Shown here piece after piece: positions 1 through 42,564 of a stretch of DNA of 42,564 bases. The stretch is from a virus (lineage: Duplodnaviria; Caudoviricetes). A model generated the notes under the pieces. It searched no databases. It was not told the DNA's origin and saw only the letters and a list, made by a program, of their open reading frames with translations. Numbering within the stretch: position 1 is the first letter of the stretch; every line of letters starts with the position of its first letter. Made by a program: the position numbers and the translations under genes. The stretch is taken from the IMG/VR virus record IMGVR_UViG_3300017700_000593, positions 1-42,564 of that record, one strand, 5' to 3'.

Positions 1-123
1 GGCAAGCAGTGGGTAAGCACCGAATCGTTCCTGGGCCTGTGCCGGGCGTTGGATTGCACCCCGGCTGAGCTGCTGGCCCACGACCCCACCAGGCCGGATA
101 GCTTCTGGCCGCTGTTTCAGACC
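1..123. repeat. 123-bp direct repeat identical to 42442-42564 (circular assembly overlap)
   Basis: The sequence ggcaagcagtgg...tttcagacc occurs at both ends, and the repressor ORF reads continuously across the join. Confidence 0.95.
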
Positions 124-210
124 GCCGAAACGCTGACAGGCCGCGACCGCCGGCACGTCTGGGCGATCATGAAAGCCGCGCTCGCGCCGGCCGAGCCCGG
201 ATCAGAATAA
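1..210 (+). CDS. CI-like repressor, 3' part (no S24 peptidase domain)
   Basis: Frame 1 reads GKQWVSTESF...WAIMKAALAPAEPGSE, with stop TAA at 208-210. Confidence 0.85.
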   Translation, partial: GKQWVSTESFLGLCRALDCTPAELLAHDPTRPDSFWPLFQTAETLTGRDRRHVWAIMKAALAPAEPGSE

Positions 211-418
211 AACCTGCATCGTGATCGACATGGGCGGTCCATTGCCCCCCGTGCATGGCAGACATTGCATTGGCTACGGCGCGCAGGGCTTCGTCAAACT
301 GGCGGCCGGGCACTTTGTCCACAGCGATGCCACCGCAAGGCGCTGCGATCCCCGCCATCGCGCCCAGCATTCCGCGCCGCCTAAGTGACTGCCGTGTAAG
401 GCGAAGTGTTGCAACCAT
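167..418 (-). CDS. Small hypothetical protein convergent on the repressor
   Basis: 83-aa ORF with plausible composition, in the immunity-region position. Confidence 0.45.
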   Translation of the reverse strand: MVATLRLTRQSLRRRGMLGAMAGIAAPCGGIAVDKVPGRQFDEALRAVANAMSAMHGGQWTAHVDHDAGFILIRARPARARLS

Positions 419-572
419 GCTACTGCCCCCGCAATGACAAGGGGAATATTACAACACGCTGGCGGGCATAGCGGGAAGGATATTTCCGCATATCAATTGC
501 GATCATCTTTCTGTGCAATATTGAACACACGGTGCGGAAATATGCACTTTGACCGCATCTTTTCCCACAACT

Positions 573-622
573 TAACTCAGACTTACTTTTCAGCTTGACT
601 TAATTTCAGCGACACTTACTAT
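573..622 (+). promoter_or_regulatory. OL/PL-like region: three 13-bp operators plus a sigma70-type promoter
   Basis: TAACTCAGACTTA (573-585), TCAGCTTGACTTA (590-602) and TCAGCGACACTTA (606-618) fit T(A/C)AG-N5-CT(T/G)A, the first with one mismatch. Promoter is TTGACT (595-600)-N16-TACTAT (617-622). Confidence 0.8.
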
Positions 623-656
623 CGCTCCTACCGAACAGGGACAGGAGCCGGACAGC

Positions 657-1091
657 ATGCGCAGGGAAGACGGAGAAAAGACGAAGGATAATAGCTCGAC
701 CGCAGGTGCCGGTCCCTTTCCTGCAGACCACACAGCGCCGGCTGCATCGGACAGCGCGAAGGCCATCACATGCAAGGCCCTGTGTCGTAACCACCTGAGC
801 GGGTTTGCAGAGCCATGCGCGGAAGCCTGCATCACCGGAGCGGGCGTCGCGTTCGATTGCGAGCACGCCCCCGACGTTTGGGGCAGCGACGCCCAGCACG
901 TCTTGGACGCCCTCGACCTCCCTTCTACCGCCGCCGCAGCAAGAGACATGCTCAAGGCGCTGGAGGATCTGAGCCGCTTCTGCTCGCCGTCGGCCGAATA
1001 CACGACCAAGGGCGCGAAGGCCTTCATTTGGGAATCCGCCATCGCCGCCATCGCCGCCGCCAAGGCTGCTGGCATCAAGACGGAGGGCTGA
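657..1091 (+). CDS. Hypothetical early protein (start uncertain; the N-terminus reads through a hairpin element)
   Basis: C-terminal AAARDMLKAL...AIAAAKA resembles a common small phage-protein motif. It is the first ORF after PL. Confidence 0.6.
   Translation: MRREDGEKTKDNSSTAGAGPFPADHTAPAASDSAKAITCKALCRNHLSGFAEPCAEACITGAGVAFDCEHAPDVWGSDAQHVLDALDLPSTAAAARDMLKALEDLSRFCSPSAEYTTKGAKAFIWESAIAAIAAAKAAGIKTEG
694..719 (-). repeat. Family C hairpin element, copy 1 (5'-side cassette border)
   Basis: GACCG-CAGGTGC-CGGTC-CCTTT. The 22-mer at 698-719 is identical to 9193-9214. It is preceded by a purine tract at 663-693. Confidence 0.8.
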
Positions 1092-1094
1092 GAC

Positions 1095-1424
1095 ATGGCA
1101 CCCGACACTCTCCCCTCCCCTATCCCGGTTCTAGGAGAAAGGGGGAGGTGCGACGCAGCGGCGTCGCCTAACCCGCCCAATTCCTCAACCCCTTCTGCAT
1201 CTCGCATCCAGAACACCATCGCGCTCGCAACCGAGTTTGTCGTGGTGAGCTTCTGGCAGCCAAAGAGCGGCAGCGGTGAAGGCCACTACCACCACGAGAC
1301 GTTCACCGACCAGCGCGACGCCGAGACCATGCACGCCGACTATGTGCGCGGCGAATGGGCCAAGGCCCGCGCTGTCTGCATCTTCGCCAGCCGACACGGC
1401 GTGCCGATCGGGAGGGTGCTGTGA
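1095..1424 (+). CDS. Hypothetical protein (start uncertain)
   Basis: ORF with a GTGA overlap to the next gene. The N-terminus spans a C-rich/purine junction and element C2. Confidence 0.55.
   Translation: MAPDTLPSPIPVLGERGRCDAAASPNPPNSSTPSASRIQNTIALATEFVVVSFWQPKSGSGEGHYHHETFTDQRDAETMHADYVRGEWAKARAVCIFASRHGVPIGRVL
1145..1173 (-). repeat. Family C hairpin element, copy 2
   Basis: GAGGT-GCGACGC-AGCG-GCGTCGC-CTAACC, closely similar to 6157-6186. Confidence 0.75.
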
Positions 1425-1612
1425 AGCCGCTACACCCCTTCGCCTGCGCCCGCACGCACGCCGAAGCCGTCGAGATCGAGGAATTGGTCAACGCCCTGCG
1501 CGAGTACCTGAGCGACCGCGAGGACGCCGACCACAACGGGTCGAGCTTCATCCCCAACGATGAAATGCGGCTGCTGATGCGCCTCAACGAACTGTTCCCG
1601 GAGCAACCATGA
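1421..1612 (+). CDS. Hypothetical protein
   Basis: GTG start after GGAGGG, with 4-bp overlaps on both sides. Confidence 0.7.
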   Translation: MKPLHPFACARTHAEAVEIEELVNALREYLSDREDADHNGSSFIPNDEMRLLMRLNELFPEQP

Positions 1613-2004
1613 ACATTCTTCAGCACATCGAGGCTGGGCACTACCCAAAGGACGAGAAGGACCGCGCTATCGTGCCGATGAGAAGTGGCGGCCGCGCGAC
1701 GATACTCGCCACCGATCGTGATGCTTTCAGCGGCCCGGACCGCGAGCCGATCATCGGCATGGTCGAAAATGGCAGCGTATTTTCGTGGTGGGAGTGCGGC
1801 GAGCATTCACGCCGGATGCCATCTGACTGCGACCTCCTCCCTCCCACGCCTCGCAAGGTGGAGGTGAAGCGGTATCTGGTTCCCTGCACGTCGCGCTACG
1901 CAGAGGCGACGTTCATTTCCGCCACGGCGGCCGATGAATACGCGAATGAGGCACTGAGCCGCGTCGTCGTGCTCACCGGCTCTTACGAGAAGCCGTGGTC
2001 GTGA
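1609..2004 (+). CDS. Hypothetical protein
   Basis: 131-aa ORF with an RBS (GGAG). Its stop TGA is the first triplet of element A1. Confidence 0.75.
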   Translation: MNILQHIEAGHYPKDEKDRAIVPMRSGGRATILATDRDAFSGPDREPIIGMVENGSVFSWWECGEHSRRMPSDCDLLPPTPRKVEVKRYLVPCTSRYAEATFISATAADEYANEALSRVVVLTGSYEKPWS

Positions 2005-2048
2005 CGCACTCCTCCCTGCCAGGGTCCGCCGCGAGCAAAGCGAGCCAC
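2002..2048 (+). repeat. Family A hairpin element, copy 1 (3'-side border)
   Basis: TGACGCACTCCT-N5-CCAGGGTCCGCC-GC.GA.GC.AAA.GC.GA.GC-CAC, then a C-rich tail. Confidence 0.85.
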
Positions 2049-2105
2049 CCCCTACTCGCCCAGCCCAAGGACGAAGGTGAGTTCTGGACTTCCCATCGCC
2101 AAGAC

Positions 2106-2420
2106 ATGGCCGACAGGGAGCACGTAGACGGAGTGCAGCCTACGGGAAGAAGAATCAACTGGCCTCTCGTGAGCGCTGTCGTAGCTGCAATCGTGATTGT
2201 GGGAAGCATCGCAACTGTGCGCGGTTGTCTGGCAGCAGAGCCTGACAAGCCCTTCCGCTACCAGATCCACGACGAGGCCACCGGCAAGCCCTGGGTCTCC
2301 CCCAAGGGCAAGGCGGCCCTTCCTGTCAGTAGCCCGACAGCCTGCGACCTCGACATGTCGTCCGCTGCGAACGTGGCTGTGAAGGCTACGCGGCTTTCCT
2401 GCAGGAGGGTGAGCAATTGA
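2106..2420 (+). CDS. Single-TM membrane or exported hypothetical protein
   Basis: Hydrophobic stretch WPLVSAVVAAIVIVGSIATV. Start uncertain. Confidence 0.6.
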   Translation: MADREHVDGVQPTGRRINWPLVSAVVAAIVIVGSIATVRGCLAAEPDKPFRYQIHDEATGKPWVSPKGKAALPVSSPTACDLDMSSAANVAVKATRLSCRRVSN

Positions 2421-2447
2421 GTTCGGCCGCAGCGCAGCGGCCCCTTT
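2419..2447 (-). repeat. Family C hairpin element, copy 3
   Basis: GAGTTC-GGCCGC-AGCGCA-GCGGCC-CCTTT. The downstream ACACAC..GAGGTC.TGC.ATG leader is shared with copy 5. Confidence 0.75.
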
Positions 2448-2474
2448 CGTAACGACACACAACGAGGTCTTGCC

Positions 2475-3182
2475 ATGAACACCTACCCCGAGAACGACAA
2501 TCAGTTTGAAGAAGTGACCATCGAGTCGGCAGAGCGCCATGAAGATGGCTGGGAGATCAAGCGCACCGATGGCTGGTCGCTGTTCTGCCCGCTGCACGAT
2601 GGCGAGCCCAAGGCCGGCAGCACCCTGCGCGTCTACGGCAAGGGCATCGGCTCCAGTTTCCGGGGGCTCTACATCGACGGCGCCAAGGTCTTCTATCGCA
2701 CCGAGGCCGAGGACGCCGACCACCGCGAGAACGAGCTTTACGGTGCGGACGCTGCCGACTGGCTCGCCCGATGGGACGCGGGCCGCTCGGTCTTCTCAAT
2801 CGAGATGGGCGGCATGGGTCCCGGCTACGAGCAGTGTATCCAGATCGTAGCCGCAGAAGTCCTGCGTCATCTGCTTGCCACGAAGCCCGACGCTTCCCTG
2901 TGGGCCGACAAGGACGTGTGGCGCGCGGCCCGCGACGACATCGACAAGGCGCTGTTCGCCAACCCGATGATCGACAAGCTCGGCCTGTCTGGCGCTCAAG
3001 CCGGTGCCGGCGTCAGCCTCGGCTCCCGTCTCTACATGGACGGACCACGCAAGATCATGAACACACCGGAGATCAAGGACCGCCATATCCAAGTGCAGCG
3101 GTTCTTCCCCGGCTTTGAGCAGGCCGCAGAAGGATCAGTCTCCCAGACTGAGCGCAGCGAAGGATGCACTCCCCATGCCTGA
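2475..3182 (+). CDS. Hypothetical protein; C-terminal ~22 aa derive from read-through of element R1
   Basis: 235-aa ORF with an RBS (GAGG) and typical GC3 usage. Confidence 0.85.
   Translation: MNTYPENDNQFEEVTIESAERHEDGWEIKRTDGWSLFCPLHDGEPKAGSTLRVYGKGIGSSFRGLYIDGAKVFYRTEAEDADHRENELYGADAADWLARWDAGRSVFSIEMGGMGPGYEQCIQIVAAEVLRHLLATKPDASLWADKDVWRAARDDIDKALFANPMIDKLGLSGAQAGAGVSLGSRLYMDGPRKIMNTPEIKDRHIQVQRFFPGFEQAAEGSVSQTERSEGCTPHA
3116..3169 (+). repeat. Family R hairpin element, copy 1
   Basis: TGAGCAGG...TCAGTCT-CCCAGACTGAGCGCAGCGAAGGATGCAC. Bases 3142-3169 match 5887-5914 at 27/28. C-rich tail follows. Confidence 0.9.
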
Positions 3183-3384
3183 CTCCCTTTCCCCTGTCCT
3201 GTCCAACGCCCCGAGCCTGGCATCCCGCATCCGCGCCGTTGCCGAGCTGGCTGAGGCTTCCCGCCCCGACTTCCGCCGCATCGCCTTCGACCTGTGGGCC
3301 TTGCGGATCGAGGCTGGGCGAGAGGCCGACACGCTCGACGCCCGGATGATCGACACCGCCTGCAGCCTCAAGGAGCGCGCGTGA
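3175..3384 (+). CDS. Hypothetical protein
   Basis: ATG at 3175, with a GTGA overlap to the next gene. Confidence 0.55.
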   Translation: MPDSLSPVLSNAPSLASRIRAVAELAEASRPDFRRIAFDLWALRIEAGREADTLDARMIDTACSLKERA

Positions 3385-3572
3385 CGACGCTCCAAGACAC
3401 CCCGCCTTGGTGGCGGACGGTCAAGGCCGAAACGCCCGAGCAGGCTGCCGAGTTCTGCAAGCGGCTCGGCACCGGAGAGTGCGCGGCTATCTGCCTGTCT
3501 CACATGTCCAGCAACACCACCGACGGACGCTGCCCCGAGAAAGAGCGCGTCTGGATGAAGGAGTCCACATGA
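3381..3572 (+). CDS. Small Cys-containing hypothetical protein
   Basis: AAGGAG RBS, GTG start and ATGA overlap with the annealase gene. Confidence 0.65.
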   Translation: MTTLQDTPPWWRTVKAETPEQAAEFCKRLGTGECAAICLSHMSSNTTDGRCPEKERVWMKEST

Positions 3573-4366
3573 CCACCAACAACCTCCGCATCTGGGATGC
3601 CGTCTCCAAGACGGACCCGAAGCACACGAAGGGCTTCAAGCGGGCCGGTGGCTTCCAGGGTACGGCCATCAAGCCTATCTGGCTGACCAAGCGGCTGACG
3701 GAGCAGTTCGGGCCGGCAGGCTCCGGCTGGGGCATGCATCAGCCGGAGTTCCAGACCGTCAACGCTGGTGACGAGATTCTCGTTTTCTGCACGGTCGCCC
3801 TTTGGTATCGCGAGGGCGAAATGCAGGCCGTGGTCTACGGCGTCGGCGGCGACAAGGTGATGGGCAAGAACAAGTACGGCCCCTTCACCAACGACGAAGC
3901 CTTCAAAGCATCCTACACCGACGCGCTGTCCAACGCCATGAAGCAGATCGGCATGGGCGCCGACATCCACATGGGCCTGTTCGAGGACGAGAAGTACGTC
4001 CGCGAGACGACGCGCGAGTTCGCCAACGGCTCGCCCCGGCCGACAAACTCAAGCCCGACCGACTTTGTGGACGAGGCCAAGAAGGACGGCCTCATCAACG
4101 GCGATGGGAGCAAGTCACAGTACGAAGTCGACAAGCTCAAGAAGGCCGTCGACAACGACTGGATCATCGTCAACACGACCCCGAAGGGCAAGGAGGACCA
4201 GGCCTTCGCCTATCTCGAGATGGCCCGCAATCCCGACGACGTGGCGAAGATCACGAAGAACAACGCGGCGACCATCGAAGGCGCGACGTGGCAGGCTGAG
4301 TTCGAGCAGTCCGTCGACAACCTCCTGCGCTGGTTCGAGAAGCAGTCAGCCCCGGCTCTGCAATGA
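3569..4366 (+). CDS. Rad52/Rad22 (Sak)-like single-strand annealing recombinase
   Basis: Motifs RLTEQFGPAGSGWG and DEAFKASYTDALSNAMKQIGMGADIH. RBS AAGGAG. Located next to NinB. Confidence 0.75.
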   Translation: MTTNNLRIWDAVSKTDPKHTKGFKRAGGFQGTAIKPIWLTKRLTEQFGPAGSGWGMHQPEFQTVNAGDEILVFCTVALWYREGEMQAVVYGVGGDKVMGKNKYGPFTNDEAFKASYTDALSNAMKQIGMGADIHMGLFEDEKYVRETTREFANGSPRPTNSSPTDFVDEAKKDGLINGDGSKSQYEVDKLKKAVDNDWIIVNTTPKGKEDQAFAYLEMARNPDDVAKITKNNAATIEGATWQAEFEQSVDNLLRWFEKQSAPALQ

Positions 4367-4785
4367 CCGACGAACGCCGCAAGATCGTGCTGGGCAGCGC
4401 GACGCACCGGCAATTCGTCGGCTCCCTCGTGGCGTCATCCCCGCCCGGCTGCGTGGTCACGATTGCGCCGCCCGGCCGGACGCTGGACCAAAACGCCCTC
4501 TTCCACTCCCTCTGCGGCGAGATCGCCAAGGCCAAGCCGACATGGAACGGCTTCCACATGGACGCCGAGGACTGGAAGGCCCTGCTGGTCGTCTCCCATG
4601 CCGTGGCGACGAAGGAGGACATCGGCATGCGCCTGGTGCCGGATCTTGAAGGCCATGGGCTGGTGCAGCTCCGCGAGTCGAGCGCCCGCATGTCCAAGGC
4701 GCGGGCCACCAGCCTGATCGCGTATGTCGAGGCATGGGCAGTCAGCAACGAAATCCCCCTGAAGGTCACCCATGAAGAAGTTTAG
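4363..4785 (+). CDS. NinB-like recombination protein
   Basis: RTLDQNALFH...WKAL...RESSARMSK...LIAYVEAWA fits the NinB pattern. Confidence 0.8.
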   Translation: MTDERRKIVLGSATHRQFVGSLVASSPPGCVVTIAPPGRTLDQNALFHSLCGEIAKAKPTWNGFHMDAEDWKALLVVSHAVATKEDIGMRLVPDLEGHGLVQLRESSARMSKARATSLIAYVEAWAVSNEIPLKVTHEEV

Positions 4786-5287
4786 ATCACCCGCCGACTG
4801 GACGCCCAAGCAGCGTCATTCCGCCTATACTGACAAGAGCGGTGGCCCTGATGCGTGCTGGCCGTGGGTCGGTGCGCGCAACAAGGCCGGGTATGGCCTC
4901 TTTGGCCTAGATGGCGGCTGCGTTCTGGCGCATCGCGCGGCGTGGCTGTTTGCCAACGATCATTTCCCCATGACGCTCAAGGTGCTTCACCGCTGCGACA
5001 ACCGTGCCTGCCAGAACCCCGCGCATCTGTTCCTCGGAACTCAAGCCGACAACGTCGCGGACATGCACGCCAAGGGGCGGCAGGGTAAGGTTTTCGGTGA
5101 GCAGCATCACAAGACGACCCTGACAATTGATCAGGTCCGCGCCATCCGCGCCGACTCGCGCTCGCAGTCCACCATTGCCCGCGCATACGGCGTCCACCAG
5201 ACGACAGTAGGGAACATCAAACGCGGTCGGACGTGGGCCACGGCGCAGGACATTGCCATCACCGTACCGGAGGCTGCCTCGGCATGA
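4772..5287 (+). CDS. HNH homing endonuclease (HNH_3 type with C-terminal HTH)
   Basis: CWPW..GYG..AHR..VLHRCDNRACQNPAHLFLGTQADN. Confidence 0.9.
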   Translation: MKKFRSPADWTPKQRHSAYTDKSGGPDACWPWVGARNKAGYGLFGLDGGCVLAHRAAWLFANDHFPMTLKVLHRCDNRACQNPAHLFLGTQADNVADMHAKGRQGKVFGEQHHKTTLTIDQVRAIRADSRSQSTIARAYGVHQTTVGNIKRGRTWATAQDIAITVPEAASA

Positions 5288-5655
5288 GCGACCGCGCCAA
5301 CTTCACCAAGCCCGTCAAGCGGCAGGCCCTGCGCCGCTCAGGCCAGCTCTGCGAGGCCGTCGGCACTTGGTACGGCCTTCAGCCCGCCCAGCGCTGCAAT
5401 GCCCCGCTCGCGTATGGGGTGGAGTTCGATCATGTGATTCTTGACGCCAACTCCAAGGACGACAGCCTGGAGAACTGCGCGGCGGTTTGCGTTCGCTGCC
5501 ACGCATTCAAAACCCGCAAGCACGATACGCCCTTGGCAGCCAAGACCGTGCGGCAGCAGGACATGGCCCTCGGCATTCGCAAGCGCTCTACGTGGCCGGG
5601 CGGACGGCATTCCAAGCTCAAGAAGAAGGTTTCAGGAGAGGTGGTAGCGAGATGA
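5284..5655 (+). CDS. HNH endonuclease (zinc-binding type)
   Basis: CEA...EFDHVI...DSLENCAAVCVRCHAFKT. Confidence 0.85.
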   Translation: MSDRANFTKPVKRQALRRSGQLCEAVGTWYGLQPAQRCNAPLAYGVEFDHVILDANSKDDSLENCAAVCVRCHAFKTRKHDTPLAAKTVRQQDMALGIRKRSTWPGGRHSKLKKKVSGEVVAR

Positions 5656-5861
5656 CCGACATTGAAAGACTGGCAGACGCCATACTGAGGCTCACCGAGA
5701 GTGATTCCGGCTGCGTCTCAATCAAGGCCCAAGGCGGCGGCGCGACGATCAATATCCACCTGAACCTGACCGTTCACACAGCCCCGCAGATGTGGAAGCC
5801 GACCTTCGCCCTCTTCAGGTCGAAGCTTCTGCGCTTGGACAAACACTCTGCCCGGCCATGA
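5652..5861 (+). CDS. Hypothetical protein
   Basis: ATGA overlap with the preceding gene. Its stop TGA begins element R2. Confidence 0.6.
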   Translation: MTDIERLADAILRLTESDSGCVSIKAQGGGATINIHLNLTVHTAPQMWKPTFALFRSKLLRLDKHSARP

Positions 5862-5914
5862 GCAGGAAGGTCCGTAATGCAGGACACCCAGACTGAGCGA
5901 AGCGAAGGATGCAC
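5859..5914 (+). repeat. Family R hairpin element, copy 2
   Basis: TGAGCAGGAAGGTC...ATGCAGGAC-A-CCCAGACT.GA.GC.GAA.GC.GA.AG-GATGCAC. Confidence 0.9.
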
Positions 5915-5920
5915 CCCATC

Positions 5921-6817
5921 ATGACCCCTCCCAAAGTATTCGGCGACGAAGTGATTGAAGCTGCACGACGGATAGTCGCGTCGCTGACGTTCCCGCCCAA
6001 GCGGCCGACCATAGCCGAGCTAGAGGAAATCCTGTCGCAGCCCGATGCGCCGCCGGTCCACATCAAGCCGGACGGCACAATCGGCGTCGGAGAAAGCGAT
6101 TCGCTGATCGTCGCTCGTTCCCTTCTTTCCGCAGTAGAGGAGTGCGAGAAGGAATTGAGGTGCGACGCAGGTGCCGTCGCCTTACCTGCATTGGAAGCAT
6201 GGCGTCCCATGGCGAGCGCGCCGCGAGACGGCACCGACATTCTGTTGCGGTTCAAGTCGCGGCGTTGCGCGATTGCGTGGGGCAACCATCACGATCTGAT
6301 CTGGGCCGATGCGTCCGATGACAGCGAACTGCCCGACCCCGTCGCGTGGCAGCCGTTGCCCGCACCGGAGCAGGAAAGCAGCGCCGACGAACGAGACGGG
6401 AGCGGTAGGGAGGCGCAAGCCGACCGCGTAGCCACTACCCCCACCCCTATCGAGCAGGGGCAATCAGAAGCGGGGGGATGGCGATCAATGGACAGCGCGC
6501 CGAAGGACGGGACCGAGATCTGGGCCTACACCACCGAAGGCTACCAGCGTGTCGTGCGCTGGCAGAAAGACCTTGGGCCATCTAGCGACGATCCCGGCCA
6601 CGACGCCGGCTGGGCATCCGATTGCGGCGGCACGTATCCAGGCTGCTTCTATCACGAGCCGCAGCCGCCACACGATCCACCCCTACGCTGGATGCCCCTT
6701 CCTGCCTCGCCTGATCTGGAGCAGGACGCAGAGGATGCAGGACCACCGAGCCACGAAGTGGCGAGCACAACCCATACCTCCCGCTCCCTGAAGCTGGAGG
6801 AAGAGGAAAGAGGATAG
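5921..6817 (+). CDS. Mosaic protein with two DUF551-like domains joined by translated hairpin elements
   Basis: WRPMASAPRDGT...WQPLPAP and WRSMDSAPKDGT...WMPLPASP, each followed within a few codons by GAGCAGG (EQ). Confidence 0.7.
   Translation: MTPPKVFGDEVIEAARRIVASLTFPPKRPTIAELEEILSQPDAPPVHIKPDGTIGVGESDSLIVARSLLSAVEECEKELRCDAGAVALPALEAWRPMASAPRDGTDILLRFKSRRCAIAWGNHHDLIWADASDDSELPDPVAWQPLPAPEQESSADERDGSGREAQADRVATTPTPIEQGQSEAGGWRSMDSAPKDGTEIWAYTTEGYQRVVRWQKDLGPSSDDPGHDAGWASDCGGTYPGCFYHEPQPPHDPPLRWMPLPASPDLEQDAEDAGPPSHEVASTTHTSRSLKLEEEERG
6157..6186 (-). repeat. Family C hairpin element, copy 4
   Basis: GAGGT-GCGACG-CAGGTGC-CGTCGC-CTTACC, just before DUF551 domain 1. Confidence 0.8.
6368..6435 (+). 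repeat. Family R hairpin element, copy 3 (diverged)
   Basis: GAGCAGGAA...GG.GA.GGC.GCAA.GCC.GA.CC...GTAGCCAC, then TACCCCCACCCC. Confidence 0.7.
6719..6768 (+). repeat. Family R hairpin element, copy 4
   Basis: GAGCAGG...ATGCAGGAC..C.GA.GCCAC.GAA.GTGGC.GA.G-CAC, then a C-rich tail. Confidence 0.8.
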
Positions 6818-6845
6818 TGCTCGCTCGCTTTCAGCGAGCCTGTGT
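6813..6845 (-). repeat. Family D hairpin element, copy 1 (5'-side border)
   Basis: Minus strand reads ACACAG-GCTCGCT.GAA.AGCGAGC-GAGCAC-TATC, then a CT-rich tail. Confidence 0.75.
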
Positions 6846-6905
6846 CTCCCTAGTTTTATCAGTTCTGACAGATCACCGACCCGACAGACCAGAGAGGCTT
6901 TGCAA

Positions 6906-7445
6906 ATGCCCAACCACGTCATGAACGAAGTCACGTTCACCGGCCTTAGCGTCACCCAGAAGGACGCAATCGTTGCAGCGGTGCGTGGTGAGCAGGAGAT
7001 CGACTTCGCAACGCTTCTCCCCCTGCCGCTCAATCTCTGGTGGGGCAGCGTCAGCAGCTTGCACGAGAAGGCTTTCCCCGGCACGGCGCTTGATTGGTGT
7101 TCCTCGAACTGGAGCACCAAGTGGAACGCCTACGGGCTCAACCAGGGTGGCCGCTACCAGTCTGTCGAGGAATCGCCAGACGGCCTGATCCTGCGATTTC
7201 AAACCGCATGGTCGCCGCCCAGGGGGTGGCTGGTCGCGCTGTTCAACAAGTTCAAGGTCTCGTTCACGTACAACTGGCTGGACGAAGGCCGAGAGCGCGC
7301 CGTCAGTGGTCACTTCGACTACGCGGCCTTGATGCACGACCGCGCCGCCCAGCCGTGGGCCGAGATCGCCGCCGATGACGAAACCCAGCTCCGCATGTTT
7401 CGCCTCCTGTGGGGCCGCGACTCGCTCGAAGACGACGCCGCCTGA
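6906..7445 (+). CDS. DUF1281/YubB-like ferredoxin-fold protein
   Basis: MPN..N...DF..LLPLP...W...NWSTKWN...FQTAWSPP pattern. Confidence 0.75.
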   Translation: MPNHVMNEVTFTGLSVTQKDAIVAAVRGEQEIDFATLLPLPLNLWWGSVSSLHEKAFPGTALDWCSSNWSTKWNAYGLNQGGRYQSVEESPDGLILRFQTAWSPPRGWLVALFNKFKVSFTYNWLDEGRERAVSGHFDYAALMHDRAAQPWAEIAADDETQLRMFRLLWGRDSLEDDAA

Positions 7446-7448
7446 CCA

Positions 7449-7510
7449 TGATTCGGAAAGCCTCACATGCAGCACGAGATGGGTCAAAGCCGTCATCGGC
7501 TTTGGAACAC
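7449..7510 (+). repeat. Family R' hairpin element, copy 1
   Basis: TGATTCGGAAAG...ATGCAGCACGAGATGGGT-CAAAGCCG.TCAT.CGGCTTTG-GAACAC, then a C-rich tail. Confidence 0.8.
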
Positions 7511-7540
7511 CTATCTCCCCTCTCCCTTAAGGGAGTGAAT

Positions 7541-7580
7541 GATAGCTCGCTCCGGTCGCTACGCTCCCTCTCGCCTGTGT
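7541..7580 (-). repeat. Family D hairpin element, copy 2
   Basis: Minus strand reads ACACAGGC..GG.GA.GC.GTA.GC.GA.CC-GGAGCGAGC-TATC. It has the same GATAG...GCCTGTGT flanks as D1. Confidence 0.75.
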
Positions 7581-7610
7581 AGTTCTAATTCTGCCGTCTA
7601 GGAGACACCG

Positions 7611-8042
7611 ATGCCAGACCTGACCGCCGCGCCCCGCACGGGCTCACACAGGCCTATCCAGGGCCGCAGGCGTGGCCACAGGCCCGTCAGCCTTGAAGGC
7701 CTGCCCAGCCCCGAGGAATTGGCCCAGCAGCCCCACAAGGGCGACGACGCCGATCGCTTCACGCTGTACACTGCCCAGCAGGTCGTGGCCGAGACCAAGG
7801 ACGTGAAGCTCTGCATCACGTTCGGTGAAGGCCCCGGCGACGTGATGAAGATCCGCGAGCAGGCCGACATGGTGATTGCGGGTATGCGGGCGATTATTGA
7901 AAAGACGCGCCAGCATGACATCGGATCAATTCGGCAGCGGATCGAGGCTCGCGCCGAGGCCGCCTCGCTGGGCCGGGCACTCTCCCGGTTCAACGGGCGC
8001 ACGCCGCACGGCGAGTGGAAGCCGAAGGGCGAGCGGTCTTGA
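7611..8042 (+). CDS. Hypothetical protein
   Basis: AGGAG RBS. The stop TGA begins TGATTCGGAAG, a partial R' element. Confidence 0.7.
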   Translation: MPDLTAAPRTGSHRPIQGRRRGHRPVSLEGLPSPEELAQQPHKGDDADRFTLYTAQQVVAETKDVKLCITFGEGPGDVMKIREQADMVIAGMRAIIEKTRQHDIGSIRQRIEARAEAASLGRALSRFNGRTPHGEWKPKGERS

Positions 8043-8221
8043 TTCGGAAGACACGCAAGGCGTGGTGTGCGCCGTGCAATTGGCGAAACTATATATTATA
8101 CGGCCTTGTTTTGATACAATGCCGGGCAACCACCTTGATTCCGCGTCAAGTTCTGGCCTGTCCCCCTGACTCACACGCGTTATCGTTTCCGTCTCGTTCC
8201 AACCAGATGTAGGCCCCCAAC

Positions 8222-8416
8222 ATGAGCAACATGCCCGTGAGATACACCGCCGACTCCGGCTTCCCGCAGCGAATCGCCTCCTGTCAGGCAGGCTTTTCAG
8301 ACGGCACGGTAGCGCCTGCCCGTCCCATCGGCGGCGGCCCGTTCTGGCAGCGCTGGCAGCTTGCATGGGCGGTGTTCACCGGACGCGCCGACGCGCTGTT
8401 CTGGGTGCGCCAGTGA
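8222..8416 (+). CDS. Small phage hypothetical protein
   Basis: PARP.G...RWQLAWAVFTGRADALFW resembles a recurrent phage mini-protein. GTGA overlap with the next gene. Confidence 0.7.
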   Translation: MSNMPVRYTADSGFPQRIASCQAGFSDGTVAPARPIGGGPFWQRWQLAWAVFTGRADALFWVRQ

Positions 8417-8850
8417 GCGCCGAGCCCACCCAGATCGCGCGCCACTTCCTGGAGAAGGAAGAAGACGGCAACGCGTCAGACTTCGTCTCGATTGGCGACC
8501 TGAAGAAGCTGGCGCGCGCCCACCTCACCGCCGCCAGCGAGAAGGACGCAGCCTATCTAGAGCGCAACCGGATGGTGGCGCTGCTGGCGGGGATCTACCC
8601 CTCCGGCATCGCGCGCACGAACATCCCCGGCTGGCTGCCTGAGTGGCACGGCTGCGTCTACATCGACCTGCCGACGGGGCAAGCAAGCTGGCACTACCAC
8701 GACAGCCACGCCCACCTGTTCGCGCATCTGCCGGCCTACACGAAGGCGTGGGATGGGCACACGACCGATCTGAAGTATATGCGCGTGGCAGCGCTGGCCT
8801 CGTCCACCGCCGAGGATCGCAGACTCGCCCGACGTGGGCAGATGTACTGA
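8413..8850 (+). CDS. WDGH-motif phage protein
   Basis: YLERNR...IDLPTGQASWHY...WDGHT motif. Confidence 0.75.
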   Translation: MSAEPTQIARHFLEKEEDGNASDFVSIGDLKKLARAHLTAASEKDAAYLERNRMVALLAGIYPSGIARTNIPGWLPEWHGCVYIDLPTGQASWHYHDSHAHLFAHLPAYTKAWDGHTTDLKYMRVAALASSTAEDRRLARRGQMY

Positions 8851-8861
8851 CGGAGGAAGTC

Positions 8862-9083
8862 ATGAGCGAAGATAGACGCGAGGTGATGGTTTACACGGCG
8901 GGCCTTCTGCTTTGGGGCGCTCTCCGTGATCACTTGCGGGCCTACGCATTCGACGGAGAGCAGGTCGAGTGGATCGAGTCGCGCGGTTGGATCAGCCGAG
9001 AGTTTCGGGTGCGCGCCCCGCGCTCGGTTCATCAAAGGCTGCACGCACTCATTGACGAGATGAACAAGCAGCCTGCGACATGA
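8862..9083 (+). CDS. Hypothetical protein
   Basis: GGAGG RBS. The stop TGA begins element R5. Confidence 0.75.
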   Translation: MSEDRREVMVYTAGLLLWGALRDHLRAYAFDGEQVEWIESRGWISREFRVRAPRSVHQRLHALIDEMNKQPAT

Positions 9084-9134
9084 GCAGGAAGGTCTAGCCT
9101 CAGTCTCCCCGGAGCGCTGAAAGCGCGTAGGCAC
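9081..9134 (+). repeat. Family R hairpin element, copy 5
   Basis: TGAGCAGGAAGGTCTAGC..TCAGTCTCC-CC.GGA.GCGCT.GAA.AGCGC.GTA.GG-CAC, then a C-rich tail. Confidence 0.9.
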
Positions 9135-9186
9135 CCCCTCCTCCGTCTCCTAGACTGCATTACACACGATGAGGGAATGATAGAAT

Positions 9187-9214
9187 GAGGTGGACCGCAG
9201 GTGCCGGTCCCTTT
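9187..9214 (-). repeat. Family C hairpin element, copy 5
   Basis: GAGGT-GGACCG-CAGGTGC-CGGTCC-CTTT, preceded by a purine tract. Confidence 0.85.
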
Positions 9215-9242
9215 GCCGCTACACACACGATGAGGTCCTGCA

Positions 9243-9521
9243 ATGAGCGGTCTGACGATCTGGAAGATGGAGCTGAAGCCCGGCGTGGCGGCCTACGATC
9301 TGCCGAAGGGCGCGCGCATTCTGTCTGTCGCCTTCCAGCGAGGCGCGCCGCAAATGTGGTTCATGTGCAACCCCTCGGCCGAGCACGAGAAACGGATCAT
9401 CGTCTTCACCGGGACCGGCCACGAAATCGAGGAAATTGGCGAGCACAAGTTTGTCGGCACGATGATGACCGAAGATCAGAATTTCGTCTTCCACGTCCTT
9501 GAGCGCGTCAGCGCGTGGTGA
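9243..9521 (+). CDS. Conserved-type phage hypothetical protein
   Basis: IWK..L....LPKGA.ILSV..Q.....W........GTGH....FVGT...FVFHV pattern. Bracketed by elements C5 and R6. Confidence 0.85.
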   Translation: MSGLTIWKMELKPGVAAYDLPKGARILSVAFQRGAPQMWFMCNPSAEHEKRIIVFTGTGHEIEEIGEHKFVGTMMTEDQNFVFHVLERVSAW

Positions 9522-9567
9522 GCAGGAAGGTCTAGCTGAAGGACTCCCCGGAGCGAAGCGGAGGCAC
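9519..9567 (+). repeat. Family R hairpin element, copy 6
   Basis: TGAGCAGGAAGGTCTAGC (18/18 identical with R5)...CC.GGA.GC.GAA.GC.GGA.GG-CAC. Confidence 0.9.
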
Positions 9568-9610
9568 CTCTACTTCCCGCCCTTCACGAACGATGACAGA
9601 GCGTCAGGCC

Positions 9611-9790
9611 TCATTTGCAGAGCTTTGACCAAGCGGCGTTGTGCCCCCGGATCTGCGCCTTCGTCGCCTCACTGTCCTGCGCCGCCGAGTAGGTAATTGG
9701 CTGAAAGGCCGTGCAGGACGTATCGACAACCGTCGTCGCGCAGGCGACCAGAAAGCCGCTAGCGGCGAGCGTCGCGGTTAAACGGATCAT
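9611..9790 (-). CDS. Putative o-spanin (Rz1-like lipoprotein), 59 aa, absent from the ORF track
   Basis: Manual translation MIRLTATLAASGFLVAC-ATTVVDTSC...WSKLCK has a lipobox and overlaps the i-spanin 3' end. Confidence 0.75.
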   Translation of the reverse strand: MIRLTATLAASGFLVACATTVVDTSCTAFQPITYSAAQDSEATKAQIRGHNAAWSKLCK

Positions 9791-10016
9791 CCGCTTCCTC
9801 CTGAGATGTGACGGGCTGGCTGGCCTCCGCGCGTGCCGCGTTGGCCGCGGCAGTTCGGCTCAGGGACTTGGTTGCAGCCTCGGCCCTCTCGCTGGCCTTC
9901 CCGGCCCCGAAGGCTCGAGCCAGCACCAGCACGACGGCGCCGATCGCTGCGGCGGCCACGATCAGGTAGCTCATCACCTTGGAGCCTTTGAAGGCTGTCC
10001 ACGCAGCGGCGATCAT
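9759..10016 (-). CDS. Putative i-spanin (Rz-like)
   Basis: N-terminal TM plus Ala-rich helix, directly after the endolysin. Confidence 0.65.
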   Translation of the reverse strand: MIAAAWTAFKGSKVMSYLIVAAAAIGAVVLVLARAFGAGKASERAEAATKSLSRTAAANAARAEASQPVTSQEEADDPFNRDARR

Positions 10017-10774
10017 GTCGACACCACTTCGCCGCGCCGCTTCTTGATGACGTAGCGCCACAGCATGAAGGCGACCGCCCCCAGGGCGATGATCGACAGC
10101 GCGGCCCCGCCCAGCTTCAGCATGCCCTGCAGAGAGGCCCCAGCCGTCGTGAGGCTGGTGATGACGGGCGTCACTTGGTTGATCTGGTCAGCCACGCTGG
10201 CAGCACCAGCCGCCACCGACACGCCGCCGGCAATGACCGTGGCGCTGGTGGCGTTGCCCTTCGGCGGCGCGACCACCTGCGGGCTGGGCACGATGGCGAT
10301 CTCGTTGACCGGCTTCAGGTAAAGGGCGGCCTCGGTGTTGCGTCGGCGGGTGAGGCCCGCCATGACCACCAGCTCGCCGTTGACCGTAGCCTTGTTCCAC
10401 AGCACGAAGGATGCCGCCGCGCGGTCCCTTTCGCCTGCCTTGTGATGTCGGCACACCGACGAGCTGGGGAAGCCATTCTTGGGGTCCGGCCCGATGTTGA
10501 AGCAGAGCGACACCATGGCCGAGAATTCGTTCTCGTTTGCGTTGCCGGCATACTTCTCGACGCAGGCCTCGGCCCAGTCGAGGTTGCGGTCCAAGTCCGC
10601 CTGCGCCTGGTCGACGGTGATGGCCTTCCCCGGCACGACGCCGTGGGTGTTGCCCCAGCCGTTCGTCAGCTTCCCGGCCGGGCAGTAGTAGGGCATCAGC
10701 GCCGGGCCACCCATCGGTCCCTGCTCAAACTCCTTGACCAGCGCGTAGCCGGCACCATTGATCTCGCGTGGCAT
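10013..10774 (-). CDS. Endolysin, GH24 phage lysozyme with C-terminal hydrophobic helices
   Basis: KEFE...YYCPAGKLTNGWGNT...FSAMVSLCFNIG...GLTRRRNTEAALY. Confidence 0.9.
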   Translation of the reverse strand: MPREINGAGYALVKEFEQGPMGGPALMPYYCPAGKLTNGWGNTHGVVPGKAITVDQAQADLDRNLDWAEACVEKYAGNANENEFSAMVSLCFNIGPDPKNGFPSSSVCRHHKAGERDRAAASFVLWNKATVNGELVVMAGLTRRRNTEAALYLKPVNEIAIVPSPQVVAPPKGNATSATVIAGGVSVAAGAASVADQINQVTPVITSLTTAGASLQGMLKLGGAALSIIALGAVAFMLWRYVIKKRRGEVVST

Positions 10775-10783
10775 GCTCTTTCC

Positions 10784-11098
10784 TTATCGAGGGGGTTGCG
10801 GGTTGGGCGCGGTCGGGATGGACCGCAGAATCTGCTCCATGCGGTCAAGCTGCCGCCCCTGCCGCTCGATGTCCGACTTGATGGCCTTGTTGTCGCCCTT
10901 CAGCTCGATGATGCTTTCCTTCACCGTGCCGAGGGTCTTGGACGTGTCGTCGTCGCGCTTCTCCCCGGCCTCGACCCGCTGGGCCAAGGCCTTGATGTCG
11001 CCTTGGGACACGCCCCAGGCGATGGCGCCGCCGATCAGCAGGACAGCGACAGAGATCAGGTTCCCCGTGCTTACCCGGTTCTCGACCTTGGGGGTCAT
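10784..11098 (-). CDS. Single-TM coiled-coil protein, holin or lysis-cassette candidate
   Basis: TM segment LISVAVLLIGGAIAWGV, immediately upstream of the endolysin. Confidence 0.65.
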   Translation of the reverse strand: MTPKVENRVSTGNLISVAVLLIGGAIAWGVSQGDIKALAQRVEAGEKRDDDTSKTLGTVKESIIELKGDNKAIKSDIERQGRQLDRMEQILRSIPTAPNPQPPR

Positions 11099-11192
11099 GT
11101 CAGACACTGCGTCTCTCCACGGGTGGGGCATCGGCCGTCCTATGTGCGGATTCGCACTGACTCTTTAACGCTTGTCCCGGTACGCTGGTTCT

Positions 11193-11276
11193 AGCCATTG
11201 GTCCGCAGCCTCCTTGCTGTGGGTCTCTGGTCAGGTCCCCGGCCGCTTCGTGAGAGTGGTCGGGGGCCGCTGCTTT
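11193..11276 (+). ncRNA. Putative cis-antisense sRNA over the translation start of a 32-aa minus-strand leader ORF (11100-11198)
   Basis: Two hairpins pair fully only on the + strand, using G-U wobbles. A TACGCT -10-like box lies at 11181-11186. The same layout occurs at 36861-36935. Confidence 0.45.
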
Positions 11277-11319
11277 ACGCTCTTACGCTCTGAACTATCG
11301 CGTGCTATCTCTCCGGGAC

Positions 11320-11332
11320 GGGGGGGGGGGGG
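11320..11332 (+). repeat. Poly-G homopolymer (G13)
   Basis: 13 consecutive G upstream of the methyltransferase operon. Confidence 0.9.
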
Positions 11333-11349
11333 CAAGGGAGAGGGACATC

Positions 11350-11439
11350 ATGCAAATAGGGTTCTTGCTTTTCGAGATCGGCCTGTTTCTCTTTTTCTGC
11401 TATGGCGTGATAACTTGGGGGCACGGGATCACTCAATGA
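11350..11439 (+). CDS. 29-aa hydrophobic peptide coupled to the methyltransferase
   Basis: MQIGFLLFEIGLFLFFCYGVITWGHGITQ, with GGAGAGGG RBS and an ATGA overlap. Confidence 0.5.
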   Translation: MQIGFLLFEIGLFLFFCYGVITWGHGITQ

Positions 11440-12128
11440 ACGCAACCCAGGTCGCCCACACGAAGACGCTGCAAACCGAGGATCGTATCCGCTCCAACAG
11501 CAGCCTGCTCACTGAGCAGATGCGGTGGCTGGAGACACTGCCGGTCGACTTCCAGACCATCCTTGATGTCGGCTGCGGCGCGGGCTTCCATGCAAAGTGG
11601 TTCCATGGCCGCGGGCACAAGGTCACGGCCACCGACTGGAGCACTGATGCCTTCTTGTTCGCTGACGAGATCGAGGCCGTTGCGTCGGACATCCTGCAGT
11701 ACCTGCCCACCAAGGAATACGACGCCATCGTCTGCTCGCATGTCTTGGAGCACTTTGCCGACCCAGGGACGCTGATGCGCAAGCTGCGGTCTCTTCTCAA
11801 GCCCGGCGGCTACCTGTTCCTTGTCGTCCCGGGTTACACGCCTCTTTCCTGCAATGGCCACTGGCACACGGGCTGGAACATCACCCAACTGGGCGGCTGG
11901 CTGGTCTCCATGGGCTTCGATTGCCGGGAGGGCACTTTTGCCCACCTTGGCATCAACGTCTGCGGCTTCGGGCGGAAGTCCGATGAGGTTCCGTCCGACG
12001 CTCACTTCGACCTCCCACGCATCCTGCGTTTCATGCCTGCCCCCTTCAAGAAAGCCGAATTTTTCCAAGGCACCGACCATCTCCTGAGAGCAGACCTGAC
12101 ATGGGTCGACGCTGATATGTGCGAATAG
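11436..12128 (+). CDS. Class I SAM-dependent methyltransferase (moron, opposite strand to the late genes)
   Basis: ILDVGCGAG, YDAIVCSHVLEH, LLKPGGYLFLVVP. Confidence 0.9.
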   Translation: MNATQVAHTKTLQTEDRIRSNSSLLTEQMRWLETLPVDFQTILDVGCGAGFHAKWFHGRGHKVTATDWSTDAFLFADEIEAVASDILQYLPTKEYDAIVCSHVLEHFADPGTLMRKLRSLLKPGGYLFLVVPGYTPLSCNGHWHTGWNITQLGGWLVSMGFDCREGTFAHLGINVCGFGRKSDEVPSDAHFDLPRILRFMPAPFKKAEFFQGTDHLLRADLTWVDADMCE

Positions 12129-12301
12129 GCCATGACCGAGACCGAGTGCAGAGACGGCACGACCGATCATGAATGGATCGAGGAAGATCCCCGACTGGCC
12201 CTTCCCTACCGGCGCCGCTACCACTGCACGCGCTGCCACCAACGCATGGGGTTGCTCGGTGCCCGTGCCGTGGTGATCCCGCGCGAAGAGCAGGCGGTCC
12301 A

Positions 12302-14332
12302 TTAGCCCATCACCACGATCTCGGCGCGGCTGTCATCGAGGATGCGCCGCACGCGACCAACGATGTTGTCGTCGTGCCGCGAGTCGGCGATCGCGATGGC
12401 GATGCTGTCGTCCGACCCCTCGACCGCCTTCAGGTATTGGCCGGGCTTGGCGTCATAAAAGTTGACCGGCACCTTCCCGCAGTAGGCGATGCGATCAACC
12501 TTCTGGCGTTCTGCTTCATGGCGAGCCAGATACTCGCCCATGCCCTTGTTAAACTGCTCCTTGAGCGGCGTGTAGACCGCCATGGCCGCCTCGTATGCGT
12601 CTACATCAGCCTCCCACTTCCTGACCGCTTCTGCATGGTCGGCTTCGATCTGCGCCGCGATCCGGGGGTCACTCTTGCGGATGGTTTCCGTGGCCTCTGG
12701 CCGCGCGCGCGGCGGCAGCGGCGGGACCGGCTCGACAGGCGGTTGTCCGGCGGCTGTGTGCCAGGTATCTCCGCCAACCAGGTTCGGGTTGGTGGACTTA
12801 ACGGCGAAGGATACAGCCCTGGAGAACGCAGTCGTTAACAGGCCGTCTTCATCAAAGCCGACCACTTGGCCCTTGGCGATCTCGCCGCAGTCGTCGCCTT
12901 TGCGCTCATATTCCGCGTAGTCTGCGCCGGAAGCGTTGACCGTCCCCCAGGCATTGATGCTGCGCGACGTGAGTGAATTACCGCCAACGCCGAGGGCGGT
13001 ATTGGCGCCAATGTTCCACAACCCGCCCGTTGCAACATAGCTCAGGATGGAGTGGGTTCCGTTGGCTGACCGTACCGCGAACGCCGTTGTGCCCTCGGTG
13101 TTGTCGCGGCCGAGGACTACCGACATGCCCTGTTGATGCTCAGTAACCAGCTCGGCGCTGCCGTTGGTGTAGACATCCGCGATCTTCGCGACGGAGTTAT
13201 CGATGTAGCGGGTCTTCTGGCCGGGCCCCATCGTGATTGCGGCGCGCGAGTAGGTTCCGTTAACGCAGTTGAGAAGCGTGGCGCAGGAAAGCCCGGCTTG
13301 GTCAGTAACGCCGGCTCCTGCGGCGGCGATAGCGTTGATGATGACGCCATTGGAGAACGTACCGCCAGCCGCCCCTGCGGTTTGGATGGCGGGACCGACC
13401 GAATCGACGTTGAACGCAACGAGAAACTGGCCGCCGCTATTGCCGGAGATGGTGCAGCCCACTCCGGGCTCAACGTCGATTTCTTGACCGACCAAGGAAA
13501 TGCTGGTTGTTCCGGCAACTGCGCAAGCTATGTGGTTAGCGCCGAAAGCTCGGCAGCCATTGGCGATCACATGTCCGACGCTCAATTGCGCGGCAACGGT
13601 GTCGATTGATGTGTTGCTGTTGGTGACGTAATTTACTTGGCCCAGGAAATAATCGGTGGCACCGTTCCCGTCCGCACTGACATATCCCTTGCTCACCCCG
13701 AAAAGAGCCTTCACCTTGCCGGGCCAAATCGCGCCCAGGGCGGCTAGTGTATAGGTGGCATTCTCGTTGCTGGTGACGGCGCTACCGCACTCCAGCGCGG
13801 AGCCCGCAACGGCCGTTGGGCTGTAAGCGTCCCAATAGAGCAAGACGCCGCGCAAGGCGCCGGTAACAAACGTCGTGCCGGCATCGATGTGGACGGCGAC
13901 GCCTGACGAGAACGTGAAATCTGTGGAGAGCTTGTAGGCTGATTTGGGAATATGTAGTTGGCCGCCGCCGACCGCCACGATAGCCGCGTCCGCTGCCGCG
14001 AATGCCGGACGGTCATTCGTCGTGCCATCTCCCGTTGTGCCGAACCACGTCACGTCGTACAGGCCGGCTGTAAATATACGCTTGTACCGCCCCGCCGTTC
14101 CGCTCGTGGGATTGACGACCAGCGCGTCATCCGCCGTCGTGACTGAGCCCAGGACCCATTGCCAGGCGCCGGCAGCCTGCCCCGTTTTGACGATGACCAC
14201 CTCTGGCCGGATGGGGAGCGCCTTCAGGGCTGCAAGGTTTTCAACCTCATAGACCACGACACTGCCGCTTCCGCCGCCCCCGCCGGCAAAGCGGTTGAAG
14301 TTAGCCTGATTGAGCTGCAGACCGGCGTACAT
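12302..14332 (-). CDS. Tailspike/receptor-binding protein with beta-helix body and C-terminal intramolecular chaperone (peptidase G2-like)
   Basis: VTWFGTTGDGTTND...AF...GGGQLHIP marks a beta-helix entry. The C-terminus has ADYAEY...STNP..VG...RIAYCGKVPV. Confidence 0.8.
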   Translation of the reverse strand: MYAGLQLNQANFNRFAGGGGGSGSVVVYEVENLAALKALPIRPEVVIVKTGQAAGAWQWVLGSVTTADDALVVNPTSGTAGRYKRIFTAGLYDVTWFGTTGDGTTNDRPAFAAADAAIVAVGGGQLHIPKSAYKLSTDFTFSSGVAVHIDAGTTFVTGALRGVLLYWDAYSPTAVAGSALECGSAVTSNENATYTLAALGAIWPGKVKALFGVSKGYVSADGNGATDYFLGQVNYVTNSNTSIDTVAAQLSVGHVIANGCRAFGANHIACAVAGTTSISLVGQEIDVEPGVGCTISGNSGGQFLVAFNVDSVGPAIQTAGAAGGTFSNGVIINAIAAAGAGVTDQAGLSCATLLNCVNGTYSRAAITMGPGQKTRYIDNSVAKIADVYTNGSAELVTEHQQGMSVVLGRDNTEGTTAFAVRSANGTHSILSYVATGGLWNIGANTALGVGGNSLTSRSINAWGTVNASGADYAEYERKGDDCGEIAKGQVVGFDEDGLLTTAFSRAVSFAVKSTNPNLVGGDTWHTAAGQPPVEPVPPLPPRARPEATETIRKSDPRIAAQIEADHAEAVRKWEADVDAYEAAMAVYTPLKEQFNKGMGEYLARHEAERQKVDRIAYCGKVPVNFYDAKPGQYLKAVEGSDDSIAIAIADSRHDDNIVGRVRRILDDSRAEIVVMG

Positions 14333-14668
14333 CTAGTGCACCACCGTCAGGCCGCCGGCTGATACCTGTACGGTGATCGTGCCTGACACCGTGATCCCCG
14401 CGAAGTAGGTCGGCGCACTGCCGCCCCGAGCGTTCGGAATGGCCATGTAGGAAAGGCCCGGCGGGAAGGCGAGATAGGAGGTTGTCGCCACAACACTCGA
14501 ATCACCGAAGGCCAAATGCACGTAGTCGAGCCCCAGATTGTTGATGCACAACACGGAGCCGTTCGTGGGGTCCGGCAGGGCGACGCGGCTGGACGAGGTC
14601 GTGCACGCCAGCGTTGCGCCAGCGCCGCCGTTCTGTGGCACAAAGAGGGTGCTTTCCGTGGGACCCAT
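14333..14668 (-). CDS. Small virion or tail-associated protein
   Basis: Beta-rich 111-aa ORF between tail genes. Confidence 0.7.
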   Translation of the reverse strand: MGPTESTLFVPQNGGAGATLACTTSSSRVALPDPTNGSVLCINNLGLDYVHLAFGDSSVVATTSYLAFPPGLSYMAIPNARGGSAPTYFAGITVSGTITVQVSAGGLTVVH

Positions 14669-14678
14669 GACAATGCTC

Positions 14679-15386
14679 CTAGGGAGTTTTCTCGGTGATC
14701 ACGATTGACGAGGCCATGACGCCGCCGAATAGGCGCCCGCCGCCCAAGCCGTTGAATGTGGTGGTGCCGGTGTTCGATCCTGCGCGGACGCGGAAGGTGG
14801 TCGCGGACGTGGTGCCGGCCAGCATCGTGTAGCGAAGGGGCACGCACACGCCGCCATTGGTCGTGGGCACACTCTGCCAGACTGCAGCCAAGGCATTTGC
14901 CGTTGCGTCCTGGAACAGACACACCGCGAGGGGCGCCCCGATCGTGTTGTTGGCGGCGTTTACCACCACATCGATGATGAGCGCGGATGTCGCGCTGCTT
15001 GGGGTGATGGCCAGCGTCATGTACTGGTCGCCCTCGGTGATCTGCGGGATCGAGTCATCGAAGGGGATGACCGTCGCTCCCGTCGCTACGCCGCTGGAGA
15101 TGACCGAAACCACCTGACGCACGCCGTAGGTGGATGTCTGGCCGAAGGTTGCCGAGTCCTGCGCCGCCGAGCCGTCCGCCAAGCCGGTGAACTTGTGGCT
15201 CGCCATAGGGATGTTGGCGGTGACGGTCGACTGGCCATCGCTGCAGATGACGGTCGAAAGCGCCGCCTCGATGTCGTCTAGCAGCGTGTTCCATGCGGTG
15301 GGCGTGGCGCTACCGCCAGAGGTGGCTGGATTGAACGCGCCGGGTGAGCTTGGGGCTACATAGGTGCCAGAGCCGTTATAGGGCAC
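14679..15386 (-). CDS. Tail fibre anchor/adaptor protein
   Basis: MPYNGSGTY...DDIEAALS...DGQ...NIPM..HKFTGLADG resembles podoviral fibre N-termini. Confidence 0.7.
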   Translation of the reverse strand: MPYNGSGTYVAPSSPGAFNPATSGGSATPTAWNTLLDDIEAALSTVICSDGQSTVTANIPMASHKFTGLADGSAAQDSATFGQTSTYGVRQVVSVISSGVATGATVIPFDDSIPQITEGDQYMTLAITPSSATSALIIDVVVNAANNTIGAPLAVCLFQDATANALAAVWQSVPTTNGGVCVPLRYTMLAGTTSATTFRVRAGSNTGTTTFNGLGGGRLFGGVMASSIVITEKTP

Positions 15387-17305
15387 TACAGGCCTCCTGC
15401 TTGGCTTGCCGCGCCTTCGATCAGGCCGGCTTGAATGGGGGAGCCCGCCGCGCGCTTCTTCAGAAGCTCGGCAGCAAGGGCCAGGATGCGGCGGCTTTCC
15501 GCGCTGTTGGGATTGAGCATCGCGCGGCCGATTTCGTCGCGGACGGCCTCGTTCGGCCCGAGCAGCCGGTTGGCGAGCTTCTCAACGTTCTCGATGATGC
15601 GGGCACTGATACCCTGCGAGCCGCCGCGCAAACTCATATTGCTGGCGTCCTCAACGACCTCCAGCCCCTTGTCGATCGTTTGGGTTCCGCCGCGCACGAA
15701 CTTGTCGGTTTTATCGAAGGTGCGAATGGCATCGCCTGCGCGCTGAATCCCGGCCGCCTGTGCGGGTTCGTAAATCTCCCCGATGCGAGCCTGGATCTCG
15801 GGAAACTGAACGTCCCTAGCAACCGAGCGCGTCTGGCCGAGCGCGTTTCGCGCGCTGGTCATTTCCCGCACGGCATTGGTCGAGCCGGCGCGGGTGGCCG
15901 CCACTTGCTGCGCGTTGGCCCCCACCAGAGCGTCCGCCAGCGCGGGAGCCGACGAGTTCATCCCTGCTTGGGTGGTCGCGCCAGATAGGAACTTATGGCC
16001 CTTGTCGAAGAAATCGGGCAGCGACTTGGCCTGCGCATAGGTAGTGTCGGCCGCTTTCGCGCTGGGGTTGGCCTTCCAAAACGCGGCCTCCCACTCGCGG
16101 GCCAGGTCGCCCATATCGGCTTTGTTGATCGGCTTCCCCGAAGCAAATGCCGCAGTAGCGGTGTCGTTCAGCTTTTGCTTAACGCGGTGCATGACCTCGG
16201 TCGGCTGGAGCACCTTCCCGGTCGACGCTGCGTCATCCGCGATCTGCTTGAGCGCGTCCCGAACGGCCGGAACGTTGGCAATCTGCAGCATGTCATCGGA
16301 CATATTGAGGGCGTCGGCCGCCATCTTGCCGTAAGCCTGCTGCCCCACCGCGCGGGCGTTCTCCTCAAACGCCTGCCCCTCTCCCATAAGCCTGTGCCGT
16401 GGCGGCGGGGGCGTTTCTCCCTCGAAAGCACGGCGCAGCATTCCCGGCATCTCGGTCTGGCGAGCGTCCAACACGGTGTCGGCATGAGAGGAAGTGGCGC
16501 CCGGCATCGATCGCGAGGAACGCGCCATCCGCGCGAATTGGTTGTCGACATCGGCCAGCATGGCCCCATCGCCCAACTGCCCAAGGCGCCCTTCGACCTG
16601 AGCCGGATCGAGCTTGGAGCGCTGCAACGCCGTGGCGAGCCGCTGGACCATGCCGCTTTCGGTGACGCCCTTCGATATGGCCCGGCCGGGCGCGCTCTCC
16701 ATCACGGACCGACCGGCAGCGCTGGCAATCGGTAGCGCGCCGCCCAGCGCACCGCCAATGACGGCCGGCAGCAACGCTGAGCCCAAACGCTCGTCAAATC
16801 CCCCCTCGCCCTGCCCGAAACCGGAAGCACCGCTCAGGGCCGCGCCAGTGCCGCCCATTTTCAGGACGTTACCGACCAGCGACGGCCCCGCCGCCGTAGC
16901 TGCTGCCGGTAGCGCCAAGGCCGTGGTGGCCACGTTGCCCGCAATGTTCGCGCCCGTGGTCAGCGCCGGGTAGGCTTCTTCGTCGGCCTTCGTCTGCTTG
17001 CGGATCTTGCCCAGTTCTTCGTCGTAACGGCCCTGAAAGTCAGGTGCCGTTGAGACTGTCTGCGGCGTGGGGTTGCCGCCGATCGACTCGTCGCGCTGGA
17101 TCGAAGGCCCCTTCATCATCCAGTTGGAGAAATCTGGCAGCGCAGCGCGAACGCCGGCGGCGAGTTCATCCCCCAGGTTGAACGTCGCGCCCTGACCGAA
17201 TGCGTTTGCGGCAGCGTCGGACACGCCCTGCGCCGGCGGCTTGAACTTCGACCACGGTCCTGCCTCGGACGCGGCGGCGGTGAACCTCTCCCACGGTCCG
17301 CTCAC
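15386..17305 (-). CDS. Internal virion (DNA ejection) protein
   Basis: Large Ala/Gly-rich helical ORF in the ejection-gene position. GTG start overlaps the previous stop. Confidence 0.7.
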   Translation of the reverse strand: MSGPWERFTAAASEAGPWSKFKPPAQGVSDAAANAFGQGATFNLGDELAAGVRAALPDFSNWMMKGPSIQRDESIGGNPTPQTVSTAPDFQGRYDEELGKIRKQTKADEEAYPALTTGANIAGNVATTALALPAAATAAGPSLVGNVLKMGGTGAALSGASGFGQGEGGFDERLGSALLPAVIGGALGGALPIASAAGRSVMESAPGRAISKGVTESGMVQRLATALQRSKLDPAQVEGRLGQLGDGAMLADVDNQFARMARSSRSMPGATSSHADTVLDARQTEMPGMLRRAFEGETPPPPRHRLMGEGQAFEENARAVGQQAYGKMAADALNMSDDMLQIANVPAVRDALKQIADDAASTGKVLQPTEVMHRVKQKLNDTATAAFASGKPINKADMGDLAREWEAAFWKANPSAKAADTTYAQAKSLPDFFDKGHKFLSGATTQAGMNSSAPALADALVGANAQQVAATRAGSTNAVREMTSARNALGQTRSVARDVQFPEIQARIGEIYEPAQAAGIQRAGDAIRTFDKTDKFVRGGTQTIDKGLEVVEDASNMSLRGGSQGISARIIENVEKLANRLLGPNEAVRDEIGRAMLNPNSAESRRILALAAELLKKRAAGSPIQAGLIEGAASQAGGL

Positions 17306-19050
17306 TGCGCCGGCTCCCAATTGCTCTTGTCAGCCGGGTTGCCGCCTTTGAAGCGATAGCCGTCCATAACTGACCCGGGCTGGGGTGCGCCGCCTTGGGC
17401 CGGCGCGGTGGTGCCGGCCGGAGGCTGGTTCACCGTGGGGTTGAGCGTGTAGGTCTTGCCGGCAGCGCGCGTCATGCCCTCGACGGCGAGTTGGCGGTTC
17501 TTCATCTTCTGGGCGACCACGCTCTCCGCGTCGCCCGGCTGCGGGAAATACTGCTTGTCGGCTGCGGCGTATTCCTGATCGCTGATGACCGCGCCCGACT
17601 CACGGCGAAGCTGGGCGTTAATGAAGTCGTCCTTGGCCTGCCGGAACTTCTGGTAGCCCTCGCTCTGGGCGTAGTTGGCCCCAGGCACGCCGACGCCGAA
17701 CACCTTGGAGTCGAGCGCGCGGCCCTTGGTGGACAGGCCCTCCTTCTCGTTCTGCCCCAGGATTCGGAAGCTGTTGGTCATGCGATCGGCAAAGACGGCC
17801 GCGTCCGACTGCTCCTTCGTCATCGGCTTGTTAGCTTCGCGGCGATCGTGCTCGGCAGCCTCTGCCGTGCGCTGCTCGGCGGTCTTGCTCTGGTCGTAGG
17901 CTCGCGTGTCCTGCGTCTTGGCGCGCTCCTGCACGTAGGCCGCCTGCGCTTCCTGTGCCTTCTGGACCAGTGCCAGCGCGCGCTCACGGTCGCCGCCGGC
18001 TCGAGCCTGCTGCGCCTGCTGCATCAAATGCTGGGCTGCGGGGCTGACCTCGGGTATCGTCGGCGCGGGCGGGGCCTGCGGAGCCGCCTGCGGCTGCGGC
18101 ATCGCTCCCTCGGCACCCTGCGCGAGCTGCACCGGAGTCTGCTGCTGGGCCTGCGGCTGTCCACCAGTGGCCGCCATGAACGTGTCCGCAGTGACACCCT
18201 GCGGTAGGCCGCCCTTCTCTTTCCGGGTGATGGCATCCAGCAACGTGGCCGCCACGGCCGGGTCCTTCATCACCTCCCCCAAGGGCATCCCGGGGTTGAT
18301 GCCGGTCCCTTCTGCCACCTGACTGATATACTGCTGGGTGTTGTTCTCGTTCGGCGGCGCCCACTTGGCGATGGCTTGAGCCACCGTCATGTTGGGGTTC
18401 TGCTTGATGTAGGCGCCGAGGTTCTGGACCATCGCGTTAGCGCCCTGCTGCGGGCTGCCGAAGGTCGCAAAGCCGTTCTGTGGCGCTCCCTCGCCCGGGA
18501 AGCCGACGCCCGCGCGGATGTTGCCGAGGTTGTTGTTGAAGGCACCGGGGGCAGGTGTGCCGCTCGGTAGCGGCGTTACGTCGATGGTGAGGCCCGGCTG
18601 ATTGCCGCTTGGGCCGGGCTGACCAGCGCCGCCACCGCGGCTGACGCCAGACGCATCCAGCTTCGTGTCGAGAAGGCCGTTCTTGCGGTCGTCGGCAATC
18701 TTCTGGGCAAGCGTCTGGGCATAGAACGGGGCGAGGATATTCGGGTCACCGCCCGGCTCGTTCAGGATGGCATTACGCGAGGCCTCGTCCTTGGCGCCCA
18801 GGGCACGCGCGAGTTTGTCCGTCGTCTTGGTCTGCGTTTCCTTCTGCTCCCGTTCGGCCTGCCCCTCGAAGAAGCCGCCCACGCCGCCCTGCAGCGCACG
18901 TGCAAGCCCCTCCAGCGGGCTTTGCACCGGAGCCGTCGAGGCGCCATGCTGCATGAGCGCCTGACCATAGCGGCGCGAGTTCTCCGCAGGGTCGAACTGC
19001 TGGCGCTGGCGCTGCTGCATCATCAGGGCGGCAACAAGGGCATCGCTCAT
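17302..19050 (-). CDS. Internal virion/ejection protein with a lysozyme-like domain
   Basis: NNLGNIR...FATF.SPQQG..AM...L..Y...TVAQAIAKWAPPNENNTQQY. Confidence 0.75.
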   Translation of the reverse strand: MSDALVAALMMQQRQRQQFDPAENSRRYGQALMQHGASTAPVQSPLEGLARALQGGVGGFFEGQAEREQKETQTKTTDKLARALGAKDEASRNAILNEPGGDPNILAPFYAQTLAQKIADDRKNGLLDTKLDASGVSRGGGAGQPGPSGNQPGLTIDVTPLPSGTPAPGAFNNNLGNIRAGVGFPGEGAPQNGFATFGSPQQGANAMVQNLGAYIKQNPNMTVAQAIAKWAPPNENNTQQYISQVAEGTGINPGMPLGEVMKDPAVAATLLDAITRKEKGGLPQGVTADTFMAATGGQPQAQQQTPVQLAQGAEGAMPQPQAAPQAPPAPTIPEVSPAAQHLMQQAQQARAGGDRERALALVQKAQEAQAAYVQERAKTQDTRAYDQSKTAEQRTAEAAEHDRREANKPMTKEQSDAAVFADRMTNSFRILGQNEKEGLSTKGRALDSKVFGVGVPGANYAQSEGYQKFRQAKDDFINAQLRRESGAVISDQEYAAADKQYFPQPGDAESVVAQKMKNRQLAVEGMTRAAGKTYTLNPTVNQPPAGTTAPAQGGAPQPGSVMDGYRFKGGNPADKSNWEPAQ

Positions 19051-19928
19051 CAGCCGAGCCCGAACATCTTGGGATTGCGGAACGCACCACCAAGTGCCGC
19101 GCCACCCAAGCCAAACAGGCCGCCCATCAGCGCGTTTTGAGAACTCTGCTGTTGATTGTAGGCGTTCATCTGGCCTTGGTAGGCCTGCATGGCGGGCGTC
19201 GTTACGTCGGTCGCCTGGATCTGCCCGGCAGAACCCGGTGCGTACTGCGGAGCCTGCACGCCACCACCAAAGCCCAAGAGTGCCTGGTAATCCTGCAGCG
19301 GGGCGTTGTGCAGCGTCGTGCGTTCGCCAATGCCCTGGTTGCGGATCGAGAGTGCCTGATTCAGGTGCTGCGCGGCGATGTTGCCGGCGTCGATCTCGGC
19401 CTGTGTGGAGAGGTCGTTGCGGGCGCGGCCGAACTTGTCCTCCGCACGGTTGGCCGCCACCGAGCCCTTGGCGATGCCCTGGTTTGCGAGCTGCACGTCA
19501 GATGCGCCCTCGGCCCGGTTGATGTCCTCGGTCCCGCGCGCCGTCAGCGCCTTGTAGGCGTTGTCCCGCAGCCCCTGAACGTCGGGGATGCCCTGCAGCC
19601 CATCGAAGTTGAGCGGTTGCCCAATGGAGCGCTCGACGTTTCCCAGCACGGTCGGGGCGAGGTCCAGCGCCCGGTTCTGGAGTCGCGCGCCCTTGTCGTA
19701 GATGTTCTGCTGGTCGGGAGAAAGTGTCTGCGTGGCCGTGTAGGACGGGACGAAGTTGTCGCCCACCCACCGGCCACCGCTCTCGGTGTAGTTCAGGTTC
19801 CCGTAGGGGGTAACTTGGTTCGTGTTGCCCAGCGTGGCATTGGCGATGCCGGTCTGGACATTCGCCTCTTTCTGACTGTTCGCCGTCTGCTGAGCATTGA
19901 ACTGGGGAGCCGATCCGCCGCCGCCCAT
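19050..19928 (-). CDS. Internal virion/ejection (pilot) protein
   Basis: MGGGGSAP start, NQVTPYG motif, Gln/Asn-rich, glycine-zipper C-terminus. Confidence 0.7.
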   Translation of the reverse strand: MGGGGSAPQFNAQQTANSQKEANVQTGIANATLGNTNQVTPYGNLNYTESGGRWVGDNFVPSYTATQTLSPDQQNIYDKGARLQNRALDLAPTVLGNVERSIGQPLNFDGLQGIPDVQGLRDNAYKALTARGTEDINRAEGASDVQLANQGIAKGSVAANRAEDKFGRARNDLSTQAEIDAGNIAAQHLNQALSIRNQGIGERTTLHNAPLQDYQALLGFGGGVQAPQYAPGSAGQIQATDVTTPAMQAYQGQMNAYNQQQSSQNALMGGLFGLGGAALGGAFRNPKMFGLG

Positions 19929-19929
19929 G

Positions 19930-20388
19930 TCACGCCGCCTGCTGCTCCCTCTTCGGAAGCCACTTGCGTTCCCACTCGGGCTTGATGAGCCGCCAGCAAC
20001 TGGCGTGCTTTCCCTCGCCGTAGTAGTGCCCTTGCACCGCTTCCTGCGTAAAGCCGATGTGGCGAAGAAGCTTCTTCGCCCGATCGTTGGAAGCCCCGGT
20101 GCGGGCAGATATTCGGAATGCGTTGAGCTGTCGGAACGCGTAATCGCCAAGGGCGAGTACAATGCCGGTGCTCAGGCAGAAGGATGATACCGCAGCGGCG
20201 GACAGTTCTAAAGTCCGAAATGCTGGCTTCCACTGCGAGAACACCACCCCGGCAATCAATGCGCCGTCGGCCCTCAGGATGCCGAAGGCTCGGTCGCCGT
20301 CTACGAACAGGGGGCGCTCGAGCGGGGCCAGGTCCGCCACGAACTTGGCCACCGTGGTATCGTGGCCTTCCAGGAGGGCGAGCTTCAC
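19930..20388 (-). CDS. GNAT-family acetyltransferase-like protein in the virion module
   Basis: YAFRQL...RISART...NDRAKKLLRHIGFTQEA. Confidence 0.8.
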   Translation of the reverse strand: MKLALLEGHDTTVAKFVADLAPLERPLFVDGDRAFGILRADGALIAGVVFSQWKPAFRTLELSAAAVSSFCLSTGIVLALGDYAFRQLNAFRISARTGASNDRAKKLLRHIGFTQEAVQGHYYGEGKHASCWRLIKPEWERKWLPKREQQAA

Positions 20389-21938
20389 TAAAGAATCCCC
20401 CCGCGCTCGGCCACCAGCTCGAAGTCGTTAAGTTGGCAGGCCCCGTCCCGCACGATCCCCACCATGTGGACGCTGGACCACGTTCCGAAGGCCCCGCACG
20501 ACTGCCAGCGCGAATCCAGGACTGACTGGCCGCCCCACGTCCACGGCCAAGTCATGGTCCATGTTGCGCTGCTGAGCGGGCTTGCCAGAGCCGCCTGCGA
20601 GATGGCGGGCGCCGATGAGTCAAAATCCACATTGACGGTTATGCCGAACTGCACGCCGACGCCGACTGTCATCGTGGGCTTGACCATCGAGAACAGCTTG
20701 CCCGTCGCACCGGAAACCATCTGCCAAGAGGTCTGAACCTCCCACTGGATATTGGCAGTCGCGTTGTCGAGGTAGCCGACATCGGCCTGAAAGACCTTCC
20801 CGGCATTGCCCCCGAAATAGAGCTTGTCGTTCGCCACTCCCCAGCAGCCGGCCGCCATGCCCGTGAACTGGCACCAGGCCCCGGTGATCGTGTTCATCAC
20901 GAGCTGGATCTGCGTCGTGTTCGTAATCTGCGGGATGTTGACGATCAGGTAGCGGGCCTTGGGGTAGACGCACGGTGCCCAGCCGAAGTTGGTGCGATAG
21001 CTCTGCGAATACTGTGAAAAGAGCGTCTGTATCTTGCCGGTGATCGTGGCCTTCTGGATGCTCTCCCGGCTGAAGCGAAGGGCAGCCTGCATGGACACGA
21101 TGCCGTCCTGGGTGATGATCCCGAGGTCGCCATTGACGCGCACCGTGCAGCGCCGCCCGATCGGCATGCCGACGTTGAACCGCCCCACCAAGGCCCAGGT
21201 CGTGTCGCTGTCCGGGTCCGTGCCCTGGTAGACCGCAACCTCGCCGTTGTTGGTGATAAAGCATAGGTAGTCGTCCGGCCCCTCCCCCGCGTCATTCGAG
21301 AAGGAGCCGATCCCGATCACATGGCCGCCGCGGTGGAATACCGAGCCCAGCGGAAACACGGACGCCGCGCCCGCGATCGACTGCAGCCCGAGATAGTAGA
21401 CATCGAGCGAGTTGACGACCGAGAACCACAGGCGTTCCTTGAACTGCGTCACGTTGGCAAAGGTCGAGCTGGTCGCCCCCGTAATGACGGGCGTAGCCCA
21501 CGTCGTGCCGTCATAGGATCGCGCCGAGTCCGCGCCATTCACGAGGATCAGGTACAGGCCGCCAGCGGTCTTGATATTGGTCCACTGGAAGTCGACGTTG
21601 GTCAGGCCCGTTACCACGGTCGTTGCGGTCGACGTGCTCACGTCCCAAATGGCCGTGCCGGAGCCCCCGAAAATCTTGTCCACGCCCGTCAGGCCGTTCC
21701 ACGTCATCAGCGAGCGGACCGGATTGGTCATGCCAGTAGAGACTTCCGCGTAGCCTCCGCGCACGGCCAGATAGTTGGCCTCCGGGAACACGTTGGTCAG
21801 GATGATGGCATCCTGCTTCTTCATGTTCGTGTAGGCGTCGCGTGCGTTCAGGCCACCCACGGGGGCGGGCATATTGAACGACACGGCGACCTGCCGGCGG
21901 TTGGCAAAGCGGGGATCGTCTACGGCTGCGGCGAACAT
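20388..21938 (-). CDS. Tail nozzle / packaged-DNA stabilisation protein (P22 gp10 or tubular B-like)
   Basis: 516-aa beta-rich ORF with a PAPVGGLN start, positioned after the adaptor. Confidence 0.7.
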   Translation of the reverse strand: MFAAAVDDPRFANRRQVAVSFNMPAPVGGLNARDAYTNMKKQDAIILTNVFPEANYLAVRGGYAEVSTGMTNPVRSLMTWNGLTGVDKIFGGSGTAIWDVSTSTATTVVTGLTNVDFQWTNIKTAGGLYLILVNGADSARSYDGTTWATPVITGATSSTFANVTQFKERLWFSVVNSLDVYYLGLQSIAGAASVFPLGSVFHRGGHVIGIGSFSNDAGEGPDDYLCFITNNGEVAVYQGTDPDSDTTWALVGRFNVGMPIGRRCTVRVNGDLGIITQDGIVSMQAALRFSRESIQKATITGKIQTLFSQYSQSYRTNFGWAPCVYPKARYLIVNIPQITNTTQIQLVMNTITGAWCQFTGMAAGCWGVANDKLYFGGNAGKVFQADVGYLDNATANIQWEVQTSWQMVSGATGKLFSMVKPTMTVGVGVQFGITVNVDFDSSAPAISQAALASPLSSATWTMTWPWTWGGQSVLDSRWQSCGAFGTWSSVHMVGIVRDGACQLNDFELVAERGGIL

Positions 21939-21973
21939 TATGCTTCCCGCGCAACCCGAAGAAGGCTATACTT

Positions 21974-22423
21974 ATGGGTATCATGTTCGCGCCCAAGCGC
22001 TACTATCCAGCGAAGAACTCGACCCTTGCGGAACGCCTCAGGGCGCGAATAGAACAGCCAAAAATTGGCTGTCATGAATGGCAGGGCTCGCGCAATTCCA
22101 AAGGCTACGGAACGCTCAAATTCAACACCCGGACCTTGGCCGCGCATCGCGTCGCTTGGGAGATAGCCCACGGCCCGATACAGGGCGGCCTGCACGTCCT
22201 TCACCGCTGCGATAACCCGCCATGCTGCAACCCAGAGCACCTGTATGTCGGAACGAACGCCGAGAACGTTGGGGACCGCGAAATCCGAGGGAGACATGGG
22301 AAGCGGAAATTGAGCGATGCTGATGTCTCGGCCATCCGCGCGAGCACAGAGATGACGATGCACCTTGCTGCTCGATACGGGGTCGCCAAGATGACCATCA
22401 GGCGCTACCGAAACCATCGCTAA
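21974..22423 (+). CDS. HNH homing endonuclease inserted antisense in the structural operon
   Basis: CHEWQG..GYG..AHR..VLHRCDNPPCCNPEHL. Confidence 0.9.
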   Translation: MGIMFAPKRYYPAKNSTLAERLRARIEQPKIGCHEWQGSRNSKGYGTLKFNTRTLAAHRVAWEIAHGPIQGGLHVLHRCDNPPCCNPEHLYVGTNAENVGDREIRGRHGKRKLSDADVSAIRASTEMTMHLAARYGVAKMTIRRYRNHR

Positions 22424-22656
22424 GGCCCCGCGTTCCGCCAAGCGCCGCCGCCGAAGAAGTAGAGGCGGTAGTTGGTTACGTCGACCACAAGGGCCGCCAA
22501 GCCGGGCTGATCTTCGGGCGTTCCCGTAGGCGCGCCATTGCAGGTCGGCACGTAGGCAAAGCCCACGGTCGCGCTCACGGAAAGAGTCGGCAGCCCAAGC
22601 CGGGCGACGACTTGGCTGCGCCAGAGCTTCTGGGACGCGTAGATCTCAAGGGGCAC
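22420..22656 (-). CDS. Small virion-module protein
   Basis: 78-aa ORF directly after the adaptor, ending RLYFFGGGAW. Confidence 0.6.
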   Translation of the reverse strand: MPLEIYASQKLWRSQVVARLGLPTLSVSATVGFAYVPTCNGAPTGTPEDQPGLAALVVDVTNYRLYFFGGGAWRNAGP

Positions 22657-22658
22657 AA

Positions 22659-23384
22659 CTAAGGCACCGCGCCGGGGAAGTTCTGGCTGGGCACGTATGG
22701 CCCAGGCAATGCGTCGCTCCAGCTGCCTGCCGTGTTCAGGGTCGGCATGCCCTTGGACCGCGCCGCCTCACGCTGAACGAGCGTGATCCACTCCTGATAC
22801 TCCTGGCTGTAGCTCAGGCCCTTGGCCCGCAGGAAACGCCAGCGCACGCCGCGCTCCATCATCGTCTCGTCGAAGATGGCCGTATCTTCGTCAGCGGTGA
22901 ACGCTTCCTTGTCGGGCGTCGTGGCGCCGTCCGAATAGACCGCGAGCGTGCTGATGTACTCGTAGGCCACCGTATCGCCCGCCGGCGGGTTGGGGGCCGT
23001 CAGGAAGTCGTTGCCGCGCAGGCGGTAGCCGTAGATGACCGAGGTCAGCACCGGCCGCGCCTTCCACGCCTGCCACGTCTGCGGCGAGATTGGCCCGACC
23101 ACAGGGCGACAGGCCGTGCGGTCCCACATGGAGTTGTCCACCATGTGGTCATAATCGGTGGGAATCGGGGTGTCGGTCTGCGTGTCCGCCGCGACGGTGA
23201 CGAAGGTGTGCTGACGAAGCAGCTTGCGCCAGTAGATGTCCGGCCACTTGCGCAGTTCCACCAACTCCTCATTGAGAAGAGAGCGGACCTGAATGGTCTG
23301 CGGGTCCGTGGCGGAAAAGACGGCCTGCGGGATTGGCAGGGCGAGCCAAGCGCAGGCCGTCTGCACCATGGAGAGGGCCGTCAC
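22659..23384 (-). CDS. Head-tail adaptor (tubular A/gp4-like)
   Basis: Size and synteny, plus P.DY...WDR and G..WRFLRAKGL.Y motifs. Confidence 0.7.
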   Translation of the reverse strand: MTALSMVQTACAWLALPIPQAVFSATDPQTIQVRSLLNEELVELRKWPDIYWRKLLRQHTFVTVAADTQTDTPIPTDYDHMVDNSMWDRTACRPVVGPISPQTWQAWKARPVLTSVIYGYRLRGNDFLTAPNPPAGDTVAYEYISTLAVYSDGATTPDKEAFTADEDTAIFDETMMERGVRWRFLRAKGLSYSQEYQEWITLVQREAARSKGMPTLNTAGSWSDALPGPYVPSQNFPGAVP

Positions 23385-23393
23385 ATCGCCCTC

Positions 23394-24035
23394 CTACGCT
23401 GCTTGTGCGGCTTCTGCCGTCTTGCGGGGTCGCCCGGGCTTGCGGGGCTCGTCCGAGCCGAAGCGCTCGTTCATCTCGGCCAACTGCCGGTGCAGGCTGG
23501 CGATCTCCTTGGCGTGCTGCTCCTCCAGCGCCTTGACGGCAACCAGCGGGGCGTTCTTCTCGCGCAGGGCCAGGAACTTCTGCGCCGTCTCCCGGTCGGT
23601 GCGGAAGCCCATCAGCTCGCCGCCGCCCGTGTCGGTCATGTCGGCCAGCATCTCGACGGTATGTATGCCGCGCGCCTTCAGGCTGGCAATCGTGCCGGGG
23701 CTCATGTTGAGGAGCGCGAGCGGCGTGCCGATATGGCCACCGTCGTTGCCCTCCTTGTACATCTTCACGAGGTCGGCGTACTTCTTGGAATGCACCTTGT
23801 GCTCGAGGATCGTGCCGTCCGGCAGCTTGCGCTCGATCTCGCACGACGCCTCGGACTTGGGCATGCCGATCGGCGCCACGTAGGCCACCAGCACGTTGTC
23901 GAACACATCGACGCCATCCGCGCTCGCCTTGTCGTTCTTCTCGGCGTGCTCGCGGAAGCGGACCGACAGACCCGGATGGCGCGGGTCCATGTTCGGGTCC
24001 TTGTAGCGGAAGGGGACGTTCTCTGCTGCGTTCAC
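23394..24035 (-). CDS. Hypothetical protein of the head module
   Basis: GGAGG RBS and GTG start. Contains GTPL...L...GIHTVEMLA and a C-terminal RKPGRPRK. Confidence 0.75.
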   Translation of the reverse strand: MNAAENVPFRYKDPNMDPRHPGLSVRFREHAEKNDKASADGVDVFDNVLVAYVAPIGMPKSEASCEIERKLPDGTILEHKVHSKKYADLVKMYKEGNDGGHIGTPLALLNMSPGTIASLKARGIHTVEMLADMTDTGGGELMGFRTDRETAQKFLALREKNAPLVAVKALEEQHAKEIASLHRQLAEMNERFGSDEPRKPGRPRKTAEAAQAA

Positions 24036-24066
24036 ATTGCCTCCATGGCCCTGCGGGCTTCCGGTG

Positions 24067-24100
24067 AAAGAAGAAGGGCGGGGCCGAAACCCCGCCCCTT
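24067..24100 (-). terminator. Rho-independent terminator after the capsid and decoration genes
   Basis: Minus strand reads GGGCGGGG-TTTCGG-CCCCGCCC-TTCTTCTTT. Confidence 0.75.
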
Positions 24101-24102
24101 GC

Positions 24103-24672
24103 TCAGGTGATCTGGCTCTGCACGACCGGGTTGTTGATCGTGAAGATCGCCTGCCCAGTGGTCGGGACGTTGGTGGCGCTCGATGCCTGGATGCCCAGCA
24201 CCTGCTTGCCGCCGACCGCTGCGTTGTTCTGCAGCACACCAACCTGGCCCCAGAAGACCGCGTTACCGGCCGTGATGGTGCCCGAGATGTTGATGATCGC
24301 GCCGCCCTGGACCTGATACCAACCCCACTTGCTCTGGGTGTTGGTAGCAGCCGTGGCGACGGCCAGCGGGTAGCCGGTGTTGGCGGTGCCCGCCCAGCGG
24401 GCCGTGGCCGCGCCGTCGTTGACGTCGCCCGCGACATCGGTGCCGAGGCTCTGCCGATAGGACACCACGTCGCCCGCCACGGTGCTCGTCACACCGGGGA
24501 GAAAGACGAAGGTGCCGACGCCGAGTCGGGTCGTGCCCACGTCGTTGAAAGTGGCCAGCGTGCCGACCGGCACGGAGGGGACGGTGACGCCGTTGATGGT
24601 CTTGCCTTCGTCAACGGTGCCGGGGACGGGGTAGCCGAGGGCGGAATTGCCGCCAGAGATCCAAGTAGGCAT
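24103..24672 (-). CDS. Capsid decoration/cement protein (putative)
   Basis: Gly/Thr/Val-rich 189-aa ORF right after the MCP, with a WGWYQV.G motif. Confidence 0.65.
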   Translation of the reverse strand: MPTWISGGNSALGYPVPGTVDEGKTINGVTVPSVPVGTLATFNDVGTTRLGVGTFVFLPGVTSTVAGDVVSYRQSLGTDVAGDVNDGAATARWAGTANTGYPLAVATAATNTQSKWGWYQVQGGAIINISGTITAGNAVFWGQVGVLQNNAAVGGKQVLGIQASSATNVPTTGQAIFTINNPVVQSQIT

Positions 24673-24685
24673 GTTCTGGGGCTCC

Positions 24686-25639
24686 TTACTTCAGTACGCC
24701 CTGGAGGAAACCGTTCGACATCGTCATGTTGCCGGCCCAGCCGATGAGCTTGATGACGGCATCCTGATTGGTCGAATAGCGATCGGGGTCGACCACTTCC
24801 ATGTTCCGGTCCTTGTGGGGGCGGAAGAAGAGGTAGTCGGTGTTGAGGAAGTACATGTGGCTCGCCGGGCAGGCGCCGCCGATGCCGCCATCGAGCACGA
24901 CAGGCGCGCTGATGAACATCAGGTTGGTGAAGCCCGCCTTGCCCAGATCCGGGTCGCTGATGCGCTGGATCGTGGTCAGGGACTGCATGAACGCGCTGTA
25001 GGCCACGTTGTCAGACAGGACCAGCTTGGGCCGGTCCGTGCCGCGGATGCACTTGACCCACAGGTCATCCATGGTCGCCTGGATACCGGACGAGGTGAAC
25101 GTGCCGTTCTGGACCTGGTTCTTGTAGAAGGTCCAGGTGCCGCGATCGATGCCGCCCACGGTGTTGGTCGGGGTGTCGGCCACCAGGAGCTGAAGTCCGC
25201 CGATCTCCTTGCCGCCCGAGCCAGTGCCGTTCGAGTACATCGAGGCGCTGACGACGTTCTTCATCGTGCGCTCGGCGTTCTCGACGCGGGAGGCGACGAG
25301 GTTGATGGAGCGCTCGGCGCCCGCGTTCTGCAACTGCTCGAGACCGGACACCGAGACAGCCACCATGAGCTGCTTGATGTCGAACTCGGCCATCGTGAAG
25401 GTTTCCTGCGGATTGATCGCCACCGTCTCGTATCCCGAGTACCAGGTCGCGTTCGTGTTCTCCGCGTAGTCCATCTCCTGGTCGATGACTCGACCGCCGT
25501 CGAAGGGGAGAAGGCCGGTGCTGCGCTTGCTCAGGTAGAGCAGAATCGCGTTGTTGTCCGTCACGTCATCCGCAAGCTTGTGCGTGCGGTTGCGCAACGT
25601 GGTGGTGAGGAGGTCACCAATGCTGCCAGGCGTTGCCAT
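24686..25639 (-). CDS. Major capsid protein
   Basis: 317 aa following the scaffold. Contains TTTLRNR...DDVT.NNA.L, GGKEIGGL, YFLNTDYL and W.GNMT.SN. Confidence 0.85.
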   Translation of the reverse strand: MATPGSIGDLLTTTLRNRTHKLADDVTDNNAILLYLSKRSTGLLPFDGGRVIDQEMDYAENTNATWYSGYETVAINPQETFTMAEFDIKQLMVAVSVSGLEQLQNAGAERSINLVASRVENAERTMKNVVSASMYSNGTGSGGKEIGGLQLLVADTPTNTVGGIDRGTWTFYKNQVQNGTFTSSGIQATMDDLWVKCIRGTDRPKLVLSDNVAYSAFMQSLTTIQRISDPDLGKAGFTNLMFISAPVVLDGGIGGACPASHMYFLNTDYLFFRPHKDRNMEVVDPDRYSTNQDAVIKLIGWAGNMTMSNGFLQGVLK

Positions 25640-25658
25640 GGTTTAGAGGACCCTTTGC

Positions 25659-26786
25659 CTAGGCCCCGATCTGCTCCCGGTATGCTTTCAGGACAGTGTC
25701 GCGGGCCGATTCCGTTTTTGAGGCCCTGCCGTCTTGCGCGCCTGCGCCAGCGATAGGTGCCCCGGTGAGAGAGGCGGCTGCAGCCTTTCGGGCTGTCGCT
25801 GCCTGTGCGGCCTGCGCTTTCACCGTTTCCTCGACCTGTTGCTGGATAAGCTGCGGTCCAATGACGGGATGGGCTCTGGTCGCGCGTTGGTAAGCGCCAT
25901 CCAAAATCTCAGCGGGTGAGTGCTGTTTCCCCGGCTGGGTTGCCGACAGATGTGCCCGTTCTGCGGCGGCGTAGTGTTCCAAGTCGTTCACTACGTCGTT
26001 GAAGTACGGATACTTCGGGTCGGTTCGTGCCGAGGCGATGAGATCGAGGACTGGCTGGGAGCGCGCCTGCTCGAATTGCTGCTGTATCGGAGCGATTCGC
26101 TGCTGGACGGCTTGCTCGATGAGGCTGTTGATGTCGGGGGCCGCTTGCGGGGTGCCCTGCGTGGACTGTCCCTGCGGCGCGCCGAGGTCAATACCTCGCG
26201 TGCGAGCGATATGCTGGATCAGGCCTTGCGGATTGTCAAGGTACGCGCGGTAGAACTGCATCAACTGGTTGATGCCACTCTCAACCGAGCCAGCGTCGCG
26301 CACGAGCACGTCACGGTGCGGAGCGATGGCGCGCGACAGCGGCTCGAACTCGGCCTTGGCGGCGGCCACGCTCTCGTAGGTCTCGCGCATCTCCTGCTGG
26401 ACGGCCTTGGGGAGCTTGTTCCACTGGACCTTGCCGGCGCCCTTCCATTCGGCGGGCGGGAGGATGGGCTCGTCTGCGGGCTTGGGGGCCGGCTGTTGCT
26501 GCTCAGCCGCGCTCGCGGCCGCGTCAGATGGAACGGCAGGGGCACCCGCCGGAGCAACAGCCGGTTTCTCCTTGAGCGTCAGCGTCTCGCGCTTCTCGCC
26601 TTCCTTGGCAAAGCGGCCTTTGTCGTCACGGGCGCGCTCGGCTGCCTGCTCGGCGGTTTCGGCCGGGGCGGCGGCTTCGGGCGCCTCCTTGACCGGGGGC
26701 TCGATGCCGATGGGCGTATCCGCCGGCATCGCCACCTCTGCGGCAGCGGCGCGAACGTCGTCGAGGATGCTGTTATCGGGGGGCAT
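25659..26786 (-). CDS. Scaffolding protein
   Basis: Ala/Pro/Glu/Gln-rich, contains RDDKGRFA, and lies between portal and MCP. Confidence 0.75.
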   Translation of the reverse strand: MPPDNSILDDVRAAAAEVAMPADTPIGIEPPVKEAPEAAAPAETAEQAAERARDDKGRFAKEGEKRETLTLKEKPAVAPAGAPAVPSDAAASAAEQQQPAPKPADEPILPPAEWKGAGKVQWNKLPKAVQQEMRETYESVAAAKAEFEPLSRAIAPHRDVLVRDAGSVESGINQLMQFYRAYLDNPQGLIQHIARTRGIDLGAPQGQSTQGTPQAAPDINSLIEQAVQQRIAPIQQQFEQARSQPVLDLIASARTDPKYPYFNDVVNDLEHYAAAERAHLSATQPGKQHSPAEILDGAYQRATRAHPVIGPQLIQQQVEETVKAQAAQAATARKAAAASLTGAPIAGAGAQDGRASKTESARDTVLKAYREQIGA

Positions 26787-27139
26787 TACTTGCGATTCCT
26801 CTCCATGTAGGCTGCGCGCTCATGGGGCGTGCGGTCGTATCGGCCGTAAAAGGCATCGGCCACCACGCTCTGGTATTCCCGCGTCGAGGTCTGAGGCTTG
26901 GGCGCCACCATGCCGGGCTCCTCGATCGCCAAGCCCCGCGCCGCAACGTGTTGGTGGTACTTGCTGCGGCTGTCGTAGTGCTTCTTGTCGAGCGGGCTCT
27001 GCGTGCCCTTCACGCCGCCGGGCAGCGTGTCGGAGATGAGGGTCGGCCCCTTGGGCGTCTCTTCCTCGAAGTAGTTGGACTGCGGCCGGATCTCCACGAG
27101 GCAATCCAAGTCGCTGTCGTACCGATAGCGCGTCCTCAT
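26786..27139 (-). CDS. Hypothetical protein
   Basis: 117-aa ORF coupled to the portal and scaffold genes. Confidence 0.75.
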   Translation of the reverse strand: MRTRYRYDSDLDCLVEIRPQSNYFEEETPKGPTLISDTLPGGVKGTQSPLDKKHYDSRSKYHQHVAARGLAIEEPGMVAPKPQTSTREYQSVVADAFYGRYDRTPHERAAYMERNRK

Positions 27140-29298
27140 GCTGGGCCTCCTGCGGCTGCCGCGTGCTTGGCCTGCGCCTGTGCGCCGATCACTTCCAGTT
27201 TCTGGTTGTGCTGCTCGCCGGCTGCCTCTTGCTGCGCGCGGCCCATCTGGACCTGTCGCCAGCCCTCCTCACGGCTCGCCTCTACCTCAATCCGCAGTTT
27301 CTCAATCTCCAGCTTCTGCTTCTCGATCTCAGCATTGGCCTTCATCATCGCAGCCTCGGCCTTGATCTTCTCCGTCTGCTGCTTTGCCTGTTCGACCTGA
27401 AGCTCCGGCGGAACCTGCTGCTGCGGGTTCTGGGCGGAGGCGGTGATCTGCTCCACCGCGTTCTCCACCTCGGTCTCCAGCGTCTCCCCCGCCTTGTAGC
27501 GGCGCACGGCGTACAGCAGCATCTCGCCCGCCAGTGGGGCCATGTTCGGCGCGGCCTGCAGCGCCGGCAGCCACGCGCCGACGTACTGCGTCACGGCGGT
27601 CACGAACTCGGTCGCCTTCTGCTGCTCCTGCATCTGGTCGGCCTCGATGGTCGAGTCGGTCTCGATGTCGATCACGAAGCCGCGCAGCTTCTCGTTCCGC
27701 AGTAGACCGATCACCTCCTCCCAGGTTGGCTCCTTCAGCGCCTCCATCATCTCGGGGGACGGCTGCGGAACAGGTGGCGGTTGGGGCGGCGCGGCACCCA
27801 TCTGTGGCATCGGCTGGCCCTCCTGCGGGGGCTGCTGAGCCGCCTGCTGGGCCTTCCCGAACTGCTCCCACATGGCCGCCGCCTGCCCGACCATCTTCTT
27901 CTGGTCAGCGGTCAGCAGCTTCACCCCCGACATGGCCTGGAGGTTTTCCAGCGTCCAGTGCTCGGCAATGATTTCGCCCTGTAGCCGGATGATGTCCCTG
28001 ATGTAGCGCTGCACGTCACGCTGGCGCTCGCGAACCCGGATGCCGCCGAACTGCGCCTTGAGCTGCTGCGCCGTCGCAGTCTCCTGCTCCTCGGTCGAGC
28101 CCCGCATGATGTCGGAGATGCCCGTGATCTGGTACATCACCGTCAGCGCCTGCTGGCGGGCCTCGATGCACTGGATCAGCGTCTCGGCCACGTCCCTGAT
28201 CGGGAACCAGACGACCAGCCCCTCGGCCCCGCCCCGCTCGGCCAACATCGCCCAGTTCTCGATGCCGATCATGTCCTGATCGTTGGCGTTCTCCATGATC
28301 TGCTTGATCGATTCCATGTCGGCCGGGTACAGGCCGCGCAGGCGCAGGGAACGCTCCAGCACGTAGATGCGCTGGGTCAGCATGTCGATCTCGTCCGCCT
28401 GGTCCGAGTACATGTCGAAATCAGGGACCGGGATGGTGCTGTCGCTGGCTGTGGTGGCCACCAGCGGGCGCGGAATCGGGTAGAAGCTGTCGAAGGTCAC
28501 AGGCGGCGGCATCACGGCCAGCGGCTCCGTGGGCCAGCCTGGGGCGATGTGGAGGACGCGCTTGGTGCTCTTGTCCCAGATGCACCACACGGTTGCCTTG
28601 GCGGCGGGCTCCTCCTGCTTCTTGTCCTCCTTGTGGTCGAGGACGATTTCCTCGCTGATGCGGCGGGCCTTCTCCTTGGCCTCGGGGTCGCCCTGGTTGC
28701 CGTTCAGCACCGTCGCGCGGATCTCCTTGCGCGTCTGGTAGACCTTGTAGCCCCAGAACCACGTCTCATCCCAGTTACGGGCCGGGTTGGTGATCTGGTC
28801 CTTCCAGTGGATGTAGCGGGTCAGCGCCTCCTGGAAGGCCACCTTGTCGCCCTCGAGCGTGGGCTTGTACTCAGTGATGGCGGCGGCGTAGCCCGGAAGC
28901 AGCAAGTCCTCGACGTTCTGGTTCATCGTGTGGTCGAACGGCTGCATGTCCAGCGAGTTCGTCAGCACCTTCTCCATGACGATCGATGCCCACCGGCCGA
29001 CCGGGTCCTTGTCCTTGTTGCGACGCTGGACGTTGGGCTTGGGGGTCTGGCTGAACAGCACCGGCTTCTGGGTCTGCACGTTGGACCACAGGACGTTCAT
29101 TTTCTTTCCGACCATCGACAGGCCGGTGGGGTTGTAGGCGCGCTTGTTCTTGTAGCGGCGGATGATCTGGTCGCCGCGGGTGCGGAAGGACTTCAGCTTG
29201 CGCTCGCCCAAGGCGATCTGGCCCAGCCAGTAGGTTGCCAGTTCCTGCGGGTCCTCTTGGTCGGAGCCTGCTTCCAGGGCGTTCTGTTCGTCAGCCAT
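27136..29298 (-). CDS. Portal protein (P22-like size, with C-terminal coiled coil)
   Basis: 720 aa after TerL. Contains NVLWSNVQTQKP, YQITGISDIMRG and ETATAQQLK. Confidence 0.85.
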   Translation of the reverse strand: MADEQNALEAGSDQEDPQELATYWLGQIALGERKLKSFRTRGDQIIRRYKNKRAYNPTGLSMVGKKMNVLWSNVQTQKPVLFSQTPKPNVQRRNKDKDPVGRWASIVMEKVLTNSLDMQPFDHTMNQNVEDLLLPGYAAAITEYKPTLEGDKVAFQEALTRYIHWKDQITNPARNWDETWFWGYKVYQTRKEIRATVLNGNQGDPEAKEKARRISEEIVLDHKEDKKQEEPAAKATVWCIWDKSTKRVLHIAPGWPTEPLAVMPPPVTFDSFYPIPRPLVATTASDSTIPVPDFDMYSDQADEIDMLTQRIYVLERSLRLRGLYPADMESIKQIMENANDQDMIGIENWAMLAERGGAEGLVVWFPIRDVAETLIQCIEARQQALTVMYQITGISDIMRGSTEEQETATAQQLKAQFGGIRVRERQRDVQRYIRDIIRLQGEIIAEHWTLENLQAMSGVKLLTADQKKMVGQAAAMWEQFGKAQQAAQQPPQEGQPMPQMGAAPPQPPPVPQPSPEMMEALKEPTWEEVIGLLRNEKLRGFVIDIETDSTIEADQMQEQQKATEFVTAVTQYVGAWLPALQAAPNMAPLAGEMLLYAVRRYKAGETLETEVENAVEQITASAQNPQQQVPPELQVEQAKQQTEKIKAEAAMMKANAEIEKQKLEIEKLRIEVEASREEGWRQVQMGRAQQEAAGEQHNQKLEVIGAQAQAKHAAAAGGPA

Positions 29299-29566
29299 GT
29301 GCAGCCACCGTCTCGCGATAGAACGCGCCTTCTTCTACCTTCAGCAGTTCAGCGGCCACCCAACTGATGGCCTCATTGGCACCCGAGAACGGGACGAATG
29401 GGCGGCGGCTACAATATTCAAGCCACACGCGGTCAAAGGCTTCCTCGGCGTCCAGCCCTATGTGCGCCAGTTTGTGGCGGCGATGCCGCGTTGTAGTGCG
29501 GATCAGTTCAGCCACACGATCATGGTCGAACGTTCCACGCACTGGTTTCCGCTTAAACGGCCACAT
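29291..29566 (-). CDS. Hypothetical protein between terL and portal
   Basis: MWPFKRKP... ORF overlapping both neighbours. Confidence 0.55.
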   Translation of the reverse strand: MWPFKRKPVRGTFDHDRVAELIRTTTRHRRHKLAHIGLDAEEAFDRVWLEYCSRRPFVPFSGANEAISWVAAELLKVEEGAFYRETVAAHG

Positions 29567-31050
29567 CACCACTCCTCCCCGCGCCGCGCGTGCTGGGTCC
29601 AGAGCTTGTCCACCGACAGCACCGTCTCGTTGCCTGTGGGCGCACGCCCAATCGGCAGGCTCGGGAACATCGGCTCAGGCTTGGGCTTGTTGCTCGGCAA
29701 GAACGGGCGCGACATGCAGGCGTAGCGAATCTCGTCCGGCGCGTGGTCCTCGCCTTCGCTGTCCACGTCCTCGGGCCGCAGTTCGTCGTGCTGGAGAGCG
29801 GGCAGCGTGCGGACTGCATGGATGCAGGTCTCGAAGAAGTACATCATCGGGCGCTCGTCCTGCCCCACCAGACGCGAGCGGACCTGATCCCAGCCGCCCA
29901 GCGCGCCCTTCTGGGCCACGCGCTTGTTGTCGGCGCGCCGGAAGCCCACCCGGATCTTGCCGTTGTCGCCCCTGCTCCCGTTGGCGATGCGCTCGGCAAT
30001 GCTCGGGCCGCCGTCGTTGGCGAAGGCGCTGGGGTCCAGCACGCTGTGGCCGTTGCTGATGGTCTCGCCTATCTCGCGGTCGGCAATGCCCGCGCCTACG
30101 GCTTCGGCGGTGAGCTTGCATCCCTCGTTTGGTTGGCCATTCCAGCCGTACCACTCGCGATAGCGGACAAGTGCTCCTCGTGGCAGCGAGGGCACAGAAC
30201 CATCAGATATGGCCCACCACCCAAAGCTGAAGGGCCGAGCGCTACCCCAGTCACCGGACCGGAAGCGTGGCCATGTCTCTGGCACCGTAAAAGCGGGGAT
30301 GACGTGCTGTGGGCCGAACTCGGGGAAGAAGGCGCCAGCGATGACATTCCAGTCTCCATCCAGCCAAGCGCGCACCAGCGTCTCGTTGCCGCTCATGTGC
30401 AGGTTGGCCTCGTAGTCGCGGCCCAGGTATTGGTTGTCCTTGAGGCGGCTCGGGATGTAGACGCGATCCCGGCTTACTTCACCGAACGTGCTGGTGATGA
30501 TCTTCCAGCCGAGAGGCGCAGGGTCGATATATCGGGCCTTGACCCACTGATGGCCCGGGCCGCCAGGATTGCCTGTAGCTCTAAATCCACATGGCACACC
30601 CGCCCCAGAACGTAGAGTGGCCATGAGCTTGAGAATTGGCACGGGGCTGGGGAAGTTGCCGATCTCCTCGACGTAGACGCGCGTGTAGCTGTGGCCTTGG
30701 TAGGCGTTCGCATCGTCGTCCCTCTCCAGATAGGCGAAGCGCAGGCGGGCGCCGTTGGGAAAGCGCCACATGGCGTCCTGCGTGTGGAACTTGGCCCCCA
30801 AGGGCTCGTATATCTGCTTGCTGCGCTCGATGGTCTCGACCAGCTCGGTGCGGGTGCGGCGGACCATGAGGGCAATCGCATGCTCGCCGTACAGGTCGGC
30901 ATGCACCACGAACTCGCCCAGCACGCCGTCTGTCTTTCCCCCGCCTCGAGCGCCGCCGTAGAATACCTCAAACACGGGGCAGGTGATGAGGGCGGTCTGC
31001 GGCCCCTTCTGCGGGCGCCAGACGATGGAGTAGTCGCGGCCGTCAGGCAT
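29566..31050 (-). CDS. terL: Terminase large subunit
   Basis: Walker A YGGARGGGKT, Walker B VYVEE, TGNPGGPGH, nuclease DWG and EDHAPDEIRY. Confidence 0.95.
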   Translation of the reverse strand: MPDGRDYSIVWRPQKGPQTALITCPVFEVFYGGARGGGKTDGVLGEFVVHADLYGEHAIALMVRRTRTELVETIERSKQIYEPLGAKFHTQDAMWRFPNGARLRFAYLERDDDANAYQGHSYTRVYVEEIGNFPSPVPILKLMATLRSGAGVPCGFRATGNPGGPGHQWVKARYIDPAPLGWKIITSTFGEVSRDRVYIPSRLKDNQYLGRDYEANLHMSGNETLVRAWLDGDWNVIAGAFFPEFGPQHVIPAFTVPETWPRFRSGDWGSARPFSFGWWAISDGSVPSLPRGALVRYREWYGWNGQPNEGCKLTAEAVGAGIADREIGETISNGHSVLDPSAFANDGGPSIAERIANGSRGDNGKIRVGFRRADNKRVAQKGALGGWDQVRSRLVGQDERPMMYFFETCIHAVRTLPALQHDELRPEDVDSEGEDHAPDEIRYACMSRPFLPSNKPKPEPMFPSLPIGRAPTGNETVLSVDKLWTQHARRGEEW

Positions 31051-31343
31051 CAGTGGGGGCCATGTTTGGCTGACCACTCGTCCGCGTCCTGCTCGGGCGG
31101 CGGGGCCATAACCATGTGGTTCGTCACGGTGGCGTCGATGATCTGGGTCTGGTTTGGCTTACCGTCGAGGCGGTCTGCTATCTCCTTGAGGGCCGACACG
31201 TCGCCGCCGAGGCCGTTGTGCACCAGCCGATGCGCGAGCAAATCCAACTTCTTCGCGCCCGTTTCCTTATCGCGCTCCGACACCACGCGGCGCAAAGCAT
31301 CGCGGAATGCCTTGTCAGACCATACCCCGCGCGGCCTAGCCAT
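31050..31343 (-). CDS. Terminase small subunit (putative)
   Basis: GDVSALKEIADRLDGKP motif, immediately upstream of terL. Confidence 0.7.
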   Translation of the reverse strand: MARPRGVWSDKAFRDALRRVVSERDKETGAKKLDLLAHRLVHNGLGGDVSALKEIADRLDGKPNQTQIIDATVTNHMVMAPPPEQDADEWSAKHGPH

Positions 31344-31782
31344 TTGTAAGGCCGTAAGTCTTTGAAACTTCGCTCAGATCGTGTGGCGCAATCTCTTGGG
31401 CGTCGTGCCACTCCTCGCGCCGAATCTGGCGGTTCTGGATCGCCTTGATCTTGCGCGCATCGGCGGCTGTGGGCGGCATCACAAGCCGGCCACGTCGGAT
31501 TGCGTCGCGCGTATTCTGCTTAGGGGTGCCTTCGTACAGGTGGGCTGGGTTCACACACTTGCGGTTGTCGCATGTGTGGCAAATGTGAGAGGCGCCTAAC
31601 TCATCGCGTCCATTCGCCAGCGCCCATGCGAGCCTATGGGCTCTAACATCTCCCCTGCCGGAGATGTGAATCTGGCCATAGCCACCAGTCGCTTTGGTGC
31701 CTGTCCATAGCCAACACGCATCAGGACCGGCGCTCTTGTCGGTATGTGCGTCTAGCCGCTCAAGGTTCGCTTCACGCTGCAC
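31336..31782 (-). CDS. HNH homing endonuclease
   Basis: CWLWTG..GYG..AHR..CHTCDNRKCVNPAHL. Confidence 0.9.
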   Translation of the reverse strand: MQREANLERLDAHTDKSAGPDACWLWTGTKATGGYGQIHISGRGDVRAHRLAWALANGRDELGASHICHTCDNRKCVNPAHLYEGTPKQNTRDAIRRGRLVMPPTAADARKIKAIQNRQIRREEWHDAQEIAPHDLSEVSKTYGLTNG

Positions 31783-31815
31783 ATACGTATAAAAACGAAC
31801 CCTAGACTTAGGAAG

Positions 31816-32136
31816 TCAAGCGTATTCTTCTGCGTCTGCTGTCAGACGGGCGTATTCCTCATCGCTCAGAAGCGAGCCGAGGCCCATGCGGCGGGTGATG
31901 GCGCCACCGTCGCCATACATCAGATCGGAGATGCCGGTTATCGAGCGCATCGCCGCCTCCTTCACTTCAGCAACCTCTTCCCACCACGACCAAAACTCCT
32001 TTGAGCCGCCGAGTAGGATTCTCCCCTCTTGGGCCGAGTAACGGTAGGGCGACATCTGGGCAGCAGTGCTCACCCGCATCAGGCTCGGCGCTGCGACAAT
32101 CGCCGGGGCTGCGAACAGGAAGAAGCGACGCTTCAT
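31816..32136 (-). CDS. Hypothetical protein with an RR-F..AAPAIV N-terminus
   Basis: MKRRFFLFAAPAIVAAPSLM, with an ATGA overlap. Confidence 0.65.
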   Translation of the reverse strand: MKRRFFLFAAPAIVAAPSLMRVSTAAQMSPYRYSAQEGRILLGGSKEFWSWWEEVAEVKEAAMRSITGISDLMYGDGGAITRRMGLGSLLSDEEYARLTADAEEYA

Positions 32137-32381
32137 GCCGCGACTCTAGCACAGCCAGCCGCGATCAGCCTCGAAATCGAGGCCGCAGCCGATGGGGAAA
32201 GGTCCGCCCATGTCCCGTATGCCGTGCGGTAGTACGGCGGGATACCGAGGGTCTGGCGTTGGCGCTGGACGGTTTTCTCGTGGTGTCCAGTCGCGCGGGC
32301 AATGGATGCGTTCGTGCAGCCTACAGCAGCCATTCGCTTGAGGATGGCCGTGTGCTCTTGGGTCCAGGGGTGGCCGTTCAT
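32133..32381 (-). CDS. GcrA-like N-terminal HTH protein
   Basis: WTQEHTAILKRM...G.TNASIARATG resembles the GcrA N-terminus. Confidence 0.6.
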   Translation of the reverse strand: MNGHPWTQEHTAILKRMAAVGCTNASIARATGHHEKTVQRQRQTLGIPPYYRTAYGTWADLSPSAAASISRLIAAGCARVAA

Positions 32382-33119
32382 TCAGCGGGCCACCATCCAC
32401 GCGCCGTTCAGGTCGGGGATCGACCGGATCGGCCAAGGGATGCCGTACTTCGCCAGGAACTCGTGGGTGGCCAGAATGCAGCCCTGCCAAGCGTAGTAAT
32501 CATCGAGGATGATCGCGCCGCCGTTGGACAGGAGCGGCACCAACTCCTCCAGGCAGCACTTCACGGGCTCGTACCAGTCGCAATCGATGCGCAGGACCGC
32601 GATGCTTTCCGGGCGGGGATTTTCCTTCAGGGTCTGCTCGAGCCAGCCTTCGCGGATGCGGACGTGGTCGGCAAAGCCGAAGTTCCTGATTGCGACGCGC
32701 ACCTCGTCGAGCGGGGCCGCGCAGTAGTTCTGGTTGTAGGGGTCCGGGACGCCGCTCAGGGCCGCGGCGCGGTACTTGGGCGCCTGCTCGCCGTCCTGTG
32801 GCGCCGGCAGGCCCATGCCCTGGAAGCTGTCGTACATCCAGACGGGGCGGCGGATTTCGCCGTAGGCGTAGCGCTGGGCCAGCAGCATGGCGAAGCTGTT
32901 GCCGCCGAGCCATGTGCCGCACTCGACCAGGTCGCCGGGAATGCCTTGGTTGATGGCGTCCAGGGTCCGGTAGACGGTCCAGGCGATGCCGGGGTCGGGG
33001 ACCATGCTGTAGGGGCGCACGTCGGCAATTGCCCTCTTGGCAATCTCCACGAGGCTTTTGTCGGGCGAGGCATAGGGGTCAACGCTGGGGCTGACGTGGC
33101 CGAGGATGGGTCCGTCCAT
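32382..33119 (-). CDS. TylF/MycF/NovP-family O-methyltransferase
   Basis: IPGDLVECGTWLG, YDSFQGM, GW..QTL, IAVLRIDCDWYE, GGAIILDDY. Confidence 0.92.
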   Translation of the reverse strand: MDGPILGHVSPSVDPYASPDKSLVEIAKRAIADVRPYSMVPDPGIAWTVYRTLDAINQGIPGDLVECGTWLGGNSFAMLLAQRYAYGEIRRPVWMYDSFQGMGLPAPQDGEQAPKYRAAALSGVPDPYNQNYCAAPLDEVRVAIRNFGFADHVRIREGWLEQTLKENPRPESIAVLRIDCDWYEPVKCCLEELVPLLSNGGAIILDDYYAWQGCILATHEFLAKYGIPWPIRSIPDLNGAWMVAR

Positions 33120-33133
33120 GTTTTTCTCCGGGT

Positions 33134-34297
33134 TCAGCGCTGGAAGGCCAGACGGGGGATGAAGCGGCGATGGGCGCCGGGCGGGTTGGCGTCGATCAGC
33201 AGGGCGTGGACCTGCTTGAACTGCCGCTCGATTTCATCGTCCGGGATGTATTTCTTTTGCCGCTTGATGGGCACATGGAAGGCCCTCTCGAAGTACGGCA
33301 TCCAGTCGAACTGCCAACGCACGTTGCTCCAGCATCGCTCGCTGAACACGTCGAGGCTGACGAGTCCTTCGTCGGCCGCCTTGTCCTTGTCGCTCACCTC
33401 CACGTAGGTCATTTCGCCGTTCTGGGGCATGTAGAACGGTGTTTCCCCGATGAAGGATGGCAACTCGGCATCCAGTGTGGCGGGGATGCGGGGCTGTGCC
33501 AGCGAGCACAACCTGGGCGACAGGTAGGCCGGGTTCATGTGGCAGCAATGCAACACCAGCTTGTCGCGGCCCTGCCAGACCAGCAGGTGCGAGTTGGGCA
33601 TCTGCTCCGGGATCGTGGCGTTGTTCATCAGGCTGCTGACGGTCTGCTTGTGCAGGTGCTTGAAGCCGATGTTGCCGAGCGCGCGGCTGGGGATGGGCAG
33701 GCTGCCCCTGCTCGGGCCTTCCTTGATTCGGAAGGGCTCGATGTCCTCCCACGCCGTCGAAATCTCGGCGCTGATGCCGGGCTGCACGATGGCCTCGTGG
33801 CCAAGATCGCGCAGGCGGAACAGGTTGGGAAAATAATCCTCGGCGTAGATGTGGTCGGGCTGCAGCATGTGGAAGGCCATGCCGACGCGGCCCGCCATCT
33901 GCAGCATGACGTTCCCGGCCACGCCCAAGATCCAGTATTTGTTCAGTTCGTCGCTTGGCACATGCACCATGACCTCGTTGGGGATCACGAGGAGCTGGAT
34001 GGTGATGCCGCCCGCTTCCAGCCCCTTGGTCATGCCCCACAGGCGAGTGAAGCTGTCGGTGTCGGTGAACAGCACCATGTGGCAGCGGCCGGCGAGCGCT
34101 CCCAGGTTCTTCTGGCTCACGATCGACGGCAGGCAGTAGTTCTGGAAGCGGTCGAGGTACTTCTTGCCCCAGACCGGGCAGCCCATCAGGAGGGTATCGT
34201 CACGGCGGGTCGGCGCCGTCTCGTAGAGCCTGGCCATCTCGGTGCCGAACCAGTTCTCGAGCACGGGGAGGAAGTCGGTCAATGCAGAGGGGTTCAT
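33134..34297 (-). CDS. Hypothetical protein, possibly a GT-A-fold glycosyltransferase
   Basis: GGAG RBS. Contains VWGKKY...F...CLPS, VLFTD and LQPDHIY, and is adjacent to TylF. Confidence 0.55.
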   Translation of the reverse strand: MNPSALTDFLPVLENWFGTEMARLYETAPTRRDDTLLMGCPVWGKKYLDRFQNYCLPSIVSQKNLGALAGRCHMVLFTDTDSFTRLWGMTKGLEAGGITIQLLVIPNEVMVHVPSDELNKYWILGVAGNVMLQMAGRVGMAFHMLQPDHIYAEDYFPNLFRLRDLGHEAIVQPGISAEISTAWEDIEPFRIKEGPSRGSLPIPSRALGNIGFKHLHKQTVSSLMNNATIPEQMPNSHLLVWQGRDKLVLHCCHMNPAYLSPRLCSLAQPRIPATLDAELPSFIGETPFYMPQNGEMTYVEVSDKDKAADEGLVSLDVFSERCWSNVRWQFDWMPYFERAFHVPIKRQKKYIPDDEIERQFKQVHALLIDANPPGAHRRFIPRLAFQR

Positions 34298-34324
34298 TTG
34301 TTCTCCAGTTTCTTGTTGGTTGTG

Positions 34325-34373
34325 GTGGCTCCGCTTCGCTCCGCGGCGGACCTTGGCGGGCAGGAGTGCGTCA
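34325..34373 (-). repeat. Family A hairpin element, copy 2
   Basis: Minus strand reads TGACGCACTCCT-GCCCG-CCAAGGTCCGCC-GC.GGA.GC.GAA.GC.GGA.GC-CAC. The TGA is the stop of 34371-34565. Confidence 0.85.
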
Positions 34374-34565
34374 TGGGCGGGTCCGCTGGTATCTCGGGCG
34401 ATACGGCGCGGGCCATTCTTCACGCATCGGCGCCCTGTCGCTCACGGCGATATCAACGCCGCGGGCGTCCAGCATGTCCTGAATGGTCATCGCGTACCCC
34501 ATGTGGGCCGTATGCCCGGCCATGCGGAACAGCCACTCCAAGGCCAACAGTTCCTTCTCGCTCAT
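34371..34565 (-). CDS. Hypothetical protein
   Basis: MSEKELLALEWLF... ORF between two hairpin elements. Confidence 0.6.
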   Translation of the reverse strand: MSEKELLALEWLFRMAGHTAHMGYAMTIQDMLDARGVDIAVSDRAPMREEWPAPYRPRYQRTRP

Positions 34566-34601
34566 CCTGCCTGTTCCTGCTGTGGGGTGGGGGAGGTGGA
34601 G

Positions 34602-34659
34602 GTGCATCGGCGATGACGCCGATGTCCCATCTCGCGCTGCATCTAAACCTTCCGCCTCA
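34602..34659 (-). repeat. Family R' hairpin element, copy 2
   Basis: Minus strand reads TGAGGCGGAAGGTT..ATGCAGCGCGAGATGGGA-CATCGGCG.TCAT.CGCCGATG-CAC, then CTCCACCTCCCCCACCCC. Confidence 0.85.
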
Positions 34660-34923
34660 TGTCACCAACGCAGGCAACGGCTTCCACTGCGTCGGCTGAA
34701 CAGAGGGCTCGCCGTCCTCGTTCACGAGCCAGCAAATGCCGTCGGTCCACGAGTCTGGCGGCTCCTGATCCTCGGCAAACTGCCAGCCGCCGCAGTCCTT
34801 GCCTTCTGTGTCGATCAGCCCGCCAGCCCATGCAATTACGTTGTCGCTGCCGTGCCCGGGAATGCGCGCCTGGAATGGCGTCCCATCCTTTGGTGCCGTC
34901 TCAATCGGCTGCCAGTCGCTCAT
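34657..34923 (-). CDS. DUF551-like protein
   Basis: MSDWQPIETAPKDGT...QPTQWKPLP. Confidence 0.8.
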   Translation of the reverse strand: MSDWQPIETAPKDGTPFQARIPGHGSDNVIAWAGGLIDTEGKDCGGWQFAEDQEPPDSWTDGICWLVNEDGEPSVQPTQWKPLPALVT

Positions 34924-35513
34924 GCTGCCTCCTGCTGGGGCTGTTGCGCGGCCCATTCGGCGCGGATCTGCTCGATCTGGTCGTCCCATCCTTCGTTGGT
35001 CTTTGCCGGCGGCCAGCGGTGCGCGCGTTCGCTCGACAGTGCCCGCTGCTCGCACTTGGCGATCTGCTCGGCAGTCAGGATCAGGCGGCCTGTCCGTTCG
35101 CTGGCGCGGCGGCACAGGTCCATCACTTCGAGCACGCACGCGCCGTAGATGCTCTGGTGGCGCGCGGCCTTGATCTTCAGCCCCTGCTCGGCATGCCATG
35201 CCTTGAACAGCCGGTCGGAGCGCGCTGATCTTGCCTCCAGCGCAGCGCGGATCGGCGGCCCAACGTCGCCATGCCCGGACGATCTGTGCGGGCCTTTGGG
35301 CAGGTGCTCAGCGAAGTCCGCCGGCACCGGGTGCAGCGCCTTGGACTTCGCCACCGTGAAGCTCGACAGGACAGCCGTGTAGGCCGATTTCAGCGTCGGC
35401 CCCTCGTGCCTGCCGCAGACATCGCGGAACACGCCGCCCCAGGCTTCCAAGGCGCGGGCGTTGAAGGACGGAAAGGCAGCGTTGAGCTTGCCCAGCAGTT
35501 CGTCGACGGTCAT
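34920..35513 (-). CDS. Hypothetical protein downstream of the initiator (helicase-loader position)
   Basis: 197-aa ORF coupled to the initiator gene. Function inferred from synteny only. Confidence 0.65.
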   Translation of the reverse strand: MTVDELLGKLNAAFPSFNARALEAWGGVFRDVCGRHEGPTLKSAYTAVLSSFTVAKSKALHPVPADFAEHLPKGPHRSSGHGDVGPPIRAALEARSARSDRLFKAWHAEQGLKIKAARHQSIYGACVLEVMDLCRRASERTGRLILTAEQIAKCEQRALSSERAHRWPPAKTNEGWDDQIEQIRAEWAAQQPQQEAA

Positions 35514-36214
35514 CAGTGCTTACTCCGCTCGATGGCTTCCGCGATTTCGCGGTCGCGCTTGGCGTACTTGTCCTCAGCCCTCTCTGCCTTGAACGTCGCG
35601 GTGATCCACGAAACAGGCTCGGAAACATTGGAACGCTGGCATGATCCGATGGCAGCCAAGACAGCCTCGTCGCCGTTGTCCTTGCGCCACTTCCCGATCA
35701 GCGAGCGGGCATTCGGTTCTTTCAGGCCGTGCTTGGTCAGGATCGCCACGCCTGCATCGAAAGCCAATTTCTTGCTGTCGACCTCCGGCGCGCCAGCGCC
35801 AGTACCGCTAGGTACTGAACTCTGTTCTGTCTCTGTCTCTGTATCTGAGGGCGTTACTGTAACGTTACGCGCGCCGTTACTGTGACGCTGCCTATGCCGT
35901 TTCACTCGCTCGTTTGAAACGTCGCTCTTGTATTGGCGGGCGTTCCAGTTGTGCGGCGTCGCGGCCGTTTCCATGTCGTCGCCAGCCGGTATGTCGACCA
36001 GCCCAGCGGCCACGAGGTCGGCAAATATGTTGGTCGCCTCCACAACGGACACGCGCAGCGAGAAGGCTACCGTTTCAGTCGGCGGGATCGCGCCGTCATT
36101 GCGGCTCGCAAGACACAGCAGGTTCACCCACGCCTTGAACAGCTTGGGCGGCAACCGCTGCACCTTGGGATCGTCCAGGGCGGCGTCGTAAAATCGGAAC
36201 CAGCGCCCGCTCAT
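35513..36214 (-). CDS. Phage replication initiator (replisome organiser-like)
   Basis: WFRFY....DDPKV...WVNLLCLAS N-terminus, RVKRHR, and a DTETETE linker. Confidence 0.8.
   Translation of the reverse strand: MSGRWFRFYDAALDDPKVQRLPPKLFKAWVNLLCLASRNDGAIPPTETVAFSLRVSVVEATNIFADLVAAGLVDIPAGDDMETAATPHNWNARQYKSDVSNERVKRHRQRHSNGARNVTVTPSDTETETEQSSVPSGTGAGAPEVDSKKLAFDAGVAILTKHGLKEPNARSLIGKWRKDNGDEAVLAAIGSCQRSNVSEPVSWITATFKAERAEDKYAKRDREIAEAIERSKH
35821..35925. other. Candidate replication origin (iteron-like repeats inside the initiator gene)
   Basis: CGTTAC occurs three times (CGTTACTGT twice), with a palindromic GTAACGTTAC and adjacent TCTGT repeats. Confidence 0.45.
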
Positions 36215-36435
36215 GTGCCCTCCGCGAGAGCGGCGTCGATCATGGCCTGCCACGTTTCACCCACGACGTGGCGCTCGTCGCAGGACACGTCCCAGCCAGC
36301 GTCCACCATGGGCGAGGTCGGCTCCCGCATGGCCTCAATAGCGGCGAGCGCCATGGCGTGATGGTTGCTCATTTCGCTGTCGGCGAGGCGGATGGCGCGA
36401 GTGACGCGATCTACCATGGATGGCTTGGCGCTCAT
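36211..36435 (-). CDS. Hypothetical protein
   Basis: A.AAIEAMREPT..M..AG...WQAMIDAAL resembles a recurrent phage mini-protein. Confidence 0.75.
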   Translation of the reverse strand: MSAKPSMVDRVTRAIRLADSEMSNHHAMALAAIEAMREPTSPMVDAGWDVSCDERHVVGETWQAMIDAALAEGT

Positions 36436-36866
36436 GCTTCACCATGGACAAGGGCGGCGCGGGGCTTTTCCATGATCAAGGCATCAATGGCGCATAGCGC
36501 GTCGATGCGAGCGGCGTTAACGGCTTCTTCTGCGGCGTTCCATGTTGAACGCGGCGATCCGTTCTCAAGCGCCGTGTCCACAACGTCGCTGCAGCGTCGA
36601 AGGAGCGCCAAGCGTTCTTCTCGCGCAAACTTCTCCGTGGCTGCGCGCAACGCGGCCGCTTCTACGTCCGGCGCGGGGATGGTGGCTCTGACGTTCCACG
36701 AGTCGGCGGCGTCGGTCGCCGACACCTTGACGGGCCCCTCAGCCTCGCACCCAGGTTTCGCGCAAGCGACGAAGAACTTGCCGAGGCCAACCAAATAGCC
36801 CGGCTCTCCGCAGAACGGGCACGGCAGAAGCGTAGGCGGATTCGTGTTAGGAAGATTCTCAGCCAA
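36432..36866 (-). CDS. Lar-like (restriction alleviation) zinc-finger protein, probable TTG start
   Basis: LLPCPFCG...VAC..PGC.AEGP......A..SWN.RA. GGAGG lies 5 nt before TTG GCT. Confidence 0.7.
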   Translation of the reverse strand: MAENLPNTNPPTLLPCPFCGEPGYLVGLGKFFVACAKPGCEAEGPVKVSATDAADSWNVRATIPAPDVEAAALRAATEKFAREERLALLRRCSDVVDTALENGSPRSTWNAAEEAVNAARIDALCAIDALIMEKPRAALVHGEA

Positions 36867-36935
36867 TACGGCCTCCACTAAAGGTCGTTGCGGTTAGAGG
36901 GGCGGCGCGCTGGTAACGTGCCGCTCCCTCGCCTT
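36861..36935 (+). ncRNA. Putative cis-antisense sRNA over the Lar-like gene start
   Basis: Hairpins ACGGCCT/AGGTCGT and GGGGCGGCGCG/CGTGCCGCTCC pair fully only on the + strand, using G-U pairs. Confidence 0.45.
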
Positions 36936-37001
36936 CTGATGTAGCAGAACGGGAGGCGAACAACCAGCGCATAATGCTGTATTTGCTGGCTTTCCCTGCC
37001 A

Positions 37002-37337
37002 TCATGACAGCCTCACGTCGACGCCGTGAATGGCCTTCATCAAGTGCTGGCGGATGCGGAACGCCGTGTCGGAATGGCCCTTGGAATCTTCAACGACCGT
37101 CTGGCCCTTCTCGACGTAGCGGAAGTCGGCCTTGAACCGCAGCGCTGGGCGAGCGCGCTTCTCGCCTGCGATCTTCACCGACGGGGCGAGCTGGTACGGG
37201 ACCTGGCGCTCGAGCTTGCTGATCTGGCCGCCACGCTCGAGCCGCCGCAGATCACCCCATCGCTTCGCCTCGCGCTTGCTGTCGAAGCGAACGCCATCAA
37301 CCACGGTCGGGACGTTGCGGTACTTGGAGCGGGTCAT
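37002..37337 (-). CDS. DUF1064-family putative nuclease
   Basis: SKYRN....VDG.RFDSKREA.R...L.RQV.Y.L...ADF.Y...VVEDSKG. Confidence 0.85.
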   Translation of the reverse strand: MTRSKYRNVPTVVDGVRFDSKREAKRWGDLRRLERGGQISKLERQVPYQLAPSVKIAGEKRARPALRFKADFRYVEKGQTVVEDSKGHSDTAFRIRQHLMKAIHGVDVRLS

Positions 37338-37549
37338 CGGGCCAGCCAATACGGCGAGCAGTTCGGGGTGCCGCCTGCGTCGAGCGTGCCTCGGTCGTAG
37401 GCGACCATGATGATGTTGCAGAGCCAGCCGTGAAACTGGCTGCCCTCCTGCACGTCGCAGTCCACGACGCCGAGCTTCTTCAACTCGGCACCCCACGCCA
37501 CGGCATCCATGCCGAGCCGGTTGAGTTGCTGCACTGCGCTCTCGCTCAC
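37334..37549 (-). CDS. Hypothetical protein whose RBS is supplied by element A3
   Basis: AGGAGTGCGACA-GTG start. Confidence 0.7.
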   Translation of the reverse strand: MSESAVQQLNRLGMDAVAWGAELKKLGVVDCDVQEGSQFHGWLCNIIMVAYDRGTLDAGGTPNCSPYWLAR

Positions 37550-37719
37550 TGTCGCACTCCTGCATCCAGGGTCCGCCCCGAGCGAAGCGAGGCACCACTC
37601 AACGCCACAATCTTCGTGGTGATGTCGCGCATGGCCTCCCAAGCCTTGGGCTTTCTGGTGATCTTCCAGAGTCTTCGCGCTTTCGCATGCTCACGACGGA
37701 GGCGGCGTAACTCGGTCAT
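37546..37719 (-). CDS. 57-aa basic protein reading through element A3
   Basis: Manual translation MTELRRLRREHAKARRLWK..., with ATGA and GTGA overlaps on both sides. Confidence 0.5.
   Translation of the reverse strand: MTELRRLRREHAKARRLWKITRKPKAWEAMRDITTKIVALSGASLRSGRTLDAGVRQ
37550..37595 (+). repeat. Family A hairpin element, copy 3 (5'-side border, antisense to the gene)
   Basis: TGTCGCACTCCT-GCAT-CCAGGGTCCGCC-CC.GA.GC.GAA.GC.GA.GG-CAC. Confidence 0.85.
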
Positions 37720-38384
37720 GCTGTCACCGCGCGACGGCGATCAAGGAATGGAGGGGGTGTAAGATCAGGGGTGCCTTCGGGTCGCGGATCACCGGCCCCG
37801 ACTTCCTGCACCGGCTTGATGGTCGAGGCGATGCGCCTGATCTTCTCCTTGAACTTCGCCCGGTCCCTGTCGACCACCCACAGCGGATCGCCCAGATCGT
37901 CGGCGGTCATCACGCGCACGTCCTCGGCAGTACCGAGGTCGTCGGCATGGCAGTCGCAGCGCGGGTAGTCGCAGGCATCGAACGCGCCCGTTGCGCCGCA
38001 GTTCGGCAGATCGACGCGGCCTAGGTCGTCTGCATGCATCTCGGGCTGGGACACTGCTGGGACAGCCAACGCCCTGTGAACGCTGGATTTTGACACCCCG
38101 CACGCCTTCGCGGCCTCGCGCAGGGACACTTCGCCGTTGCTCACCATGTCGACCGCCAGGCCAACCGCGTGCAGGTACTGGTGGCGCTTGTCGTCACGCT
38201 CTGCCCGCTTGGTGGCGTCCAGCAGAAGCTCGCGCGCCGCGAAGCGGATCATCGACGGCTCTAGGTCCGGGTCATCCTCCCGGGCGTCCTTGCAGACCTG
38301 CGTGATGTCGGCGCCGATCACCTTCTGCTGCTCTATCAGCGACTTCACCCGCTCGACGTAGGACTTGAGCTTGGCGTCGGTCAT
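37716..38384 (-). CDS. GapR (DUF2312)-like domain fused to an HTH and a repeat-containing tail
   Basis: LKSYVERVKSL.EQ.K.IGADI..V...A...R.E.D...HQYLHAVG, followed by SLREAAKACGVSKSSVHR. Confidence 0.65.
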   Translation of the reverse strand: MTDAKLKSYVERVKSLIEQQKVIGADITQVCKDAREDDPDLEPSMIRFAARELLLDATKRAERDDKRHQYLHAVGLAVDMVSNGEVSLREAAKACGVSKSSVHRALAVPAVSQPEMHADDLGRVDLPNCGATGAFDACDYPRCDCHADDLGTAEDVRVMTADDLGDPLWVVDRDRAKFKEKIRRIASTIKPVQEVGAGDPRPEGTPDLTPPPFLDRRRAVTA

Positions 38385-38644
38385 GGCTTGCCTGCCAGTC
38401 CGCAGTAGCCTTCGGTCGGCGGCACGTCGCGCACCCACCGCGATACGCTGCCGCGAGGCACGATGTACCACCCCTCGCCTTCCGGGCGCTGCTGGTCGCC
38501 GTAGCCGCACTGCTCGCGTTCTGCGGGAATCCACCGCCACGCCATCTTGCAGGCAGAGCCGACGCAGTACCGCAGCATACCCTTGGTGCTGCCGCAGTTT
38601 TCGGGGCCGATGCAAAGCTGCTTTCTGGCTTCTTCTTCGGTCAT
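38381..38644 (-). CDS. Cys-rich phage hypothetical protein
   Basis: MTEEEA...C...CVGSACKMAWRW...GYCGLAGKP. RBS and ATG come from element A4. Confidence 0.8.
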   Translation of the reverse strand: MTEEEARKQLCIGPENCGSTKGMLRYCVGSACKMAWRWIPAEREQCGYGDQQRPEGEGWYIVPRGSVSRWVRDVPPTEGYCGLAGKP

Positions 38645-38696
38645 GTCGCACTCCTGTTAGCCAAGGTCCGCCGCGAAGCGCGCAGCGCGTAGCCAC
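38644..38696 (+). repeat. Family A hairpin element, copy 4
   Basis: TGTCGCACTCCT-GTTAG-CCAAGGTCCGCC-GC.GAA.GCGC.GCA.GCGC.GTA.GC-CAC, then a C-rich tail. Confidence 0.85.
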
Positions 38697-38701
38697 TCCC
38701 C

Positions 38702-38785
38702 TCACCCATTTATCTTCAACCAGAGAAGGAGAGAGACAGTGCAGCCTCCAAGGAAGAAGCCAGCGATGAAGCCAAAGAGGAACAT
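38702..38785 (-). CDS. 27-aa hydrophobic peptide
   Basis: MFLFGFIAGFFLGGCTVSLLLWLKING, with a TGATG overlap and GGAGG RBS. Confidence 0.45.
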   Translation of the reverse strand: MFLFGFIAGFFLGGCTVSLLLWLKING

Positions 38786-38973
38786 CACCGTCCCTCCTCA
38801 TCGACTGCGCGCTCGATTGTGCGGCGCAGCTTTCGATAGGCCCCGAGCAGGCACTGCTTGCAGACGTAGACGGTGACGAAGCCGAGCTTGAACACATACG
38901 AAAAGAGGTCAGGCTCTACGTTCGTCAGCGCGAAGCCCTGCCAGCGGTGGAAACGGATGTAGAGGGCGGTCAT
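38785..38973 (-). CDS. Hypothetical protein
   Basis: MTALYIRFHRW..., with GGAGG upstream. Confidence 0.55.
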   Translation of the reverse strand: MTALYIRFHRWQGFALTNVEPDLFSYVFKLGFVTVYVCKQCLLGAYRKLRRTIERAVDEEGR

Positions 38974-39082
38974 CGCTTTAGAAGCCTCCCCCAGATCCAC
39001 TCGCTGCGAGTGAGCGGGATGCGGGCGATGGCCAGATGGTCCATGTAGAGAATCGTCAGCCAGATAGCGCGACCAAGTTCGC

Positions 39083-39610
39083 TCATTTCCCCTCGCTCAC
39101 CAGCGCCGCCTTGAGCGCCGCGATTGTTTCCGCCGAGCGTGCAAGGTCTCCCCTGCCCGCTGCTTCCTGCAGATGCGTCCAGATGCGCCTGTGCTTGATC
39201 CGGCTGACGTTGCTCTGGCGGATGCCGTAGTCGGCGGCGATTGCATCCTGCGTCCGGCCGTCAGCGATAATCGCCAGCACCTGCTCGGCGGTCAGCTTCG
39301 TGCGCCCCAGTTGCGCCCCTCGCGCTTGGCGGCCCTTGCGGCGGCGATCCGCCATATTGTCCTGGTGCGTGCCTTCGTAGAGGTGGTCAGGGTTCACGCA
39401 GGCGCGCACATCGCAGCGGTGGCAGACGAAAAGACCCGGGGTGATCGGCCCATGGAAGGCCTCGTAGGCGACACGGTGCGCATACATCTGCTTGCCGCCT
39501 CGGCATGTGAGGCCATATCCCGTGCCGTTGTCGCAGCCGAGCCACAACCAGCAGCCGCTGTTCGGCTCTGGAATCGAACCCGCTTCGATCTTCGCTTGTG
39601 ACGGCGTCAT
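39083..39610 (-). CDS. HNH homing endonuclease fused to a duplicate of the upstream gene's C-terminus
   Basis: PEPNSGCWLW...HRCDVRACVNPDHL, ending EAAGRGDLAR..ETIAALKAAL.SEGK. Confidence 0.9.
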   Translation of the reverse strand: MTPSQAKIEAGSIPEPNSGCWLWLGCDNGTGYGLTCRGGKQMYAHRVAYEAFHGPITPGLFVCHRCDVRACVNPDHLYEGTHQDNMADRRRKGRQARGAQLGRTKLTAEQVLAIIADGRTQDAIAADYGIRQSNVSRIKHRRIWTHLQEAAGRGDLARSAETIAALKAALVSEGK

Positions 39611-39927
39611 TTCCCCTCGCTGGTGAGGGCCGCCTTCAAAGCGGCAATTGTCTCTTGGTGGCGCGCGAGATCCCCGCGCCCAGCGGCTTCGAGCAGCTTG
39701 GTGCAAAGCTCGTCGTCATTGAGCATTGCTACGGTGTGTTTCCACGTCGGAGCATTGCTCGCGTCCAGCCAGTTCTTGGTTGTGCGCGGTGACGTGCCGA
39801 CCATGCGAGCAAGCACCTTCGCGCCATAGCCGCGCAGTTTCTCGGCAAGGACGGCAGTGCTGTCGTGCGTAGAAACCGTGAGCGAACTCATGGACTGAAC
39901 TTTTCGCCTCTTCCTGGGACCAAACAT
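39607..39927 (-). CDS. HTH transcriptional regulator (CII position)
   Basis: AKVLARMVGTSPRTTKNWL...NAP HTH, with a GGAG RBS. Confidence 0.7.
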   Translation of the reverse strand: MFGPRKRRKVQSMSSLTVSTHDSTAVLAEKLRGYGAKVLARMVGTSPRTTKNWLDASNAPTWKHTVAMLNDDELCTKLLEAAGRGDLARHQETIAALKAALTSEGK

Positions 39928-40318
39928 TGCGGCGCACTCCATGCAAACTCAGGGGCATGAAGACCGCCGGAACATTCCAAAGACTCGGCACTATCGCGAA
40001 CGGCTTGGCTGCCAGGCTCGTGGCCGCTCGCGACAAGATTCAGGACACACCCGTTGATAGGCGTGATGCCGGGGTGGCCGAAGAAAGAGTGACCGCACCC
40101 CGCGAGGAAGGCCCCGCGTTGCGTGGAGCAGATGCTGTCACTGAGGTTGCGCGAGTGGGGGGTGCCGGACGTGTTGGCGCTCGCGCGTTGGGAATAGCGG
40201 CCGAGCGACCCGGGGAGGGTGATCGCTCGGCCAGCGCTGCAGTCGGGAGAGGACAAACCGAGAGCAGCGCAAAGGTGATTCAGTTTGCGGCGATGGTTGC
40301 CGCACGGCCGGGACGGCT

Positions 40319-40861
40319 TCATGGCGCCCCCGCTCGGGTTGTCCCGGCCGATTTCTTGGTGAAGAACCGCCGGGGCGGGATCTGTTCGGCCGGCACATGA
40401 ACGTGCGTCCAGACCTCGCGCTTGCGGATGCGCTGCACCCAGGAGGGGGCGACGCCGTAGACCTTCGCGGCGGCCCGCTGGGCGAGCGGCGAGACGAGAA
40501 TGCCGCGGACCACATCCTCGGTGATCTTGCTGTTTTGGTTACGCTCGCCTTGCTGATATGGGCGGGGGTCTCGGCATTCGCGTCCCTTCGTCAGCATGTC
40601 GGCGATATTGTCGGCTGGCGTGCCCGCGAACAGATGGTCAGGGTTGATGCAACTCGGCACGTCGCACTTGTGGCAGGCGTACAGACCGTCGGGGATAGCC
40701 CCCTTCGCTTCCTCGAATGACAGCCGGTGCGCGAGTTGGGGGCGCCCCTCCCAAAGCATGCGCCCGTACCCCTGGCGATTTGTGTAGTCCAGCCAAAGCC
40801 AGCAGCCGGAGTTCGGCTCCGGCATCGATTTGCTCTCAAGGCGGGCGCGGAGTGGCGTCAT
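40319..40861 (-). CDS. HNH homing endonuclease
   Basis: PEPNSGCWLW..GYG..AHR..CHKCDVPSCINPDHL. Confidence 0.9.
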   Translation of the reverse strand: MTPLRARLESKSMPEPNSGCWLWLDYTNRQGYGRMLWEGRPQLAHRLSFEEAKGAIPDGLYACHKCDVPSCINPDHLFAGTPADNIADMLTKGRECRDPRPYQQGERNQNSKITEDVVRGILVSPLAQRAAAKVYGVAPSWVQRIRKREVWTHVHVPAEQIPPRRFFTKKSAGTTRAGAP

Positions 40862-41373
40862 TTGGTGAGCACCGCCATCACGGCATCATGTTGCTCGCGC
40901 CATGGCGTGTCGGTTTCCATGAGCAGATCCCCACGCCGCAATCCCGAAATTATTGTGGTGTGGTCCCGCATGCCCATCGCCCTGCCGATCGCGGGGAGGC
41001 TCAGGTCGGGCCGGAGGCGGCGAAAGAGTCGGTACGCTATCTGGCGGGCGCGGGCCTGCGGGCGGGCTCTGCGCGGTCCCAGCAGCTCTTGCGCGGGGAT
41101 CTTGGTGACTTCGGCCACGGCGGCCAGGATGGCGCTGACAGACGGTCCTGTGGGCAGCGTGGCCGCATCCATTTCCTCGGCCGCCTTGGCTGCACGACGG
41201 GCGACGATGCCCTCAATCTCCAGCTTCAGCCGGTCGTCCACCATGCGGGAGATTGCGAGCTTGGTGGCGGGTTCCTCGAGACGCTGGGCAACCTGCTTGT
41301 CGATGAAGCGGGCGTAGGTCTCGCGGCGCTGCCGGGCGGCCGTCACGATCCCGAGTTCGTCTTGCATGGGCAT
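40858..41373 (-). CDS. DnaA domain IV (Bac_DnaA_C)-like HTH protein
   Basis: I..AVAE...I....LLG.RR......ARQIA..L.R....LSLPAIGR..G.RDHTTI. Confidence 0.85.
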   Translation of the reverse strand: MPMQDELGIVTAARQRRETYARFIDKQVAQRLEEPATKLAISRMVDDRLKLEIEGIVARRAAKAAEEMDAATLPTGPSVSAILAAVAEVTKIPAQELLGPRRARPQARARQIAYRLFRRLRPDLSLPAIGRAMGMRDHTTIISGLRRGDLLMETDTPWREQHDAVMAVLTK

Positions 41374-41679
41374 CTAGGCGGCCTTTGTGTTCTTGGCGCG
41401 GTCGGACTTGTGCTGCGCGGCGCGGATGAACGCCGCGATGTCGGCGCAGGCATTCAGGTAGCCGATTTGATTCGGCAACTTCGCCTTCGACGCCGCCATC
41501 CGCACGAGTTCTTCCATGATCGCGTTGCGCGCCAAGGTGCTGCCGGCGTGCATGAGTGTCGCGACCATCTCACCGCCAGATGCAGAAGGGCCTTTAGCGG
41601 CATGCTCCAAAGGAGCCGCCCGCTGCGGCTGAACTCCAATTTCCTCTTCCCTATGGTCGAGAGAGACGGTGGAGGTCAT
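41374..41679 (-). CDS. Hypothetical protein
   Basis: ATGA overlap with the upstream gene. Confidence 0.55.
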   Translation of the reverse strand: MTSTVSLDHREEEIGVQPQRAAPLEHAAKGPSASGGEMVATLMHAGSTLARNAIMEELVRMAASKAKLPNQIGYLNACADIAAFIRAAQHKSDRAKNTKAA

Positions 41680-41999
41680 GCAGCGCTCCGCAGTTCGGCG
41701 GGGATGGCAGGGTGAGACAGGATCGAACGCGGGTAGGTCTCGATGGGCCACACCTGCCGCACGGACAGGTGGCGCAGGGCGCGATGTATCGCTTGCTCTT
41801 CGACGAACATGCCCCGGACCGTCGCGACGATGCGGCCAGGGTCCCATGGCGCGAACAAGGTGCGTTTGCGCTGCTCCAGATTGAGCGTGAAGCCGATCTT
41901 GATTTCAGGCCGGTTGAAGTATTCGGCCAGATAGATGTCGCCCTCTTCCACCCGCAGGCGGCGAAGGACGGCGCTCTTGGCGGGCGACGGGCCGGTCAC
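41676..41999 (-). CDS. GIY-YIG / T5orf172-like protein
   Basis: IYL......IKIGFT.NLEQR..TL...E.AIHRAL. GTG start overlaps the cro stop. Confidence 0.7.
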   Translation of the reverse strand: MTGPSPAKSAVLRRLRVEEGDIYLAEYFNRPEIKIGFTLNLEQRKRTLFAPWDPGRIVATVRGMFVEEQAIHRALRHLSVRQVWPIETYPRSILSHPAIPAELRSAA

Positions 42000-42223
42000 G
42001 CGGCGCTCTGCTGGGCGGGCTCGGGTGTCGGAGCGGGCGCCGGCCCGTAGATGTCCGACCGAAGATCGTGACGCGAGATGCCCGTGATGCGCTCGATCTC
42101 GAGCACGTACTTGGGCGGGATCTCTTTCCACTGCGAGATGGCGCTGGGGAAGAGGTCGAGGGCCTCAGCCAGGCGGCTCGCTCGGCCGCGTTCGGCTTTC
42201 AGGTAGTCACGGAGGGGTTCCAT
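41996..42223 (-). CDS. Cro/YdaS-like HTH regulator
   Basis: G.ASRLAEAL....SAISQW..IP......IE..TG.SRHDLR.DIYG. Confidence 0.9.
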   Translation of the reverse strand: MEPLRDYLKAERGRASRLAEALDLFPSAISQWKEIPPKYVLEIERITGISRHDLRSDIYGPAPAPTPEPAQQSAA

Positions 42224-42229
42224 GCGGCG

Positions 42230-42279
42230 AGATTAAGCCACACTGAATATAAGTCAAGATGAAATGTAAGCCACACTGC
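42230..42279 (-). promoter_or_regulatory. OR/PR-like region: three operators plus a promoter for cro
   Basis: TAAGCCACACTGA (42234-46), TAAGTCAAGATGA (42250-62) and TAAGCCACACTGC (42267-79). Minus-strand promoter is TTGACT-N16-TAATCT. Confidence 0.8.
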
Positions 42280-42564
42280 ATGGCTAGCCAGCGCCCGAAG
42301 GTGGGACACTTAGGCATGGCCGATAAAGACTTGGTGGTCCCAAACTTCCTCAAGCAGTGGCGAACCTATCGCGGACTGACCCAGGAGAAGCTGGGCGAGA
42401 TGGTCGACCTCACGTCGTCATCGATCTCCCAGATCGAGCACGGCAAGCAGTGGGTAAGCACCGAATCGTTCCTGGGCCTGTGCCGGGCGTTGGATTGCAC
42501 CCCGGCTGAGCTGCTGGCCCACGACCCCACCAGGCCGGATAGCTTCTGGCCGCTGTTTCAGACC
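42280..42564 (+). CDS. CI-like XRE-family HTH repressor, 5' part (continues across the origin to TAA at 208-210; alternative start 42316)
   Basis: Manual translation gives MADKDLVVPNFLKQWRTYRGLTQEKLGEMVDLTSSSISQIEHGKQWVSTESFLGLCRALDCTPAELL, an HTH_XRE pattern. It is divergent from the cro-like gene. Confidence 0.9.
   Translation, partial: MASQRPKVGHLGMADKDLVVPNFLKQWRTYRGLTQEKLGEMVDLTSSSISQIEHGKQWVSTESFLGLCRALDCTPAELLAHDPTRPDSFWPLFQT
42442..42564. repeat. Second copy of the 123-bp terminal overlap
   Basis: Identical to 1-123. Confidence 0.95.

Follow-up and report, generated by a model that had tools for sequence, protein, structure and literature searches.

A 55-base element with a predicted hairpin fold at the accessory-gene junctions of a group of related phages

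The DNA analysed here, called the window, is a stretch of 42,564 nucleotides from a member of the Caudoviricetes and represents a complete circular phage of 42.4 kb with a 123-nt terminal repeat. It carries 21 short elements, named by family (A, C, D, R and R'), alongside cargo genes and a putative annealase. In the following list, the strand of an element is that of its outward, folded reading, "model" and "descriptor" refer to the covariance model and the hairpin descriptor presented below, and G and L numbers denote other sequences compared with the window.

690..722, minus strand: C1, hairpin only, in the 5' part of ORF 657-1091
1143..1172, minus: C2, in-frame insertion in the N-terminal part of ORF 1095-1424 (C-type descriptor), absent from the homologues of this ORF in G001, L071 and G410
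2001..2056, plus: A1, full element at the stop codon of ORF 1609-2004 (model and descriptor)
2417..2450, minus: C3, 5' element (C-type descriptor), at the same site in G001 with another cargo gene
2475..3182, plus: cargo gene of a widespread family of about 215 aa, its last 20 or so residues read through R1
3117..3172, plus: R1, 3' element (model)
3569..4366, plus: single-strand annealing protein with a predicted Rad52 fold, a candidate general catalyst outside any cassette
4363..4785, plus: NinB/Orf recombination mediator
5860..5916, plus: R2, 3' element at an ATGA overlap (model), missing behind the orthologous gene of G001
6155..6185, minus: C4, within ORF 5921-6817, ahead of the first phrog_924 domain (C-type descriptor)
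6365..6436, plus: R3, degenerate 3' element past the first phrog_924 domain, read through in frame (partial model match, E 0.34), with a similar element in G001
6719..6768, plus: R4, 3' element past the second domain (model and descriptor)
6815..6860, minus: D1, 5' element, tail to tail with R4; D-type elements also occur in G001 and G410
6906..7445, plus: cargo gene with a DUF1281_C domain
7452..7510, plus: R'1, degenerate 3' element (inverted match to R'3, 72% over 54 nt)
7542..7590, minus: D2, degenerate 5' element
8040..8090, plus: R'2, weak remnant of uncertain family membership (no covariance-model match)
9082..9134, plus: R5, full 3' element (model and descriptor)
9187..9215, minus: C5, 5' element, tail to tail with R5 (C-type descriptor)
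9243..9521, plus: cargo gene, DUF7352
9520..9567, plus: R6, full 3' element (model and descriptor)
34325..34374, minus: A2, right-arm 3' element (model and descriptor)
34596..34658, minus: R'3, 3' element (model match outside the training set, E 0.068)
37334..37549, minus: cargo gene of 71 aa, inserted jointly with A3 where G001 has an empty site
37549..37595, plus: A3, 5' element, 3' partner absent (model and descriptor)
38643..38696, plus: A4, 5' element whose inner arm provides the RBS and ATG of ORF 38381-38644 (model and descriptor)
41605..41638, plus: C6, an extra C-type element missed in an earlier note on this DNA

The elements are confined to the two early arms. On our own gene list, 15 of 42 early-arm junctions bear an element, versus none of the 28 late or structural junctions (Fisher p=1.8e-4). 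Family models, which the earlier note had proposed, are now represented by a covariance model built from 53 elements; its 10 window matches at E<0.1 all lie in the two early arms, nine of them within the training set and R'3 outside it, and the degenerate R3, R'1, R'2 and D2 score poorly or not at all. The hairpin descriptor leaves the conserved inner arm unused and consists of a 2-bp stem, G(N)A/G(N)A, a stem, a loop, CA and a G-poor run. It finds seven window sites against 0.05 in Markov controls and none in 469 kb of other phage loci, and the C-type descriptor finds six against 0.08, C6 among them. A stricter hairpin descriptor used earlier, lacking the CA and tail condition, did no better than its control (3 vs 2.56).

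Adjacent elements are in opposite orientation in 39 of 54 pairs and in the same orientation in the other 15, so that the orientation rule described as strict in the earlier note is a strong tendency only. Inner ends that face each other are separated by at least 118 nt in all 21 cases, and tail-to-tail doublets are spaced by less than 70 nt in 12 of 18. The self-complementarity of the doublet spacers is not significant (p about 0.1), and fold-back duplication as their source was discarded on this ground. The seven TGA stops and nine 5'-end coordinates reported earlier are all found in the sequence, and the absence of elements among structural genes holds in the junction counts. Placement at accessory gene or domain borders also stands, with C4 and R3 at domain borders inside an ORF (distance to a gene end, 234 and 381 nt); the domain between them, labelled DUF551 in that note, has no Pfam match and belongs in PHROGs to phrog_924, of unknown function.

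Families A, R and R' are one element of about 55 nt, and family D is probably the same element. Its parts are, in order, a conserved inner arm of about 30 nt, a covarying 2-bp stem, tandem G·A pairs, a variable stem, a loop (usually a GNA or ANA triloop), CA and a G-poor run. This anatomy is predicted to follow the design of a DNA mini-hairpin on the strand that leads outward from the gene. Among 53 non-redundant elements from 13 contigs, chosen by the inner arm only, G(N)A/G(N)A internal loops are found in 45, GNA or ANA triloops in 33 and the CA after the hairpin in 51, and the basal pair is retained in all of them (30 C-G, 23 G-C). Paired cells amount to 91%, versus 53% in shuffles and 20-45% in slid controls. 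The outward-strand triloop is kept in 13 of the 24 elements antisense to the mRNA; nine of the 24 5' elements, and none of the 29 3' elements, carry a pyrimidine tetraloop on this strand, which corresponds to a purine loop in the mRNA sense. On these features, the outward strand is predicted to fold in the manner of single-stranded DNA.

The inner arm also holds ready translation signals: depending on its orientation it offers a stop or an RBS with ATG, and it may also be read as an open frame. C-type elements end in a short CCTTT run, and complete pairs have flanks that are purine-rich on the left and pyrimidine-rich on the right. An Rfam search of the whole window gave nothing relevant (one unrelated match, E 0.63), and no description of the element family turned up in literature searches. 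Covariation between guide and cleavage site of the IS608 type was sought by eye and not seen, and long-range 5'-3' RNA pairing was rejected because the partners often come from different subfamilies.

In relatives, the elements lie where genes have been gained, lost or replaced. Breaks fall at both element ends, most often the inner one, their boundaries being approximate because the comparisons were read by hand and the relatives are mostly 40-85% identical. Inner-end breaks are seen against G001/G002 at R2, at A1 and at the cargo after C3, and in the pairs L086 and L093, G003 and G005, L098 and L095, and G410 and the window. Similarly, none of 119 homologues of the cargo gene at 2475 has the element-derived C-terminus, most ending at FP-x-x-AA, where R1 begins. 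Outer-end breaks include A3 with its cargo against the empty site in G001, a comparison based on reading the sequences by hand, and G005-2480 against L095, which adjoins a G run. At the outer end, too, the same upstream gene can be followed by different elements (L098/G005 and G410/L071), and otherwise matching copies differ by 9-14 nt beside the outer end. The C-rich tail, which the earlier note had counted as part of every element, belongs to the recipient in at least one clean comparison with an empty site, that of A3; this site also contradicts tails as purely non-templated additions, while short variable stretches beside the CA remain.

Other arrangements are looser. Many genes have one element only, G410 has three tandem 5' elements whose 3' partner is absent, and L086 and L093 have a whole doublet in common with different genes on both sides. 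Elements are also found in frame inside ORFs, often degraded or one-ended. The window and G001 differ at element-free junctions as well, for example around NinB/HNH and ORF 3381. No target-site duplication is apparent in complete pairs, the sole exception being a 3-nt TGG repeat at the A3 insertion. No joint from which a cassette had been removed was seen in the assembled contigs of the one run holding the window, a type of data that cannot show rare forms. Of the earlier reading as ends of mobile single-gene cassettes, the position at gain and loss points is supported; mobility itself was not observed, and the strict two-ended unit is only one of several arrangements. Breaks predicted at the boundary between GCAC and tail do occur at elements but are not confined to it, and the expected recurrence of one cargo gene with its ends at other loci was not found.

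Relatives of the element occur in 15 other phage-like contigs, of which the short ones may not be independent genomes. No element was found in bacterial chromosomes by exact-pattern scans, which would miss a diverged host family. The one real locus among 22 in the genome scan is a phage-like contig, and 400 sampled genomes of the class of G006, scanned for the exact pattern only, gave neither chromosomal copies nor an enzyme gene flanked by ends. Three DNA queries had no match beyond chance in named phages and plasmids, and no relative of the DUF7352 cargo was found in viral contigs. Pattern scans covered A-type elements poorly, and chance matches, defined by the absence of both hairpin and tail, made up 9 of 12 loci, 1 of 5 contigs, 21 of 22 loci, 29 of 43 and 15 of 18 in the different scans; G007:C363 and L134 were discarded as such. 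The window's own contig (L114) and duplicates (L046/L047/L080, L084/L100, L102, L103) were dropped before counting.

A dedicated enzyme common to the element carriers, which the earlier note had suggested looking for, was not found. In agreement with that note, integrase or tyrosine recombinase and reverse transcriptase have no match among the 68 window ORFs, and a Y1 HUH gene was found in none of the five phage records searched; Tap and Tpg families have no match among the window ORFs either. Its Rad52-like annealase is likewise upheld at the level of prediction, the fold being detected by a fold search where a profile search against solved structures did not pick it up. At the corresponding position, L116 has a Rad52_Rad22/Erf-like protein and further carriers have unrelated genes, and 29 other loci found through the annealase (L002-L030) hold no element by model or descriptor; therefore, the elements do not track the annealase gene family.

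Our tentative preference is for one undescribed element of about 55 bases at accessory-gene joints, predicted to fold on its outward strand when the DNA is single-stranded, likely to be where genes are inserted and swapped, and exchanged at a single-stranded stage by general annealases. Rad52-like phage recombinases are reported to shuffle genes via short, diverged homology (PMC3945230), and d(GCGNAGC) mini-hairpins to resist 3' exonucleases, bind SSB poorly and be far less stable as RNA (PMC13037366). During recombination-coupled replication the phage DNA would become single-stranded and the mini-hairpin would form, capping the strand close to its 3' end with a structure that resists nucleases and binds little SSB. 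Joining would fall to a general annealase, here the Rad52-like protein with NinB, making a dedicated recombinase unnecessary. The short free end beyond the CA might join purine-rich, Shine-Dalgarno-like runs at recipient gene borders, giving co-oriented insertions with variable tails; the conserved inner arm, in turn, could anneal to its counterpart in a second element, or to a short stretch of matching bases where a gene starts or ends, giving cargo swaps. The translation signals of the inner arm would keep new joints viable. More doubtfully, the whole may constitute a recombinase-free cassette system, in which folded caps make the gene between or behind them protected and self-priming or annealing-ready, target Shine-Dalgarno-like runs, and spread as selfish ends, building mosaicism gene by gene and domain by domain. 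Against the annealase model, no gene movement was observed, the contigs showing no cassette-removing joint, and the window and G001 also differ at junctions that lack an element.

A model based purely on single-stranded DNA does not explain the pyrimidine tetraloops of the 5' elements, and the near-invariant CA and conserved inner arm resemble a site recognised by a protein, a point in favour of a dedicated factor. Such a factor is central to a rather unlikely reading in which the elements are REP-like non-autonomous ends: a host or helper single-strand endonuclease or strand transferase (of the HUH Y1/RAYT type, or unrecognised) would bind the folded strand, cut at the inner end or after CA, and insert single elements or element-gene units. 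The strand-specific hairpin with its irregular stem, the sharp sequence limits at both ends, the CA and the apparent lack of target-site duplication in complete pairs all fit, and TnpAREP is described as binding one strand only and reading bulges and loops, one member cleaving at CT and CA flanking the hairpin (PMC8266576). However, on the folded strand the hairpin is not preceded by a GT(A/G)G tag, the Y1 gene is missing from the five records, and the genome scans, in which the host may be unsampled, found neither chromosomal copies nor a flanked enzyme gene. It is also unlikely that the elements are single-strand initiation sites, where a host primase or primosome would start at the hairpin and an inward-facing pair would make a gene self-priming on both strands, amplifiable and then recombined in as copies. 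The geometry suits inward synthesis through the cargo, the closely spaced doublets resemble paired ssi sites, GNA mini-hairpins are reported in the G4 origin and RSF1010 ssiA (PMC13037366), and the pyrimidine-rich stretch on the 3' side of the hairpin could serve as template for a primer with a purine start. Priming alone, however, does not account for inner-end joints, and two element-bearing queries had no match in named phages or plasmids.

The doublet that L086 and L093 hold between different neighbours, the in-frame and one-ended copies within ORFs, and the 15 same-orientation pairs would also suit selfish dispersed repeats (MITE- or REPIN-like singlets and doublets) surviving where harmless, with gene swaps as a by-product of shared homology. 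This is improbable in view of the minimum distance between facing inner ends, the orientation-specific stop or RBS and ATG of the inner arm, the doublet spacers without significant self-complementarity, and the joint arrival of A3 and a gene. Most improbable are RNA-level regulatory cassettes (PeSL-like pause, antitermination or processing signals) doubling as portable homology. In their favour, every element lies in the early transcribed arms, purine tetraloops appear on the mRNA strand of 5' elements, C-types end in CCTTT, and one sigma-70-like site precedes C5; tandem G·A pairs form in RNA too. On the other hand, a 5' copy of the element is read in the reverse sense to a 3' copy, no Rfam family matches, and the triloop type is reported as DNA-favoured (PMC13037366). 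By consensus scan, the elements are not ordinary promoters or intrinsic terminators, a role that by the earlier note would have spoken against cassettes: terminator-like sites number 2 versus 6.9 expected and sigma-70-like promoter sites 3 versus 1.1, one adjoining an element, in a search that could miss an alphaproteobacterial promoter type.

How temperate phages come to place single foreign genes precisely at gene borders, correctly oriented and with no need for long homology, has long been an open question. The joints described here carry a defined, covarying structure of 55 bases that can be synthesised and assayed directly. If the annealase reading is correct, they would represent a second solution, based on single-stranded DNA, beside PeSLs and integrons, and would account for in-frame domain shuffling in small phage proteins.

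Among known systems, the PeSL cassettes of T4-type phages are described as short repeats in plastic regions beside ORFans that mark gene gain, loss or replacement with no known dedicated enzyme (PMC2839356; PMC4122927), and the elements share this placement. According to the same descriptions, PeSLs are direct repeats, each combining a terminator hairpin with a sigma-70 promoter and a Shine-Dalgarno site (PMC2839356; PMC4122927), whereas the elements occur in both orientations, not as one direct repeat upstream of each gene, and have a DNA-type, strand-specific fold. For the excised mini-circles expected of PeSLs, the assembled contigs, in which rare forms would not show, gave no joints. REP/REPIN sequences with RAYT (TnpAREP) are, as reported, similar in that they form small hairpins on one strand with an irregular stem, occur singly or as inverted doublets, insert in frame within genes and are presumed to act on single-stranded DNA (PMC3733652; PMC6006769; PMC8266576), and the elements do show a strand-specific hairpin with a bulge or mismatch. 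Unlike REPs, they lack a GTAG/GTGG tag on the folded strand, where the hairpin foot is preceded by ACTCC, CCAC or CGCC rather than by a tag 0-2 nt 5' of it, GTGG and GTGC lying on the opposite strand; they have a conserved 30-nt arm outside the hairpin and inner ends facing cargo genes, and are found neither in chromosomes nor around a transposase. CGTC starts only some 5' elements, about 30 nt from the hairpin and without the 8-9 bp stem of CGTC-REPs. Terminal inverted repeats of the MITE/DDE type, with target-site duplication, are not seen in complete pairs, TGG at A3 being the one exception.

The ssi signals and mini-hairpins of the G4 origin, RSF1010 (ssiA/ssiB) and N4 promoters are described as one-strand GNA-loop hairpins occurring as opposite-strand pairs (PMC13037366), and 33 of 53 elements have the corresponding loop. 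Unlike them, the elements are present in many copies per genome at gene borders, with one hairpin each and no cognate primase encoded. Integron attC sites are defined by RYYYAAC/GTTRRRY cores around a long imperfect palindrome. Like attC, the elements are folded single-stranded sites by single promoterless genes with a variable apical part, and G410 holds tandem same-orientation arrays; unlike attC, they have stems of 2-5 bp plus 2 bp and both orientations, the cores are not present in the aligned and parsed elements, and no IntI or attI is recognised, there being no tyrosine recombinase match in the window ORFs. The earlier description of ends analogous to, yet unlike, attC and REP/HUH substrates agrees with these results as regards the strand-specific fold and the missing cores, IntI, tag and Y1 HUH protein. 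Integron gene cassettes are also reported in phages (PMC9892861). The 3' overhangs of Streptomyces telomeres are described with GNA loops with sheared G·A pairs on the outward 3'-end strand at both ends of a unit (PMC5449611), but those have several palindromes, a GGG end and Tap/Tpg, in contrast to internal, single-hairpin elements with a G-poor end and no recognised Tap/Tpg. Finally, although mosaicism driven by Rad52-like recombinases involves, as far as its description goes, no conserved structured junction element (PMC3945230), the window phage resembles it in its predicted Rad52-fold annealase, its NinB/Orf protein and its short-homology joints.

All coordinates quoted in the earlier note for short hairpin elements at accessory gene borders are confirmed in the window sequence, which holds 21 elements, including one C-type copy beyond that list. 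The division into five families stands only in part: A, R and R' are the same single element and, by inspection, D is built likewise except that its arm has diverged, and C consists of just the apical hairpin. R3, R'1, R'2 and D2 are degenerate, and a hybrid element is present in G005, a relative's contig. With a descriptor blind to the inner arm's conserved sequence, 7 full elements are detected in the window against 0.05 in controls, and a C-type descriptor gives 6 matches against 0.08. By the gene list made for this analysis, 15 of 42 early-arm junctions carry an element and none of the 28 late ones does (p=1.8e-4).

The anatomy was drawn from 53 non-redundant elements in 13 contigs, picked on the inner arm only. 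Read outward from the gene, they begin with the inner motif GCAGGAAGGT, GCGGAAGGT, GTCGGAAGGT or GTCGCACTCCT, followed by 7-8 nt, a core such as GGACTCC, and a 2-bp basal stem, above which G(N)A lies opposite G(N)A in 45 of the 53. The apical part is a stem of 2-5 bp whose sequence is free, with a GNA or ANA triloop in 33/53, and the hairpin is followed by CA (51/53) and a run poor in G (4-8% over its first 10 nt, compared with 32%). The basal pair is preserved in all 53 elements, 23 of which show a double change; slid controls, which retain the sequence relatedness that inflates the shuffle control, are only 20-45% paired. As read from sequence, the inner arm provides either a stop codon or an open frame; where an A-type element is in 5' orientation, it provides an ATG with a ribosome-binding site.

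Adjacent elements point in opposite directions in 39 of 54 pairs (p=0.0015) and in the same direction in 15. Inner ends are at least 118 nt apart in all 21 facing pairs, and tail-to-tail pairs are spaced by less than 70 nt in 12 of 18 cases. The relative G410 has a tandem of three 5' elements with no 3' partner. Multi-domain ORFs formed by in-frame read-through of elements are found at window 5921-6817 and at about 32300-33700 of G004, where one short spacer is repeated three to four times between the domains. Several cargo genes of relatives encode DNA methyltransferases.

When viral, metagenome and genome collections were scanned for the pattern, 15 further phage-like contigs proved to carry true elements (G001-G005, G410, L071, L076, L078, L086, L093, L095, L098, L111 and L116); several of these are short and may not represent independent genomes. 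A covariance model recovers copies beyond its training set, such as three in G410 (E 1e-9 to 2e-6). Matches in bacterial chromosomes are without hairpin and tail at 21 of 22 loci, an exact match turns up in none of 400 genomes sampled from the class to which G006 belongs, and elements are absent from 29 phage loci retrieved through the annealase gene. The literature searched, mostly open-access papers, contains no description of this family, which is, to that extent, undescribed.

Breakpoints were read by hand against distant relatives. At the inner end, R2 and A1 start where the orthologous upstream genes of G001 and G002 stop. C3 is retained in G001 with a different cargo gene, L086 and L093 have a common doublet (93% over 168 nt) that different genes flank on each side, and G003 and G005 have a common element behind different upstream genes. 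L098 contains some 186 nt that L095 lacks, and this extra stretch ends at the inner motif. The cargo at 2475-3182 belongs to a tight, unannotated family of about 215 aa with 666 homologues. Its element-derived C-terminal tail is found in 0 of 119 homologues, most of which terminate at FP-x-x-AA; because its 3' element R1 starts there with codons for EQAA, the sequence suggests a joint made via a few matching bases. On the outer side, A3 together with a 71-aa gene forms an insertion within the final codons of a gene which in G001 is contiguous with the resolvase; its left-hand junction falls at the CAC end, and the "tail" there is recipient coding sequence. G005-2480 adjoins a G run that L095 also has. 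In L098/G005, and likewise in G410/L071, one and the same upstream gene is followed by different elements. As evidence against, window and G001 differ also at junctions without elements. The same cargo with the same ends, which the earlier note's single-gene cassettes would predict at other loci, was not found twice, and the assembled contigs hold no excision joints.

Conserved non-coding stretches were also observed. A leader after the resolvase gene (window 36880-37000, G001 about 18610-18740, L146 4060-4150) has a GC-rich hairpin and a TGCTACA box resembling a promoter, and in G410 an element is joined to the start of this leader. Another, 3' of a GapR-like gene (L071 3960-4170, L095 2818-3003, L098 1409-1580, L047 1620-1900), has the look of a regulatory region or a structured RNA. 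An inverted 44-nt match (window 42227-42270 and 582-625) brackets the repressor gene across the end of the contig; its two copies are likely paired operators or promoters of the immunity region.

The phage is complete and circular, 42,441 bp with a 123-nt terminal repeat, and consists of two divergent early arms and a podophage-type structural module. Its host is presumably alphaproteobacterial, since the closest relative of its capsid is that of a Bradyrhizobium phage (48.6%). Only one run, a freshwater metagenome, holds the window, and may be its source. L071, whose early genes are of alphaproteobacterial type, has been assigned to the bin of a Planctomycetia MAG, probably wrongly. Between the tail and lysis genes (11172-11940) lie a methyltransferase-like ORF and an AT-richer non-coding stretch. 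At 32382-34297, a TylF-type methyltransferase, present also in G003, adjoins a 387-aa protein without Pfam or PHROG match that is common to the window, G001, G003 and G004; the pair is a possible marker of the clade, and perhaps serves surface or capsid modification.

Among candidate catalysts, the ORF at 3569-4366 has a predicted Rad52-like fold (Foldseek E 1e-6 to human RAD52) and is directly followed by the recombination mediator gene NinB. Its position is taken by a Rad52_Rad22/Erf-like gene in L116, a PD-(D/E)XK nuclease in G002 and an unnamed family in G410, and therefore no single annealase is common to the carriers; nor does all-against-all comparison find a common recombinase-like gene. 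No integrase is recognisable among 68 scanned window ORFs; integrase-like genes were read by eye in G001, G002 and G004. The window has five related HNH_3-type genes (four by Pfam match, the fifth by similarity) and one other HNH gene, at 4772-5287, 21974-22423, 31336-31782, 39083-39610, 40319-40861 and 5284-5655, one of them on the opposite strand within the structural module. None of the five is bracketed by elements.

The predicted folding strand of the elements, their positions and the gene-content breaks are what the analysis shows. The preferred reading, at somewhat less than an even chance, is that the elements are junctions working on DNA in its single-stranded state, with general annealing making the joints. 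The hairpin would protect a single-stranded end, the free end would target purine-rich gene borders, and the inner arm would mediate cargo swapping. According to PMC13037366, GNA mini-hairpins are far more stable as DNA than as RNA, withstand 3' exonucleases and are bound only poorly by SSB. An HUH-like enzyme acting in trans is rather unlikely, a Y1 HUH domain being absent from all five records searched, and a role as priming sites is slightly less probable still; general annealing and these two readings each make the elements single-stranded DNA-acting junction elements.

That they are passive selfish repeats is improbable, and that they are RNA signals a little more so. The predicted fold lies on the outward strand in 13 of the 24 elements antisense to the mRNA. 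The loop is purine-rich on the mRNA strand in 9 of these same 24 5' elements and in none of the 29 3' elements, which counts against a pure DNA reading. The elements are real, have a well-defined structure and are linked to the turnover of genes; judged from these comparisons, their mobility is putative and any catalyst a candidate only.

Mosaicism made by Rad52-like phage recombinases (PMC3945230) serves as a comparison system for general annealing. The fold resembles that of REP sequences (PMC3733652, PMC6006769, PMC8266576), ssi sites (PMC13037366), attC sites (PMC9892861) and Streptomyces telomeres (PMC5449611), but at least one defining feature of REPs, attC sites and Streptomyces telomeres is lacking, and the priming typical of ssi sites would here be a putative activity. 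The promoter-early stem-loop cassettes of T4-type phages (PeSL), although they differ in promoter, terminator and orientation, are the closest in way of working (PMC2839356, PMC4122927).
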